This document shows, piece by piece, positions 1-64,000 of a stretch of DNA of 64,000 nt (position 1 is the stretch's first letter; every line of letters starts with the position of its first letter). The position numbers were made by a program, and so were the translations under genes. This stretch comes from a bacterium (lineage in GTDB: Bacteria > UBA8248): the NCBI GenBank assembly GCA_965219955.1, contig OZ244799.1:256001-320000 (forward strand), read 5' to 3'. Under the pieces are notes generated by a model, which was not told where the DNA came from, did not search any database, and saw only the letters and a program-made list of their open reading frames with translations.

Positions 1-265
1 CGAGGTGTACATTCTGACGAAAGAAGAGGGTGGCCGGCACACGCCGTTTTTCAACGGCTACCGGCCGCAGTTTTATTTCCGGACGACGGACGTGACGGGT
101 CTGGTGACGCTGCCCGAGGGCCGTGAGATGGTGATGCCCGGTGACAACGTGTCGCTGGACGTTGAGTTGATCACGCCGATAGCGATGGAGCGCGAGTTGC
201 GCTTCGCGATACGCGAGGGGGGCCGCACGGTGGGGGCCGGCGTCGTCACAGAGGTCGTCGAGTAG
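1..265 (+). CDS. tuf: Elongation factor Tu, C-terminal part (truncated by window edge)
   Basis: [27 protein letters not shown]...[13 protein letters not shown]; precedes rpsJ. Confidence 0.99.
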
Positions 266-290
266 AGCGATGGAAGGATAGCGGGAGAAA

Positions 291-599
291 ATGAGCCAGA
301 AGATTCGGATTCGACTGAAGGCTTACGATCACCGTCTGCTGGACCAATCGGTGGGCGAGATCGTCGATACGGTGAAGCGAACGGGAGCTTTGCTGGTGGG
401 GCCGGTGCCGCTGCCCACTTCCATCAACAAGTACACGGTGCTGCGCGGCCCGCACATTGACAAGAAATCGAGAGAGCAGTTCGAGATCCGGACGCACAAG
501 AGGCTCGTGGACATCATGGAGCCCACGCAGCAGACGGTGGATGCGCTCATGAAGCTGGAACTCGCCGCCGGTGTGGACGTCGAGATCAAGCTGAACTAG
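291..599 (+). CDS. rpsJ: 30S ribosomal protein S10
   Basis: [15 protein letters not shown]...[12 protein letters not shown]. Confidence 0.99.
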
Positions 600-612
600 A
601 CGGGATGATGTG

Positions 613-1326
613 ATGCAATTTTTACTTGGCCGAAAACTCGGTATGACCCAGGTGTTCTCGCCGGATGGCGGAGCGATTTCGGTGACGGTGGTCGAGGCGG
701 GTCCTTGCACCGTCGTGCAGCGCAAGACCGAGGAGAACGACGGCTATGCGGCCGTTCAACTCGGGTATATGCCCCGAAAGGAGAAAGGTCTCTCGAAAGC
801 GGCCCTGGGGCATTTCCAAAAGGCGGGCACACAGCCTTTTCGCTACCTCAGGGAAGTTCCGCTGGAGGAAGAGGACGCCGGGCTCGAAGCCGGCAGCCTC
901 CTCGACGTGACGATATTCGATCGCGGCGACCGGCTCGACGTGACGGGCACGAGCAAGGGCCGCGGTTTCGCCGGGGTGGTGAAGCGTCATGGATTCGGCG
1001 GCGGGCCGGCCTCTCACGGCGGCATGTTCGATCGCCTGCCCGGTGCGATGGGGGCATCTGCGTATCCCTCGAAAATCATCAAGGGCAAGAAAATGCCGGG
1101 TCAGATGGGGAACGAGAAGGTCACCACGCAGGGGCTTTTGGTGGTGGACGTCATCCCCGAGGAGAATCTGCTTCTGCTCAGAGGCGCGGTGCCCGGGGCG
1201 AACAATGGATTTGTGGTTTTGCGCAAGAGCGTCAAGGGCAACAGGGGCGGGCTGGAAAAACCGAAAGAGCAAGCCAGGAGCCTGAATCCCCTGAAGGCTT
1301 CCAAGCGGGCCGCACGAGGGAGTTGA
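613..1326 (+). CDS. rplC: 50S ribosomal protein L3
   Basis: LGRKLGMTQVF, GTSKGRGFAGVVKRH; operon position. Confidence 0.98.
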   Translation: MQFLLGRKLGMTQVFSPDGGAISVTVVEAGPCTVVQRKTEENDGYAAVQLGYMPRKEKGLSKAALGHFQKAGTQPFRYLREVPLEEEDAGLEAGSLLDVTIFDRGDRLDVTGTSKGRGFAGVVKRHGFGGGPASHGGMFDRLPGAMGASAYPSKIIKGKKMPGQMGNEKVTTQGLLVVDVIPEENLLLLRGAVPGANNGFVVLRKSVKGNRGGLEKPKEQARSLNPLKASKRAARGS

Positions 1327-1334
1327 GGAACGAG

Positions 1335-1961
1335 ATGCCCCAGATTGATGTGTATGACCTGGAAGGTCAGGTGGTGGAGCAGATGGATCTGCCCGAGTCC
1401 GTTTTCGACGGGGAGGTCAGGATGCACCTCATTCACCAGATGGTGAAGGCGCAACTCGCGGGGCGGCGCGCAGGCACGCACTCGACGCTGACGCGCAAGG
1501 AAGTGCACGGCACGGGCGCGAAACCCTTCCGGCAAAAGGGCGGGGGACGCGCGCGCGCGGGCGACGTCAAATCCCCGATATGGCGCCACGGCGGGGTCAC
1601 CTTCGGCCCCAAGCCGCGTGATTACAGCCAGAAGATGAACAAGAAGATGAAAAGCGGCGCATTGAGAAGCGCTCTCAACCTGAAGTGGAAAGAAGGGAAG
1701 CTGCTCATCGTGCGCGACCTCAATTTACCCGAGCCGAAAACGCGCCTCATGGTGGAAGTCATCGGGAACCTGAACCTGGGGCGGAAGGCGCTGATCGTGG
1801 ATGACGGGGGCGAGCGGAATTTTGAACTGGCGACGAGAAACATCAAGGGCGCGAAGCCGATGAAACCCGAAGGCCTGAACGTATACGACATCATGGGCCA
1901 CGAGCACCTCGTTTGCACCAAGGGCGCGCTCGACGGCATATCGGAAAGGTTGGCGGGCTAG
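1335..1961 (+). CDS. rplD: 50S ribosomal protein L4
   Basis: ATG 1335 after GAGGA; KPFRQKGGGRARAG, GGVTFGPKPRDY. Confidence 0.98.
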   Translation: MPQIDVYDLEGQVVEQMDLPESVFDGEVRMHLIHQMVKAQLAGRRAGTHSTLTRKEVHGTGAKPFRQKGGGRARAGDVKSPIWRHGGVTFGPKPRDYSQKMNKKMKSGALRSALNLKWKEGKLLIVRDLNLPEPKTRLMVEVIGNLNLGRKALIVDDGGERNFELATRNIKGAKPMKPEGLNVYDIMGHEHLVCTKGALDGISERLAG

Positions 1962-1964
1962 GAC

Positions 1965-2252
1965 ATGGAAAACACATCCATCATTCGCAGACCCTGCGTG
2001 ACGGAAAAAAGCATCGCGAGCACCGAGGAGGCGAACAAGGTCGTCTTCGAGGTCGCCGTCGGCGCCAACAAGATAGAGATAAAAAAGGCGGTGCAGGAGC
2101 TGTTCGGCGTCACGGTGCTGAACGTGAATACGATGCGGGTGCCCGGCAAGAAGGTTCGCATGGGCCGCCACCAGGGCGCCAAGCCAGCATGGAAAAAAGC
2201 GATTGTGACGCTGCGCGAAGGCGACACCATCGAGTTTTTTGAATCTGCTTAG
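1965..2252 (+). CDS. rplW: 50S ribosomal protein L23
   Basis: [35 protein letters not shown]. Confidence 0.98.
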
Positions 2253-2269
2253 TTTTTGAGGCGAGAGCT

Positions 2270-3100
2270 ATGCCGGTAAAAAAATACAAGCCGACTTCTC
2301 CGGGGCGGAGATTCCAAGACGTTCTCCTGAGAGAGGAGATCACGACGGACCGGCCCGAGAAGTCCCTGACCAAGGGGTTGTCGAAATCCGGCGGAAGAAA
2401 CAACCACGGCCGCATCACCACCTATCAGAGGGGCGGGGGCCACAAGCGCCGCTACCGGGTGGTGGATTTCCGGCGCGAGAAGACCGGCGTACCCGGCAAG
2501 GTGCGCTCGATCGAATACGACCCGAACCGCTCGGCGCGGCTGGCGCTCATCGTCTATCTGGACGGGGAGAAGCGCTACATCATCGCGCCCGACGGCCTGG
2601 AAGTGGGCGCGACCGTCAGTTCCGGACCGGACGCGGAGATTCGCACCGGCAACGCGCTGCCCGTGGAGCGGATTCCGCTGGGCACCACGTGCCACAACAT
2701 CGAGATGAAGCCCGGGCGCGGCGGGCAAATCGCCCGCAGTGCGGGCGTGAGCGCCCAGCTCATGGCGAAGGAGGGGGATTACGCCCAGTTTCGGCTCTCC
2801 TCCGGCGAGGTGCGGATGATCCACCTGTCGTGCTACGCCACGATTGGCGAGGTCGGAAATTCCGACCACAGCAACGTGAGCCTGGGCAAGGCGGGGCGCA
2901 AGCGCTGGCTGGGCCGTCGTCCCAACGTCCGCGGCGTGGCCATGAACCCGGTGGATCACCCCCTGGGCGGCGGCGAGGGCAAGAGTTCGGGAGGCAGGCA
3001 CCCGGTGACCCCGTGGGGCAAGCCGACGAAAGGGTACAAGACGCGCAAGAAGGATAAGCCTTCTTCCAAATTCATCGTGCGGCGAAGAAAATCCAGGTAG
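2270..3100 (+). CDS. rplB: 50S ribosomal protein L2
   Basis: [27 protein letters not shown]. Confidence 0.99.
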
Positions 3101-3126
3101 CCGGATATCAGGGAGATTGGATAGCG

Positions 3127-3411
3127 ATGCCACGTTCTCTTCACAAGGGCCCATTCGTAGACGCTCACCTTCGCAAGAAAGTGGAGGCGATGGACGAGAG
3201 CGGCGAGAAGCGGATGATCAGGACCTGGTCGAGGCGCTCCACCATCGTGCCGGATTTCGTGGGCCATACGTTCGCCGTGCACAACGGCAAGAAATTCATA
3301 CCCGTGTACGTTACGGAGAACATGGTGGGCTTCAAGCTCGGGGATTTTTCTCCCACCCGCACGTTCCGCTCGCACTCGGGAATGACGAAGCGGCAGGTTA
3401 CGCTGAAATAG
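3127..3411 (+). CDS. rpsS: 30S ribosomal protein S19
   Basis: [26 protein letters not shown]. Confidence 0.99.
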
Positions 3412-3447
3412 GTGTTGGCGGATAAGGCGAAACAGGCAGGGAATGAC

Positions 3448-3783
3448 ATGTCCAAAGCGATTTTGAAATATTACCGGGCCAAGCCGCGCAAGACGCGCCA
3501 GGTTGCGGACATGATCCGCGGCAAGCGGGTCGCGGACGCCCTCAACCTTTTGCGCCTGTCCACGCGTTCATCGGCCAAGGTGGTGGAGAAGGTTCTTCTC
3601 TCCGCGCTCGCGAACGCCACCGACAAGGGTGAACACGACGATCCCGAAGGCCTCATCGTGAAGAGCATTCGGGTGGACGTGGGGCCGACGCTCAAGCGGT
3701 TCCGGGCGCGGGCGCGCGGGCGCATCGGCCGCGTCAAGCACAGAAGTTGCCACATTCGCGTGGATATCGGCGAAGCGAGCTAG
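3448..3783 (+). CDS. rplV: 50S ribosomal protein L22
   Basis: PRKTRQVADMIRGK, GPTLKRFRARARGR; ATG 3448. Confidence 0.97.
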   Translation: MSKAILKYYRAKPRKTRQVADMIRGKRVADALNLLRLSTRSSAKVVEKVLLSALANATDKGEHDDPEGLIVKSIRVDVGPTLKRFRARARGRIGRVKHRSCHIRVDIGEAS

Positions 3784-3792
3784 GGAGATACT

Positions 3793-4455
3793 ATGGGTCA
3801 AAAAGTTCACCCCATCGGTTTTCGGGTCGGCATCACCAGAGGCTGGAATTCGCACTGGTTCGCCAAGCACAATTTCGGCGACCTGCTCCTGGACGATCTG
3901 CGCATCCGCAAGTACGTGAAGGATCGCCTCTCGCACGCAGGCGTGAGCAACGTGGAGATAGAGCGCGCCAGCGAGCGTGCGCGCATCAACATCTGGACGG
4001 CCCGGCCGGGCATCATCATCGGGAAGCGCGGTGCGGAGGTCGACAGGCTGAAGGCGGATTTGCAGGAGCTCACCGGCAACCAGGTGAACGTGAACATCAA
4101 GGAAGTGCGCAAGGCCGAGATGGACGCCCAGCTCGTAGCGGAGAACATCGCCATGCAGCTCGAGCGCCGGATCGCCTTTCGCCGCGCGATGAAAAAAGCG
4201 GTGACCTCGGCCCTTCGCTTCGGCGCCAAGGGCGTGAAGATACAGTGCTCCGGCAGGCTCGGGGGCGCCGAGATTGCGCGGACCGAATGGTACAGGGAGG
4301 GGCGCGTTCCCCTGCAGACCCTTCGCGCGGACATCGACTACGGATTCGCCGAAGGCAAGACGACATACGGGATCATCGGGGTCAAGGTCTGGATATTCAG
4401 GGGCGAAATGATCCGTCAGGCGAGAAGAACGCCTTCCCAGACGCTGGGTTCGTAA
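3793..4455 (+). CDS. rpsC: 30S ribosomal protein S3
   Basis: [27 protein letters not shown]. Confidence 0.99.
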
Positions 4456-4475
4456 CAGGCGCTTAGGAGCGAGAC

Positions 4476-4883
4476 ATGCTGCAACCGAAAAGAACGAAGT
4501 TCAGAAAGATGCAGAAGGGGCGTCTGGACGGCAAGGCCCAGCGCGGCTCGACGCTCTCGTTCGGTTCCTACGGGCTTCAGACTCTGGAGACGACGCACAT
4601 CACGGCGCGCCAGATCGAGGCGGCGCGTATCGCCATGACGCGCCACGTCAAGCGCGGCGGACGGATATGGATTCGTCTTTTCCCGGATAAACCCATGTGC
4701 AAGAAGCCGGCCGAGGTTCGCATGGGCAAGGGCAAGGGCTCGCCCGAATACTGGGTGGCGCCCGTGCGCGCGGGCCGGATTCTCTACGAGATGGATGGCG
4801 TCGCCGATGATGTCGCCCGCGAAGCGCTTCGTCTGGCCGCCCAGAAGCTGCCCTGTAAAACCAGGATAGTGACCTCTTCCTGA
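4476..4883 (+). CDS. rplP: 50S ribosomal protein L16
   Basis: [25 protein letters not shown]. Confidence 0.99.
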
Positions 4884-4896
4884 GGGGGATGATGGC

Positions 4897-5118
4897 GTGA
4901 AATACAGCGAGGTCCTCGAGTTGAGCGATGATGAGCTCGAGTTCAAGGAAAAGGAATTACGTCAGGAGTTGTTCAACCTGCGCTTTCGAAAGGCGACGGG
5001 CCAATTGGACAACACGGCGCGCATCGGTCTGCTCAAGCGGGATTTGGCGCGGGTGCTGACTTCAAAGCGCGAGCGAGAGGGAGCGCAGGCCGCAGGTGCT
5101 GAGGAAGAGGGATCTTAG
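4897..5118 (+). CDS. rpmC: 50S ribosomal protein L29
   Basis: ELFNLRFRKATGQLDN...RDLARVLT. Confidence 0.97.
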   Translation: MKYSEVLELSDDELEFKEKELRQELFNLRFRKATGQLDNTARIGLLKRDLARVLTSKREREGAQAAGAEEEGS

Positions 5119-5379
5119 ATGAGTCAGGTTCGGGGCAGGCGGAAGGTTCGGGAAGGAAGGGTCGTAAGCGACGTGATGGACAAGACCGTCACCGTCGAGG
5201 TGGTGCGTATGTTCAAGCATACGACCTTCAAGCGCGTTGTGCGCAGGCGGAAGAAATACCTGGTCCACGATGAGGAGAACTCCCTGCATACGGGAGACAG
5301 GGTGCGCATCATCGAAACCAGGCCGCTCAGCCGGAGGAAGCGCTGGCGTCTTCTGGATGTGATTGATCGCAGCAAGTAG
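5119..5379 (+). CDS. rpsQ: 30S ribosomal protein S17
   Basis: GRVVSDVMDKTVTV, ETRPLSRRKRW. Confidence 0.98.
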   Translation: MSQVRGRRKVREGRVVSDVMDKTVTVEVVRMFKHTTFKRVVRRRKKYLVHDEENSLHTGDRVRIIETRPLSRRKRWRLLDVIDRSK

Positions 5380-5391
5380 GGAACCGGAAAA

Positions 5392-5760
5392 ATGATTCAG
5401 GTCGAAACAATGTGCGGCGTGGCGGACAATTCAGGGGCGAAGCGCGCCCAGTGCATCAAGGTGTTGGGTGGTTCGCGCCGCCGGTATGCGCGGATCGGCG
5501 ACATCATCGTCGTGGCGATCAAGGAAGCCGTGCCGAACAGCCCCATCAAGAAGGGGGAGGTCAGGCGCGCCGTCGTCGTTCGGACCGTCAAGGAGACCGG
5601 GCGCGAGGACGGCACCTACATTCGCTTCGACGACAATGCCGTCGTCATCATCAATGAAGCGCGCGAGCCGATGGGGACGCGCATTTTCGGGCCCGTGGCC
5701 CGCGAGTTGCGGCGCAAGCGTTTCATGCGCATCGTTTCGCTCGCGCCTGAGGTTTTGTGA
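5392..5760 (+). CDS. rplN: 50S ribosomal protein L14
   Basis: [28 protein letters not shown]. Confidence 0.99.
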
Positions 5761-5768
5761 GGAACGAG

Positions 5769-6107
5769 ATGGGTTCGAACCCAAGGAAAACGCATGTGAA
5801 AAAAGGCGACATCGTTCAGGTGATCGCAGGCCGCGAGAAGGGAAAGACCGGCAAGGTGCTTCAGGTGCTCAAGGATGAAAACCGCGTGATCGTCGAGAAG
5901 GTGAACGTGGTGAAGCGGCACACGAAGCCGAGTCAGGGGCAGCAGCAGGGGGGTATTCTGGAGCGGGAGGGAAAGATTCATATTTCCAACGTCATGCCCG
6001 TGGACCCGAAGACCAACCAGCCCTCCCGGATCCGGAGAAAGCGGCTCGAAGACGGCGCTCACGTGCGCGTGACGCACAGCAGCGGCGAATTGCTCGATAC
6101 GGTGTAG
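5769..6107 (+). CDS. rplX: 50S ribosomal protein L24
   Basis: KOW motif VKKGDIVQVIAGREKGKTG, IHISNV. Confidence 0.97.
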   Translation: MGSNPRKTHVKKGDIVQVIAGREKGKTGKVLQVLKDENRVIVEKVNVVKRHTKPSQGQQQGGILEREGKIHISNVMPVDPKTNQPSRIRRKRLEDGAHVRVTHSSGELLDTV

Positions 6108-6131
6108 TTCAGGAGAAGGATTTTAATCGAA

Positions 6132-6683
6132 ATGGCGTACGTGCCCAGAATGTTGCAGTTTTACCGTGACGAAATCATGGAAAAACTCCGCAAGGAGTTT
6201 GAATACGCCAACGTCATGCAGATTCCACGGCTCATGAAAATCACGTTGAACATGGGGCTCGGGGAAGCCGTCCAGAATGCGGCAACTCTTGAAAACGGAG
6301 TGGCTGAATTGACGAGTATTGCGGGCCAGAAGCCCGTGATCACCCGCGCGAGAAAATCCATTGCGAATTTCAAGCTTCGCGAGGGGATGCCCATCGGAGC
6401 GATGGTGACGCTTCGCGGCGTGCGGATGTGGGATTTCATGGACTGCCTGGTGAACGTGGCGCTCCCGCGCGTGCGCGACTTCAGGGGCTTGAGCCCCAAA
6501 TCCTTCGATGGCCGCGGGAACTACAGCCTCGGGATTCGGGAGCAGATCATTTTTCCCGAGATCGATTTCGACAAGGTGGAGAGGTCCCGAGGCGTCGGGG
6601 TCGTCGTGAACACGTCGGCGGGAACGGACGAAGAGGGCAGGGCGCTGCTTCGCGAGTTGGGCGTTCCCTTCCGTGTGAATTAA
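6132..6683 (+). CDS. rplE: 50S ribosomal protein L5
   Basis: [30 protein letters not shown]. Confidence 0.99.
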
Positions 6684-6694
6684 GAGGAAATACA

Positions 6695-6880
6695 GTGGCG
6701 AAAAAGTGCTTGATTGCGAAACAGAAGAAGACGCCCAAGTTCGGCGTGCGGGCGTATAACCGCTGCCAGCGCTGCGGGCGTCCGCGGGGCTACTTGAGGC
6801 GTTTCAAGATTTGTCGAATCTGCTTCCGTGAATTGTCGCTCAAGGGCGAGATTCCGGGCGTCACGAAATCGAGTTGGTAG
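6695..6880 (+). CDS. rpsZ: 30S ribosomal protein S14, Zn-binding type Z
   Basis: GTG 6695 after GAGGA; 61 aa with [16 protein letters not shown]. Confidence 0.97.
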
Positions 6881-6896
6881 TCGGAGAGCAAAGAAT

Positions 6897-7298
6897 ATGA
6901 GCATGACGGATCCCATTGCCGATCTTCTGACGCGCATTCGCAATGCGGTGCGCGCGGGTCATGAAAGCGTCGTGATTCCGGGCAGCGAGCTCAAGGCGCG
7001 AGTCGTCGGAATCCTGAAGTCCCAGGGCTACATCAAAGGCTACGACATCGAGCCCGGGCCTGCCGGACAGACGCAGATCAAGGTGGAACTCAAACCGCCC
7101 CAGGACGGCAAGCTGGTGTTGAGCGGCCTCAAGCGCGTCAGCAAGCCCGGTCTTCGCGTATACGTGAACAAGGAGTCGGTCCCCAAGGTGCTCAACGGCA
7201 TGGGGATCGCCATTCTCACGACATCGCGAGGCGTGGTGACGGATGAGGAAGCGAGAAACCTGGGTGTGGGCGGTGAAGTTCTTTGTGAAATTTGGTGA
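6897..7298 (+). CDS. rpsH: 30S ribosomal protein S8
   Basis: TDPIADLLTRIRNA, RVSKPGLRVY. Confidence 0.98.
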   Translation: MSMTDPIADLLTRIRNAVRAGHESVVIPGSELKARVVGILKSQGYIKGYDIEPGPAGQTQIKVELKPPQDGKLVLSGLKRVSKPGLRVYVNKESVPKVLNGMGIAILTTSRGVVTDEEARNLGVGGEVLCEIW

Positions 7299-7308
7299 GG
7301 TGGTTTGA

Positions 7309-7854
7309 ATGTCACGCATCGGAAAAATGCCGATTCCCATACCCTCGGGCGTGGAAGTGAAGCTCGATGGACGGCAAATCTTCGTCAAGGGGCCTCTGGG
7401 AGAACTCGATCTCGAGCTGCACCACAGGCCGAAGGTGGCGATTGATGACGGGAACGTCGTCGTCTCGCGCGTCAGCGAATCTCGCCAGGATAAATCGCTG
7501 CACGGCCTCACGCGCTCGCTGATCGCCAATATGGTCGAAGGCGTGACGAAAGGCTTCGAGAAGGAACTCGAGATCATCGGCCTGGGATACCGCGTGGAGG
7601 AGAAGGGCAAGGGAGTCGTCCTGAACGTGGGGTATTCGCATCCGGTGAGCATCGAACCGATCGAGGGCATCACCTTCGAGGTGCAGAGTGACCGGACGCG
7701 AACGGCGATCAAGGTGAAGGGCATCGACAAGCAGTTGGTGGGCTGGGTGGCCGCTGAAATCCGCAAGGTGAAGCCCCCCGAGCCGTACAAGGGGAAAGGC
7801 ATCCGCTATGCGGGCGAGACGGTTCGCCGCAAGGTCGGCAAGGCCGGCGTGTAG
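7309..7854 (+). CDS. rplF: 50S ribosomal protein L6
   Basis: MSRIGKMPI, PPEPYKGKGIRY. Confidence 0.99.
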   Translation: MSRIGKMPIPIPSGVEVKLDGRQIFVKGPLGELDLELHHRPKVAIDDGNVVVSRVSESRQDKSLHGLTRSLIANMVEGVTKGFEKELEIIGLGYRVEEKGKGVVLNVGYSHPVSIEPIEGITFEVQSDRTRTAIKVKGIDKQLVGWVAAEIRKVKPPEPYKGKGIRYAGETVRRKVGKAGV

Positions 7855-7871
7855 CGCGGGAGGTTTGAGAA

Positions 7872-8252
7872 GTGGGTCGACTGAGCAAGCTTGAGGCGAG
7901 ACTCAAGCGGAAGACGAGAATTCGCAAGAAGAGCCGCGGGACGGGTCAGCGTCCGCGTTTGACGGTTTTCAGGAGCGGCGCTCACATCTATGCCCAGATG
8001 ATAGATGACGTCACGGGCGAGACCCTGGCGGCGGCTTCCTCGCGTGAGAAGGATTTCGCATCCGAGGCGAAGGACGCCGAAAACGCGGGCGGGAGCAACG
8101 TGGCGGGCGCCGTGATCGTCGGCAAGCTGCTGGCTGGTCGCGCGAAGGCCAAGGGTGTGGAGAAAGTGGTTTTCGACCGCAACGGCTATCTCTATCATGG
8201 CCGCGTGAAGGCGCTGGCCGATAGTGTGAGAGAAACGGGGGTAAGTTTCTGA
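7872..8252 (+). CDS. rplR: 50S ribosomal protein L18
   Basis: [28 protein letters not shown]. Confidence 0.98.
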
Positions 8253-8938
8253 TGGCGCGAGAGGCGAGAAGAGGCCGGGACAGGGAGCCTGAGAATCCCG
8301 AGGAGCGTGAATTCATCGACCGGGTCATCTACGTGAACCGCGTGGCCAAGGTGGTGAAGGGCGGCAGGCGCTTCAGTTTCAGCGCCCTGGTGACCGTCGG
8401 CGACAGGAAGGGCCAGGTCGGCATCGGGATGGGCAAGGCGAACGAGGTGCCCGAAGCCATTCGCAAGGGCGTGGAGAAAGCCCGCAAGTCGATGGTGAAG
8501 GTGGCCCTCGACCAGGAGACCATTCCCCACCAGGCGATGGGCAAGTACGGCGCGGGCCGCGTGTTGCTCAAGCCGGCGGCGCGGGGAACGGGCGTCATCG
8601 CGGGCGGTCCCGTGCGCGCGGTGCTGGACGTCGCCGGGGTGCGCGACATATTGACGAAGTGCATCGGCACGAACAACCCGCACAACGCGGCCAAGGCGAC
8701 GCTGCAGGGTTTGTCCTCGCTGCGCAACCGGGAGGAAGTTCTCGCGCTCCGGGGCATCGGTTTGGCCGATGAGGCCGCCGAAGGCGCAGAGGCGGAGGCT
8801 GTCGAGGCAGTGGCGGTGGATACAGAGGTCACGGCGGAAGACGCCGTGGACAGCGACCCCGCAGCCGCCGAAGCGGGTGATGACGCCGACGCCCAGGACA
8901 GCGTCGACGCCGAAGATGACGGCGCGAAAGAAGAATAG
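8252..8938 (+). CDS. rpsE: 30S ribosomal protein S5 with acidic C-terminal extension
   Basis: [23 protein letters not shown]. Confidence 0.98.
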
Positions 8939-8946
8939 AGGAAAAG

Positions 8947-9135
8947 ATGGCGCAGGATAAAATTAAAATCACCTTGAAAAAAAGCTCGTCCGGCTCGAGC
9001 GTGAAGCAGCGCGCCGTTTTGCACGGGTTGGGCCTGAGGCGGATCAACCAGACGGTCGTGAAAGCGGACAACGCCTGCATTCGCGGCATGGTGTTCAAGA
9101 TCAAGCATCTCGTAGAAGTGGAGGAGGGGGCCTGA
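8947..9135 (+). CDS. rpmD: 50S ribosomal protein L30
   Basis: [10 protein letters not shown]...[12 protein letters not shown]. Confidence 0.96.
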
Positions 9136-9149
9136 TCCCCCGGATTCAT

Positions 9150-9658
9150 ATGTCCGAGAACGACGCGAAGTCAGAAAATTCATATACGGGCCTGGGTGAT
9201 TTGTCCTCCCCGGACGGGGCGGTGAAGGCCCGGCGGCGCGTGGGGCGCGGCGCAGGCTCCGGCAGGGGCAAGACCTCGACCCGGGGGCACAAGGGTCAGA
9301 AATCCCGCTCCGGCTACAGCCGAAAAGTAGGTTTCGAGGGCGGCCAGATGCCGCTCCAGCGCCGCTTGCCGAAACGCGGTTTCAGTAACCGCTTCAAAAA
9401 AGAGTTTGCCGAGTTGAACGTGGGACGTTTGGGCGTTCTGGCGGCGGGCGCGAGCGTCGACGCCGACGCTCTCCAGGCGGCCGGACTGATCCGGAAAATG
9501 GGCAAGGACGGCGTCAAGCTCCTGGGTGAGGGCGAGGTCGATCGCGCGATTCACCTCAAAGTCCAGAAATGCAGCGAATCGGCCCGCCGGAAAATCGAGA
9601 GCGCGGGAGGCAGCGTCGAGATCGTGGCCCTGGCCGCGAAGCCGGAGGATAAAAGCGA

Positions 9659-9662
<4 letters not shown>
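9150..9662 (+). CDS. rplO: 50S ribosomal protein L15
   Basis: GRGAGSGRGKTSTRGHKGQ, FEGGQMPLQRRLPKRGF. Confidence 0.98.
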
Positions 9663-10981
<1,319 letters not shown>

Positions 10982-10984
10982 CAA

Positions 10985-11614
10985 ATGAAAATCATTCTTT
11001 TGGGTCCTCCGGGTTCGGGGAAGGGGACTCAGGGAGCCGAACTCTCGAAATCCCTGCACGTGCCCGAAATCTCGACGGGAGACATGTTGCGTCAGGCGGT
11101 GGCGGAGAAGACGGCGCTGGGTCAGCAGGTGGGAGATGTCATCAACCAGGGTTGTCTCGTGCCGGATGACCTCATCATTTCGGTGATTGAGGAGCGCATC
11201 TCCCGCTCCGACTGCGGGCATGGCTTCATCCTGGATGGTTTTCCCAGGACGATTGAGCAGGGCGAGGCCCTGGAGAAAGTCTTGCCGGACAGCGTGGATG
11301 TGGTTATCTATTTCAATGTGTCGAGCGAGGCAGTGGTGGCTCGCCTGGCGGGTAGACTCACGTGCAGGAAATGCGGCGCCGTCTATCCCAACATGGACAC
11401 CTCGCTTTGCTCCGTTTGTGGAGGAGACCTCTACCAGCGCGAGGACGACATGACGAGCACCGTGCTTCGTCGCCTGGAACTGTATCGGGAGCATACCGAG
11501 CCGTTGGTGGCGTTTTATCGCGCAAAGGGCAAGCTCGCGGAGATCGACGGCGAGGGCAGCGTCGAGGACATCGCGCAGAGGGTGGAGGAAGGTATTGACC
11601 AGGTGCTGGCCTGA
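10985..11614 (+). CDS. adk: Adenylate kinase (Zn-lid type)
   Basis: GPPGSGKGTQ, ILDGFPRT, CRKC..CSVC. Confidence 0.98.
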   Translation: MKIILLGPPGSGKGTQGAELSKSLHVPEISTGDMLRQAVAEKTALGQQVGDVINQGCLVPDDLIISVIEERISRSDCGHGFILDGFPRTIEQGEALEKVLPDSVDVVIYFNVSSEAVVARLAGRLTCRKCGAVYPNMDTSLCSVCGGDLYQREDDMTSTVLRRLELYREHTEPLVAFYRAKGKLAEIDGEGSVEDIAQRVEEGIDQVLA

Positions 11615-12366
11615 TGGCCATTATCCTTCGTTCGCGAAAAGAAATAGAGCGTTTGCGGGCGAGCAACCGGGTGGTCATGAGCGTCATGTCGGAACTCAGG
11701 GAAGCGATTCGACCGGGCGTCACGACCCTGGAGCTGGATGCCCTGGCGGAACGGATTATTCGTGAACAGGGGGCGATACCCGCATTCAAGGGATACAGAG
11801 GCTATCGGCATACGATATGCGCTTCGATCAACGAAGAGGTGGTTCATGGGGTGCCCTCGGAGAAGAAGCTCGAGGAGGGGGATATCGTCAGCGTGGATGT
11901 CGGGGCGAAACTGTATGGCTACTATGGGGATCATGCCGTGACATTCCCCGTGGGCGAAGTTGATTCGGAGGCGAACAAGTTGTTGAAATGCTGTGAGGAG
12001 TCGCTTTTCAAGGGAATCGAGCAGGCCAAGCCGGGCAACCGGTTGTTTGATATTTCACATGCCGTGCAAAAGCACGCGGAAGGCGCCGGTTTTTCGGTGG
12101 TGCGCGCCTATGTGGGGCATGGGGTGGGGACGAATCTTCACGAAGAGCCCCAGGTTCCGAATTTCGGCGAACCCGGCACGGGGCCGGAGTTGAAGGCGGG
12201 CATGGTTCTCGCCATCGAGCCGATGCTGAACATGGGCGTTCACGACGTGAAGGTCTTAAGCGATGAGTGGACAGTCGTCACGGCGGACGAGAAACTCTCC
12301 GCGCATTTTGAGCATTCCGTGGCCATCACCGAAGACGGCCCGGATATTCTGAGCCTGGCAGCATGA
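11614..12366 (+). CDS. map: Methionine aminopeptidase type I
   Basis: [26 protein letters not shown]. Confidence 0.98.
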
Positions 12367-12650
12367 GGAGACCGCGCCGGGGGGGAAGCAGGAAGCAGCG
12401 AAAGCGCGATCAGGTGGAGCGCGAGGAGAGAGCTCCCAAGGAAGGCGTGATCGAGGTGGACGGGATCGTCGTGGAGCCTCTGCCGAACGCGATGTTTCGC
12501 GTTGAACTCGAAGGGGGCCACAAGGTATTGGCCCATATCTCGGGGAAAATGCGGATGCACTTTATCCGGATTCTTCCGGGGGACAACGTCAAGGTGGAAC
12601 TGTCCCCTTACGATTTGACGAGAGGGCGGATAACGAGTCGGTACAAGTAG
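12363..12650 (+). CDS. infA: Translation initiation factor IF-1 (start uncertain; N-terminal extension)
   Basis: [39 protein letters not shown]. Confidence 0.96.
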
Positions 12651-12679
12651 ATGTTCCCAGTGAGATTTGGAGTCAGGCC

Positions 12680-12793
12680 ATGAAGGTGAGAAGTTCCGTC
12701 AAGCCGATGTGCGACAAGTGCAAGGTCATCCGCCGCAAGGGTGTTGTGCGCGTCTTGTGTTCGAACCCCAAGCACAAGCAGCGACAAGGCTGA
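12680..12793 (+). CDS. rpmJ: 50S ribosomal protein L36 (absent from ORF track)
   Basis: Manual translation [37 protein letters not shown]. Confidence 0.98.
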
Positions 12794-12824
12794 GGCGGCG
12801 ATAAGGAGATAAAGGAGAACGCGT

Positions 12825-13199
12825 ATGGCCCGTATAGCCGGAGTGGATATTCCCAACGAAAAGAACGTCAACATCGCTTTGACGTATATCTTTGGAATCG
12901 GGCGGACTTCCGCGAACAAGATAGTGGAAGAGGCGAACGTCAAAGCTTTCTCCAAGGTGAAGGACCTCACCGAAGCCGAAGTGCAGGCGTTGCGCGAGGT
13001 TATCGAGCGCGGCTATGCGGTGGAGGGCGACTTGAGGAGCCGGGTGACGATGAACATCAAGCGATTGATGGACATCGGCACGTACCGGGGGCTCCGGCAC
13101 CGCCGCGGACTGCCCGTTCGCGGGCAGAGAACCCACACGAACGCGCGCACCCGCAAGGGGCCGCGCAAGACGGTGGGCGCAAAGAAAAAGGACAACTGA
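12825..13199 (+). CDS. rpsM: 30S ribosomal protein S13
   Basis: [28 protein letters not shown]. Confidence 0.99.
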
Positions 13200-13237
13200 T
13201 TTTTTGATTTCGTCTCTCACAGGGTAGGAGATTTCAA

Positions 13238-13639
13238 TTGGCGCAAGCGGGCAGAGGAAAGCGCGGTGGAAAGCGCCGTCGTGAGCGAAGAGCCATCGGC
13301 AAGGGCCAAGCTCATATTCTGGCGACCTTCAACAACACCATGATCTCGATTTCCGACACGGGCGGGAACGTGGTTTGCTGGTCGACGGCGGGCGGACAGG
13401 GTTTCAAGGGGTCTCGCAAGAGCACGCCTTTCGCCGCGCAGATGGCTGCCGCGGATGTCGCCAAAAAAGCGTTGGACCTGGGCGTGACTTCGGTGGAGGT
13501 ATTCGTGAGCGGTCCCGGCTCCGGCCGGGAAGCGGCGATTCGCTCGCTGGCCGCTGCGGGTCTCGAGGTGAGTCTCATTCGTGACGTAACGCCTATTCCC
13601 CACAATGGTTGCCGTCCACGGAAACGGCGCCGGGTCTAG
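13238..13639 (+). CDS. rpsK: 30S ribosomal protein S11
   Basis: TTG start; [23 protein letters not shown]. Confidence 0.99.
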
Positions 13640-13665
13640 GTCAAGGCGAAGAGGGAGTTTGAATT

Positions 13666-14298
13666 TTGGCGCGATACAAGGATTCGGTTTGTCGGCTTTG
13701 CCGAAGAGAGGGGATGAAGCTCTTCTTGAAGGGAGATCGCTGCATCGGCGATAAATGCTCTTTCGAGAAGCGGAGCTTTCCACCGGGGCAGCATGGCGCG
13801 GCGCGTTCGCGGGGAAAGCTGAGCGAGTACGGGCTTCAACTCCGGGAGAAACAAAAGGCGCGCCGTGTGTACGGCGTGCTGGAGAAGCAGTTCCGGCTGT
13901 ATTACAAGGAAGCGGCGCGGCGCAAGGGCGTCACCGGCGACAACCTGTTTTCACTGCTCGAATCCAGGCTGGACAACGTCGTTTTCCGGGCGAGTTTCGC
14001 GGATTCACGGAACCAGGCGCGTCAACTGGTGATTCACAACCACGTCCGGGTGAACGGCCGGAAGGTGAATCGCCCGGCGTTCGTCGTGCGCAAGGGCGAT
14101 GTCGTCGAGATAAAGGAGAAGAGCAAGAAGATTGCGCTGATCGTGCAGAGCGCGGAGAAAGGGAAGGTGCGCGGCGCTCCCGCCTGGCTCGACGTGGACC
14201 ACGCCGATCTTCAGGCGCGCGTCCTGGAGCCGCCCAGTCTGATTGAATCACAGATCGACATCAACGCGCAGCAGATTGTGGAACTGTATTCCAAATAA
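13666..14298 (+). CDS. rpsD: 30S ribosomal protein S4
   Basis: TTG start; [31 protein letters not shown]. Confidence 0.99.
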
Positions 14299-14365
14299 TT
14301 GACGTGCTTGTTTCGACCAACTTGTTTTGAAAAGTGGTCAACCGCCGAACGGAGGACCAATAGAA

Positions 14366-15385
14366 ATGACAGCCATTGCTGATCTGGTCAAACCCGCTGG
14401 CCTGGAGCCGCAGCCGGAAAGTTTGACCGATACTTTCGGCCGTTTTGTCGCCGAGCCCCTGGAGCGCGGGTATGGCGTTACGCTGGGCAATGCGCTCCGC
14501 CGCGTGATCCTGTCTTCCCTGCAGGGAGCCGCTTTTACGGGCGTGCGCATCGAGGGGGTGTTTCACGAGTTTTCGAGCATTCCCGGCGTCATGGAAGACG
14601 TGACGGAAATCATCCTGAATCTCAAGGACGTCGTCATTGACGTGGAATCGGAAACTTTTCCGGTTCACATGCATTATCAGCATTCGGGTTCCGCCGGCGT
14701 ATTCAAGGCGGGGGATATCGAAGCCCCCGGGGGCGTGAAGGTGCTGACCCCCGAGGTGGAGATCGCCAACATGAACGATGAGGCGGAACTCGAGGTGGAA
14801 CTCGTGGCGAACATCGGCCGCGGCTACGTCCCCGCGGAGAGAAACGTGGATCTGTCCCTCGGCCCCCAGTTCATCCCGATGGACTCCATATTCTCCCCCA
14901 TCCGCCGCTGCACCTTCCAGGTGGAGAAAACACGGGTGGGCGACATCACGGACTACGACAAGCTGATTCTCGACGTGGAGACGAACGGAACCGTCGCCCC
15001 CGTGGATGCGGTTGCCCACGCGGCGAAGATATTGAAGGACAACCTCCAGATATTCATCAACTTCGAGGAAGAGCGTGCGCCGCAGGCGCCCAAGGTGGAT
15101 GAGCGCAAGCAAAGAATGGTGGAGAGTCTCGGCAGAAGCGTCGAGGAACTCGAGCTTTCGGTTCGCAGCTATAACTGCCTGAAAAACGCGCGGATCCGCA
15201 CTCTGGGCGAACTGGTGCAAAAAACGGAAGCCGAGTTGCTGAGAACGAGGAACTTCGGGCGCAAGAGTCTGAACGAAATTCGTGATATCCTCACGGGGAT
15301 GGGTTTGTCCCTCGGAATGGATTTGGGCTATATGAATCTCACGCCGCGCGAAGTGAGCGGGCAGGATGATTCCGAACAAGAATAG
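14366..15385 (+). CDS. rpoA: RNA polymerase alpha subunit
   Basis: [29 protein letters not shown]; ATG 14366 after GGAGG. Confidence 0.99.
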
Positions 15386-15396
15386 GAAATAGATAG

Positions 15397-15819
15397 ATGC
15401 GGCACCGATGGCACGGAAGAAAACTGGGACGCACCTCGAAGCATCGCGATGCCATGACGAGGAACATGGTGACGTCTCTCATCGACGAGGAGAGGGTGCG
15501 AACGACGCTGGCGAAGGCCAAGGAGGTGCGCCGCCACGCCGAGCGCATTATCACCACGGGCAAGAAAGGCACGCTCCACGCGCGGCGGCAGGTCGCCTCT
15601 TATCTCAAGACCCCCGCTGCGGTCGCCAAACTCATGGAGACCATCGCCCCGAGATATGCGGAGCGGCCCGGCGGCTATACCCGGATTCTGCGCCTCCCCC
15701 CCCGGCAGGGAGACGCCGCGCCCATGGCGCTCCTCGAGTTGATCGACAGGGACACCACGAGAGAAGAAGAAAGGCAGGAGCGGCGCCGGAAGAGAAAAGA
15801 GGCGCAAGGGGAAGCGTAG
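15397..15819 (+). CDS. rplQ: 50S ribosomal protein L17
   Basis: MRHR..GRKLGR, RPGGYTRI, GDAAPMA. Confidence 0.99.
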   Translation: MRHRWHGRKLGRTSKHRDAMTRNMVTSLIDEERVRTTLAKAKEVRRHAERIITTGKKGTLHARRQVASYLKTPAAVAKLMETIAPRYAERPGGYTRILRLPPRQGDAAPMALLELIDRDTTREEERQERRRKRKEAQGEA

Positions 15820-15843
15820 AGGCCCTTATATGAGAGACTCCTG

Positions 15844-15877
15844 AAAGGAGAGCCGCCGAGGCTCTCCTTTTTTCTTT
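15844..15877 (+). terminator. Intrinsic terminator of the alpha operon
   Basis: AAAGGAGAGCC-GCCGA-GGCTCTCCTTT followed by TTTCTTT, just after rplQ. Confidence 0.85.
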
Positions 15878-15889
15878 GGCCGAAACGGA

Positions 15890-16330
15890 ATGGAGAGCGA
15901 GCCATTGTCTGATGCCAGAGGACGCCCGGATGCGGATGGCTGTTTCGTATGCGGACCCGCGAACCCGATTGGCCTGAAAATCAAGTTCCGGCTCGATGGC
16001 GACGTCTGCCGCGCCGAGTTCACGCCGCAGTCCGTCCACCAGGGCTACGACGGCGTCACGCACGGCGGCATCGTCTTCAGCGTTCTCGATGACGTCATGG
16101 CGAACTGGCTTTTCCTCAAAGGAATGCGCGCCTATTCGGCGAGAAGCGAAATCCGCTATCGCGACCCCCTTCCGGTCGGCACCCCCCTGCTGCTCGAGGG
16201 AAGGCTGAAGAAGAAAAAGGGCAGGTTCGTCGTCCTGGAGGGAAAAGCGACCAGGGCGGAAGACGGCCGGGCCGTCGCCGAGGCGGAGAGCACGTTCCAT
16301 GTCGTGGAAGAGGAGGCGGAGGGTTCATGA
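15890..16330 (+). CDS. PaaI-family hotdog thioesterase
   Basis: CFVCGPANPIGL, HQGYDGVTHGGIVFSVLDD. Confidence 0.9.
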   Translation: MESEPLSDARGRPDADGCFVCGPANPIGLKIKFRLDGDVCRAEFTPQSVHQGYDGVTHGGIVFSVLDDVMANWLFLKGMRAYSARSEIRYRDPLPVGTPLLLEGRLKKKKGRFVVLEGKATRAEDGRAVAEAESTFHVVEEEAEGS

Positions 16331-17442
16331 AAATCGGGCTGCTCAGGGAAATCAAACAGGATGAATACAGGGTCGCCTTGACGCCCGGCGCCGTTGAGGC
16401 TCTAGCGGAGGCGGGCCACGCCGTGATGGTGGAAAAAGGGGCGGGCCTCGACGCCGGCATCGGGGATGCGGAATACAGGGCGGTGGGCGCGCGGGTCGTT
16501 TCGACGGCTGAGGAAATCTGGTCGGAGGGGGAGATGATCGTCAAGGTCAAGGAACCCCTGGAGGCGGAATTTCCGCTGATGCGCGAAGGGCAGATTCTGT
16601 TCGCCTTTTTGCATCTGGCCGCCTGCCGGCCCCTTGCGCGCGCCCTCGTGGAGAGCGGAGCCTGCGGCATCGCGTTCGAGACGGTGACTTCGTCCGAGGG
16701 CGTTTTGCCCATTTTGCAGCCCATGAGTGAGATCGCGGGCAGGATGGCCGTTCAGGAGGGCGCCAAGTATCTCGGAAAAAACCTGGGCGGACGCGGCGTT
16801 CTGCTGGCCGGGGCGCCGGGCGTTCCCCGCGGAAACGTGGTCATCCTCGGCGCGGGTATCGTCGGAAAGAACGCGGCCAAAATAGCGGTCGGCATGCACG
16901 CGGGCGTCACGGTCTTCGACATCAACCACGCGCGTCTCGAGTATATCGACGATATATTCGACGGCCGCGTCAAGACGCTGGTGTCCACGCGCTTTACCAT
17001 ACGCGAAGCCCTGCAGGAGGCGGATCTGGTCATCGGCGCCGTTTTGGTGCCGGGCGGGCGAACGCCGGTTCTGGTTTCGCGCGATATGCTGCGGGAGATG
17101 AACGCAGGCGCCGTCATCGTGGACGTTGCGGTGGACCAGGGCGGCTGCGTGGAGACGATACGGCCCACCTATCACTCGGATCCCACCTACCTCGTCGACG
17201 GCGTCGTCCACTACGGGGTGGCGAACATGCCGGGGGTCGTCCCCCGCACGAGCACCATCGCGCTCTCGAACGCCGTGCTGCCCTACGCCCTGGAACTGGC
17301 CAACTCGGGTCTCAAGGAAGCAGCGATGCGCAATCCGCACCTCGCCGACGGCCTGAACGTGGCCGGAGGGCGCGTCACGCACGCCGGCGTGGCGGAAGCC
17401 CTGGGAATGGAGGGCGCAAGCCCCCGGGAGGTGTTCGCCTAG
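16327..17442 (+). CDS. ald: Alanine dehydrogenase
   Basis: EIKQDEYRVALTP, VKVKEP, PMSEIAGR, VDVAVDQGG, VANMPG. Confidence 0.95.
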   Translation: MKIGLLREIKQDEYRVALTPGAVEALAEAGHAVMVEKGAGLDAGIGDAEYRAVGARVVSTAEEIWSEGEMIVKVKEPLEAEFPLMREGQILFAFLHLAACRPLARALVESGACGIAFETVTSSEGVLPILQPMSEIAGRMAVQEGAKYLGKNLGGRGVLLAGAPGVPRGNVVILGAGIVGKNAAKIAVGMHAGVTVFDINHARLEYIDDIFDGRVKTLVSTRFTIREALQEADLVIGAVLVPGGRTPVLVSRDMLREMNAGAVIVDVAVDQGGCVETIRPTYHSDPTYLVDGVVHYGVANMPGVVPRTSTIALSNAVLPYALELANSGLKEAAMRNPHLADGLNVAGGRVTHAGVAEALGMEGASPREVFA

Positions 17443-18167
17443 TCGCGTTCCGCGACCGGGACGCTCGCGTTTTCAGGCGATTTCTTGATGAGGTCCAGCA
17501 CGAATTTCCCTTGAATTTCCAGGTGCCGAATCACCAGGCGCTCGGCGGCTCTCGCGTCTCCGTCGAGAATGGCATCGAGTATCTCCTCATGCTCGGTCAT
17601 GGAGCCTTCGAGACGCCCGGGCGCGTGGAGCGTCACCACGCGGGTCTTCATGATCTGCTGCCGGAGGTTCCCGATGAGCCCCTGGAGCCTCGAGTTCTCG
17701 CAGGCGCTCGTGATGTGGCGGTGAAAATCGCGGTTCGCCGCCCAGTAGGCGTCCACCTCGCCGCGCTCGTGGCGGCGCTTCAACTGCTCGAAAAACGCGT
17801 GCAGCTTTTCGTTCGCACGTCCCTCGCGGAGGTTTGGGGTCGCGAGGCGCGTGGCGAGACCCTCGAGTACGCTCGTGATCGTGTAGATGTCCAGAACCTC
17901 ATCCTCGCCCACGAGGCTCACGTGCGCCCCCTTGTGCGGGACGACGGTGATGTAGCCTTCCGCCGCGAGTTCCCGGAAGGCTTCGCGTAGCGGGGTCCTG
18001 CTCACGCCCATCGATTCGGTCAGCGTCGTCTCGACCAGCTTATCTCCCGGCTGGAAGATGCCGTTCAGGATGGCGTCTTTTATCTGCTCCGACACCATCT
18101 TGCTCAGGGATTTGGGTTTTTCGATCTGAACGCCCGGTATCCGCACCTCAATCCCCCCATGACCCAT
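17439..18167 (-). CDS. GntR-family regulator (FadR/FCD type)
   Basis: PGDKLVE..L...GVSRTPLREA; NRDFH...EHEEILDAI. Confidence 0.92.
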   Translation of the reverse strand: MGHGGIEVRIPGVQIEKPKSLSKMVSEQIKDAILNGIFQPGDKLVETTLTESMGVSRTPLREAFRELAAEGYITVVPHKGAHVSLVGEDEVLDIYTITSVLEGLATRLATPNLREGRANEKLHAFFEQLKRRHERGEVDAYWAANRDFHRHITSACENSRLQGLIGNLRQQIMKTRVVTLHAPGRLEGSMTEHEEILDAILDGDARAAERLVIRHLEIQGKFVLDLIKKSPENASVPVAERD

Positions 18168-18225
18168 TACACGGGGTCAACGCTCCCGCGCCGGAGAAGT
18201 TCGCGAAGATGTCCATCGCCCAGCC

Positions 18226-19416
18226 TCACACCACGCCTTCTTCTCGAAGGGTGTTTCTTTGCGCCTCATCCATGCCGAGGACGGATTCGAGCACCTCTTC
18301 GGTGTGCTGGCCCAGCGTGGGCGGCGGCGTCCGCACGGCGCCCGGGGTCTCGGAGAGCTTGATGGGCACGCCGGTCACCTTCGTGGGGCCGGCGATGGGC
18401 ACGTCGATGTCCACCACCATCTCGCGCGCGAGAATCTGGGGCTCGTTCAGCACCTGCTCGAGATTGTTTATCGGGCCGCAGGGGATGCCCGCCTCCCGCA
18501 GGGTTCCGATGGTCTCTTCCACCGTCTTCTCGGCGAAGAAGGGGTCGAGAATCCCCTGGAGCTCCAGGCGGTTGTCCACCCTGTCCTTGTTGACGGCGAA
18601 CTTGGAGTCTTCCTTGATCCCGTCCAGCCCCATGGCGTCGCAGAACCTTCGCCAGAGGCTGTCGTTCCCCACGCCGAGGTTGAAGTAGCCATCCTTGCAC
18701 TTGTATGTCTCATACGGCGTGATGGAGGGATGCTTGTTCCCCCGCCTCGGCGGAAGCTTCCCGGTTCCGAAGTAGTTGTTCGCGTGGTAGGTGAGCAGGG
18801 CCACCTGCCCGTCGAGCATGCCGACGTCGACCATCTGGCCGACGCCGGTCTTCTCCCGGTGGTAGAGGGAGAGCAGAACCCCCTGGGCGGCGAGCATTCC
18901 CGCCGTGATGTCTCCAATGGATGCGCCGAACTTGCTGGGCGGGCCGTCGGGCTCTCCGGTGATGCTCATGATACCGCCTTCGCCCTGGATGACCACGTCG
19001 AAGCCGGGCTCGTTTTTCCGGGGGCCGGTCTGGCCGAACCCCGAGAGCGAGGCGAAGATGGCCGCGGGGTTGATGCGGTGGATCTCCTCCCAGGAAAACC
19101 CGAGCTTGTCCAGCGTGCCGGGCCGGAAATTCTCCACGACGACGTCGCCCTTGCGGATCAAGTCCCGCAGGAGTTCCTTTCCGCGCTCGTCCTTCAGGTT
19201 GAGCGTGAGGCTTTTCTTGTTGCGGTTGATCGAGATGAAGTACGTGCTCACCCCGTTCAGAAAGGGAGGCCCCCAGCCCCGGGTGTCGTCCCCGCCCTGG
19301 GGATGTTCGATCTTGATGACCTCCGCGCCCATATCGCCCAGCATCATGGTGCAATACGGGCCCGCGAGGATTCGCGTCAGGTCGACGACCCGGATGCCTT
19401 CCAGTGGTCCAGCCAT
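18226..19416 (-). CDS. Class III (CaiB/BaiF) CoA-transferase
   Basis: PLEGIRVVDLTRILAGPYCTMMLGDMGAEVIKIE, NRNKKS, ENFRPG, PTLGQHT. Confidence 0.95.
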   Translation of the reverse strand: MAGPLEGIRVVDLTRILAGPYCTMMLGDMGAEVIKIEHPQGGDDTRGWGPPFLNGVSTYFISINRNKKSLTLNLKDERGKELLRDLIRKGDVVVENFRPGTLDKLGFSWEEIHRINPAAIFASLSGFGQTGPRKNEPGFDVVIQGEGGIMSITGEPDGPPSKFGASIGDITAGMLAAQGVLLSLYHREKTGVGQMVDVGMLDGQVALLTYHANNYFGTGKLPPRRGNKHPSITPYETYKCKDGYFNLGVGNDSLWRRFCDAMGLDGIKEDSKFAVNKDRVDNRLELQGILDPFFAEKTVEETIGTLREAGIPCGPINNLEQVLNEPQILAREMVVDIDVPIAGPTKVTGVPIKLSETPGAVRTPPPTLGQHTEEVLESVLGMDEAQRNTLREEGVV

Positions 19417-19429
19417 GAATGTCGCTCCT

Positions 19430-20554
19430 TCAAACTCGGATGAGTGATATCAGCACGCCGGCCGCGATCGCCGAACCGATGACGCCCGCCACGTTGGGGC
19501 CCATCGCGTGCATGAGCAGAAAATTGCCCGGATTCTCGTCGGCCCCCACCTTCTGGACGACGCGGGCCGCCATGGGGACCGCGCTCACGCCCGCCGCCCC
19601 GATGAGGGGATTGATCGGCGTGCTGCTGAACGCCGCCATGATCTTGCCGAAGATGACGCCGGTGGCCGTGCCGATGCCGAAGGCGATGAAGCCGAGCAGG
19701 AGGATGCCGATGGTCTCCCACTTGAGAAACGTCTCGGCCGTCATCGAAGCGCCCACCGAGACGCCGAGGAATATCGTCACGATGTTGAGCAGCGCATCTT
19801 CCGAAGTCTTCAAGAGCCTCTCGACGACCCCGCACTCGCGGAAGAGGTTTCCGAGCATGAGCATCCCGATGAGGGGCGCCGCCGAGGGGAGGAGGAGGCC
19901 CGTGAGCAGCGTCGTGACGATGGGGAAGAGGATGCGGACGGGCTTTTCGATCTCCTTGAGCTGCATCATCTCCCGCGAGCGCTCCTCGCTGTTCGTCAGC
20001 GCCTTCATGATGGGAGGCTGTATCATCGGAACGAGCGCCATGTAGCTGTAGGCGGCCACGGCGATGGGGCCGAGCAGGTGGGGCGCCAGCTTGGAAGCCG
20101 TGTAGATGGCCGTGGGGCCGTCCGCCCCGCCGATGATGCCGATGGCGCCGGCTTCTGAGAGGTTGAAGCCCAGGAATATGCTCCCGAGCAGCGTGGCGAA
20201 AATGCCGAACTGCGCCGCCGCGCCCAGGAGCAGCGTCTTGGGGTTCGCGAGCAGCGGGCCGAAGTCCGTGAGCGCCCCGATGCCCATGAAGATCAGGGGC
20301 GGGAAAACGCCCGCCTTCACCCCGAAGTAGAAATAGCTGATGAGGCCGCCCTTATCGAAAATACCGGTTTCGGGGAGGTTCGAAAGCAGCATGCCGAATC
20401 CGATGGGCACCAGGAGCAGGGGCTCAAAGCCTTTCTGGATGGCCAGATAGAGAAGCAGGCAGGAGATGGCGAGCATGAGGACGTCGCCGAAATGAAGTGA
20501 CGCGAACCCGGTGAGGGAGATGAAATCGGCGATCGAATGGAACAGACTGCTCAT
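19430..20554 (-). CDS. Na+-translocating decarboxylase beta subunit (OadB/MmdB family)
   Basis: [47 protein letters not shown]; ATG 20554 overlaps upstream stop. Confidence 0.95.
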
Positions 20555-20958
20555 GAGACTTCCATCAGCAGCTGAGAGGCTTCCACCTTGTCGCCTTTCG
20601 CCACGTGAACCGCCTGAACGACGCAGTCCGAATCCGCCTGAATCACGTTCTCCATCTTCATGGCTTCCAGCACCAAAAGCGTATCGCCTGCGCGCGCCGA
20701 ATCGCCCGGCGCCACCTCGACGGCGAGGACCACGCCCGGAAGGGGGGCGAGTATCTTCCCGCCGACGCTCGTCGCCCTGGGCGCGGGCTTGCGCGCGGCG
20801 GGGGATGGACGGGGAGCGGCGGCCGCCTTCTCCTCCTCTTCCACCTCCACGCGATGCGTCTGCCCGTCTACCGTGATTTCGAGTTCGTCCGAGCCGGGGC
20901 CGCGCTCCACGCTCACCGCGTAGCGTTTCCCGTTGATGGTCAGATGGAAGTTTCTCAC
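20551..20958 (-). CDS. Biotin carboxyl carrier subunit (MmdC-like)
   Basis: APLPGVV...LEAMKMEN; Ala/Pro linker; GTG 20958. Confidence 0.93.
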
Positions 20959-21275
20959 CGCCGCCTCCGCTGGCTGAGACGCCCCACGCGGGCGGACCGC
21001 GCCCAAAGGGAATTCGCGTTCCGCCGCACCTCGGGAACGTACACATCGGGCGTTTCGGTTTCGAGGAAATATCCGGCGGCGGCGGCCAGGACGAGTTCCA
21101 GATCGTCGCTTTCAGGCGCAGCCTCCTGCTCCACCGTGCCCGCATCAGGTTCGCGCCGCCCCGAGCCGACGAACCTCTCCAGAAGCAGGATGACCACCAT
21201 CAGCACGAGCAGGGAGCCGAAAACGACGCCCATGCCGATGATCGTCAGCATGATTCCGGGCATGAATGCATCCAC
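20955..21275 (-). CDS. Decarboxylase small membrane subunit (OadG/MmdD family)
   Basis: N-terminal TM segment [12 protein letters not shown]; LVLAAAA; C-terminal SLW...R; operon context. Confidence 0.85.
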
Positions 21276-21292
21276 GGGGAAGTCCTTATCCT

Positions 21293-22855
21293 TTACAACG
21301 GTATGTTTCCGTGTTTTTTCCGCGGCCTGTCCTCGCGCTTGTGAGCGGTCATCTCGAGCGCGCGGATGAGCGCGCCCCTCGTGTGGCGCGGCTCGATGAT
21401 GACGTCCACCAGCCCGTATTTCGCCGCCGTATAGGGCTTGGCGAAAAGGTTGCGGTATTCTTCTATCTTCTCCTGACGGACCTTCTCGGGGTCCTCGGCC
21501 TCGCCGATCTCGCGCCGGAAGATGATGTTGGCCGCTCCTTCGGGGCCCATCACGGCGATCTCGGCGAACGGATACGCCAGTACGCGGTCGTAGCCCAGGC
21601 CGAACCCGCTCATCGCGATGTAGGCGCCGCCGTAGCTTTTTCTGACGATCAAGGCGACTTTCGGCACGTTCGCCTCGCTGTAGGCGAAGAGCACCTTGGC
21701 CCCGTGGCGGATGACGCCGCCGTATTCCTGCTGGGTGCCTGGCAGATAGCCGGGCACGTCCACGAAGTTGACGATGGGGAGGTTGAAGGCGTCGCAGAAG
21801 CGCACGAAGCGCGCGAGCTTATCGGAGCTGTCGATGTCCAGGACGCCTGCCAGATGCGTGGGCTGGTTTCCCACGACGCCGACGGGCTTTCCCCCCAGGC
21901 GCGCGAACCCGACGACGATGTTTTTGGCGAAATCGGCCTGAACCTCCAGGAAATCGCCGTCGTCGAAGACATTGGCCACCAGGTCGCGCACGTCGTAGGC
22001 CTGCGTGGCGTCCGCCGGGACGATACCGTCGAGTTCGGGGTTCTCATCCGGCGGCCATTCGGGCGTATCGGTACGGGGAGGGTCGTCCAGGTTGTTCGAG
22101 GGCAGGAAGGAGAGCAGTTTCTTCACCACCTGGAAGCACTCGCGCTCGTCTTTGGTGAGGAAATGCGCGTTCCCGCTCGTCGAGCTGTGTACCGCGCCGC
22201 CGCCCAACTCCTCGACGGATACGTCCTCTCCCGTCACGGCCTTGATGACCTCAGGCCCGGTGATGAACATCTTGCTCAGCCCGTCGACCATGAAGACGAA
22301 GTCCGTGATGGCGGGCGAGTAGACGGCCCCGCCCGCGCAGGGACCGAGGATGATCGATATCTGCGGGATCACGCCCGACGCCTGGGTGTTGTTATGGAAG
22401 ATTTGCGCGTAGCCGTGAAGCGCCAGGACGCCCTCGTGGATGCGAGCGCCGCCCGAATCGAGGATGGTGACGATGGGCGCGCCCGCCTTCATGGCGAGTT
22501 CCTGCATCTTCACGATTTTTTCGGCGTGCATCTCGCCAAGCGAGCCGCCGAGGGCGCCGAAATCCTGGGAGGCCACGAACACGAGCTGGCCGTTCACGTG
22601 TCCGCTGCCGGTGATGACGCCGTCCCCGGGGGAGCGCCGCGCGTCCATCCCGAAATCCGTGGCGCGCGTCTCGACGAAGAGGTTGAGTTCCGAAAAACTG
22701 TCGGGGTCGAGCAGGAGGTCGATGCGCTCCCTGGCGGTCAGCTTCCCCTGCTTGTGCTGGCGCTCTCTCGCCGCCTCGCCGCCCAGCGCCTGCGCCCGGG
22801 AGGTCAACGCTTTCAGTTCATCTATGGGATCCGGACTGTTCGGGTCGGGCGGCAA
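21293..22855 (-). CDS. Acyl-CoA carboxyltransferase (MmdA/PccB family)
   Basis: GKLTARERI, DSGGARI, GGAVYSPA, VDVPGYLPG, KKHGNIPL; TTG 22855 after AGGAG. Confidence 0.93.
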   Translation of the reverse strand: MPPDPNSPDPIDELKALTSRAQALGGEAARERQHKQGKLTARERIDLLLDPDSFSELNLFVETRATDFGMDARRSPGDGVITGSGHVNGQLVFVASQDFGALGGSLGEMHAEKIVKMQELAMKAGAPIVTILDSGGARIHEGVLALHGYAQIFHNNTQASGVIPQISIILGPCAGGAVYSPAITDFVFMVDGLSKMFITGPEVIKAVTGEDVSVEELGGGAVHSSTSGNAHFLTKDERECFQVVKKLLSFLPSNNLDDPPRTDTPEWPPDENPELDGIVPADATQAYDVRDLVANVFDDGDFLEVQADFAKNIVVGFARLGGKPVGVVGNQPTHLAGVLDIDSSDKLARFVRFCDAFNLPIVNFVDVPGYLPGTQQEYGGVIRHGAKVLFAYSEANVPKVALIVRKSYGGAYIAMSGFGLGYDRVLAYPFAEIAVMGPEGAANIIFRREIGEAEDPEKVRQEKIEEYRNLFAKPYTAAKYGLVDVIIEPRHTRGALIRALEMTAHKREDRPRKKHGNIPL

Positions 22856-22877
22856 TGCGCGTCTCCTGAAAGTGTAT

Positions 22878-22911
22878 ATTGCATACAATCAGCTTTGGGC
22901 CGCAAAGTCAA
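22878..22911 (-). promoter_or_regulatory. Candidate GntR operator and -35 box of the decarboxylase operon
   Basis: Near-palindrome ATTGCATACAAT (22878-22889); TTGACT on minus strand at 22906-22911. Confidence 0.5.
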
Positions 22912-23008
22912 GGGTTTTCAAATGCGCCGGAAAGGATTTTCGGGAGAGAATCGGCGCGGTGGGGTGGAGTTGGCGACTGGAAACGAGGGAATTAACTCTC
23001 CCCCTTGG

Positions 23009-23235
23009 GGGGCTGTTGAAAAAGCCTCGATGAACGAGGAATGGCGAATTATGGCCGCGCTCGCCGCGGATGAAAATTTCAACCGTAGGGGCGTCGAACT
23101 TCCCGAAGAGGGAAGTTCGACCGTGCCCGCCCGTATCGGGAATGTCTATGCCCGCAAGAGGCCTCGGACAGGCACGGAGGCCTGTCCCTACGGCGGACAA
23201 TCTCGAAGGTCGGATAGGGCTTTTTCAACAATCCC
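23009..23235. mobile_element. MITE-like element with IS1182-type ends carrying a GTAG REP doublet
   Basis: GGGGCTGTTGAAAAAGCC ... GGGCTTTTTCAACAATCCC; splits the CCCCC-TTGA-GGGG hairpin of a 165-bp repeat. Confidence 0.7.
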
Positions 23236-23408
23236 TTGAGGGGAAGTCGAAGAGGCCGAGCGTTTTTTGCGAAGGCCGATTCGGTGGGGGGTAAAATGCG
23301 TTTTATCGCCACCCGAATTATCCCCCCACCGATTCGCTTGCGGGCTTGCGCCCTTAGCTCTTCGTCTGGCTTTCCCCTCGGGAAGCCAGACCCTCAAGGG
23401 GGGAGTGA
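23236..23408. repeat. 165-bp-family palindromic repeat, copy A (left hairpin split, arm at 22994-23008)
   Basis: TTGAGGGGAAGTCGA..GATTCGGTGGGGGGTA..CCCCCCACCGATTC..CCTCAAGGGGGGAGTGA. Confidence 0.8.
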
Positions 23409-23481
23409 ATATCCTTTCTTGTCGGTCGGAAATGACCCCTAGTCACTCGCGTTTGACCCCCTGAGCAACTCTCCGCTCCGC

Positions 23482-23614
23482 CTCACCCTGAGTAGCGGCG
23501 AAGCCGCGTATCGAAGGGCGAAGTTCGCGCCTGCCGGGGTGAAACGCGATTGATGAATAAGCGTTTGCGCTTCCCATCCCTCGATACGGCGCTTGCGCGT
23601 CTGCTCAGGATGAG
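23482..23614. repeat. REP-like inverted doublet
   Basis: CTCACCCTGAGTAGCGGCGAAGCCGCGTATCGAAGGG ... CCCTCGATACGGCGCTTGCGCGTCTGCTCAGGATGAG. Confidence 0.7.
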
Positions 23615-23647
23615 GAGGTTTCGCACGGGTCGCCAGGCAACGGATCG

Positions 23648-23727
23648 GTAGGGACAGGCCTCCGTGCCTGTCCTCACGAAGGACAACCACGAAAGGCAGG
23701 AGGACAGGCACGGAGGCCTGTCCCTAC
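23648..23727. repeat. GTAG-type REP doublet (REPIN-like)
   Basis: GTAGGGACAGGCCTCCGTGCCTGTCC ... GGACAGGCACGGAGGCCTGTCCCTAC. Confidence 0.85.
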
Positions 23728-23963
23728 GGCGAAAAATCTCGAAAGTCGGATAGAGTTTTTCAACAACCCCCTCAAGGGGGGAGTGAAGTTCTTCTCTCGT
23801 CGGTCTGCAATGATCCTTAAGCCTTAAGGAAATGTTGAAAAAGCCGGTAAGGCCGGGATTGCCGTCATTCCGGTATACGCCGGAATGACAAACCTTTTTC
23901 TTTCACTGGCGGAACAGGCCGCATATATGCGGCCCCTACACATGCGCCACCCGCCGGAATCGG

Positions 23964-24887
23964 CTAGGACGCCATCTCCCACTCGGGGATGCCCGCGTGG
24001 AGGAGCTGCCCCGGCAGCTGGCGGTTCAGGATTTTCTCCGCGTGGGCGACGGCTTCGAGCAGTTTCGGCAGGTCGACCCCGGTCTCGATCCCCATCTCGT
24101 GGAGCATGTTGATCGTGTCCTCGCTCGCGATGTTGCCGGTCGCGCGCGGCGCGAAGGGGCAGCCGCCCAGGCCGCCGATGGAGGCGTCGAACGTGTCGAC
24201 GCCGACTTCGAGGCCCGCCACCAGGTTGGCGAGACCGGCCCCTCTCGTGTTGTGGAGGTGAAGCGCATAGCGGACGGAGGGGAATTTGCCCCGAATGTGT
24301 TCGGTCAGTTTCTTGATTTCGGCCGGGTTCGACATGCCCACGGTGTCGGCGAGGCCGATTTCCCCGCAGCCCATATCCACGTATTCGCCGACCACCCACT
24401 CGACGTCCTCATAGGAGATGCGCCCCTCATACGGGCAGCCGAACGTGGCGACCACGCCGCCCCGGAGCTTGAGATCCGCATCCAGCGCCATTTTGGCGAC
24501 TTCGCGGGCGACGCCGAGCATCGTCTCCCGGCTCGCGCGGATGTTCTTCTGGTTGAACGTCTCGCTGGCGGCGACGAACAGCATGACGCCGTCGAGTTCG
24601 CACTCGAGCGCGCGCTCCATGCCCCGGACGTTGGGAACCAGGGCTTCATACTCGGCCTCGGGGCTGCGCTTGCACCCGGCCAGCACCTCCTGTGCGTCTT
24701 TAAGCTGCGGAACGTGCTTGGGGCTCACGAAACTCGTCACCTCGACCCGGCGGACGCCCGCGTCGGTGATGGTGTCAAGAAGCTTTATCTTGTCTTCGGG
24801 CGATATGTAATTCTTTTCGTTCTGGAGGCCGTCCCGCGTGCCTACCTCGACGATATCGACCTTCGTGGGGAGACTCATCGCATTCAT
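23964..24887 (-). CDS. Hydroxymethylglutaryl-CoA lyase family protein
   Basis: EVGTRDGLQNE, LADTVG, HLHNTRG, GGLGGCPFAPRATGNIASED. Confidence 0.93.
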   Translation of the reverse strand: MNAMSLPTKVDIVEVGTRDGLQNEKNYISPEDKIKLLDTITDAGVRRVEVTSFVSPKHVPQLKDAQEVLAGCKRSPEAEYEALVPNVRGMERALECELDGVMLFVAASETFNQKNIRASRETMLGVAREVAKMALDADLKLRGGVVATFGCPYEGRISYEDVEWVVGEYVDMGCGEIGLADTVGMSNPAEIKKLTEHIRGKFPSVRYALHLHNTRGAGLANLVAGLEVGVDTFDASIGGLGGCPFAPRATGNIASEDTINMLHEMGIETGVDLPKLLEAVAHAEKILNRQLPGQLLHAGIPEWEMAS

Positions 24888-24917
24888 TCTCCTGCGTAGG
24901 AAAAGGGATTGTTTTCG

Positions 24918-26021
24918 TTATACGGCGGCCCTCGCCATCTTCTCGACGCGGGCGGGGATGCCGACGGCTCCGTGCCCGGCCGCATCCGCCAGCGTGAACG
25001 CTCCGCCCGAAATGGAGTGGTGCCACGCGGCGTATGGCTCCTCATCGAGCAGATGGGCGAGTTCATGCGCTCTGTCGCAAGTCTCCAAAGACAGCGCGAG
25101 GGCGAAGCCCGCCGATTTCGCGATGTAGGATTCATAGGGCGAGCTCAGCAGGGCGGGCTTGCCGGCGGCGTCGAACACCCGCGCCACCTCCCAGGCGTTC
25201 CGGGGGCCGCCGAATTTCGCGATCTTGATGAGGCCGATGTCGACGGCATCCGCATCGACGAGGCGGCGCGCGTCGTCGATAGAGAACAGCGATTCATCCA
25301 GGGCGACCTGCATTCCCCGTGCGCGGATTTCCCTGAAAACGTCGAGGCATTTCTCCTCCGTGGGGAGTACGGGCTGCTCGAAGTGTTCGAGATCGATCTC
25401 GACCATCCTGTCCGTGAAGCGCAGGGCTTCCTCGGGCGAGTAGCCGCCGTTCGCATCCGTCCTGAGTTTTATATCGGGGCCGAACCGCTCGCGCAGCCGC
25501 ACGATGCGCTCGGCGTCCGCTTCCATATCGACGCCCGATTTCACCTTGAGGGTCCTGACGCCTTGTTCGACAAGCGGTTCGGCCTTCCTGACGGCTTCAT
25601 CGGGCGGGAGGAGGCCGATGGGGGCATCGAGGGTGACGGAGGCTCTCTTGTGCCCGCCGAAGACCTGGGAGAAGGGCGCCTCGTTGATTTTGGCGGACAG
25701 GTCGACGGCGGCGATTTCGAGCGCCGTGCGCGCGGCGCCCATGCTCCCAAAGTCCGCCACCTCATCGAGCGCGGCGAGCAGCTCATCCGCCTCTTTGCCG
25801 CGTATCCGGGGAGCCGCTTCGCGGAGCGTCGCCGCCATGTCCGACCCCGTTTCTTTGGTGAAATACATCAGCGGCGCCGCCTCGCCCCAGCCCTCTACGC
25901 CCGCATCGTCCGTCAAGCGAATCACGACGCGCTCCAGCGTCGATGCGCCCCCGTAGCGGTTCCTCGATCCCTGGTTGACTTCCACGGCGGTATCCCAAAC
26001 CGTTACTTCCTGAATCGGCAT
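24918..26021 (-). CDS. Enolase-superfamily enzyme (muconate cycloisomerase/dipeptide epimerase subgroup)
   Basis: GWGE, KVK, DANGGY, EQP, DES, IKIAKFGG. Confidence 0.88.
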   Translation of the reverse strand: MPIQEVTVWDTAVEVNQGSRNRYGGASTLERVVIRLTDDAGVEGWGEAAPLMYFTKETGSDMAATLREAAPRIRGKEADELLAALDEVADFGSMGAARTALEIAAVDLSAKINEAPFSQVFGGHKRASVTLDAPIGLLPPDEAVRKAEPLVEQGVRTLKVKSGVDMEADAERIVRLRERFGPDIKLRTDANGGYSPEEALRFTDRMVEIDLEHFEQPVLPTEEKCLDVFREIRARGMQVALDESLFSIDDARRLVDADAVDIGLIKIAKFGGPRNAWEVARVFDAAGKPALLSSPYESYIAKSAGFALALSLETCDRAHELAHLLDEEPYAAWHHSISGGAFTLADAAGHGAVGIPARVEKMARAAV

Positions 26022-26132
26022 GTACGTTGCTCCTTAATGAGAGAATGGAATTCTCATTCGACATAGGGTTATGAAATCACTCCCCCCTTGAGGGGGCTGT
26101 TGAAAAAACCCACAGAAGAAGCGCGCTAGATT

Positions 26133-26297
26133 TCACTCCCCCCTTGAGGGGGAGTCGAAGAGCTGAGGGCGTAAGCCCGAAAGCGATTCGGTGGGGGGTA
26201 TAATCCGGAATGGCGATAAAACGCATTTTACCCCCCACCGAGTCAGCCTTCGCACAAACCGCTCGGCTTCCTCGACTCCCCCTCAAGGGGGGAGTGA
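26133..26297. repeat. 165-bp palindromic repeat, copy B
   Basis: Perfect 26-bp terminal IR TCACTCCCCCCTTGAGGGGGAGTCGA plus inner IR TCGGTGGGGGGTA/TACCCCCCACCGA. Confidence 0.9.
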
Positions 26298-26348
26298 TTC
26301 GAACCCTTCCTCCCCGGCCCGGGCCTTACACCTGCCCTCCGGCAACGC

Positions 26349-26870
26349 TCACTCGGGCGTATATATCCGGATGTCGGGCAGGGTGCGGTAGGCCTCGTCG
26401 CAGTCCAGACCGTAGCCGACCACGAAATGATCCTCGATGGTGAAGCCCACGTGATCCGCCTGTATCTCGGTCTCCCTCCTCGCGGGCTTGTCCATCAATA
26501 CGCACGTCCTGAGAGATGCCGGGCGCTTACCCCCAAGAATATCAATGGTTTTCGCAAACGTATGGCCCGTATCGAGAATATCGTCGATGAGCAGCACGTT
26601 CCGCCCTTCGAGGTCGCCCAGGTGTCTGGCGTCGATCTCCACCCGGCCCCTGCTTGTCGTGTTCGCGCCGTAGCTCGAGGCCGTGAGGAAGCCGAGCGTG
26701 GTGTTGCGCATGAGGGCGCGGGCCAGGTCGACGCCGAAGACAATCGCGCCTTTCAGAATCATGACGACGTGGATCGGCCCGTCGGGCAGCGCCTCGTTGA
26801 TCTCGGCGGCGAGTTCGGGCAGGCGGCTCTCGATTCGCGCCTGTGATATCAGAATCTCCTCAGCAGGCAT
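26349..26870 (-). CDS. hpt: Hypoxanthine phosphoribosyltransferase
   Basis: ILKGA, VLLIDDILDTGHT, FVVGYGLD. Confidence 0.93.
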   Translation of the reverse strand: MPAEEILISQARIESRLPELAAEINEALPDGPIHVVMILKGAIVFGVDLARALMRNTTLGFLTASSYGANTTSRGRVEIDARHLGDLEGRNVLLIDDILDTGHTFAKTIDILGGKRPASLRTCVLMDKPARRETEIQADHVGFTIEDHFVVGYGLDCDEAYRTLPDIRIYTPE

Positions 26871-26873
26871 CGT

Positions 26874-28016
26874 CTACTCGAGCACGGCCAGCAGAAGGCG
26901 CTTCAGGTCCTCCTGGGTCGAGGGGACCGGGTTCGTGTTGACCTGGTGGCTCTCCGCCGCGTCCTTCGCCAGGACGTCCAGGTCTTCGTTCACCACGTCC
27001 GCCTCCCTCAGGCTGCCCGGAATGCCGATGTCCGTGTTGAGCTCGCGGATGGCGTCTATCGCCGCCTCGGCCGTGTTCGCCGCGCTCTCTTTCAGGAGCG
27101 GCGCCATGCGTGCGTAGGCGTCGCGCATGGCGGGGAGGTTGAACTCCATGACGGGCGGCAAAAAGATGCCGTTCGCCGTGCCGTGGTGCAGCCCGTGGTA
27201 GGCGCCCAGCGGATGCGCGAGCGAGTGCACGATGCCGAGGCCCGTGTTGGTGAAGGCGCGTCCCGCGAGCATGGCGGCCAGCGATATGGCGTCGGCCGCC
27301 TCGGGGTCCGAGGGGTCGTCCACATAGGCCCTGCCGTGCGCCCCGATTCGCGCGATGGACTCGAACGCGAGCGCTTCCGTCCACGGGTTCGAGGCGGGCG
27401 AGCCGACCGATTCGATGGCGTGGGTGAGGGCGTCCATCATCGCGCCCGCCGCGATGTGGGAGGGGAGTTTGGCCAGAAGGGCCGAGTCGACGACCGCGAG
27501 TTTCGCGAAAAGCGAGTCGTCGGCGAGCACCGTTTTGATCATGAGCTTCGTGTCCGTGACGATGGAGCTCATGGTGACCTCGCTGCCCGTGCCCGCCGTG
27601 GTGGGAACGGTGATGAGTGGCGGGCCGGGTTTCGTGGCCTTCCCGCGCCCGTAGTAGTCGCTCGGCACACCGCCGTTCGCGACGATGGCCAGCGTCGCCT
27701 TGGCGGTGTCCATCGTGCTGCCCCCGCCCGCGGCGATGAAGCCGTCGCACCCGTTTCCGTTAAAGAAATCGCGGGCCGCCAGGATGCTGGTGTCTGAGGG
27801 ATTCGCCTCGGCCTTGTCGTAGAACACATATTCGACGACTGAGTCTTCGAGGCCTTTCAGCACCGAATCGAGCGCCCCGCTCGACGCCAGCCCCGGGTCG
27901 GTGACGAGCATAGGCTTCGTCATTCCCAGGCCCTTCGCTTCCTCTCCGACCTGGGCGGCTTCTCCGCGGCCGAAGCGGACGCGCGGGCCGGATGCAATCT
28001 GGAACGCTTTCACCAT
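26874..28016 (-). CDS. Iron-containing alcohol dehydrogenase
   Basis: GGGSTMDTAK, PTTAGTGSEVT, DALTHAIE, HSLAH, HHG. Confidence 0.94.
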   Translation of the reverse strand: MVKAFQIASGPRVRFGRGEAAQVGEEAKGLGMTKPMLVTDPGLASSGALDSVLKGLEDSVVEYVFYDKAEANPSDTSILAARDFFNGNGCDGFIAAGGGSTMDTAKATLAIVANGGVPSDYYGRGKATKPGPPLITVPTTAGTGSEVTMSSIVTDTKLMIKTVLADDSLFAKLAVVDSALLAKLPSHIAAGAMMDALTHAIESVGSPASNPWTEALAFESIARIGAHGRAYVDDPSDPEAADAISLAAMLAGRAFTNTGLGIVHSLAHPLGAYHGLHHGTANGIFLPPVMEFNLPAMRDAYARMAPLLKESAANTAEAAIDAIRELNTDIGIPGSLREADVVNEDLDVLAKDAAESHQVNTNPVPSTQEDLKRLLLAVLE

Positions 28017-28046
28017 GAATACACTCCTTCGCTGCTCTTATGAGGT

Positions 28047-28667
28047 TTAAGGGAATTTACGAAGCATGCGTTCGTAATCTTCTTCCGTGTCGATGTCGAG
28101 AAACATATCATCATTGGGGAGTTCGAGAAAAACGATCTTGCCGGGAGATTCATTTTCCAGCCTCTGGATGATCCCCCTGCCGCCCGCATCTCCGCTCGCC
28201 TGAAGCAGTTCGTCTCTTAGGGAAGCGGAGAACAGCGCCGGGTTTCCGCGCCTGCCTTGGAATACCGGCGCTGCGACCAGGGCTTCGGGCCGGGACGCTT
28301 CATAGAGGGAAATCACCTCGTTCACAATTCCGGGCGTCAGCAGGGGCTGATCGCCCAGGACGAACAGATAGGCGCAGGCCTCCTCATGCGCCGCCTCGAT
28401 CCCCGCGATCATGCTCGTGCTCTGCCCCTCGGCGTAGCGGGGGTTGTGCGTGAGGCGCACATCGAGACCTTCCACGGCCTGTTTTACTTCTGCTTCCTCA
28501 TGGCCCGTCACGAGTATGACCTCGGATACGGTGCTTTCGAGCACCGCCTTCGCCGTTTTTCGGAGGACGGTCTCATCCCCCAGGGGCAGGAGAAGCTTGT
28601 TCCGCCCCAGGCGCTTCGATAGGCCTGCGGCGAGGATTATCGCCGTAATGCGGCGCGCGTCCGCCAT
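28047..28667 (-). CDS. MocA/MobA-like nucleotidyltransferase
   Basis: ILAAGLSKRLGRNKLLL, LGDQP, RGNP, GDAGGR, DIDTEEDY. Confidence 0.9.
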   Translation of the reverse strand: MADARRITAIILAAGLSKRLGRNKLLLPLGDETVLRKTAKAVLESTVSEVILVTGHEEAEVKQAVEGLDVRLTHNPRYAEGQSTSMIAGIEAAHEEACAYLFVLGDQPLLTPGIVNEVISLYEASRPEALVAAPVFQGRRGNPALFSASLRDELLQASGDAGGRGIIQRLENESPGKIVFLELPNDDMFLDIDTEEDYERMLRKFP

Positions 28668-28898
28668 TCGAGTTCTCCGAAACAATAATAAGGCCTGAGT
28701 CCCGTCGGCATGGTAAGGAGGCGGGCTTTTAGATGTCAATTCCGGGCGGGCGGGGTTGTTGGAAAAGCCCCTGAGAAGGTAAAGGCAGCCCCCTGAAAGG
28801 GAAACCCGATAAAAGCAACCCCCCCTACCCCCCCTTGTCAGGGGGGTATAAAGAGGCGATGCGCCCCCGCCGGGCCGAGGGGGTTTTGCTTTTTCTTG

Positions 28899-30283
28899 GA
28901 GTTACGTTCAAAACTTGTGTATGGGCTGAATTGAAGAAGGCGGCGCATCCTGCTGAAATAGGGTTGTCCAAAGCCCGGTCATTCAGCACAAGGAGATGCG
29001 CCACCATGAGAGAAGATACGACGATTCCCTTGAGGAATCCAGCCTTACGAGACGAGTTGAGCGAACTGTTGCGCGCGGGCGCGCGACGAATCATCCGCCA
29101 GGCGGTGGAAGCGGAGTTGGCGGCTTATCTGGAAGAGCATGCGGGCGACCATGACGCGCAGGGCCGCCGCGCGGTGGTGCGCAACGGGTATCTGCCTTCT
29201 CGGGAGGTATTGACGGGTGTGGGTCCGGTGCGGGTTCAAGTTCCTCGGACGCGGGACAGGTCGGGCGCGGGGCGGCGTTTCCGTTCGGAGCTTTTGCCGC
29301 CGTATCTGCGCAAGACGCGGCGCGTGGAGGCGGTGATACCGTGGCTGTACCTGAAGGGGGTATCGACGAACGACTTCGGCGAGGCGCTCACGGCGCTGTT
29401 CGGCGAGTCGGTGAAGGGCTTGTCCCCGGCGAGCGTCTCGCGTCTCAAGGAGGGCTGGGAGCGCGAGTACTTACAGTGGCGCGAGCGGGACTGGGGCGGC
29501 GAGGAGTTCGCGTACTTGTGGGCGGACGGCATCTACGTGAACGTGCGCAGCGGGGAGCGGCGCTGTCTTCTGGTGGTCGTGGGCTGCGACGCGCGGGGCC
29601 GCAAGCGCTTCCTGGCCCTGGAGGCGGGGTTCCGTGAATCGAAGGAGAGCTGGAAGGCGGTTCTGCTCGGCCTGCGGGAGCGGGGGGTAAAGGCGGCGAA
29701 GCTGGCGGTGGGCGACGGGGGTCTGGGGTTGTGGTCGGCGCTGGCCGAGGTGTATCCCGAGACCCGGGCGCAGCGCTGCTGGGTGCACAAGACGGCGAAC
29801 GTTCTCGACAAGCTGCCCAAAAGCGCTCAGCGCGAAGCGCGGCCGATGCTGTACGAGATGTGGAGGGCGGAGACCCGCGAGCACGCGGAGAAGGCGTTCG
29901 AACGCTTTCTCGCCACCTGGGAGGCGAAGTACCCCAAGGCCGCCGCGTGCCTGGCGGGGGACCGCGAGGAGTTGTTCGCCTTCTACGACTTCCCGGCGGC
30001 GCACTGGCGGAGTCTTCGGACGACGAACCCGATCGAGTCGACCTTCGCCACGATCCGGCTGCGAACGGCGAAGACGAGGAACTGCCTGAGCGAGAAGACG
30101 GCGCTGAGCCTGATTCACCAACTCGCCATGAGCGCCGAGAAGCGATGGGGGCGGCTGGGCGGCCTGGGTCATCTGGCCGACGTGATCACCGACGTGAGGT
30201 TCATCAATGGGGTGAATGAAAAAGAAACCGGCAGGGAGGCCGCTGAACTCAAGACGGCCATACACAACATTTGACAGTAACTC
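28899..30283 (+). mobile_element. IS256-family element 1
   Basis: TIRs GAGTTACGTTCAAAACTTGTGTATGG / CCATACACAACATTTGACAGTAACTC; 9-bp target duplication TTTTTCTTG. Confidence 0.95.
29006..30274 (+). CDS. IS256-family (Mutator) transposase
   Basis: RNGY, VPRTRD, WADG, GDG, QRCWVHK, RTTNPIES. Confidence 0.96.
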   Translation: MREDTTIPLRNPALRDELSELLRAGARRIIRQAVEAELAAYLEEHAGDHDAQGRRAVVRNGYLPSREVLTGVGPVRVQVPRTRDRSGAGRRFRSELLPPYLRKTRRVEAVIPWLYLKGVSTNDFGEALTALFGESVKGLSPASVSRLKEGWEREYLQWRERDWGGEEFAYLWADGIYVNVRSGERRCLLVVVGCDARGRKRFLALEAGFRESKESWKAVLLGLRERGVKAAKLAVGDGGLGLWSALAEVYPETRAQRCWVHKTANVLDKLPKSAQREARPMLYEMWRAETREHAEKAFERFLATWEAKYPKAAACLAGDREELFAFYDFPAAHWRSLRTTNPIESTFATIRLRTAKTRNCLSEKTALSLIHQLAMSAEKRWGRLGGLGHLADVITDVRFINGVNEKETGREAAELKTAIHNI

Positions 30284-30362
30284 TTTTTCTTGCCCCCCTG
30301 ACAAGGGGGGGTAGGGGGGGTTGCCTTTCGACGAGGGAGGTCGGGGGTTCGCGCGAAAGTTT

Positions 30363-30432
30363 GTAGGGACAACCCCCTGTGGTTGTCCTTTGTAGAACAG
30401 GGCATCGGACAGGCACGGGGGCCTGTCTCTAC
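30363..30432. repeat. Diverged GTAG REP doublet
   Basis: GTAGGGACAACCCCCTGTGGTTGTCC ... GGACAGGCACGGGGGCCTGTCTCTAC. Confidence 0.75.
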
Positions 30433-30442
30433 CACCCCCTCC

Positions 30443-31786
30443 GGGTATGTCCGATTATCTGTGTAAGCCACGGTCTCGGGTCTTTGGGCTTTCCTGGCTC
30501 AGCTAGCTGAGCCAGGAAAGCGATCCTCGAACAGAATGGCAAATTGCCCCTTCGCGGCGGTCCAGTCAACTGGGCGGCGCCAACGGACTCCGGCGTTGCG
30601 TATCGCCAGGAACAGCAACTTCGTCGCCGCCTCGTCGCTGGGAAAGCTTCCCCGGGTCTTGATGATCTTGCGCAACGACCGATGCAGGCTCTCCAGGGCG
30701 TTGGTCGTATAGATCATCTTCCGGATGGCCGGCGGGAAGGCGAACATCGGCGCCACATGCTCCCAGGCGCGACGCCAGGCGGGAGCCACCGCCGGGTAGC
30801 GCTCCCCCCAGCGGGCTTCGAACTCATCGAGCCTGGCCGCCGCGGCTTCGAGCGTCTCGGCCCGGTAGACCGCCTTGAGATCGGGCATGACCTTCCGGCG
30901 GTCCTTCCAGGCGACGAACGACATCGAATTGCGTATCAGATGGACGATGCAGGTCTGGACCGCGGTGCGCGGGAATACCGTGCCGATGGCGTCGGGAAAG
31001 CCTGCGAGCCCGTCCACCACCGCGACCAGAATGTCCTGCAGGCCCCGGGCCTGGAGCTCGTTCATCACCTTGAGCCAGAACTTCGCCCCCTCGGTCTGCT
31101 CGATCCAAAGCCCCAGCACCTCCTTGTCGCCCTCGGAGGTAATCGCCAGGGCGAGGTAGACCGCCTTGTTCCGAACCAGGCCCTCGTCGCGGATCTTCAC
31201 CCGCAGCGCGTCGAAGAACACGACCGGATAAACAGGGTCCAGGGGCCGGTTCTGCCACTCCCGCACCTCCTCTAGCACGGCGTCGGTCACCCGGCTGATC
31301 AGGTCCGGCGATACCGATACCCCGTACAACTCCTCGAGGTGGCCCCGGATCTCGCGCACGCTCATCCCGCGCGCGTACAGCGACACGATGCGCTCGTCGA
31401 AACCCTCGAGGCGCCGCTCCCCCTTGGGCACGATCGCCGGCTCGAACGTCCCGTTGCGGTCCCGGGGAACCGCCAGGTCCAACTCGCCATCATCGCTCAG
31501 AACCGTCTTGCCGGAATGCCCGTTGCGGCTGTTGCCACTACCTCGTCCGGCTGGGTCTCCCTTCTCGTAGCCGAGGTGCTCGCTCAACTCCGCGCCCAGC
31601 GCGCGCTCCACAAGAGCCTCCTTGAGCTGCTTGAACAGCCCGTCCTCGCCCAACAGGTCTTCCGGCTTCTCGTAGCCGGACAGCAACTCGTCCAATAGCT
31701 CAGGTCTCAGTCTCGTCATCAAAGGTCCTCCTCCTGGTGAAGTGTGAACCCTCGACCCTTACTTACACAAGACTTCGGACACTCTC
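30443..31786 (-). mobile_element. IS256-family element 2
   Basis: TIRs GGGTATGTCCGATTATCTGTGTAAG / CTTACACAAGACTTCGGACACTCTC; 8-bp target duplication CCCCCTCC. Confidence 0.95.
30499..31719 (-). CDS. IS256-family transposase
   Basis: NSRNG, VPRDRNGTFEP, FFDA, VDG, QTCIVH, IYTTNALES. Confidence 0.97.
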   Translation of the reverse strand: MTRLRPELLDELLSGYEKPEDLLGEDGLFKQLKEALVERALGAELSEHLGYEKGDPAGRGSGNSRNGHSGKTVLSDDGELDLAVPRDRNGTFEPAIVPKGERRLEGFDERIVSLYARGMSVREIRGHLEELYGVSVSPDLISRVTDAVLEEVREWQNRPLDPVYPVVFFDALRVKIRDEGLVRNKAVYLALAITSEGDKEVLGLWIEQTEGAKFWLKVMNELQARGLQDILVAVVDGLAGFPDAIGTVFPRTAVQTCIVHLIRNSMSFVAWKDRRKVMPDLKAVYRAETLEAAAARLDEFEARWGERYPAVAPAWRRAWEHVAPMFAFPPAIRKMIYTTNALESLHRSLRKIIKTRGSFPSDEAATKLLFLAIRNAGVRWRRPVDWTAAKGQFAILFEDRFPGSAS

Positions 31787-31871
31787 CCCCCTCCTCGGGC
31801 GGTTCCATTCACCGAATCACGAAATCGGGTTTTCCAACAATTCCGGATGGGCGTGGTCCCAAGCCTTTCCG

Positions 31872-31900
31872 TTGACAACCCCTCACCCCGTCTCTAATAT
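31872..31900 (+). promoter_or_regulatory. Sigma70-type promoter of the cyclase gene
   Basis: TTGACA-17 bp-TAATAT. Confidence 0.65.
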
Positions 31901-32058
31901 CGGAAGCGCTCAAAACCCACGACATATCCCATGAGAAACCCGGATGCGGGCAAGTCGTATCGCCGGTTTTGGCCTGATTCAGAAGACGCGCTTCACCCAG
32001 CGAATCGCAAGGATTCGAACAGTTCACCAATAGCGGGACACCCCGAAGGAGAATCACC

Positions 32059-32772
32059 ATGGCGTACAAGAATCACGAAATCATCGATCTCTCACAAGAC
32101 ATCTACCAGGGCCAGCCCGTGTTCGTGGGACACCCCGAGACCTGGCGCTGGACGAACATGACGCACGAGGAAAGCGCCGCCAGCGGGCGCTTCCAGAGCG
32201 AGATGAGCTACTATTCGGGCATCATCCAGTTCTGCGAGCACGGCCCCACGCACGTGGATTCCATCAGCCATCTCGACCCCTCGCCCGACGCGCCCCACAT
32301 CGACGAGATGAACTTCGATTCCTTCTACAGCCGGGGCATCGCGATCGACTTCGAGAACGTGGAGGACAACAGCTACATCGACGCGGACGACGTGAAGCGC
32401 AGGCTCGACCACTACAATTACGAGATCAAGCCGGGCGATACGCTCCTCTACACCTACGGGCACTTCAAGCGCCACCACCCGACGCCGCTCTACACGACGG
32501 CCTACGCGGGCTGGACGCGCGAGGCGGCCGAGTACGTCTACGGCGAGTGCGGGGCCATCAACGTGGGCACCGACGCCCCGAGCATGGACATGGCGACCAG
32601 CCCCGGATACCCCTGCCACCTCGTTTGCCGCGAGCTTGGCCGCACCAACACGGAAAACCTGTGCAACATCGAGCTGGTGGTGGGCAAGGAGTTCCTCTAC
32701 ATCGGGCTCCCGCTCAAGATTCGGGGCGGGTCGGGCTCGCCGATCCGGGCGATCGCCGTTCTGAACGCCTGA
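32059..32772 (+). CDS. Cyclase family (kynurenine formamidase-like) metal hydrolase
   Basis: IIDLS, EHGPTHVDSISH, GTDAPSMD, ENL, PLKIRGGSGSPIRAIA. Confidence 0.9.
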   Translation: MAYKNHEIIDLSQDIYQGQPVFVGHPETWRWTNMTHEESAASGRFQSEMSYYSGIIQFCEHGPTHVDSISHLDPSPDAPHIDEMNFDSFYSRGIAIDFENVEDNSYIDADDVKRRLDHYNYEIKPGDTLLYTYGHFKRHHPTPLYTTAYAGWTREAAEYVYGECGAINVGTDAPSMDMATSPGYPCHLVCRELGRTNTENLCNIELVVGKEFLYIGLPLKIRGGSGSPIRAIAVLNA

Positions 32773-32794
32773 TGTCCCCTCGCGCGAGGCGAAC

Positions 32795-33829
32795 ATGAAA
32801 GCCCTGGTGAAACGGGCGCGCGGGCCCGGAAACATGGCGCTCCTGGACGTTGCGGAGCCTCGCGTGGGACCCGGGCAGGTGAAGGTGAAAATCGCCCACG
32901 CCGGCATCTGCGGCACGGACGTGCACATCGCCTCGGGCGAGTTCTTTCACTATTTCCCGCCCCTGGTGCTGGGGCACGAGTTCTCGGGCGAAGTGGTGGA
33001 AACGGGCGCAGGCGTCGAGGGAGTTCCGCTCGGCGCGCGGGTGACGGCCGAACCGACGAAGTCCACGTGCCGCGTCTGCCCGCACTGCATCTCGGGCCGC
33101 TACAACCGGTGCGAGGAGCGCGACATCGCCGGCGTGGTGAGCAACGGCGCCTTCACAGACTACGTGGTCACCCGGGCGGAGTCGATTCACCGCCTGCCCT
33201 ATAGCGTGAGTCTCAAGGCCGCCGCACTCTCGGAACCCCTCGCGGTATGCGTCCACGGGGTGTGCGAGCAGTGCAGCGTGCGCGAGGGCGACATCGCATT
33301 GATCATGGGGCCGGGCGCCATCGGCCTGGGGTGCGCCCAGGTGGCAATCGCCCACGGCGCTCGGGTGATGGTGGCGGGCGCCGGGAAGGACGCGCACAGG
33401 CTGGCGCTCGCCCGCGCGCTGGGTGCTGAGTGGACGGTGAACGCCGAGAAAGAAAACGTCCTCGATCAGGCCTTGAAGGTAACGAAAGGCTGGGGCGTGG
33501 ACTTGGCCGTCGAGGCGGCGGGCGCTGCCGCCGCGATGGAGGTATGCGTCGAGGCGGTGCGGAAGGGCGGGGAAATCCTCCAGGTGGGCCTGCCCGGCGC
33601 GCCCGTTCCCGTCGACATGGACAGGCTGGCGTTCAAGGAGATCCGCCTTGTCGGCACGTTCGGGCAGAAGCGCTCCGCCTGGCTCCTGGCGCTCGACCTG
33701 CTGGAGGCGGGCAGGGTCGATGCCGAGGCGATGGTGTCCGACATGCTCCCGCTCGATGCGTGGGAGAGAGGCTTCGACATCATGGCGCGCGGAGCGGGGC
33801 TGAAGGTGCTGCTTGCGCCGGAAGGTTAG
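32795..33829 (+). CDS. Zn-dependent medium-chain dehydrogenase (threonine/sorbitol DH-like)
   Basis: GICGTDVH, GHEFSG, CRVCPHC..C, GPGAIG. Confidence 0.92.
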   Translation: MKALVKRARGPGNMALLDVAEPRVGPGQVKVKIAHAGICGTDVHIASGEFFHYFPPLVLGHEFSGEVVETGAGVEGVPLGARVTAEPTKSTCRVCPHCISGRYNRCEERDIAGVVSNGAFTDYVVTRAESIHRLPYSVSLKAAALSEPLAVCVHGVCEQCSVREGDIALIMGPGAIGLGCAQVAIAHGARVMVAGAGKDAHRLALARALGAEWTVNAEKENVLDQALKVTKGWGVDLAVEAAGAAAAMEVCVEAVRKGGEILQVGLPGAPVPVDMDRLAFKEIRLVGTFGQKRSAWLLALDLLEAGRVDAEAMVSDMLPLDAWERGFDIMARGAGLKVLLAPEG

Positions 33830-34109
33830 GGGGTTGTTGAGAAAGTCTTGATAAATGAGAGTTTAACGCGACCGACGAGAAGCAAGAGAATCACTCCCCC
33901 CTTGAGGGGGAGTCGAAGAAGCCGAGCCTCCGGCGAAGGCTGATTCGGTGGGGGGTGAATCCAGATTTGTGGCACAATTCGAATTATACCCCCCACCAAC
34001 TCGCTTGCGGGCTACGCCCTTAACTCGTTGACTCCCCCTCAAGGGGGGAGTGAACTTCAAAAGCGTGCGCTCAACCAAAATCGCTTTACAGGGCTTTTTC
34101 AACAGCCCC
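33830..34109. mobile_element. MITE-like element with IS1182-type ends carrying 165-bp repeat copy C (33891-34053)
   Basis: GGGGTTGTTGAGAAAGTC ... GGGCTTTTTCAACAGCCCC; starts directly after a TAG stop. Confidence 0.75.
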
Positions 34110-34211
34110 GATAGGCGAGGAACGGATAACGACGGCGCTTTACACCGGAAAAGGCGAACGCAAGGAAAGATGAGATATATTCGGACGAATCCAGGGTTTT
34201 CAATATAGAGG

Positions 34212-34724
34212 ATGGCACACATGAGCATCGACGGAAAAGAATTCAGAACCGCCCTCGGCAGGTTCGCCACGGGCGTCACGGTCGTCACCGCGAAAACGCC
34301 GACCGAAGCGCGCGGCATGACGGCGAACGCGTTCTCCTCCCTCTCGCTCGACCCGCCGCTCGTCCTGGTGTGTTACGACAACAAGGCGTCGAGCCTGAAG
34401 ATGGTGCAGGAAGCGAAGAAGTTCGCCATCAATTTCCTCTCGGAAGAGCAGAAGAGCACCTCCGACTGGTTCGCAGGCAAGGGGAGGGACGCGGAGGATC
34501 AGTTCGCCGACATCCCGCATGAGATCGGAGAGAACGGCTCGCCCGTGCTCACGGGGAACGTGGGCGTTCTGGAGTGCGACCTGCACGAGGAGCTTCCGGG
34601 TGGAGACCACACCATCGTCGTGGGTCGCGTGACCCGCGTCGTTCTCGAGGAAGAGGTGCGCGCGCCGCTTCTTTTCTACGGAAGCGCCTACCGGAAGATG
34701 GACATGGACGGCTCCTACGACTGA
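34212..34724 (+). CDS. Flavin reductase (HpaC/RutF-like)
   Basis: FRTALGRFATGVTVVT, SLSLDPPLV, GGDHTIVVG. Confidence 0.93.
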   Translation: MAHMSIDGKEFRTALGRFATGVTVVTAKTPTEARGMTANAFSSLSLDPPLVLVCYDNKASSLKMVQEAKKFAINFLSEEQKSTSDWFAGKGRDAEDQFADIPHEIGENGSPVLTGNVGVLECDLHEELPGGDHTIVVGRVTRVVLEEEVRAPLLFYGSAYRKMDMDGSYD

Positions 34725-34760
34725 TCCCCGAAACCGGCTCGTATCTCACAAGGAGTTCTC

Positions 34761-35522
34761 TTGGCATCGTATCAAGCGGTTGCGTTCGACCTGTTCGACA
34801 CGCTCGTCGATTTCGACATCACCCTGTTCCCGGTGGTGGAGATAGACGGCAAGGAGGAGAAGACCACCTCGAAAGCGGCCTATGACGCGCTTTATGACGG
34901 CGGCTTCCTCGTGCCGAATTACCAGGCCTTCCACCAGCTCTGGCTGAAGAGTTCGAAAGAGGTGTGGGCCGAGCGCGACAACGACCCCGAGTACAGGGAA
35001 ATCCGCTCCATCGATCGTTTCCGGCGCTTGATGGCGCTTCTGGTGGCGATTCCCGCACAAGACAGGGAACGCGCCGCCAAGACGGCCCTGAACGCCCACA
35101 TGTACGGCATCGAGAACTCCGTGGTGTTCGACCGGGGTCGCCTCGACATGCTGGGGCGGATAAAGGACGCCGGTCTTCCGGTAGCGCTCCTGAGCAATTT
35201 CGACCACGCGCCCACCGCGCGGCGGATCATCGACAAGATGGGCATCACGCCCTATCTCGATTCGGTTCTTATTTCAGAGGATGAGGGTTTCAGGAAACCG
35301 GCGGGGTCGCTCTTTCTCAAGGTGGCCGAAGAGTTGGGCGCGGCGCCTGCGGAAGTGCTCTTCGTGGGCGACACGTTCGATGCCGACGTTACGGGGCCGC
35401 AGAGCGTGGGCATGCCGTGCGCCTGGCTCAACAGAAAAGGAAAACCCGTGCCCGAAGGCGGCGAACCGCCTGATTTCGAGATCCGGGATGTTCAGGACAC
35501 GCTTTCGATACTGGGGCTGTAG
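34761..35522 (+). CDS. HAD-family hydrolase
   Basis: FDLFDTL, LSN, RKP, VGDTFDADV; TTG start after AGGAG. Confidence 0.9.
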   Translation: MASYQAVAFDLFDTLVDFDITLFPVVEIDGKEEKTTSKAAYDALYDGGFLVPNYQAFHQLWLKSSKEVWAERDNDPEYREIRSIDRFRRLMALLVAIPAQDRERAAKTALNAHMYGIENSVVFDRGRLDMLGRIKDAGLPVALLSNFDHAPTARRIIDKMGITPYLDSVLISEDEGFRKPAGSLFLKVAEELGAAPAEVLFVGDTFDADVTGPQSVGMPCAWLNRKGKPVPEGGEPPDFEIRDVQDTLSILGL

Positions 35523-35834
35523 GGGGTGTTGAAAGAGCCTTGATGAATGAGGGTTTGTCGCGACCAATGAAAGAGCAAGATTCACTCCCCCCTTGAGGGG
35601 GAGTCGAAGAGCTAAGGGCGTAAGCCCGCAAGCGATTCGGTGGGGGGTATAATTCGGAATGGCGATAAAACGCGATTCACCCCCCACCGATTCAGCCTTC
35701 GCACAATCCGCTCGGCTTCATCGTCTGGCTTTCCCCTCGGGAAGCCAGACCCTCAAGGGGGGAGTTGATTTGAAATTCTCCTCGGTGGAGAGCGATCTTC
35801 GTAGGGATCGTATAGCGGCTTTTTCAATAACCCC
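35522..35834. mobile_element. MITE-like element with IS1182-type ends carrying 165-bp repeat copy D (35582-35765)
   Basis: GGGGGTGTTGAAAGAGCC ... GGCTTTTTCAATAACCCC; left subterminal region resembles that of 33830. Confidence 0.72.
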
Positions 35835-35864
35835 ACCAAGCCTGGTTTATAAGAGGATACTCGC

Positions 35865-36596
35865 TTGTCGGTTCTGGCGCTTCAGCATGTGGACGTGGAA
35901 AGGCTCTCGCTGCTCGAAGAGGTGCTCGCGCAGAAGGGGGTTCCCGCGCGCTACCTGGCCCTGCACAAGGGGGAGCGTCTCCCCCGCTCTTTGGGTGAGT
36001 TGAAGGACACCCAGGCCATCGTCGTCCTGGGCGGGCCGATGGGCGTTTACGAGGCGGAGAAATACCCCTGGCTGGCCGATGAACTCCGCTTTCTCCGTGA
36101 GGCGCTTCATGCGGGATTCCCCGTCTACGGCCTTTGCCTGGGCGCGCAGTTGATGGCGGCGGCGCTCGGGGCCCGCGTGTATCCCGGAGAAGCGAAAAAG
36201 GAGATCGGCTGGTTCCCGGTGGATCTGACGCCCGAGGCGAAAGAAGACCCGCTGCTCGGCGATGAGGCGGCGAGCTTCCCCGTATTCCAGTGGCACGGCG
36301 ATACGTTCGATATTCCTGAGAGCGCGGTGCATCTCGCGTCTTCCGCGCGGTACCCGAACCAGGCGTTCCGGTGGGGCGCGCGCGCCTACGCCTTCCAGTT
36401 TCACCTGGAAATCTCGATGGAGGACATATCCACCTGGCTGGACGCGTTTGCGGGCGACATGAAATCCGCGCGCTCGGACGCGGACCCCGAGGCGATATTG
36501 GGCGAAGCGCCGTTGCACATGGAGGCGTTGAACAGGCGCGCCGCGCGCTGGTTCGAGCGCTGGCTCGCTCTCTCGGGGCTGATAGCGTCGCCTTGA
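35865..36596 (+). CDS. Class I glutamine amidotransferase-like protein
   Basis: LGGPMGVY, GLCLGAQ, QWHGDTF, QFHLE. Confidence 0.9.
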   Translation: MSVLALQHVDVERLSLLEEVLAQKGVPARYLALHKGERLPRSLGELKDTQAIVVLGGPMGVYEAEKYPWLADELRFLREALHAGFPVYGLCLGAQLMAAALGARVYPGEAKKEIGWFPVDLTPEAKEDPLLGDEAASFPVFQWHGDTFDIPESAVHLASSARYPNQAFRWGARAYAFQFHLEISMEDISTWLDAFAGDMKSARSDADPEAILGEAPLHMEALNRRAARWFERWLALSGLIASP

Positions 36597-36609
36597 GGGT
36601 TCCTCCTTG

Positions 36610-36962
36610 GGGGTTGTTGAAAAAACCCTCCTCGATCGGAATTAACCACCGTCGTCATTCCGGCGAAAGCCGGAATCCATTTTCAAGCAGAATGACAATA
36701 CGCCGGCTTTTCATTTCCTGACCATTCGTGGGAAGCAATCAGAAAATAAAAACAAAGGCAAAACAAATGGATTCCGGCTTTTGCCGGAATGACGAACAAA
36801 GCCACATCGCTTCTTGTAGGGACAGGCCTCCGTGCCTGTCCTAACGAAGGACAACCACGGAGGGCAGGACAGGCACGGAGGCCTGTCCCTACAAAACCAT
36901 CGTGCCTGCGCCGCGTGAACCTCCATGCCGCTGACCCCGAAACAGGGTTTTCCAACAGCCCC
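36610..36962. mobile_element. MITE-like element with IS1182-type ends carrying CGTC (36653-36794) and GTAG (36816-36892) REP doublets
   Basis: GGGGTTGTTGAAAAAACCC ... GGGTTTTCCAACAGCCCC; CGTCATTCCGGCGAAAGCCGGAATCC and near-inverse copy. Confidence 0.72.
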
Positions 36963-37040
36963 CTCAAGGAGGGGGTGTGATTTATTTCCTTTCGGACTTT
37001 TTCAACACCCGCCCTTGTCGGCGGGGGAGCGCTCCCCTAA

Positions 37041-38775
37041 CCCGGATATTTCACCGAGGCTTTGGAACGGCCTGATTTGAAGTCGTGGACGGCTTGATTC
37101 GGGAGGCGGCCTTCTTCGTCGGCGCGATACGATGACGCACGGCGCCCGAGCGGCGCTTTTTCGTCGATTTCGAAGGCTTTCGGGGAGTGCCGGCCGACGC
37201 GCAGGCGCAGGTTTCCCGCTGCGGCAACCTATGTCGCTCCGATTCTACGCTCAGTCACTCTCCCCCGCCGTCGGCCAGGGCGGGTGCGTACGCAGGTTGT
37301 TCACTACCTTTTCGAAGAGCGCCGCATGGGGCCAGGCCTCGGAGATAGACAGCCGGACCTTGCGCACGCTGACCCTCACGCGGGCGCCGATCTTGAGCAG
37401 TTTCAGCCGGATCGTTGCGCACTGGGCCCTGGCGCATGTCGTGCCCGCCAGCCCCAGGCGCCGGAGTCCGTGCATCAGGACGTAGGCGAAGGAGGCGAAG
37501 TAGAGCCGCAACTGATTGGCCCTCATGGTGGCGCTGCTGGTGCGGTCGGCGAACAGGCCGAGTTGCTGTTCCTTGATGCGGTTCTCCATCTCTCCCCGGG
37601 CGCAGTAGAGTTCTTCGTAGAGGCGTCTGGCGCCGGCCCGCCGGGGGCGGAGATTGGTGACCACGAACCGCGGGTTCGCCCCCCTGGGCAGGTATTGCGC
37701 CTTGCCCACCACCCGGCGGGTTCTGGACCAGCTCTTGCGCGTTCGATAGCGGAAGTCGCGATACCGGCGCGCCGGCTCACCCGTGCGGCGACAGACGACC
37801 TCGGCCCGGTAGAGGTCCCGGCCAATCGCCCGCACCAGCCGCGCGTTGCGCGCCATGCCGAACACGTAGCCGACGCCGTTCTCCTCGCACCAGCGCATCA
37901 ACGGCTCGCGGCAAAAACCCGAGTCGCCGCGAACCACGACCCGCGTACGCGGCCAGCGCCTGCGGACCTGCGCCACGATCCGCGCCAACTCCTCCTCGCT
38001 GCCGGCCGAGGCGTCGACGTTCGAGCGGCGCAGCCGCGCGCACAGCAGATGCGCGCCGCAGAAGACGTAGAGCGGCAGATAACAGTAGCGGCCGTAATAG
38101 CCGTGGAAGAAGCGCCCCTCCTGGCGACCGTGCAGGGGGTCGTCCGTGGCGTCGAGGTCCAGCCATATCTCTTCGGGCGGTTCGGCGTAAGACTCCATGA
38201 ACACGTCCACCAGCAGGCGGTCCATCGCCTCGAAGTCCGCAGCGATGCGCTTGTAGCGATCCGTCGCCGCCTCGGCGCCGCCCAACTCCAGGCGGTTCAG
38301 CGTACTCGATGCGGCCAGCGGAGAGCCGCGGTCCCGAAGGCGAACCCGCCCGGCTCCCGTCAGGTCCCGCTTGCCCACCAGCAGCGCCAGCAACCTGTCG
38401 CGGCGCAAATCCTCGTGGTCGTTCAGGTCCTCGTAGCCCAGCGCCAGCGCGTACACCCGCTGCGCCGCCAGCGAGCGCACCGGGTGCTCCACGCTGCCGG
38501 GCTTGCGGCAATCACGAAAACACCGCGCCAGACGAGCCATCAGACCCAGGCGGAGATCCGTCTCGCGAAGCAGCACCCCGCCGGCGTCCGACGTGATCCG
38601 TCCGCCGTCGAATCGGGCGATGACCTCGCGTCTTCCGTGGGGGTGAAAGTGAAGTTGTTCCGGTGTACAATGCGTATCCATGGGGCCTCTCTGTCGGACG
38701 GGTGTAAGTTATTGAGACAACTCACATTATCCGACATTCAGAGGCCCCATGCCATTTGTCGGTGAAATATCCGGG
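37041..38775 (-). mobile_element. IS1380-family element
   Basis: 17-bp perfect TIR CCCGGATATTTCACCGA; 4-bp target duplication CTAA. Confidence 0.95.
37251..38681 (-). CDS. IS1380-family transposase
   Basis: FDGGRITSDAG, GYEDLNDH, LDLDATDDP, RGDSGF, RGEMENRIKE. Confidence 0.96.
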   Translation of the reverse strand: MDTHCTPEQLHFHPHGRREVIARFDGGRITSDAGGVLLRETDLRLGLMARLARCFRDCRKPGSVEHPVRSLAAQRVYALALGYEDLNDHEDLRRDRLLALLVGKRDLTGAGRVRLRDRGSPLAASSTLNRLELGGAEAATDRYKRIAADFEAMDRLLVDVFMESYAEPPEEIWLDLDATDDPLHGRQEGRFFHGYYGRYCYLPLYVFCGAHLLCARLRRSNVDASAGSEEELARIVAQVRRRWPRTRVVVRGDSGFCREPLMRWCEENGVGYVFGMARNARLVRAIGRDLYRAEVVCRRTGEPARRYRDFRYRTRKSWSRTRRVVGKAQYLPRGANPRFVVTNLRPRRAGARRLYEELYCARGEMENRIKEQQLGLFADRTSSATMRANQLRLYFASFAYVLMHGLRRLGLAGTTCARAQCATIRLKLLKIGARVRVSVRKVRLSISEAWPHAALFEKVVNNLRTHPPWPTAGESD

Positions 38776-38836
38776 CTAATATGCGGCTTCCCTGACGAGC
38801 CATCATTTTCTGGTTTTCGACATAAAGGAACCTTTC

Positions 38837-40099
38837 ATGGCAGAGCCTGTACGCGGCGAAATCGTCGCCATCGGCACCGAGATGCTCCTCGGCGACCTCA
38901 TCGACACCAACAGCGCCTTCATCGCAGACCAGCTCAAGTCGATCGGCGTCAACATGTATTTCAAGACCACCGTCGGCGACAACCTCGACAGGATCGCGGG
39001 CGTCATCAGGCAGGCGCACGAGCGCTCCCAGGTCGTCATCACCACGGGCGGTCTCGGCCCCACCGTGGACGACCTGACGCGGGAGGCCTGCGCCAAGGTG
39101 ATGGGCGTCGAGCTCGAGTTCCGCCAGGACCTGTACGACTACATCAGCGCCTATTTCAGCCGCCGCGGTTTCCACATGAGCGACAACAACAAAAAGCAGG
39201 CCTACATCCCCGCCGGGGCCACGCCCATCGAGAACCCGCGCGGCACGGCGCCTTGTTTCATGTGCGAGGACGAGCGGGGGGTCATCATCGTGAGCCCGGG
39301 CGTGCCGCACGAGATGCGCTACATCATCACCCAGTGCGCGGTGCCCATCCTGCAGGAGAAATTTGATTTGGGAGAGGTTATCCGAACAAAAGTTCTCAAA
39401 ACCTGCGGCCTCGGCGAATCGCGTGTGGACGAGATGATATCGGAGTTGTTTCGCGAATCCGTCAACCCGAGCATTGGCGTGCTCGCCCATCCCGGCCAGG
39501 TGGACGTGCGCATCACCGCGCGCGCAAAGGACATCGAAGAGGCGAACAACATGATCGCGGGCCTGGAGGTCAAGGTGCGCGAGATTCTCGGTTCCGCCGT
39601 CTACGCCACCGGGAACGCGACGCTGGAAGAAACGCTGGCGCGCGTTCTGGCCCAGAGCGGCAAGACCATCGCCATCGTCGAGTCGAACACCGGCGGAGCC
39701 TTGATCCAGCGGCTGAACGCCTGGCCCGAGCGCGTGCAGTTCCTGAAACGCGGCGTCGTCGGACTGCACGCGGAAGAGCTGGCGCGCATGTTCGGCGTGG
39801 ATGAGGGAGAAGGCCCGGAGGGTTTCGCAAAGGCGCTCGCGAGGCGAATCCGCGAAGAGTCGGGCGCAGACTTAGGCCTCGCCGTATTCGGTCCCAATCC
39901 GCCCGAGAACATCGAGCCCGAAAACTCCCGCCGCGCGCCCGCGCTGGGCGACACGCACATGGCGCTCGACACTGGAGGCGACGCCTTCACCTTCACGGCG
40001 AGCTTCGGCGGCAACGAGCAGTTCGTGCAGTCGCGCGCGCCCATCTACGCGATGGAGCTCGTGCGCCGCGCCGTGCTGGGTCTCGACCCGCTTGCGTGA
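38837..40099 (+). CDS. cinA: CinA-like protein (molybdopterin-binding-like N-domain plus divergent PncC domain)
   Basis: AIGTEMLLGDLIDTN, TVGDN, TGGLGPTVDDLTR, PGVPHEM, GLGES, VESNTGG. Confidence 0.88.
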   Translation: MAEPVRGEIVAIGTEMLLGDLIDTNSAFIADQLKSIGVNMYFKTTVGDNLDRIAGVIRQAHERSQVVITTGGLGPTVDDLTREACAKVMGVELEFRQDLYDYISAYFSRRGFHMSDNNKKQAYIPAGATPIENPRGTAPCFMCEDERGVIIVSPGVPHEMRYIITQCAVPILQEKFDLGEVIRTKVLKTCGLGESRVDEMISELFRESVNPSIGVLAHPGQVDVRITARAKDIEEANNMIAGLEVKVREILGSAVYATGNATLEETLARVLAQSGKTIAIVESNTGGALIQRLNAWPERVQFLKRGVVGLHAEELARMFGVDEGEGPEGFAKALARRIREESGADLGLAVFGPNPPENIEPENSRRAPALGDTHMALDTGGDAFTFTASFGGNEQFVQSRAPIYAMELVRRAVLGLDPLA

Positions 40100-40406
40100 G
40101 GCTGAAAGCCGGAATTACATTCGGAACCATTCGATAGAACCAAAGAAATTCACGGGGTTTTCGCCCGCTTAGAAGCGTCAGGCGAATTCCATCGCCTGAG
40201 AAATCCGCATATCTTTTTGATATTATTGGGAATAATTCCTTATCCCTATTCTCGTTCAGAAACCACTTCTTCAATAGGTCATCGAATCGGAAGCGGGGAA
40301 ATTACAACTCCTGCACACCCTGGAACGTCTGTGCGGAGAGTGCTTAGACAAAGGCAGTGAATCTATTCCTGGTTTCACCATTGATTTTTCGATCAAGAGC
40401 AGACAT

Positions 40407-40438
40407 ATTGTTATTGTTTATTGTTAAACAAGGACAAT
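40407..40438 (+). promoter_or_regulatory. Candidate AbiEi autoregulatory inverted repeat
   Basis: ATTGTTATTGTTTA-ttgt-TAAACAAGGACAAT (12/14 match) just before the start codon. Confidence 0.55.
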
Positions 40439-40442
40439 ACTG

Positions 40443-41048
40443 ATGGAATCCAAGCTGAACGCACAACCTGAGGAAATCTTCCGCGAGCACGGCGGCCAGC
40501 TTCGAATGAGCGAGGCTCTCGCTTCCGGGCTCACGCGCTACACCCTGTATGCGCTCAGAGACAAGGGCGTCATCGAGCAAATCACCAGGGGGATTTACCG
40601 GCTACGGGAACTTCCCCCGCTCGCCAACCCGGATCTGGTGACGGTGAGCCTCCGCTTTCCGAAAGCCGTCGTTTGCCTCGTCTCGGCACTTGCCTGGCAC
40701 GGCATCACGACCCGGATACCACGTGAAGTTTCCGTGGCGGTGCCTAAAGACTCGCGGGCGCCTGCACTCGAATATCCTCCCATCAAAGTACACAAATTCT
40801 CCCATGAAGCATACGGACCCGGCATCGAAGAACACCTGCTCGATGGAGCGCCGGTCAAAATATACAACCCTGCAAAAACCCTGGCCGACTGTTTCAAGTT
40901 CCGAAACAAGATCGGAATGGACGTGGTCCTTGAGGCGCTGAAACTTCAACAGGCACGAAACGGGCTCAACCTCGGCGAACTACTCGAATACGCCAGAATT
41001 TGCCGGGTCGAAAATGTGATGCGGCCCTATCTCGAGGCGCTCCTGTGA
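40443..41048 (+). CDS. Type IV toxin-antitoxin antitoxin, AbiEi family
   Basis: IEQITRGIYRL, CLVSALAWHGITT, KTLADCFKFRNKIGMDV, MRPYLEAL. Confidence 0.88.
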   Translation: MESKLNAQPEEIFREHGGQLRMSEALASGLTRYTLYALRDKGVIEQITRGIYRLRELPPLANPDLVTVSLRFPKAVVCLVSALAWHGITTRIPREVSVAVPKDSRAPALEYPPIKVHKFSHEAYGPGIEEHLLDGAPVKIYNPAKTLADCFKFRNKIGMDVVLEALKLQQARNGLNLGELLEYARICRVENVMRPYLEALL

Positions 41049-41170
41049 CGCCTCCGGGAAACGTGTCCGCCTCCGTCCGGCAGCGCCTCCTGAACAAGGC
41101 CAGAAGTGAGCGGCGGCTTTTTAGCGAGTTGCTCCAGTACTTCGCCATGGAGCGATTTCTCTACCGGCTG
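41045..41170 (+). pseudogene. Truncated AbiEii-family nucleotidyltransferase toxin (first ~42 codons)
   Basis: GTGA overlap with antitoxin stop; NVSASVRQRLLNKAR...LLQYFAMERFLYRL, then runs into the MFS gene end. Confidence 0.8.
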
Positions 41171-42384
41171 CGCTCTGCTCCCCCACCCCCCTCGGCCCAT
41201 TTCATGGCCGCGTAGGTTCCTGCTCCGAAGACCCCGAAAGCGGCGATCAGGGCGTACATGGTGCCGTCGAAACTGTGGCCCACGATTGCGCCGAACGGCA
41301 CCGAGATGAAGGTGGAGAGCGTAGCGACCACGCCCGCCCCCACGCCGGCGATGTGCCCGATGGGTTCCATGGCGAGCGCGTTGAGGTTCCCGAAGAGCAG
41401 TCCGATGCAGAGAAAGACGAGGAGCAGGTAGGTCATGAACAGCCAGAGCGGAGGAAGCCCCTCGAAGGCGAAGACCGGCGCCAGGCCGACGACCGAGATC
41501 AGCGTCATGGAGACCGTCGCCCTCCTCGAGAGCCGGCGCATCCCGTACTTCATGACGAGCCACCCGTTCACGAGCGAGGCGCCTCCGAAAGCGAGCGCCA
41601 GCACGCCGAAATAGGCCGGGAAAAGCGCGCCGGTATTGTACGCCTCCTGGAAGATTTGCTGGGAGGAGCTCAAGTAGGCCACGAACGGCGCGAACACGCA
41701 TCCGGTGGCCACGGTGTATCCGAGCGCGGCCCGGATCCGCAGCACCTCCAGGACGGCGGCGCCGATGGCGCGCGGGGAGAGGGGCCGCCGGCGGGCGGGG
41801 GGCAGGGTTTCCGGCTGGCGAAGTGAAAACCACGCGAGCGTGACCGCGGCGATGATGAAGAAGGCGGCGAATATCGCGCGCCAGCCGCCCAGCCACAGTA
41901 TCCCCAGCCCGAGGGCAGGCGCGACGGTGGGAACGAGAATGAACACGGCCATCGCAAAGGACATGAGACGAGCCATCTCGCGCCCTTCGTATTGATCGCG
42001 CACCAGGGCGACTGTAACGATGCGCGGTCCCGCGATTCCGACCCCCTGCAGCACGCGGCCCGCAATCATCACCTCGAAGGTGGATGCGAAGGTGCTCATG
42101 ACGCATCCCGACATGAACAGGACGAGGCCGGTATTGATGGCGGGCTTGCGTCCGATCCTGTCGGAGAGGGGGCCGAAAACGATCTGCCCGAGGCCGAGCC
42201 CCAGGAGCACGGCCGTGACGACGAACTGGACGTCGTTTCGGCGCGGCGCCCCGAGGTCTTGGCCTATCACGGGCAGCGCCGGCAGTATCGCGTCGATAGA
42301 GAGTGCGACGAGCGCCATCAGAAGGGCGACGAGGGGAACGAATTCACCGGGACGAAGGGCGGGTTTGATGGACGTTTTGCTCAT
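41161..42384 (-). CDS. Bcr/CflA-family MFS efflux transporter
   Basis: ALSIDAILPALP, GPLSDRIGRKP, GRVLQG, PALG, PETL. Confidence 0.92.
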   Translation of the reverse strand: MSKTSIKPALRPGEFVPLVALLMALVALSIDAILPALPVIGQDLGAPRRNDVQFVVTAVLLGLGLGQIVFGPLSDRIGRKPAINTGLVLFMSGCVMSTFASTFEVMIAGRVLQGVGIAGPRIVTVALVRDQYEGREMARLMSFAMAVFILVPTVAPALGLGILWLGGWRAIFAAFFIIAAVTLAWFSLRQPETLPPARRRPLSPRAIGAAVLEVLRIRAALGYTVATGCVFAPFVAYLSSSQQIFQEAYNTGALFPAYFGVLALAFGGASLVNGWLVMKYGMRRLSRRATVSMTLISVVGLAPVFAFEGLPPLWLFMTYLLLVFLCIGLLFGNLNALAMEPIGHIAGVGAGVVATLSTFISVPFGAIVGHSFDGTMYALIAAFGVFGAGTYAAMKWAEGGGGAERSR

Positions 42385-42858
42385 TTTTCCTCCGGGGGCT
42401 CAATGCCGTTTGAATCCGCCTCGACTCTATCATGATCCGGCCGGCAACAGCTTGCGCACGGCTGCGCTCAGGCGCGGCGCGGCCTCATCCGGATTCAGCG
42501 TCTCACCTTTCGCAAAGTAATGCGCCTCGAATAAGGCTCTGAATTTCCAACGCAACCTTCCGGGGTTGTTGAAAAAGTTCCCCCGTCAAGGGGATCACTT
42601 GCCTCGCGCTTCCCCTGAAAAAAACTATCCCCCCTTATCAGGGTTGTTGAAATAGTCCTTATTTCGAGTTTCGGTGTATTTTACCTACCGGTGAGAGAGA
42701 AGAATCACTCCCCCCTTGAGGGGGAGTCGAAGAGCTGAGGGCATAAGCCCGAAAGCGATTCGGTGGGGGGTATAATTCAGAATGGCGATAAAACGCATTT
42801 TACCCCCCACCGATTCAGCCTTCGCACAAACCGCTCGGCTTCATCGACTCCCCCTCAA

Positions 42859-44374
42859 GGGCCTGTTGAAAAAGCCCTGGTTTTGTGATCGTATGGAGTT
42901 ATCCCGACTCGCCCGAGATGGGAGTATCCTCGATGTTGGATCGCAAGAGGCGCGAGCAGATGGACTTGTTCGTGGCCGGCCCGCTGGAGAAGTTGATTCC
43001 TGAAGATCACATATTGCGGCAGGTGGACCGCGTGCTGGATTTGAGCTGGCTTCGCGAGGAGGTGGCGGCGTGCTATTGCGCGGACAATGGCCGTCCGGGC
43101 CTGGATCCCGAGGTGGTGGTTCGGTTGATGCTGGCGGGCCTGCTGCTGGGCTACGCGCACGACCGGCGCCTGTTGCGCGAGGCGCAGGCGCACCTGGCGA
43201 TCCGGTGGTTCATCGGGTACAGGCTGGACGAGGAGTTGCCGGACCATTCGAGCCTGACGCGTATCCGTCAGCGCTGGGGGGAGGAGCGGTTCAAGGAGAT
43301 ATTGCGCCGCACGGTTCAGGCTTGCGTGGAGGCGAAGGTGGCGAAGGGAGAAGTGGTGCACATGGACGCTTCGTTGATACGTGCGGACGTGAGCTGGGAG
43401 AGTCTGGCGGAGCGCCACGCGGAGAAGGTGGTGCGGGAGAACGACTCGGAGGATGAGGGCGGGAAGAAGGGCGGGGGCGGGGGTTCGGGGAAGATAAGCC
43501 GAACGGACCCGGACGCTCGCCTGGCGCGCAAGAGCGCTCGCGCGGGGTTCGAGCCGAGCTACAAGCACCACGCGGTGGTGGACGATGAGCGGGGGGTGGT
43601 TCTCGACGTAGCGGTGACGGAGGGGACGTTGAACGAGCGGGAGATGATGGAGCCGCAGTTGGATGCGGTTTGCGAACTGACGGGTCGCGCGCCCGCGGTG
43701 GTGACGGCGGATAGTGGCTATGCGTACTCGAAGGTGTACGGCGCATTGGAGCGTCGGGGGGTCGCCGCGCTGATACCGGCGAAGAAGGAGCCTTCCCAGA
43801 GCCGGGTGCCGCTGCAGTTGTTCCGCTACGACGAGCGTCACAAGGTGGTGAAGTGTCCGGGGGGCAAGACGCTGCGTCCCCGGAAGGAGACGGAGCGGGG
43901 GCGCTACTATGTATCGAGGACGCGCGATTGCGCGGGCTGCGCGCTTAGGGCCGATTGTCTGTCGAAGTCTCGCACGAGCAGGACGGTGCTGATTCCGCAC
44001 GAGTATCCGGCGCTGTTGCGCGCGCGCCGTCGCCACGCGCGCCGGGGGGAGGAGGAGCGCCGGCTGTGGCGCCGCCACATGGGGCGCTCGGAGGGCTACC
44101 ACGGCGAAGCGAAGAGTTGGCACGGACTGGCGCGGGCGGTGCGCCGGGGTATGGAGAACATGAAGATCCAGGCCTACCTGACGGCGACTGCGGTGAACCT
44201 CAAGCGGCTCGCCGCCGCTCATGCGGCAGGTATATTCGCTCTGTGGCGGGCCTGCGCCGCCTCGAGTCGCCGAATGCGCGTTCCCCGCGGCCTCACGCGC
44301 CGATTGGGCTTGATCTCCCAAGCCGCGTGAGACGCCATACCGCCCGCTTCAAAACGGGGTTTTTCAACAACCCC
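42859..44374 (+). mobile_element. IS1182-family element
   Basis: TIRs GGGCCTGTTGAAAAAGCCC / GGGGTTTTTCAACAACCCC; (C)TCAA duplicated; exact ends ambiguous by 1-2 bp. Confidence 0.88.
42933..44330 (+). CDS. IS1182-family transposase
   Basis: IPEDHILR, NGRPGLDP, PDHSSL, MDAS, SRTDPDA, ADSGY, CPGG..CAGCALRADC. Confidence 0.9.
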   Translation: MLDRKRREQMDLFVAGPLEKLIPEDHILRQVDRVLDLSWLREEVAACYCADNGRPGLDPEVVVRLMLAGLLLGYAHDRRLLREAQAHLAIRWFIGYRLDEELPDHSSLTRIRQRWGEERFKEILRRTVQACVEAKVAKGEVVHMDASLIRADVSWESLAERHAEKVVRENDSEDEGGKKGGGGGSGKISRTDPDARLARKSARAGFEPSYKHHAVVDDERGVVLDVAVTEGTLNEREMMEPQLDAVCELTGRAPAVVTADSGYAYSKVYGALERRGVAALIPAKKEPSQSRVPLQLFRYDERHKVVKCPGGKTLRPRKETERGRYYVSRTRDCAGCALRADCLSKSRTSRTVLIPHEYPALLRARRRHARRGEEERRLWRRHMGRSEGYHGEAKSWHGLARAVRRGMENMKIQAYLTATAVNLKRLAAAHAAGIFALWRACAASSRRMRVPRGLTRRLGLISQAA

Positions 44375-44654
44375 CTCAAGGGGGGAGTGAACTTCAAAAG
44401 CGTGCGCTCAACCAAAACCTCTCCATGGGAATTTTCCAACAGCCCGGACAAGGGGGGTTGGAGGTCGAGCGCAACCGGGGAGGGAGTCCGTTTTCCCGTT
44501 CACCAGCTCTCGGCTGCGCCTCCATCGAGCCCGTTCTGGAAGATCGCTTCCGGCCGTAGTAATCTTCACCGGAAAGAAGCCAAGCCGAGAACGTCAGGCA
44601 ACGCCGGCTTACCGGCGGCGGCGAGGGTAATTGTCGTAGCTTAAGGAAAATCAG

Positions 44655-45995
44655 ATGAAAAAGCGCATCCAGTTGGCATTTGATATCTCGTGGACCGAGG
44701 TAGAGACCAATTGGAGGAATCCGGGTTCGTGGGTGGACCGCCACCACCCCAATATCGGGATGTTCGAGGAAGTGGCCCGCGTCGCGGAGCGCGGCGGTCT
44801 CGACCTCATCTTCCTGGGGGACTCGACGGGCATTCCCGACACGTGGAAAGACTCGATTGACGATGCGGTCAGCTACGGCGTCGCATGGCCGAGATTCGAC
44901 ATGAGTCCGTGGATTGTCGCGATGTCACGCGTCACCAGGCATCTCGGGTTCGGCTTGACGTACTCCTCCAGCTTCATGCACCCGTTTTATACGGCGCGCC
45001 TTCTGAATTCCATGGACCATATCACCAACGGTCGAATGGCCTTCAACGTCATCACCTCGGCGCGCCGTTCCGATTTTGCGAACTATGGCTACGACGGGCT
45101 GCCGGATCATGGTGAGCGCTACGAACGGCTCGAAGAGTTTATCGACGTCTGCCGGGCGTTGTGGAACAGCGTCGAGGCGGATGCTTTCCTCTGGGACAAG
45201 GCCTCGGGCCGGATCGCCGACCCCGCCAAGGTTCATCCGATCAATCACGAGGGGAAGTTTTTCAGGGTCAAGGGGCCACTAAGCGTCGTCCCCTCTCCCC
45301 AGGGAAGTCCCGTAATCATACAGGCCGGAGGCTCGCCGCGCGGCATCCAGGGCGCCGCTCATGTCGCCGATCATGTTTTCGGCAGGACCAAGACGTTGCC
45401 GCTCATGGCGAAGCAAAGACGAGACCTCGATGACGCCCTCCTCGCTAAGGGAAGGGACCCGCAAGAGGTCGGGATCTTATGGTCGCTCAGGGCCATCGTC
45501 GGTGAAACCGGGAAACAGGCGAATGCGCTGCGGGAAGCGCTGATTTCCGACGTGCCCACGGAAGCCGTCGGGGCATGGCTGTCGCACAATTCCGGCTACG
45601 ACATGTCCAAACTTCCGCCGCGATTCTCCCTGGCGGAACTTCAGGAACGAATCGTCGCCGCGCAGGCCTCCCCGGTGGGTTTCGTCAATCTCTTGGCGCA
45701 CAAATACGGCGAGCACGCCGAGATCGATCGCGAGGAATTCTTTCGGCATGGACTCGAGGCGGCAACGGGGTACGCCACCGCGTTCACCGGTACGGCGGCG
45801 CAGATTGCCGATCGTTTCGAAGAGATATTCGAAGCGACCGGGAGCCGGGGCGGCTTCATGGTCAAGCAGTCCCAGGCCGGGCCGCGCGAGATTATGCTCA
45901 ACATCGTGGACCACCTGGTCCCCGAATTGCAAAGGCGGGGGAGGTACAGGAAATCGTACGAGGGCAAGACGCTGCGGGAAAACCTCGCCGTCTGA
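44655..45995 (+). CDS. NtaA/DmoA/DszA-family FMN-dependent monooxygenase (luciferase-like)
   Basis: AERGGLDLIFLGD, MDHITNGRMAFNVITS, HEGKFFRVKGPL, SPQGSPVIIQAGGS, LVPELQRRG. Confidence 0.92.
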   Translation: MKKRIQLAFDISWTEVETNWRNPGSWVDRHHPNIGMFEEVARVAERGGLDLIFLGDSTGIPDTWKDSIDDAVSYGVAWPRFDMSPWIVAMSRVTRHLGFGLTYSSSFMHPFYTARLLNSMDHITNGRMAFNVITSARRSDFANYGYDGLPDHGERYERLEEFIDVCRALWNSVEADAFLWDKASGRIADPAKVHPINHEGKFFRVKGPLSVVPSPQGSPVIIQAGGSPRGIQGAAHVADHVFGRTKTLPLMAKQRRDLDDALLAKGRDPQEVGILWSLRAIVGETGKQANALREALISDVPTEAVGAWLSHNSGYDMSKLPPRFSLAELQERIVAAQASPVGFVNLLAHKYGEHAEIDREEFFRHGLEAATGYATAFTGTAAQIADRFEEIFEATGSRGGFMVKQSQAGPREIMLNIVDHLVPELQRRGRYRKSYEGKTLRENLAV

Positions 45996-46089
45996 CCCCG
46001 GCGCAATCGCAAGTCCGTAGAATAAGAATTGGATATGACGAATTATTCAGCAGGACTCATCACCCTGCCGAGGGCGTTCACGCGTTCAT

Positions 46090-46390
46090 TGGTGAGGGCG
46101 GGGAACCTGAAGCTTTCGCAAAAGCGGTCGCGAGGAGAGTTCTCGAGGAACCGGAAGCCGACTTAAGGTTAGCCGTCCACGGCCCCAATCCGCCGGAGAA
46201 CATCGAGCCGGAAAACTCCCGCCGCGCTCCCGCGCTTGGCCCCGCCCGCATGACGCTCGACACCGGAGACGACGCCTTCACCTTCACGGCGCGCTCAGGC
46301 GTCTACGAGCAGTTTGCGCAGTCGCGCGCGCCTGTCTACGGGATGGAGTTCGTGCGCTGCGCGGTGCCGGGTCCGGACCCGTTGGCGTGA
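46090..46390 (+). pseudogene. Duplicated 3' fragment of cinA
   Basis: GPNPPENIEPENSRRAPALG...DPLA* matches the C-terminus of 38837-40099; no credible own start. Confidence 0.9.
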
Positions 46391-46623
46391 TGCTGGAGAG
46401 CCTGAATTTCTAGAACAATTCGATAAATTTAGATAAATTCACGGGGTTTTTCCGTAAATTTCCGTAAATGATCGAGGGGATTTGCGGGGAATTGCGGGCG
46501 TGGGGTGCGCGCAGATGCGGGGAGTTGCGCGCGCGAAACCGGCTGATCTTCGAGCGGCCGCGCCTCATGCGCCCTCCCGGGGATCGTCTTGACGCAGATG
46601 TCCATCATCCGGCTTCCTTTCGC

Positions 46624-48309
46624 CTACGCCTGCCCGTAGCGGCGGCGGCGCCTGTTGATGTCCTCCAGCTTGCGCGAGAGCTTCTCGAGCGTGCGGTTGT
46701 CGCTCAGGTTCCCTTCGATGTGAATGTGGTAGACGTGGGTGTCGCCCCCGCCTCCGCCCATCTCGTCCCGTATCGCGTCGCGGATGATGGGCCGCACGCC
46801 GCGCTGAAAGAAGTCGATGGATTGCGGGTGATTCACGTTCATGATGTGCTCGGGCCCCGCCTCGCCCACGAGTCTGAGCGCCGAGCGCTTGACGAAACGC
46901 CCCGCCGCGTCGCCTTCTTCAATGGGCAGCGCCTTCAAGTAGACGCTGTAAAAATCCTTGCCGAAATACCGCTTCACGCCCTCCTGGGGCGAGATGCCCG
47001 CTTCCCCGGCCGCCCGCTGGATGACCTGGAAAGCCAGACCTGCTTTTTCCAGCAAAGGAAGGTCCACGCTCATCTTCCCTTCGTAGACCGCCTGGGGGAG
47101 TGTGAGGTACTGCGCTTTTTCCGCCACGCCTGTATCGCGGAATTTTTCGAGCGCGAGATACAGCCCGGCCGCCTGCCCGAGATTCGCTATTCCCCGGGTG
47201 AAGGGCGTGGACTTCTTTCGCTTGAAACCGAGGAAGGAGAGCACCTGCTTGATGGCCCCTCCTTTGTTGAACAGGACGTCGGTAAGCAGAAAAGCGCCCG
47301 CCGCAGGCCCCAAGGCGGCGATGCCCGTGGCGCCCGAGAGCGCGGGGAGGGCGCCCGCAACGTTGATTCCCAGACTTGCTCCCCTTTTCAAGGTTTTAGG
47401 ACCCCTCAGGAAGTCCAGCGCGGAGAAGGCGATTTGCAGGGTCGCCGCCGCCTTTGCGGCCGCAATCCGTGCGGCCAGTTCGCTGCTCGCCTTTGCGCCC
47501 GCGCCGGTGGCGACCGCCGTGCCGCCCAGTCGATTCGCCGCCTCGATCTCGGAGATGGATTTGAAAAGGCGCATGATTCCCGCCTCGCCGCCGATTTTCG
47601 CCAGCGGCACCACGAGTTCCGGCCCCGCTTCGCCGATCAGGCCCAGGGTGGGTTTTTTCACCAGGCCGCCCTTGGAGAAGCCGAATACCTTGAACAGGCC
47701 CTTGCTTAGATCACCCAGCAAGCCCGTACCCAAACCCTGGAGAGCACTCACGGCCGGTTTGATGAATTGCGTGCTCGCCATCTCTGCGGCGGCGTTACGC
47801 ACCATGTTGATGGCGTGGTTTTTCAGATCGCTGAACAGATCCTTGGCGCTGTCGATTTTGCCGCTGAGTACGCCCGAGAAAAATCGGGTAAGCGTCTGCT
47901 CGCTGGCCGAGGCGAAGTCGTTCACCGCCCTTCCGGCGATCTGAAAAGAGGCGGGCAGGTCCGCGGCTTTCCTTTTGACCTCGTCCAGGCCTCTGGCGAG
48001 TGGACCGGAGCTGAGCCGGGAGCCGGCTCGTTCCGCATTCCGCCACAGGGAGTTCATCCCCTCGGCTGCATCCATGGACGAGGCGCCGACGCCCTGGAGG
48101 CGTTCCGAGGACCTCACGAAGGCGCGGCTCGATTTTTCGAGCGCGCTCCGCGATCCGCGCGTCTCGAGCTTGAGTTTTTCCGTGGCGATTCTGGCCTGTC
48201 CCGCCGCCTTGGTGAAACGCTCGAGCGCTTTCAGGCTGTTCCCGGAGTTCAGGTCTATTTTCTTCGTTATCGAGATTTTATGGACTTGCTCCGGCACGGG
48301 ATCTCTCAC
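46624..48309 (-). CDS. Phage tail tape-measure-like protein (561 aa)
   Basis: Ala/Gly/Leu-rich helical sequence; FSKGGLVKKPTLGLIGEAGPELVVPL and a second LVGEAGPE; GGGG-THVYHIHIEG tail. Confidence 0.75.
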   Translation of the reverse strand: MRDPVPEQVHKISITKKIDLNSGNSLKALERFTKAAGQARIATEKLKLETRGSRSALEKSSRAFVRSSERLQGVGASSMDAAEGMNSLWRNAERAGSRLSSGPLARGLDEVKRKAADLPASFQIAGRAVNDFASASEQTLTRFFSGVLSGKIDSAKDLFSDLKNHAINMVRNAAAEMASTQFIKPAVSALQGLGTGLLGDLSKGLFKVFGFSKGGLVKKPTLGLIGEAGPELVVPLAKIGGEAGIMRLFKSISEIEAANRLGGTAVATGAGAKASSELAARIAAAKAAATLQIAFSALDFLRGPKTLKRGASLGINVAGALPALSGATGIAALGPAAGAFLLTDVLFNKGGAIKQVLSFLGFKRKKSTPFTRGIANLGQAAGLYLALEKFRDTGVAEKAQYLTLPQAVYEGKMSVDLPLLEKAGLAFQVIQRAAGEAGISPQEGVKRYFGKDFYSVYLKALPIEEGDAAGRFVKRSALRLVGEAGPEHIMNVNHPQSIDFFQRGVRPIIRDAIRDEMGGGGGDTHVYHIHIEGNLSDNRTLEKLSRKLEDINRRRRRYGQA

Positions 48310-48349
48310 TCCTGAGTATGATGCATGATGTGGCTTGATGCCGGGCGCG

Positions 48350-48472
48350 CTAATCCGCCCAGGGGTTGATGAAATGCCACAGGTGGTTCGTGATGAGGCG
48401 TGGCTCGACCGCCGCTATGGCGCAAAAGACGGCGGCGGCCGAGGAAAGCGCCGCGAGAAGATGGGGAATCAT
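48350..48472 (-). CDS. Small hydrophobic protein, 40 aa (absent from ORF track)
   Basis: MIPHLLAALSSAAAVFCAIAAVEPRLITNHLWHFINPWAD*; ATGA overlap with upstream stop. Confidence 0.5.
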   Translation of the reverse strand: MIPHLLAALSSAAAVFCAIAAVEPRLITNHLWHFINPWAD

Positions 48473-48852
48473 GGTTGACGCTCCTTGTTCAGGCGCTCGT
48501 CGAGTCGGGCGAGCGCGGTTTCGACCTCACGCAGACGGCGGAGTATTTGCGCAAAGGCCCGCGCGTCCGCGCGCGTTTTTTTCACGGAAATCGCCTTGAG
48601 TTCACGGAATTTGAGATCGGCGATCGTTTTCGCCTCTCGCAGCCGGGTTTCCACTTCCTGGAAGCGGACGCGCGCGCCCGCGTTTTTCTCCAAAAGCCAG
48701 GGGTGGCCCCGCTCGGCCATGTGGGCCGCCAGACGCGCTTCCACGTTCACGATCTGGTTGTAGAGCGGGGTATAGGCGGCCACCCCGAGGCCGGCGATGC
48801 TCAGGATGGACAAGAATATCTGGAGGCCTTTCCCGTTTCCTTCCGGGGCCAT
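48469..48852 (-). CDS. Membrane-anchored coiled-coil protein (holin/spanin-like)
   Basis: TGATG coupling; TM segment LQIFLSILSIAGLGVAAY; heptad-like LREVETALARLDERL. Confidence 0.55.
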   Translation of the reverse strand: MAPEGNGKGLQIFLSILSIAGLGVAAYTPLYNQIVNVEARLAAHMAERGHPWLLEKNAGARVRFQEVETRLREAKTIADLKFRELKAISVKKTRADARAFAQILRRLREVETALARLDERLNKERQP

Positions 48853-49547
48853 CAGCGCACCGCATCGAAAGAAGAGGCGGCTTCTGCGAGTTTCGCGTCC
48901 AGGGCGGCCACGCTGGTCGTGACGTCGGCATCCCGGGTGTCGCGCACGCATTCGTCGTAAATTTTAAGGAGGGAGGCGAGCTGGCCGAGCAGGGTCGTTC
49001 TTCGGCTCGCCCATTCGTCCACCACGCTTTGACCCGTCGCGTAGCGCGCCGGATAGGCGTCTTTTCTGTTTTTGATGAGCAGGAAGCCCGGCTTTGCGAG
49101 TTTCTCCTCGTCTGAATCCTGCGCCCAGGCGTCGATGAGCCTGGCTTTTTCCTCGTATTCGGCCAGCTTGCCGCCCAGAGCGCTTACCGGCACGCCCACG
49201 ATGCGCGCCTTGGCGGCGTTCAGCAACAGGTTGAGTTTTTCTTTCGTCTGCTCCCGATGAACTTGCGCAACGCCCTCGGGCGCGTGCGCGGCATGAGCGG
49301 CGAGAATGGCCTCGCGCTGCGCCCGCGTGCTCGAACCGGCCACGTTGATGACCCACGTGTCCCGGGCGGGGCCGTGGATTTCGGGCCGGGCGGATTCCGT
49401 CTCGTCGGACCCGGGCCGCCAGTCGGCGTCAGGCGTCATGGTCGTTTTCAGCCGGTGCGCGCTGCCCAGATAGAGGTGCGCGAGGCCGGCAGCTTCCAGT
49501 TCATCCCGAAAATGCGGGCCGACGGCTTTGGACACTTCGATTTCCAT
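48852..49547 (-). CDS. Hypothetical phage protein, possible tail fibre assembly chaperone
   Basis: AGGAG RBS; follows the fibre-like gene; helical C-terminal half. Confidence 0.5.
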   Translation of the reverse strand: MEIEVSKAVGPHFRDELEAAGLAHLYLGSAHRLKTTMTPDADWRPGSDETESARPEIHGPARDTWVINVAGSSTRAQREAILAAHAAHAPEGVAQVHREQTKEKLNLLLNAAKARIVGVPVSALGGKLAEYEEKARLIDAWAQDSDEEKLAKPGFLLIKNRKDAYPARYATGQSVVDEWASRRTTLLGQLASLLKIYDECVRDTRDADVTTSVAALDAKLAEAASSFDAVR

Positions 49548-49556
49548 GTTTGTCTC

Positions 49557-50498
49557 CTAAATCAGAACGACGCTTTGGAAGAGATAGTCGCCGATGTTCA
49601 GGATGGTCGAGCCCGCCACGCGAAAGACGAACGTGGAGTGAACCTCGGCGAGCGCGCCCGTGTATATTTGCGTTTTCGCAATCGCGAAGTTGTCTTTCTC
49701 GCTGTTCGACAGGCGGATGATTTCGACTTCCGGATAGGCCTGCCCCGTTCCGCCGAACAGTTCGAGATTCATATCCAGACCCAACAGACCCGCGATGCTC
49801 GTCGAATTCACCCATCCCTGTCCGCCGGCTTCCTGGCGGATGACGTCGTGGCCCGGCCACGTCAGGATTTCGTGCGTCGCGACGGAGGTCCAGTTGGTGG
49901 ACAGGGTGGTGGCGAGCGTCCCTTTGGATTGGGCGGCGTATTCCGCCTTGTTCCAGAAACTTCTGACATACACGTCGTTCGCCAGAACGAACTGGGACGA
50001 GCCGTCCGTTCTCGCGACCCCGGCGAGGGTGCGGCTGTTGTCATCCGTTTTGTGCGCCAGCCCCGTGGCGGCGTCGAACGCCCAGCTTCCCGTACTGTCG
50101 AATTCGAGTTTGAGCGAGCCCCCGTCATCGTAGACGAAGACGGCATAGGAACTGTCCGCTGTGAGGCCTGCGTTCGTTAGCGTGATTCCCTCCCAGGGCA
50201 AATCCTCGTAATAGACGTCTCCCGACGCATCATCGATGAAGGGCACATGGCAGCCCGCCACGGGGTTGGCGACGGCAGGATAGTAGGAGGAGTTGAGTGC
50301 CGGCTTGAACGCCAGGGTGGTGGCGTTCACATAGTCGAGCCTGCCTGCGCATTCGACAGGTTGCCTGTTGGCCCTGATTTTTCCGTCCGGGAACAGGGCG
50401 GCGAGGGCCAGGCGGTCGATGACGCGGGCTTTCGTGGGGTGGTGGCCGCCGATGGCTTCCTCGGTATAGCGGGCGGACAGATCAGCGCCGATGGGCAT
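49557..50498 (-). CDS. Tail fibre/receptor-binding-like protein
   Basis: AAGGAG RBS, ATG 50498; beta-rich; YAVFVYDDGGSLKLEF..ATG..KTDDNSRTLAGVART resembles prophage fibre domains. Confidence 0.6.
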   Translation of the reverse strand: MPIGADLSARYTEEAIGGHHPTKARVIDRLALAALFPDGKIRANRQPVECAGRLDYVNATTLAFKPALNSSYYPAVANPVAGCHVPFIDDASGDVYYEDLPWEGITLTNAGLTADSSYAVFVYDDGGSLKLEFDSTGSWAFDAATGLAHKTDDNSRTLAGVARTDGSSQFVLANDVYVRSFWNKAEYAAQSKGTLATTLSTNWTSVATHEILTWPGHDVIRQEAGGQGWVNSTSIAGLLGLDMNLELFGGTGQAYPEVEIIRLSNSEKDNFAIAKTQIYTGALAEVHSTFVFRVAGSTILNIGDYLFQSVVLI

Positions 50499-50509
50499 GG
50501 TTTTCTCCT

Positions 50510-51721
50510 TTATGCGTAAGTGGCGGCGTCGCGCTCGGCGCCCAGGAGCCAATCGCCTTCAAGTATTTTGGCGCCATCCAGAAGAGGGGAGGACGTCAGG
50601 AAAAAGCCGGTATCCCGAATTTTGAGTTCCATGCCCTGTTCGCCCAGGTCGTAATTCACCTCGATAACCTCCCCGATTTGATTCACGAGGGGTTCGAGTT
50701 TCTTCGAGCGCATCCAGGGCACGCTGAACGCCACGTAGTCGTCCGGTTCGACTTCGAGCGCTCTCAGGGAGCCGTCCTCGATGGTGAGCATGCGGGTGGG
50801 TTCGTGATAGCGCCCCACGATGCGCGATTGAACGGTGGCGGCCACGCTCTCGCGCCGGATCCATTCGAGCCTGAGCGGGCTTTCAGGAGGTCTCCTGACG
50901 CCATAGAGCCTTTGGGAGGACCTGTTCTGGGTAGCGCTTCCATCGTCGTGTCTGATGTAACGCGCGCCTGGATAATTCCTCGCATAGAGCGCCGGAACCT
51001 GGTTGATCACGGTGTCGCGCGCTATCTCCGCTTCGATGTGCGATTGGCCGAAGCGGGGCAATACCTTTTGTGGCGAGTTCATGAAAGATTCTCCTCCGGC
51101 GATGTGAATTTTCAGGCGACCGAACGGGTCGATTTCGTATCGTCCGAGGAAATCGCCCAAAAGCGCGGTGAGAACGTCGGCGGGCGCATGGTCGTCCATG
51201 ATGATTCCACCCGCCCGGTAGCCGAGCGCCTTTGCGCTGGTTGCCGCGCGCGCGAGGGCCTGCATGTCGATATCCTGCTCACTGAATCCCCAGACGCCCG
51301 CCATGAGGTCATGAACGATCTCGGCGGGGTTTTCGATGAGCCCGCCCGCTGCGGTTTTCCTGCCCTTGCATACGGCCGTCACTCGCCCTTTTGGCGGGGT
51401 GGTGAAAGCGGCTGTGGCGATGACGCCACGGCCCTGATAGTTCTGGGCGAGCTCCAGCGTGTAGTTTTCCGACTCGATGCGGCCATCGTCGTCGAAAAGT
51501 ACGACGCCGCCCCATATCTCGTGCCCGGCCACGCAGTAGACGCCGTCACCTGCGGTGTCGATTTTAGGCGGCGCGTAAACGCCTGTTTTCTCACGCGAAG
51601 GAACCGTCAAATCCCCGTAGATGATGGGGAGGCTCTGGTCTTCGAATTCAGGGGCGGCGTACTTCGAAGCGCGGCCTATCTGAAACGAATCCGAAAGCCT
51701 GTCCGTCGTCGGGTCGGCCAT
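50510..51721 (-). CDS. Phage tail tip/baseplate hub-like protein
   Basis: LPIIYGD, IENPAEIVHDL, GRLKI, LEWIR; position in module. Confidence 0.62.
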   Translation of the reverse strand: MADPTTDRLSDSFQIGRASKYAAPEFEDQSLPIIYGDLTVPSREKTGVYAPPKIDTAGDGVYCVAGHEIWGGVVLFDDDGRIESENYTLELAQNYQGRGVIATAAFTTPPKGRVTAVCKGRKTAAGGLIENPAEIVHDLMAGVWGFSEQDIDMQALARAATSAKALGYRAGGIIMDDHAPADVLTALLGDFLGRYEIDPFGRLKIHIAGGESFMNSPQKVLPRFGQSHIEAEIARDTVINQVPALYARNYPGARYIRHDDGSATQNRSSQRLYGVRRPPESPLRLEWIRRESVAATVQSRIVGRYHEPTRMLTIEDGSLRALEVEPDDYVAFSVPWMRSKKLEPLVNQIGEVIEVNYDLGEQGMELKIRDTGFFLTSSPLLDGAKILEGDWLLGAERDAATYA

Positions 51722-52255
51722 CTAGTTTCCCTCGCATTCAATCGTGACCGATTCGATGCGCTCGATGATCCGGCGGATGGTGAAGCTCGCGATCGAGAGA
51801 ACGTCGGATATGTTTTGTCCCGAAAACCCGACGCGCACGTCGACTCGCCCGCCCACGAACGGCTCCGTCGCGAGCATACGGCTCATACGCGGGTGGCCGT
51901 CCATGTCGGGAGCGTTGTTGACGGCTATCGTAAGGCCCGAGAGTTCTTTTTCTCTGAATGCCTCGAGAATGGAGGGGCCCTGAAACGCGCCGAGAGAGAA
52001 GCGGCCGCCGTCCTCTATCCAGTCATGGACGCCGAGGAGCACTTCCGCTCCCTCTCCCAGCAGGAGCGAGCCGTCGAGAATCCGCGACCCGTCGAGGAAA
52101 TGTATTCTTCCGCCTTGCCCGATCAGGGAGTCGGGCGCCTGCTTGCCGCAGAACACGCGCTTCCCACCGGCGGTGGAGAGGTGATAGAGGACGTGCGCGG
52201 TTTTCCCTTCGTGTCCGGCGATATCCTTGATCGCCTGGTCCGTAGCGCGCTTCAT
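51722..52255 (-). CDS. Phage minor tail-like protein
   Basis: ATGA coupling; LDGSRILDGSLLLG motif; LTIAVNN, VDVRVGF. Confidence 0.55.
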   Translation of the reverse strand: MKRATDQAIKDIAGHEGKTAHVLYHLSTAGGKRVFCGKQAPDSLIGQGGRIHFLDGSRILDGSLLLGEGAEVLLGVHDWIEDGGRFSLGAFQGPSILEAFREKELSGLTIAVNNAPDMDGHPRMSRMLATEPFVGGRVDVRVGFSGQNISDVLSIASFTIRRIIERIESVTIECEGN

Positions 52256-53331
52256 GCGAGTCTTTCCCTGAGCACGAGTTCGAAGGAGAAATCATCCGGC
52301 CCCGTCTGGCGAGGCAGGAAACCGCCCGTGAAATGGGCGAGTATTATCGAGGCGGGGTCATCCACATCCACATGAGCGAAGAACGGTTTGGCCCGCCGTG
52401 TTTCGACGTTCTTCACAGCGCGGTACATGGTGAGAAATTCCCTGCGCTGCTCATCCGATATGCGCTCATAGGGAAGGGTGACCGCGCGGCCTCGGTTCAG
52501 GAGCACCGGATGCTCCGCCATGTTTTCCGTGCGTCCCGCCTCCTCGAAGGATTCTTCTCCCACCACGTTTCCGAACCAGAAGTGATCGGCGGGCTCGAAA
52601 TAACCGCCCAAATACATTTCCGAGATTTCCAGATACGCATCCAGATTGGCGGCGGCGCCTTCGGCCAGAAGACGCCAGTGGCGATACGAGCGTGGCGTCG
52701 TGGCGAGATAGTGGATGAGCGTACCATTGCGCCAGGCGAGTTTTTCGTCGAGTGCGGGCGCGCGCCAGTCTGCAGACCTGTTCGCCTGAATCCGGAGGCT
52801 TGTTCCGGGTGAAAAATTGTGGAGGTGGGCGATGAATACGTCGGGAGATTTTTCCGCGCCGAAATCGAAGGCGAGCGACCACGGGTCTTCGGGCGGAGAG
52901 TTGCTCCTCAACCGCGTGGCGGGGTCGAGGTCATACAGTCTTTTCGGCGAGTAAAAGCGATTCGCCGTCGCCTGCCAATGATCGCCCAGGGCGAAAGCGG
53001 GGGAATCCGCGCCACCTGCGAAGCGGACCTTCACGCCTGAATCCAGGGCGATATCCGTCAGGGAAGTGGGGATGTTCGAGGCTTCCCAACCGCCCGCGGG
53101 TGTCGACGTCTTGCGCCACTTGAAGCGAGCGCTTCCCACATCACCCGGGGCGTCAATTTCCACGGAATAGACTTCCGGGTCTTCTCCGGCGTAGGCGCCC
53201 GAGAAGATCATCGAGCCGCCCGCGCTGGTGACCCGGGGAACGCCCGCGCCGACGAATCCCTTCTCCACGGAAGTGGCGGCGATGGCCGTCTCATCATCGA
53301 TGAGATTTTGATACATGAAGCGATGTCCCAT
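52252..53331 (-). CDS. Distal-tail-like phage protein with discoidin-like module
   Basis: ATG 53331 after AGGAG (ORF open to 53397); LAFDFG..HNF..LRIQAN..YRHWRL..ISEMYLG. Confidence 0.58.
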   Translation of the reverse strand: MGHRFMYQNLIDDETAIAATSVEKGFVGAGVPRVTSAGGSMIFSGAYAGEDPEVYSVEIDAPGDVGSARFKWRKTSTPAGGWEASNIPTSLTDIALDSGVKVRFAGGADSPAFALGDHWQATANRFYSPKRLYDLDPATRLRSNSPPEDPWSLAFDFGAEKSPDVFIAHLHNFSPGTSLRIQANRSADWRAPALDEKLAWRNGTLIHYLATTPRSYRHWRLLAEGAAANLDAYLEISEMYLGGYFEPADHFWFGNVVGEESFEEAGRTENMAEHPVLLNRGRAVTLPYERISDEQRREFLTMYRAVKNVETRRAKPFFAHVDVDDPASIILAHFTGGFLPRQTGPDDFSFELVLRERLA

Positions 53332-53693
53332 TCCGCTCTCCTGGATGAGGGCTTCCATATCGGGAGAAGCGTTCCTCCCGCCGTACTTTGGCATCACTCC
53401 GGCGCGAGAGGATGCCGATGTCGTGGACTATATGGAAATCGGGGAGGTGCGCTCGCCTCGCAAATGCGGGCAAATGCGTGGAGGAGACGTGATTTGGAAA
53501 GAGATGGGAGTATCCTTGAAAGAAGATGAGCCATGAGTTGCCGGGTCTGTTCATGTTCACGGAGAGGGGCAGGAAAATGAAAATTTGAGAAATCGAGAAA
53601 ATCTGCTATACTTGATAGTTCAACAGCAAGATGAAGTTTTTTGTTGTACCTACCGGTTTTATGTAGTGTCCGCCCGACGCTTCGAAAGGGATC

Positions 53694-55178
53694 GTGATGC
53701 GCAGGTTAACAGCGCGTCTCGTCGAGCTAGTTGGCTCCACACGAAAATCCGAGAGCAGCTTTGCGAAGTTCTGGGTAGTTGGCGTGCTCTTGGCGGTGGG
53801 CATCAGCGTCTTCCTGAACGTCCGCTCCGAGATGCCTCCCCCACCCGATTCGTCGGAAAAATCCGCTCCGAGCCCTATTGCGCGTAAAGCCGAAGAAGCG
53901 CGCAAAAATACGACACAACGCGAGTTCACCCAGGCATCTCAGAATCAGATTCGTCAGAAGCCCAGAGAAAATGTTTTGAAGAAAGCCGCCGGGGATCAGC
54001 AAATCAAGAGTCCGCCGAAAGAGGAAAAACTCACCACGGAAGCGGGTAAATTCTCCAGAGCGGACACCGTCATCGGCGTGTTGATGGCGCATAAAGTGCG
54101 CCGTTCGGAGATTCAGAAAGTCCTGGATAGCGTGCGTGAAAAGCGTATTTTTTCGCGCATTCGGGCGGGTCGCCGGTTTGAAGTGAGAAAAAAAGACGGC
54201 GAATTTCTCGAATTCGTTCTGCAGCTCGACAATGAAAGTCGGCTCAGGATCTCGCGAACGCCGAGCGGGGCGATGAGGGCCACGAAAGAGGCCATCCCCT
54301 ATTCCATCGATGTGGTACGCATTCAATCCCGCATTCAGAGTTCCTTGTATCATGCCATCGCCGATGGCGGCGGCTCTCCCGTACTGGTGAACAAACTCAG
54401 CGATATTTTTGCATTCGTCATTGATTTTCATAAGGATTTACACAGTGGAGACGAGGTGGAGGTCCTGGTCGAGCGGAAGCATATTCAGGATGAATTCGCC
54501 GGCTACGGACGGATTCTGGCGGCTGAGTTCATCGTGAGGAACAGGCGGCACACCGCGGTGTACTTCGAGGGCGGAGGCGGCAGATATTATAATTTCGAAG
54601 GTGAGTCTCTGAAGCGCGCCTTTTTGCGATCTCCGCTTCGCTATACGCGAATCAGTTCGCGCTTCTCGAAGAGGCGCTTTCATCCCGTGCTCAAGCGCTA
54701 CCGTCCCCACTTTGGCGTAGATTACGCCGCGCCCCGGGGGACGCCTGTCCTTGCGGTCGCCGATGGCGTCGTCGCCTGGGCGGGCCGCAAACGCCAAGCC
54801 GGCAAGACGATCGAACTGCGCCATGGCGGCGGTTACCGAACCGCCTATCTCCATCTGTATCGGTATGCGCGCGGGATTCGCGCGGGCAGGCAGGTTCTCC
54901 AGGGTCAAGTCATCGGCTACGTGGGTTCCACGGGTTTGTCCACCGGCCCCCATCTCGATTACCGGATCACTCGCCGTGGACGGTATTTGAACCCCCTGAA
55001 GGCGAAACTCCCCAAAGGAATACCGCTCCCCCGTTCGCTGCGCTCGGCTTTCAAAAAGATTTTGGACGAGCGTCGAACGATGTTTGACAACTTGCCCCTG
55101 CTGAAGGAAGTTCAGGCTTCACCCGCGGCCCACGAGCCGTCATTCGGCGCCGGGGATCAGCAAACATCACGTCTTTGA
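53694..55178 (+). CDS. M23-family peptidoglycan endopeptidase (MepM-like)
   Basis: N-terminal TM; RFHPV, HFGVDYAA, YLHL, TGPHLDY. Confidence 0.93.
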   Translation: MMRRLTARLVELVGSTRKSESSFAKFWVVGVLLAVGISVFLNVRSEMPPPPDSSEKSAPSPIARKAEEARKNTTQREFTQASQNQIRQKPRENVLKKAAGDQQIKSPPKEEKLTTEAGKFSRADTVIGVLMAHKVRRSEIQKVLDSVREKRIFSRIRAGRRFEVRKKDGEFLEFVLQLDNESRLRISRTPSGAMRATKEAIPYSIDVVRIQSRIQSSLYHAIADGGGSPVLVNKLSDIFAFVIDFHKDLHSGDEVEVLVERKHIQDEFAGYGRILAAEFIVRNRRHTAVYFEGGGGRYYNFEGESLKRAFLRSPLRYTRISSRFSKRRFHPVLKRYRPHFGVDYAAPRGTPVLAVADGVVAWAGRKRQAGKTIELRHGGGYRTAYLHLYRYARGIRAGRQVLQGQVIGYVGSTGLSTGPHLDYRITRRGRYLNPLKAKLPKGIPLPRSLRSAFKKILDERRTMFDNLPLLKEVQASPAAHEPSFGAGDQQTSRL

Positions 55179-55202
55179 ACTGAAAACGAAACAAGGGAGA
55201 AG

Positions 55203-55718
55203 GTGCTCATGTTGATTCCCTTCGAGGGAGTGCTGCCCAAAATTCATGAAACCGCCTGGTTGGCGGAAACCGCCGTCGTCATAGGTGATGTGGAGATCGG
55301 GGAGCACAGCAGCGTTTGGTACAACTGCGTTCTGCGCGGAGACCACATGCCCATCCGCGTGGGCAAGCGCACCAACATACAGGACGGCTCCATCCTGCAT
55401 ATCGAAAGCGGTAAATACGACTGCGTACTGGGCGACGACATTACCGTGGGCCACATGGCCATCGTGCATGGGTGCCATGTGGGAGACGGCGCTGTCATCG
55501 CGATGGGCGCCATCGTGCTCAACAACGTGAAGGTAGGCGAGGGCGCCGTCGTCGGGGCGGGCGCCGTCGTGCCCGAGAACAAGGTGATCGAGCCCGGAAC
55601 ACTCTGGCTGGGCGCGCCTGCGAAGTATGTGCGCGATCTCAACGATGAGGAAATAGAGCGTTTCAAGAGCGCCGCCGTCTCCTACATGAACAACAAAGAA
55701 CGTTTCAGAAATTCATGA
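55203..55718 (+). CDS. Gamma carbonic anhydrase-like protein (YrdA/CaiE)
   Basis: VIGDVEIG, VLRGD, TNIQDG, VGHMAIVHGC. Confidence 0.92.
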   Translation: MLMLIPFEGVLPKIHETAWLAETAVVIGDVEIGEHSSVWYNCVLRGDHMPIRVGKRTNIQDGSILHIESGKYDCVLGDDITVGHMAIVHGCHVGDGAVIAMGAIVLNNVKVGEGAVVGAGAVVPENKVIEPGTLWLGAPAKYVRDLNDEEIERFKSAAVSYMNNKERFRNS

Positions 55719-55742
55719 CCGCACCGGAACCCCTCTTTTTTC

Positions 55743-56702
55743 ATGTCTGAACATTCCCGCCCCGACGCTTCGGCCCCGCTAGCCGCGGTGGTGGATTTGG
55801 GCACGAACGCAGCCCGCCTGGCGCTCGCTACGATCGATAATGCGGGCAGGCTGGAATCGCATGGCCGCTGGCGTGAACTGATTCGTCTGGGCGAGGGGGT
55901 TCGCGAAACGGGCCTTCTCTCCGAGAAGGCCATGGAGAGAGGACTCGCCTGCCTTGCCCGGTTTGCGCAAATCATTGAAAAACATCGTGTTCACCTCGTC
56001 GACGCCCTGGCGACCAGCGCGCTGCGCGAGGCGCGAAATTCGGATGTATTCATAGCGCGCGCCCTGCAACTGGGGATTGCAATGCGCGTTATTGCACCGG
56101 AGGAAGAAGCGCGCCTGGCGCTGGCGGGCGTTTTCGCCGGCGAGGAGGCCAGACCCGAACGCGCGCTGGTGTTCGACGTAGGCGGGGGAAGTCTCGAGGT
56201 GATGCTTGCTGAGCATGACGAGGTTCGAGAGATGGCGAGTCTTCCCGCCGGCGTGGTGTATCTGACGGAGTGCTATTTGAAGAACATGCCCACGCCTCAT
56301 GAACAGGTCCAGGCTTGCTCGGAGGCGGTGGAGGCGATGTTGGCGGACGTTGATTTCGACGAGGCGGAACTGACGGAAATTCCCTTTATCGGTTGTGGGG
56401 GAATGGTGGCGTTGGCCTGGTTTTTGACAGAAGGCAAACCGCTAGGCGGGGGCGTGAATGGCCTCTCGCTGCCCGCTTCTTTTTTCGAGGAATGGGTCGG
56501 TCGGTTCGCCGGGTTGTCTTATGAAGAAAGAAGCGGGCTGCGTGGTTTCGAAATGGGGCGTGAGGACGTAGCGCTTGCCGGGCTGATTGTCGTGCGCGCG
56601 CTGTTGCGGTGGGGACGAAAGAAGGAATTGGGCGTATCGACCGGCGGTGTTCGCGAGGGAAGGCTTCTGGAATTGTTGAAGTCAAGCGCGCAGAATCGTT
56701 GA
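55743..56702 (+). CDS. Ppx/GppA-family phosphatase (short form)
   Basis: DLGTNAARL, RLGEG, ATSALREA, EEEARL, DVGGGSLE, GVREG. Confidence 0.9.
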   Translation: MSEHSRPDASAPLAAVVDLGTNAARLALATIDNAGRLESHGRWRELIRLGEGVRETGLLSEKAMERGLACLARFAQIIEKHRVHLVDALATSALREARNSDVFIARALQLGIAMRVIAPEEEARLALAGVFAGEEARPERALVFDVGGGSLEVMLAEHDEVREMASLPAGVVYLTECYLKNMPTPHEQVQACSEAVEAMLADVDFDEAELTEIPFIGCGGMVALAWFLTEGKPLGGGVNGLSLPASFFEEWVGRFAGLSYEERSGLRGFEMGREDVALAGLIVVRALLRWGRKKELGVSTGGVREGRLLELLKSSAQNR

Positions 56703-56774
56703 AATCGATTGTGAGGCGTGTGTTGGTTCGATGAATCGCAGGACGCCCGGATATACCTCCTTGTGCTTTGTTGT

Positions 56775-56803
56775 TTGACACTGCTTCGCCGCCTTTTTAT
56801 ATT
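56775..56803 (+). promoter_or_regulatory. Sigma70-type promoter upstream of yceD
   Basis: TTGACA-17 bp-TATATT. Confidence 0.7.
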
Positions 56804-56892
56804 TCTAAGTTAGGCGTTATGGATAGGAGCCCGATGCGACGCGATGTCGCAAAACGCACCCGTCTTGCGGCGCACATCCTCTGGGGAAACGA

Positions 56893-57430
56893 TATGGGGA
56901 AAATACTTCAATTTCCTCTCTCCCAAATTCCGGATAATGGCCTGGATGTCGCTCTGGATTTGGAAATGGATGATTTGGAGGAAGTTTGGTTCCGGGCTTC
57001 TGGATTGAAGCTCATCGGCAAGTTGGAAAAAACAGGCTCTGATGAGGTGAGTTTCCAGGGTCGGTTGAGCGGTCGGTTTTTGTTGGAATGCTCTCTAGGC
57101 CTGGCGGAATTCATTCATCCATTCGATGAATCTTTGGCCATCTATTTTTCGCGAATGCCGCAAGATACCGGTTCAGATGATGAAGTTGAACTGAGTGAAG
57201 AAGACCTCGAGGTCGCGTATATCGAAAATGAAACGGTGGATCTAACGACGCCGGTACGCGACCAAATCGGGCTGGCGATTCCCGTTCAGCCCAGATGTCC
57301 TGATAAATGTCTGGGAGAAGCGCCTGAAACTTGCCGGAAACTCGATGAGGGAGAGTCCGTCGGCGTGGGCGCGGAATCGGATCCGCGGTGGGGGCCGCTC
57401 AGTGGTTGGAAACCAGGGGGCTCCACTTGA
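56893..57430 (+). CDS. YceD/DUF177 family protein
   Basis: LECSLGLAEF, VDLTTPVRDQIGLAIP..CPDKCLG, DPRWGPL; precedes rpmF. Confidence 0.85.
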
Positions 57431-57573
57431 TTTTTGAATGGTTCGTGTGAGGTGAATCTCAATTTCAAAATATGTGGTAGTATGTGATGTTTCTGTTTTC
57501 GGGTATGACGCCGAGAGGACATCGGCGGGAATTGCTCGTGTTTAACGTATTATTGTGAAAGGAGTGCGGTGCT

Positions 57574-57753
57574 GTGGGGCTTCCCAAACGTCGGCACTCG
57601 CAGACGCGAGGCCGTAAAAGAAGAACACACTACAAGGCGGCGAAACCATCAATTGCGGTTTGCACGAACTGTAATAATCCGGTTTTGCCCCATCGGGTGT
57701 GCAATATCTGCGGGTATTACAAGGGTCAGAAAGTTCTGGAAGTGAAGGAATAA
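57574..57753 (+). CDS. rpmF: 50S ribosomal protein L32 (absent from ORF track)
   Basis: Manual translation MGLPKRRHSQTRGRKRRTHY..CTNC...PHRVCNICGYYKG. Confidence 0.96.
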   Translation: MGLPKRRHSQTRGRKRRTHYKAAKPSIAVCTNCNNPVLPHRVCNICGYYKGQKVLEVKE

Positions 57754-57773
57754 TACTGCCACTGGAAGAGACA

Positions 57774-58886
57774 ATGAAGATTGCGATAGATGCCATGGGG
57801 GGAGACAACGCGCCTTCGGCAATCATAGAAGGAGCGGTGGACGCTCACCGGGAAGAGGGTATTGAATCCATCCTGGTGGGCGCGCCGGAGCGAATCGAGG
57901 CGGAACTTGACCGTCTTGGAGCTTCAAGGGATGTTTTTGAGATTCGCTCGGCGAGTCAAGTCATCGATATGGGCGAATCACCCACGAAGTCGGTGAAGAC
58001 CAAGCCGGACTCATCCATGCGCGTCGCGCTTCAGTTGGTCAAGGACGGAGAAGCGCAGGGGGTATTCAGCGCGGGCGACACCGGAGGCGCCTTCGCCACC
58101 GGTCTGGCCGTCTTGCAGCGTATGCCGGGGGTTCAGCGGCCCGCCATTGCCGCTCTGGTCCCCACCCTCAAAGGATTTTCCGTCATGCTGGACGTGGGCG
58201 CGAATCTGAGCCCGCGGGCCCAGCACTTGTTTCAATTCGGCATTATGGGTTCCGTGTATACCCAGGAAGTGTTCAAGAAATCCGCGCCCACGGTGGGGTT
58301 GTTGAACGTGGGTGGAGAAGATTCCAAAGGAACCGAGGTGTTGAAGGCGGTCCATGAGATTTTTGTGAAAAGCGATTTGAATTTTGTGGGCAACGTAGAA
58401 GGGAGCACTATTTTTCAAGGCGGCACCGACGTGGTCGTGTGCGATGGGTTCGTGGGCAACGTGGCTCTGAAGGTAAGCGAGAGTCTCAGTGAAATGCTGA
58501 CGACGCTGCTCAGAGAGGAAATTGTCGGTTCGATGCGCAGCAAAATCGGATATATGTTTTTGCAAAATGGACTGAAATCCATGCGCCAGAGAACCGATTA
58601 TTCCGAATATGGAGCGGCGCCATTGCTGGGCTTGGGCGGAATTTGTACGATTGGACATGGCCGGAGCAACTCGAAGGCCGTGAAAAATGCCATCCGTACG
58701 ACGGCGAATATCGTCAAGGTCGATCTGAATGCCAAGATAGAACAAGAGATTGACAAGCATATCTCCATACAGCGCAGTGGAGATGTGGGATGGCGCTTGT
58801 GGAACCAAATACGAACGGGCATTTTTTACGAGAAGGTAACGGGGGACGAAAAGAAGGGTGACGATGAAGAAAATCAGCCCTCTTGA
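57774..58886 (+). CDS. plsX: Phosphate acyltransferase PlsX
   Basis: IAIDAMGGDNAP, LDVGAN, CDGFVGNVALK, GAAPLLG, HGRS. Confidence 0.97.
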   Translation: MKIAIDAMGGDNAPSAIIEGAVDAHREEGIESILVGAPERIEAELDRLGASRDVFEIRSASQVIDMGESPTKSVKTKPDSSMRVALQLVKDGEAQGVFSAGDTGGAFATGLAVLQRMPGVQRPAIAALVPTLKGFSVMLDVGANLSPRAQHLFQFGIMGSVYTQEVFKKSAPTVGLLNVGGEDSKGTEVLKAVHEIFVKSDLNFVGNVEGSTIFQGGTDVVVCDGFVGNVALKVSESLSEMLTTLLREEIVGSMRSKIGYMFLQNGLKSMRQRTDYSEYGAAPLLGLGGICTIGHGRSNSKAVKNAIRTTANIVKVDLNAKIEQEIDKHISIQRSGDVGWRLWNQIRTGIFYEKVTGDEKKGDDEENQPS

Positions 58887-58953
58887 TATCTGACCCGGTT
58901 TTCGACTACGATCATACCCTAGCAGTTATCTCGCCCGTATAGGGAATCATATT

Positions 58954-59943
58954 GTGACCCACTCCGTCATATTGGGGACAGGTTCTTATCTCCCTGAAAG
59001 AGTTCTCTCGAACGCCGATCTGGAAAAAATGGTCGACACCAGCGACCAATGGATTCGCGATCGAACGGGAATCAGCGAGCGGCGTGTGGCGAGGCCCGAC
59101 GAAGCGACTTCCCACTTGTCGATTCATGCCGCCAATCAGGCGCTGGAATCCGCGGGCGTGGGGCCCGAGGAAATTGACCTCATCATCGTAACCACCCTCA
59201 CGCCGGACACGATGTGCCCGGCTGCGGCCTGTTGGCTGCAGTCCCATATCGGAGCGCACAAGGCCGCGGCGTTTGACATGAATGCGGCGTGTACGGGCTT
59301 CGTCTACGGTCTTCAGGCGGCGGACGCCTATATCCGTTCGGGCATGATGAAGAACGTGCTCCTGGTTTCCGCCGACGTGATGACGCGGGTGACGAACTGG
59401 GAGGATAGAGGCACTTGCGTCTTGTGGGGTGATGGCGCGGGCGCCGTCGTTGTGGGGGCGTCGGAGAACGGGAGAAGAGGCGTCCTGGATTCCAGGGTCT
59501 ACAGCGACGGCAAAGGCGGGGAGTTGATTCTGGTCCCGGGAGGCGGTTCGCGGTTTGCGCCGATGACGCCCAACGACGTGCACAACAAGGAGCACTTGCT
59601 GCAGATGAAAGGGAAAGAGACGTTCAAGACGGCTGTGCGTTATTTCCTGGAAGTCTGTAATGAAATGCTGGAGCGAAGCGGTCTCACATTGGACGATGTG
59701 GATATTTTTATTCCGCATCAGGCGAATCTGCGGATTATCGAGGCCGTGGCGAAACGGCTTGAATTCTCAATGGACAAGGTGATCATCACGATTAACAAAT
59801 ATGGCAATATGTCCGCGGCCACCATCCCGGTTGCGCTGGATGAATCGGTGAGGGAGGGGAAAATCAGAAGCGGAGATAATGTCCTCATGGCTGCTTTCGG
59901 TGGAGGCCTCACCTGGGGTGCGTCTTTGGTTGAATGGAAGTGA
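58954..59943 (+). CDS. fabH: 3-oxoacyl-ACP synthase III
   Basis: AACTGF, GDGAGA, PHQANLRI, YGNMSAA. Confidence 0.97.
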   Translation: MTHSVILGTGSYLPERVLSNADLEKMVDTSDQWIRDRTGISERRVARPDEATSHLSIHAANQALESAGVGPEEIDLIIVTTLTPDTMCPAAACWLQSHIGAHKAAAFDMNAACTGFVYGLQAADAYIRSGMMKNVLLVSADVMTRVTNWEDRGTCVLWGDGAGAVVVGASENGRRGVLDSRVYSDGKGGELILVPGGGSRFAPMTPNDVHNKEHLLQMKGKETFKTAVRYFLEVCNEMLERSGLTLDDVDIFIPHQANLRIIEAVAKRLEFSMDKVIITINKYGNMSAATIPVALDESVREGKIRSGDNVLMAAFGGGLTWGASLVEWK

Positions 59944-60048
59944 TGATATGAACGCCTGGAAAGATTCCGCTCCACCCCCCGCCCTGTTTCATCAGCGAGC
60001 ATAATTGATTCAAGCTTCGTCGTTCATGCCATAGGTAAGGGTTGCTAG

Positions 60049-60987
60049 ATGGCTGTGAAAATTGCGTTTTTGTTTCCAGGACAAGGTTCGCAATATGTTG
60101 GCATGGGCAAGCAATTCTATGATGAATATCCTGTTGCGCGAGAAGCCTATGAGCAGGCGAGTGATATCTTAGGATGGGACCTCGCGAGGCTGAGCTTCGA
60201 GGGCCCCAAATCGGAGTTGACGCTTACTTGCCATACCCAGCCCGCAATTCTGGTTCATAGCCATATCGCTTGCACTTTGTTGCGTGAGTGCGGCTATAGG
60301 CCTTCTCTCGCCTTAGGGCACAGTTTGGGGGAATACTCCGCTCTTCTGGCGGCTGAAGCCATCGATTTCCAGACGGGTGTCGAGTTGGTGAAGAAAAGAG
60401 GCCGCTTCATGCACGAGGCTGTCCCCGAGCGGGGCGGCGCCATGGCGGCTTTGCTCGGGATAGAGAGAGAAGCGGCCGAAGCCATATGCGGGGAAGTGGG
60501 AGGCGTGGTGGAGGTTGCAAATTATAATGCCCCCGGCCAATATGTCTTGTCGGGAGACAAGGATGCGGTAGAATCCGCCGCGCGGCTGGCAACAGACAAA
60601 GGAGCCAGGAAGGTTATCATGCTTCCGGTTGGCGCGCCTTTCCATTGTTCTTTGCTGAGCGAAGCGGCCGAGCGGATGAGTGAAGTTCTCGACGAAGCGG
60701 ATATTGCCGATCCTTCAATTCCCGTATACGCGAATGTAACCGCTCGACCCGTTCTGGAAGGAAAACTGGCAAGAGAGTTGCTCAAACGGCAGGTTCGTTC
60801 TCCCGTTCGTTGGGAAGACTCTGTACGTGCGGCGGGCGAGGAGAAACCCGATGTGATGGTCGAATTGGGCCCCGGAAAAGTGCTCTCAGGATTGAACAGG
60901 CGGATATTGAAGGGTATACCGGTGCACAATGTGGAAGATACGCGGAGCCTGGAGCAAACGGTTTCGGACTTGGGGGAGTTCAACTGA
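60049..60987 (+). CDS. fabD: Malonyl-CoA:ACP transacylase
   Basis: FPGQGSQ, GHSLGEY, APFH, GPGKVL. Confidence 0.97.
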   Translation: MAVKIAFLFPGQGSQYVGMGKQFYDEYPVAREAYEQASDILGWDLARLSFEGPKSELTLTCHTQPAILVHSHIACTLLRECGYRPSLALGHSLGEYSALLAAEAIDFQTGVELVKKRGRFMHEAVPERGGAMAALLGIEREAAEAICGEVGGVVEVANYNAPGQYVLSGDKDAVESAARLATDKGARKVIMLPVGAPFHCSLLSEAAERMSEVLDEADIADPSIPVYANVTARPVLEGKLARELLKRQVRSPVRWEDSVRAAGEEKPDVMVELGPGKVLSGLNRRILKGIPVHNVEDTRSLEQTVSDLGEFN

Positions 60988-61157
60988 ATTTCATCCCTGT
61001 GTATGATGGTTGCTGAAGTATTATCAGTAAAAAGCGGAAACAGGTTATAGAATTCAGATTGATCGCTCCGGTGAAGTGAAATGAGTATTGGATCTGAGTT
61101 CTTGCTGAAAGGATGACTCAATACCGGCTTAAGAGAAAGATTTTCGGAGGAATCGGC

Positions 61158-61400
61158 GTGACAGATGATATCAAAGCACAAATAAGAGAAATCATTGTTG
61201 AGCAGTTGAGCGTGGAGCCTGACAAGGTGGTGCCGGAAGCTTCGTTTACCGATGATCTGGGAGCGGATTCGCTGGATACCGTAGAGCTCGTCATGGCCTT
61301 TGAGGAGAAATTCGGTATCGAAATCCCGGATGAAGAAGCGGAGAAAATCTCCACGGTTCAAGATGCGTACGACTACATCTCGAAGGTGCCTGGAGACTAG
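61158..61400 (+). CDS. acpP: Acyl carrier protein
   Basis: [14 protein letters not shown]; GTG after GGAGG. Confidence 0.97.
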
Positions 61401-61435
61401 AGAAATCTCGTTGGTCTGCAAATCGAAGAGGAAGC

Positions 61436-62713
61436 ATGAATAATCAAGATTTATTGAGTTCGGATGTCCGGGTTGTCGTTACGGGACTCGGCCTGCTAAC
61501 GCCGCTGGGCTTGTCGGTAGAGGAAAACTGGGAAGCCTTGATGCAGGGCCGCTCCGGCATCGGTAAAGTTTCCCGGTTTTGTCCGGATCGCCTGACGTCT
61601 CGCATCTGCGGCGAAGTAAAAGGTTTTGAACCTGAGAATTATGTTTCCCGCAAAGAACTCAAGAAAATGGATACTTTCATCCAGTACGTTCTTGCGGCCT
61701 CTCAAATGGCCTTCGATGATGCCGACCTGGAAGTTCCCGACGCGGAAATGGCGCCGCGGTACGGCACCATCATCGGCGTGGGTTTGGGCGGTTTACCTGC
61801 CATAGAAGCCAACAAGGAATTATTGCTAACCAGAGAGCCGACGCGCATCAGTCCCTTCTTCATCCCCATGTTGTTGGGAAACTTGGCCGCCGGGCAGGTT
61901 TCGATGCGCTGGGGACTAAAGGGGCCGAACATTTGCACCACCACTGCGTGCGCATCCGGGAATCACGCTATCGGAGACGCGATGAAGTGTATTCAGCGCG
62001 GCCTGGTGGATGTCATGGTGGCCGGTGGCAGCGAGTCTTGTATCACGGAGTTGGCCATGGCGGGATTTTGCGCGATGCGAGCGCTCAGCACTCGTAACGA
62101 TGACCCCGAGAGCGCGAGTCGTCCCTTTGATACGGACAGGGACGGATTCGTGATGGCGGAGGGGGCAGGCGTGATGATCCTGGAGCGTTATGAACACGCT
62201 GTAGCGCGCGGTGCGAATATTTACGCCGAACTCGGCGGCTACGGACTCACTTCCGACGCCCACCACATCACCTCCCCGGACCCGGGTGGTGACGGGGCGG
62301 CCCGCTGCATGGACATGGCGCTCAATGACGCAAGACTAGAGCCTGAGGATGTGGATTACATCAACGCGCATGGCACATCCACCGGTGCGGGAGATAGACT
62401 CGAAACGACAGCCATCAAAAGAACTTTTGGCAATCATGCCTACAATCTGAGTGTAAGTTCCACAAAATCTATGACCGGGCATCTTCTGGGTGCGGCGGGA
62501 GGCGTGGAATCGGTTTTCACTATCTTGGCGCTTAAGAATCAGTGCATTCCACCTACGATCAATTTAGATACGCCGGATTCGGAATGCGATCTCGACTATG
62601 TGCCCAATTCTGCCCGGAAAGCGGACATCGACTGTGCCATCACAAACTCGTTCGGGTTCGGGGGAACCAACGCTTCGCTGTTATTCAAGAGAGCAGAAAA
62701 CAACGCAGCTTAA
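61436..62713 (+). CDS. fabF: 3-oxoacyl-ACP synthase II
   Basis: TACASG, NAHGTST, KSMTGH, NSFGFGGTN. Confidence 0.97.
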   Translation: MNNQDLLSSDVRVVVTGLGLLTPLGLSVEENWEALMQGRSGIGKVSRFCPDRLTSRICGEVKGFEPENYVSRKELKKMDTFIQYVLAASQMAFDDADLEVPDAEMAPRYGTIIGVGLGGLPAIEANKELLLTREPTRISPFFIPMLLGNLAAGQVSMRWGLKGPNICTTTACASGNHAIGDAMKCIQRGLVDVMVAGGSESCITELAMAGFCAMRALSTRNDDPESASRPFDTDRDGFVMAEGAGVMILERYEHAVARGANIYAELGGYGLTSDAHHITSPDPGGDGAARCMDMALNDARLEPEDVDYINAHGTSTGAGDRLETTAIKRTFGNHAYNLSVSSTKSMTGHLLGAAGGVESVFTILALKNQCIPPTINLDTPDSECDLDYVPNSARKADIDCAITNSFGFGGTNASLLFKRAENNAA

Positions 62714-62771
62714 AAAAAGAGGTTCTGCCAACGACAGAAACGGGAAACTCTCCGGTTTCGGCGCCAGGGGT

Positions 62772-63455
62772 GTGACCCTGGGTGAAATCGAAACTCAAGT
62801 CGGCTATTCGTTTTCGAATAAGGAACTCCTCGTTCGAGCCCTCACGCACCGCTCTTTTTCTCAGGAAAGTTCAACCCCCACTTCAGACAATGAACGGCTT
62901 GAATTTTTAGGTGATGCTGTTTTGCAACTCATCGTGACGGAAAAACTATGGAAAGATTTTCCGGCGGACGATGAGGGTGTTCTGACTCATATGCGCTCAG
63001 AACGGGTGAATGGCCGCACTTTGGCGGGAGTTTTTAAGCGCCGTGGACTGGGAAACTACATTCGTCTGGGTAAAGGGGAAGAAAAAACGGGCGGTCGGCA
63101 AAAACCTTCCATCCAGGCGGGAGCAGTTGAGGCGCTGGTCGGCGCGATATATCTCGATGCCGGTTACGCCCGTTGTACGCAATGGGCGCAATCATGGTTC
63201 TGGGCTGCAGGTCTGAATGAGCAAGATGTCCTGTCGCAGGATTTCAAAAGCCAGCTTCAGCGGTTGGCTCAAAAAAATGGCAATAAACCACCTGGTTATC
63301 GTCTGGTTCGGGAGAGTGGTCCTGAGCACGAAAAAAAATTCGAGGTTGAAGTTCGCCTCGGCCGTAAGGTCATGGGACGTGGGCAAGGCACGACCAAAAA
63401 AGCGGCTGAGCAGGTAGCGGCGAAAGAAGCCGTTTACAGGATCGGAGAAGCCTAG
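62772..63455 (+). CDS. rnc: Ribonuclease III (start uncertain)
   Basis: ALTHRS, NERLEFLGDAVL, C-terminal dsRBD. Confidence 0.96.
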   Translation: MTLGEIETQVGYSFSNKELLVRALTHRSFSQESSTPTSDNERLEFLGDAVLQLIVTEKLWKDFPADDEGVLTHMRSERVNGRTLAGVFKRRGLGNYIRLGKGEEKTGGRQKPSIQAGAVEALVGAIYLDAGYARCTQWAQSWFWAAGLNEQDVLSQDFKSQLQRLAQKNGNKPPGYRLVRESGPEHEKKFEVEVRLGRKVMGRGQGTTKKAAEQVAAKEAVYRIGEA

Positions 63456-63593
63456 CGGCAACGAGTTCTTGGAATGTAATATTTTGCTTTACGGATACCG
63501 GGGAATTCTGATAAGTTATTGATTCCTACCGCCCTGGTAGTGTCTTATACCGCCCCCTGAAAATGAAGTTCATCCGCCCGCCGAGGTGTTGAA

Positions 63594-64000
63594 TTGCGAT
63601 TCCAACGCTTGGAGATGCAGGGGTTTAAGTCCTTCGTCGAAAAAACCGTGATTGAAATAGGCGAGGGCCTTACGGCTGTGGTCGGACCCAACGGATGCGG
63701 CAAGAGCAATGTTTGCGATGCCGTTCGGTGGGTTCTGGGCGAACAGGCTCCCAAAAATATGCGCTCGAAGAAGATGGAGGATGTTATCTTCAACGGCAGC
63801 GCCGAGCGCAAGCAACTCGGGATGTCCGAGGTCTCGCTCACCATTACCGATCTCAAAGGCGTGGTGACCTCTCCCGCATTCAAGGATTTTGACGAGGTAG
63901 TGGTTACCCGCCGGTTGTACCGCTCCGGGGAGAGTGAATATCTCATCAATCGCAATCCTTGCCGCCTCAAAGACATCGTCGACTTGTTTCTGGATACCGG
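63594..64000 (+). CDS. smc: Chromosome segregation protein SMC, N-terminal part (runs off window)
   Basis: Manual translation GFKSF..VVGPNGCGKSNVCDAVRWVLGEQ..MEDVIFNGS. Confidence 0.95.
   Translation, partial: MRFQRLEMQGFKSFVEKTVIEIGEGLTAVVGPNGCGKSNVCDAVRWVLGEQAPKNMRSKKMEDVIFNGSAERKQLGMSEVSLTITDLKGVVTSPAFKDFDEVVVTRRLYRSGESEYLINRNPCRLKDIVDLFLDT

Follow-up and report, generated by a model that had tools for sequence, protein, structure and literature searches.

A siphophage-derived tail operon of a Nitrospinota genome very likely belongs to a split head-tail element that probably encodes a gene-transfer-agent-like particle

We analysed a window of 64,000 nt (the whole stretch of DNA studied here; positions 256,001 to 320,000 of the forward strand of contig OZ244799.1, assembly GCA_965219955.1, GTDB UBA8248). 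A phage-like module in this window is probably the tail operon of a tripartite, vertically inherited element of siphophage origin, for which a particle resembling a gene transfer agent (GTA) is the best reading. The element comprises sixteen genes (roughly 16 kb in all), which are distributed among three sites across about 2 Mb of chromosome. It is very likely a split head-tail element maintained by selection, with its tail part in the window; that its particles act as a GTA is somewhat favoured. The operon is predicted to encode a distal tail protein, a hub in two pieces, a probable fibre, three small genus-specific proteins and a tape measure.

The module (46624-53331) consists of eight co-oriented ORFs, which have zero internal stops in the ORF listing:

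52252-53397, minus strand, ORF 1 (p381), 381 aa counted from the first start
51722-52255, minus strand, ORF 2 (p177), 177 aa
50510-51721, minus strand, ORF 3 (p403), 403 aa
49557-50552, minus strand, ORF 4 (p331), 331 aa
48852-49547, minus strand, ORF 5 (p231), 231 aa
48469-48951, minus strand, ORF 6 (p160), 160 aa
48350-48472, minus strand, ORF 7, 40 aa
46624-48309, minus strand, ORF 8 (p561), 561 aa

The first ORF extends to GTG 53397, and its true start is likely ATG 53331, giving 359 aa. This ATG has GGAG 5 nt upstream and is kept in 10 of 10 aligned upstream regions, and p381 homologues are 358-359 aa long. The likely starts of the fourth and sixth genes are ATG 50501 (314 aa) and ATG 48852 (127 aa). 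With these starts the ORFs span 46624-53331 exactly, and they are as intact, co-oriented and tightly coupled as the first-pass annotation of the window had described. p381 and p177 share a 4-nt ATGA overlap (52252-52255), p177 and p403 abut directly (51722/51721), and 9-nt gaps separate p403 from p331 (50510/50501) and p331 from p231 (49557/49547). A 1-nt TGATG overlap at 48852 joins p231 to p160, a 4-nt overlap (48469-48472) joins p160 to the 40-aa ORF, and a 40-nt gap precedes p561 at 48309. The flank is rich in insertion sequences, as had also been noted, with four transposase ORFs (28835-30274, 30499-31722, 37251-38681 and 42885-44330). The same annotation had reported a set of phage genes as missing from the module, namely those for integrase, repressor, terminase, portal, capsid, a recognisable tube or sheath, and endolysin. 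Indeed, the 40 ORFs of at least 150 aa between 28.8 and 64 kb of the window gave no match to any of these families, and seven module proteins searched against Pfam gave nothing above noise. The eight genes recur in unchanged order in all nine related genomes fetched, and the module is thus beyond chance.

The tail calls rested at first on motifs only, as had been acknowledged; p403 now has a structural model and p561 a position in sister genera. The AlphaFold2 model of p403 (pLDDT 89.9, pTM 0.84) gave 35 matches at E <= 1e-3 when compared with the PDB by Foldseek, and the matches were to phage proteins. They included the DT57C baseplate (8e-12), the T5 tail tip (1e-11, TMq 0.58), the lambda tail tip (1.5e-7), the RcGTA virion chain 6tba_8A (3.7e-7) and the tail tips of Chi, JBD30 and T1. 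The hub fold was thus recovered across tail tips at E 8e-12 to 1e-7, and p403 is predicted to be a siphophage baseplate hub protein with the fold of T5 pb3, the N-terminal part of lambda gpJ and gp27. Its Atlas neighbours are viral clusters, one of which has Phage-tail_3 in 20% of its members. The likeness to the T5 and DT57C hubs is one of fold (TMq 0.54-0.58), whereas identity is 8-13%; p403, at 403 aa against 720-949 aa for the targets, is without their long C-terminal extensions, and the hub is here encoded by two genes. The second of these would be p177, predicted from alignments to be the N-terminal module of the hub, here a separate gene. In a 574-aa protein, the p403 homologue makes up the C-terminal part and p177 aligns with the N-terminus (E 2e-10), and many relatives of about 570 aa match p403 starting near residue 170.

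p381 is probably a tail-tip protein, a distal-tail or adaptor component beside the tape measure. In G027, G024, G043 and G041, the p381, p177 and p403 homologues follow the tape-measure gene, that of p381 lying directly 3′ of it. The G027 homologue matches phrog_8610, a PHROG without an assigned function, and some relatives carry a LamG insertion in p381. From weak profile matches and from its position in sister genera, we predict that p561, whose gene now stands last in the operon, is the tape measure. It matched phrog_1535 (tape measure) at E 1.2e-7 and NCBIfam RcGTA_tape at E 7e-10, the latter with 39 bits, far under the 220-bit cut-off. Its C-terminus matches that of a protein encoded directly ahead of the hub gene in G032 (E 9e-6), and its homologues in G055 and G041 stand between the tube/chaperone genes and the tail tip, those in G024 and G043 immediately upstream of the p381 homologue. 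Position, profile similarity and a long helical protein with a hydrophobic stretch are all as expected of a tape measure. p331, encoded after the hub gene, is a probable tail fibre or receptor-binding protein. This call comes from the pattern across genera of a conserved anchor and a variable distal part, as conservation in genera g2, g19 and g20 is limited to about the first 60 residues, and in g17 extends over most of the protein. p331 also matched phrog_34307 (E 1.2e-4), and its neighbours in the Atlas are viral clusters, in one of which 65% of members have mtd_2nd.

The first-pass annotation had supposed that the module is completed by loci elsewhere. In support of this, a search of the genome located head and tube genes at a second site, 2.71-2.73 Mb of the same chromosome and about 2 Mb from the module. 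The first part of this locus encodes the large terminase as two coupled genes (a GpA-type ATPase ORF and a nuclease ORF) and the portal. The second part encodes a protease-capsid fusion (PF25209, Phage_capsid_4 type), three head-tail joining proteins, the tail tube (Phage_tube_2) and a chaperone-like protein; the neck protein of the locus is HK97 gp10-like. The split between terminase ATPase and nuclease was found in 8 of 8 genomes at a conserved point, with an ATGA or GTGA overlap; we know of no functional precedent for a split terminase. Three Pfam families of small terminase (PF07471, PF05119 and PF03592) had no match in the genome, and neither endolysin nor holin was identified among the module proteins with Pfam and PHROG profiles. 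The split terminase and the missing lysis genes count against our main reading. ORFs scanned beside the loci included no integrase, replication or lysogeny family. With ~16 kb scattered over ~2 Mb and none of these genes at its loci, the element cannot propagate as a virus.

A tail module acting alone, as a tailocin-like or adhesion/secretion device beside an unrelated relic of a head locus, would agree with the lack of head, tube and sheath genes in the module and the 28.8-64 kb ORFs of the window. It would also agree with G026, from another family, which has p381-, p177- and p403-like genes and a lysozyme-like gene, and no match to this capsid or portal. However, the tube gene lies with the head genes and not in the tail cluster, so that tube and chaperone are encoded apart from the tail tip. 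Moreover, capsid, portal and terminase show the same purifying selection and the same promoter motif as the tail genes, the head genes are gone from exactly the same two genomes of the genus, and head and tail are contiguous in sister genera. We therefore regard a lone tail device as very unlikely. F-type tailocins are flexible, non-contractile phage tail bacteriocins without capsid, portal or terminase. The element resembles them in its host-retained genes for a siphophage-type tail tip, tape measure and fibre. In contrast to them, its capsid, portal and terminase are conserved and lost together with the tail genes (the 20 genomes with the tail genes also have the head genes, and the 2 without them have lost both), and neither a tube nor a lysis cassette family was found in the tail cluster. 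Because of this shared retention and loss the tailocin reading is disfavoured; of the two options first proposed for the module, tailocin or GTA part, it is the second that fits.

The carrier genus consists of Nitrospinota from sponges and corals, as judged by run labels. p403 is present in 20 of 22 genomes of the genus as one intact copy each (69-96% identity), capsid and portal occur in the same 20, and the tail and head genes are single intact copies at fixed sites. Gene order was identical at the tail locus in 9 of 9 genomes fetched and at the head locus in 7 of 7, and no full prophage occupied the tail site in relatives. In the remaining two genomes, G009 and G010, tail and head genes are both missing and cinA adjoins the M23 gene without the module; G010 retains a trace of the portal (26 aa in one comparison, a 41-aa remnant in another) and a relic of the motif between x366 and amt. 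A tree built from 4 flanking proteins (1108 columns) does not place G009 and G010 as sisters. The co-loss of head and tail amounts to two events only.

Selection was estimated as dN/dS (NG86) in 7 genome pairs, dS reaching 1.9, near saturation, in the most distant. Values were 0.08-0.49 for tail genes (p381, 0.15-0.30; p177, 0.08-0.22; p231, 0.24-0.39; p160, 0.13-0.18) and 0.09-0.35 for head genes, except for the fast-evolving neck protein (0.45-0.67), compared with 0.03-0.30 for host flanks of similar dS. Most element genes fell at 0.1-0.3, resembling adjacent host genes. These ratios indicate that all element genes are under purifying selection, and they were lost together. The selection is not relaxed, and together with single, intact, syntenic copies in 20 of 22 genomes this upholds the earlier proposal that the module is maintained by the host. 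Major clades are common to the host-gene and element trees; in the tail-gene tree G000 groups with G008/G022, unlike in the other three trees.

Old prophage remnants, now functionless and in slow decay, might also be considered, given the decayed copies in other genera (G023, G045 and G054), the split terminase and the failure to find lysis genes. Elements were fragmented or partial in these three genomes and in G056 and G057, though some of these assemblies are themselves fragmented, and in G015 the portal is in three pieces with a TGA. However, in the 7 to 9 genomes that were inspected completely, the sixteen genes at the three sites are intact, except for p177 of G007 (a match in two pieces, possibly a frameshift) and the 40-aa gene of G022 (a partial match). 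Furthermore, dN/dS is far under 1 at dS 0.2-1, where neutral sequence would carry many stops, and the terminase split point is itself conserved in 8 of 8 genomes. Decay without function is, thus, highly improbable.

The arrangement in sister genera, with head and tail contiguous in G055, G041 and G048 and the tail-tip genes following the tape measure as described above, indicates that in the family ancestor the head and tail genes formed a single contiguous block flanked by amt and cof. In the carrier genus the tail segment appears to have moved to the cinA/M23-peptidase site, the tape-measure gene being permuted to the end. The element does hold the full structural gene set of one phage lineage, as an active temperate phage would. 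Its genes, however, lie over ~2 Mb, all 7 genomes compared have host genes separating portal from capsid, the positions of the loci are constant throughout the genus, and no integrase, replication or lysogeny family is found beside the loci. An intact prophage would be a contiguous, strain-variable block with integrase and regulators; here the parts are dispersed at fixed sites, which for practical purposes refutes an active phage.

The three parts of the split head-tail element share a tandem-repeat motif upstream of their genes. Around the tail operon we located:

53460..53478, minus strand, tandem-repeat promoter motif CGCATTTGCCCGCATTTGC, upstream of the operon and in 10 of 10 aligned p381 upstream regions
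53427..53432, minus strand, -10-like box TATAGT, exactly 27 nt past the motif
46508..46530, minus strand, degenerate motif copy ~94 nt downstream of the p561 stop (genome 302508-302530)

Similar copies follow p561 in relatives. The motif, 27 nt and a TAnnnT box precede p381, terL and the protease-capsid gene in the same genome, and the spacing is repeated with TATATT (terL), TAGTTT (capsid) and, in relatives, TACACT (p561). In relatives this arrangement precedes p381 at all nine loci, capsid at all seven, terL at six of seven and p561 at five of nine. From sequence, it is predicted to act as a promoter common to the transcription units of the element. It is not specific to the element: of 87 sites (<=2 mismatches), 84 fall outside it, upstream of non-coding repeats and of ordinary genes of the host. 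The motif is abundant in carrier genomes (33 copies in G001 and 45 in G008, at <=1 mismatch) and almost gone from the two genomes without the element (0 in G009 and 1 in G010); a reversed control pattern gave 0. G048 has a variant motif at 9 sites, 3 of them inside its element.

We compared the element with the definition of GTAs in PMC8987985. Phage-derived head and tail structural genes are present in the host chromosome, the phage genome is fragmented and unable to self-propagate (as judged by the ORFs scanned beside the loci), and inheritance is vertical, with conserved synteny and purifying selection. As to packaging of host DNA, the pointers are indirect, namely the dispersed genes and the lack of a match to the three small-terminase families. 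Like the RcGTA-type agents of Alphaproteobacteria, the element is a siphophage-derived head-tail gene set that resides at several fixed chromosomal loci, is passed on vertically under purifying selection and has no integration or replication genes; in addition, a chain of the RcGTA virion was among the fold matches of the p403 hub, and p561 matches RcGTA_tape weakly, below its cut-off. The protein families differ, however. The capsid (PF05065) and portal (PF04860) families of the RcGTA cluster had no match in this genome, while the controls matched in Caulobacter; here the capsid is a Phage_capsid_4-type protease fusion, and the terminase is GpA-type, split, and with no small subunit found. 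RcGTA head-to-tail genes are kept in one cluster, whereas here the main structural cluster is broken into three parts. As the phylum is different from that of RcGTA, domestication would have been independent.

The evidence for a selection-maintained head-tail set serves equally well for the same split element in a use other than transfer, such as PBSX-like particles that kill competing strains and package DNA incidentally. The gene distal to the hub varies among genera, as expected of a targeting device, and the habitat is one of dense sponge and coral communities (by run labels). PBSX-like defective prophages of Bacillus are host-retained head-tail particles that do not propagate and package host DNA. 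The element likewise is a host-retained head-tail gene set unable to propagate. PBSX, however, is a contiguous prophage-like block with its own repressor/regulator and lysis genes, unlike the dispersed layout here of three sites with a promoter motif also used by host genes. We consider killer particles unlikely, though less so than the other alternatives.

If the particle is GTA-like, the common tandem-repeat promoter would switch on the three loci together, and heads, tubes and tail tips would assemble into particles. The terminase would load host DNA into the heads, with no small subunit to confer sequence specificity, and the released particles would deliver this DNA to related cells in the fashion of a GTA. 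More tentatively, the element may be an undescribed, independently domesticated Nitrospinota GTA with a family-wide origin, three loci in one genus, a split terminase without small subunit and a tandem-repeat regulon extending to dozens of host promoters and to non-coding repeat units. The discarding of particle genes and the whole regulon together, twice independently, would then suggest a single regulator tying the particle to host physiology. To our knowledge, only a handful of independently domesticated GTA lineages have been described, all found through culture work. A search at the level of titles and abstracts found no publication linking Nitrospina or Nitrospinota with GTAs or with this element. 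If correct, our reading would extend the described GTA lineages to this phylum, whose members are uncultured nitrite oxidisers and symbionts of animals. The contiguous ancestral form, the three-part derived form, two independent complete losses and a promoter motif on all units make a clean comparative case. The element raises the questions of whether a terminase split into two polypeptides can function, whether random host DNA is packaged when the small subunit is missing, and which host regulator governs a domesticated phage.

The closest deposited phage for the capsid was Microcystis phage Mae-JY22 (PP438414.1; 32% identity over 94% of the query), in contrast to the element a complete genome of 41 kb. 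Its gene order is the same: a capsid fusion, three small proteins, a tube-sized gene, two small genes and the tape measure, then a 253-aa and a 655-aa protein. Its tail-tip proteins are weakly similar to those of the element (hhalign E 2e-3 and 8e-4, probabilities 13% and 24%).

The three small proteins of the tail operon are genus-specific. p231, present at 9 of 9 relatives' loci, had no family match in profile searches, and nothing in the fetched loci of other genera was homologous to it at E <= 1e-4. p160, also present at 9 of 9, has in its sequence a single N-terminal hydrophobic helix followed by a long helical region; the hydrophobic stretch matched phrog_34951 weakly, and a holin- or spanin-like role is a guess. 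The 40-aa hydrophobic protein, whose C-terminal tail is invariant, is encoded at 9 of 9 loci, full length in 8 of 9 and at 75-90% identity, which indicates that this short ORF is a real gene.

On the minus strand of the window, eight ORFs follow one another between positions 46624 and 53397, joined by overlaps of 4 nt or 1 nt, by direct abutment or across gaps of 9-40 nt. With the first gene taken from the ATG at 53331, these coordinates and junction types agree with the first-pass annotation, which had described eight co-oriented, mostly coupled ORFs. The G+C content of this tail module (61-62%) equals that of its surroundings.

ORFs of the tail module and flanking genes (window coordinates)
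First ORF, minus strand: p381, 381 aa (359 aa from the ATG at 53331)
Second ORF, minus strand: p177, 177 aa
Third ORF, minus strand: p403, 403 aa
Fourth ORF, minus strand: p331, 331 aa (314 aa from the ATG at 50501)
Fifth ORF, minus strand: p231, 231 aa
Sixth ORF, minus strand: p160, 160 aa (127 aa from the ATG at 48852)
Seventh ORF, minus strand: 40-aa ORF
Eighth ORF, minus strand: p561, 561 aa
28835-46390: variable region on the cinA side, with two Mutator-family and two DDE transposase genes, an MFS transporter gene and a luciferase-like monooxygenase gene
40443-41048: AbiEi-type antitoxin-like gene in the variable region
38837-40099: cinA
Other flank of the module, opposite strand: M23 peptidase gene

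The four transposase genes on the lower-coordinate flank bear out the IS-rich neighbourhood reported earlier. IS elements and other genes are inserted between cinA and the p561 gene in the window's genome (G000); in five relatives (G001, G007, G014, G019 and G022) cinA and the module are about 0.1-0.25 kb apart, without the variable-region genes. Beyond the M23 gene lie core genes (hexapeptide transferase, Ppx/GppA, YceD, PlsX, FabH, FabD, FabF and RNase III). The proposed synteny near M23 is found in relatives: module gene order is identical, beside hexapep-ppx-yceD-plsX-fabH, in all nine genus genomes fetched (20 kb each), with M23 between the module and hexapep-ppx in 6 of the 9, and cinA on the module's far side within the fetched 20 kb in 6 of the 9. 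In relatives, the small membrane genes and p561 are separated by 0 to 3 tandem genes for a ~184-aa lipoprotein (three in G001, one in G008, none in the window; fetched loci L009:11795-13582 and L012:11464-12117); the protein matched no family. Contigs of a coral metatranscriptome run (X20) overlap 47729-48066, 48494-49006, 49367-49686 and 52714-53234 with ~90-96% likeness, at most a hint of RNA from the module, because such libraries can contain DNA and contigs cannot show transcripts; stretches left uncovered carry no information.

The seven larger module proteins had no Pfam match above noise, p561 was the sole module protein above noise across Pfam, PHROGs and NCBIfam, and Rfam gave no family in window 38000-58000. 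The p403 alignment comprised 60 sequences from 228 clusters of relatives at E <= 1e-3. An AlphaFold2 model of p403 based on this alignment (pLDDT 89.9, pTM 0.84) had 35 Foldseek matches at E <= 1e-3, including DT57C (8e-12), T5 pb3 (1e-11, TMq 0.58), Chi, JBD30, lambda gpJ and T1, as well as an RcGTA virion chain (3.7e-7). The Foldseek check suggested by the annotation thus returned phage structural proteins for p403, and the predicted fold places it among siphophage baseplate hubs or tail tips. Profiles of the p403 and p381 alignments matched PDB sequences at chance level only, and in a tblastn search 50,697 phage records contained no match to p403, p381 or the fused relative P0050. Many p403 relatives are ~570 aa long; p403 matches them from about residue 170, and p177 matches the N-terminus of one of them (E 2e-10). 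As these longer relatives span both proteins, p177 and p403 are one hub split over two genes.

Similarity of p561 to PHROG tape measures was weak (E 1.2e-7), and its score of 39 bits to the NCBIfam model RcGTA_tape (7e-10) falls short of the 220-bit cut-off. Over its last 110 residues p561 resembles the C-terminal end of the protein whose gene directly precedes the hub gene in G032, and it showed no significant similarity to the tape measure of G027. Homologues of p561 are encoded between tube/chaperone and tail tip (G055, G041) or directly before a p381 homologue (G024, G043); p381 homologues come after the tape-measure gene in G024, G043, G041 and the siphophage-like locus of G027. The weak profile matches and this gene position mark p561 as the tape measure. 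The first ~60 residues of p331 alone are conserved in genera g2, g19 and g20, and most of the protein in g17; its similarities are to viral clusters, one of them containing an Mtd second domain, and it is a candidate fibre or receptor-binding protein. The remaining products (p231, the 127-aa membrane/coiled-coil protein and the 40-aa membrane protein) are genus-specific and conserved. Homologues of p403 and p381 in other genera (P0030-P0033, P0212-P0217; 584-645 aa) contain LamG domains (PF13385), which are typical of receptor-binding add-ons.

A search of the translated neighbours of distant p381 and p403 homologues (in G027 and G032) against the window's own genome led to head, packaging and tube genes at 2.71-2.73 Mb of the same chromosome, supporting the claim that the tail set is completed by loci elsewhere.

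Genes of the head locus (G000:C1)
2730774-2731832, minus strand: GpA-type terminase ATPase ORF, 352 aa
2730130-2730777, minus strand: terminase nuclease ORF, 215 aa, beginning at a CGIDTGD motif
2728778-2730133, minus strand: portal, 451 aa
2719256-2727838: intervening host genes x431, dCMP deaminase, dehydrogenase, two luciferase-like monooxygenases, UGSC-family protein and x366
2716819-2718897, minus strand: prohead protease/major capsid fusion, 692 aa (Phage_capsid_4)
After the capsid fusion, minus strand: 271-aa protein
After the 271-aa protein, minus strand: HK97 gp10-like neck protein, 169 aa
After the neck protein, minus strand: a 177-aa protein of the head locus
After that protein, minus strand: tail tube, 379 aa (Phage_tube_2)
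2712601-2713023, minus strand: chaperone-sized protein, 140 aa

The locus is bordered by amt at one end and by cupin-cofE-cofC-cofD at the other, and its nine phage genes and intervening host genes are arranged identically in all 7 genus genomes fetched. The ~10 kb of ordinary genes that divide portal from capsid, on the opposite strand, sit at the same place in seven relatives; the lux genes and x431 are already there in genus g2. In all 8 genomes compared (L025-L032), the large terminase is two genes that part at the same point and overlap by ATGA or GTGA. Both halves are under purifying selection, and no small terminase of PF07471, PF05119 or PF03592 was detectable in the genome. Together the two loci hold the complete structural and packaging gene set of one siphophage lineage.

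In three other genomes head and tail genes are contiguous. One contig of G055, from another genus, carries terminase - portal - (lux, x431) - capsid fusion - 271-like - neck - 177-like - tube, and continues with a p561 homologue - p177 - p403 - p331 N-terminus - further genes - cofE-cofC-cofD. In G041 the order runs from capsid to tube - chaperone - tape measure - p381 - p177 - p403 - p331, and in G048 a contiguous element lies beside cof and cupin. The arrangement in these three genomes indicates that the ancestral element occupied the amt/cof site as a single block. All genes downstream of the chaperone then moved, in the window's genus, to the cinA/M23 site, leaving the tape-measure gene last; the permuted tail order would result if the segment had passed through a circle that was opened again at the junction of tape-measure gene and p381.

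The regions upstream of p381, terminase and capsid fusion each carry CGCATTT(C/G)CCCGCATTTGC, with TATAGT, TATATT and TAGTTT, respectively (all TAnnnT), exactly 27 nt past this motif. In relatives with lipoprotein genes before p561, p561 has its own copy of the motif, followed by TACACT. Alignments of upstream regions (10, 7, 8 and 5 sequences) show motif and box as islands of conservation, and at <=3 mismatches the motif is found in relatives before p381 (9/9), capsid (7/7) and terminase (6/7). A sigma-70 consensus scan of the module's minus strand found no promoter. By our own arithmetic, the chance of finding the motif <=130 nt upstream and correctly oriented at all three operons is ~1e-7.

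The motif is not private to the element. The genome contains 87 sites at <=2 mismatches, and the 23-mer at <=4 mismatches has 59 sites, with ~0.09 expected by chance (own arithmetic); 56 of the 59 are intergenic by crude gene calls. Sites outside the element stand ahead of genes such as those for pyruvate dehydrogenase E1, MnmA and an acyl-CoA dehydrogenase, and none of the 87 is followed by a tRNA. Behind 41 further sites, the ORFs are ordinary enzymes or frames without coding signature (Pfam match in 11 of 20 scanned, none in 9), and include no DNA-binding candidate for the regulator. Three families of non-coding repeat units (9, 13 and 12 copies) account for 34 of the 87 sites. These units are headed by the motif and often form convergent pairs ~235 bp apart, as at G000:C1 4086905(+)/4087140(-), 4185146(+)/4185382(-) and 3559271(+)/3559496(-). 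No ORF was found in them, family A included, and they could be sRNA/antisense pairs or a MITE-like family with promoters. A degenerate copy at window 46508-46530 (minus strand) follows the tape-measure gene, where it has no obvious target gene; in relatives, one or two degenerate copies face the 3' end of cinA.

Within the genus, 20 of the 22 other genomes carry one stop-free copy of p403 (69-96% identity), and the same 20 carry capsid and portal; p403 also occurs in several other genera of the family. Homologues are labelled Nitrospinae, Nitrospinaceae or, probably by mislabelling, Tectomicrobia, and near-identical DNA is present in sponge, coral and marine metagenome runs from 7 studies. The two genomes without p403, capsid and portal are G009 and G010, where cinA adjoins M23 and the module has left no trace. 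G010 still has, between x366 and amt, 41 aa from the end of the portal and a motif relic; the element was therefore deleted there, not primarily absent. A tree built on four host proteins from the flanks (1108 columns, 12 genomes) joins G009 to G001 and G007 (support 0.97) and puts G010 beside the clade of the window's genome. Because they lie apart in this tree, the two losses are independent. Among 42 family genomes, 31 have both p403 and capsid, 7 neither, 3 capsid only and 1 p403 only; several of the discordant genomes are fragmented assemblies or hold visibly decayed copies. A decayed element is also seen in a further genus (L036, G023:C132), with terminase and portal in pieces, the capsid-to-p381 genes gone, and fragmented p177 and p403 directly after the x431 gene.

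The motif at <=1 mismatch has 33 sites in G001, 45 in G008, 0 in G009 and 1 in G010, and a reversed control pattern has 0 in all four. A degenerate pattern gives 24, 37, 0 and 2 sites, one of G010's two being the relic by the portal remnant. The motif-poor G009 and G010 are nested among carriers. G048 carries a variant motif (CGAATTT repeats) at 9 sites, of which 3 fall within its element. We take these patterns to reflect a single trans-acting factor with the particle genes in its regulon, and a joint abandonment of regulon and element in two lineages.

Pairwise dN/dS (NG86) between the window's genome and seven others was 0.08-0.49 for tail genes, 0.09-0.35 for head genes, 0.45-0.67 for the neck protein and 0.03-0.30 for neighbouring host genes, with similar dS ranges for element (0.13-1.1) and host genes (0.26-1.95). 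The tail-gene values, together with the fixed site and the presence in 20 of 22 genus genomes, support the earlier claim of maintenance by the host. Four trees, built from the host flanks, the tail genes, the head genes and the host genes of the head locus, agree on (G001,G007) with G019 adjacent and (G008,G022), as well as (G002,G012) wherever G012 was sampled. Gene and species trees, whose congruence the annotation had proposed to compare, thus share the major groupings and part over G000, whose placement deviates in the tail-gene tree. The shared groupings fit vertical descent, perhaps with some recombination among close relatives.

The element is dispersed, fixed in place, under purifying selection, equipped with a common promoter type and co-lost. 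Its parts would make one particle which, with genes scattered over ~2 Mb, could not carry its own genome, so that a terminase-filled head would have to hold other DNA. As no small terminase is detectable, packaging initiation is probably not sequence-specific. Such a particle would be a gene-transfer agent (GTA) by the definition in PMC8987985, which makes the element a candidate GTA. Against this stand the failure to find lysis genes, the oddly split terminase, the fast evolution of one neck gene and the decayed copies in other genera; the particles may instead serve as killer particles, as with PBSX. A tail-only device is unlikely, given that the tube gene belongs to the head locus and that head and tail loci share their fate. 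Of the original proposal of a tailocin or GTA part, the GTA part fits, and the tailocin is disfavoured by the retention and loss of capsid, portal and terminase together with the tail genes.

This candidate GTA lies outside the RcGTA family, since the PF05065 capsid and PF04860 portal of RcGTA are both absent from the G000 genome and the RcGTA_tape score of p561 is far below the cut-off. Tail-tip proteins of the Microcystis phage Mae-JY22 gave only weak hhalign scores with those of the module. A literature search of titles and abstracts found no GTA or domesticated phage for Nitrospina or Nitrospinota. We rate the element as independently derived and GTA-like; its unusual features are the three-part layout, the permuted tail operon, the split terminase, the protease-capsid fusion and the regulon-wide promoter motif co-lost with it.

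Two paralogous collagen-triple-helix-repeat proteins (G000 genome coordinates 110338-111015 and 2645165-2645896) both have the motif upstream, in double form at the first locus. They were rejected as extra fibre loci or core parts because they occur in only 6 of 22 genus genomes. In a genome of another family (G026; L018, G026:C4:143900-163800), a 904-aa p381-like protein, a syntenic p177-sized gene and an intact p403 homologue are accompanied by a lysozyme/transglycosylase-like gene, with no match to the G000 capsid or portal; this locus is perhaps a genuine tail-only module, or else it draws on head genes from a different family.
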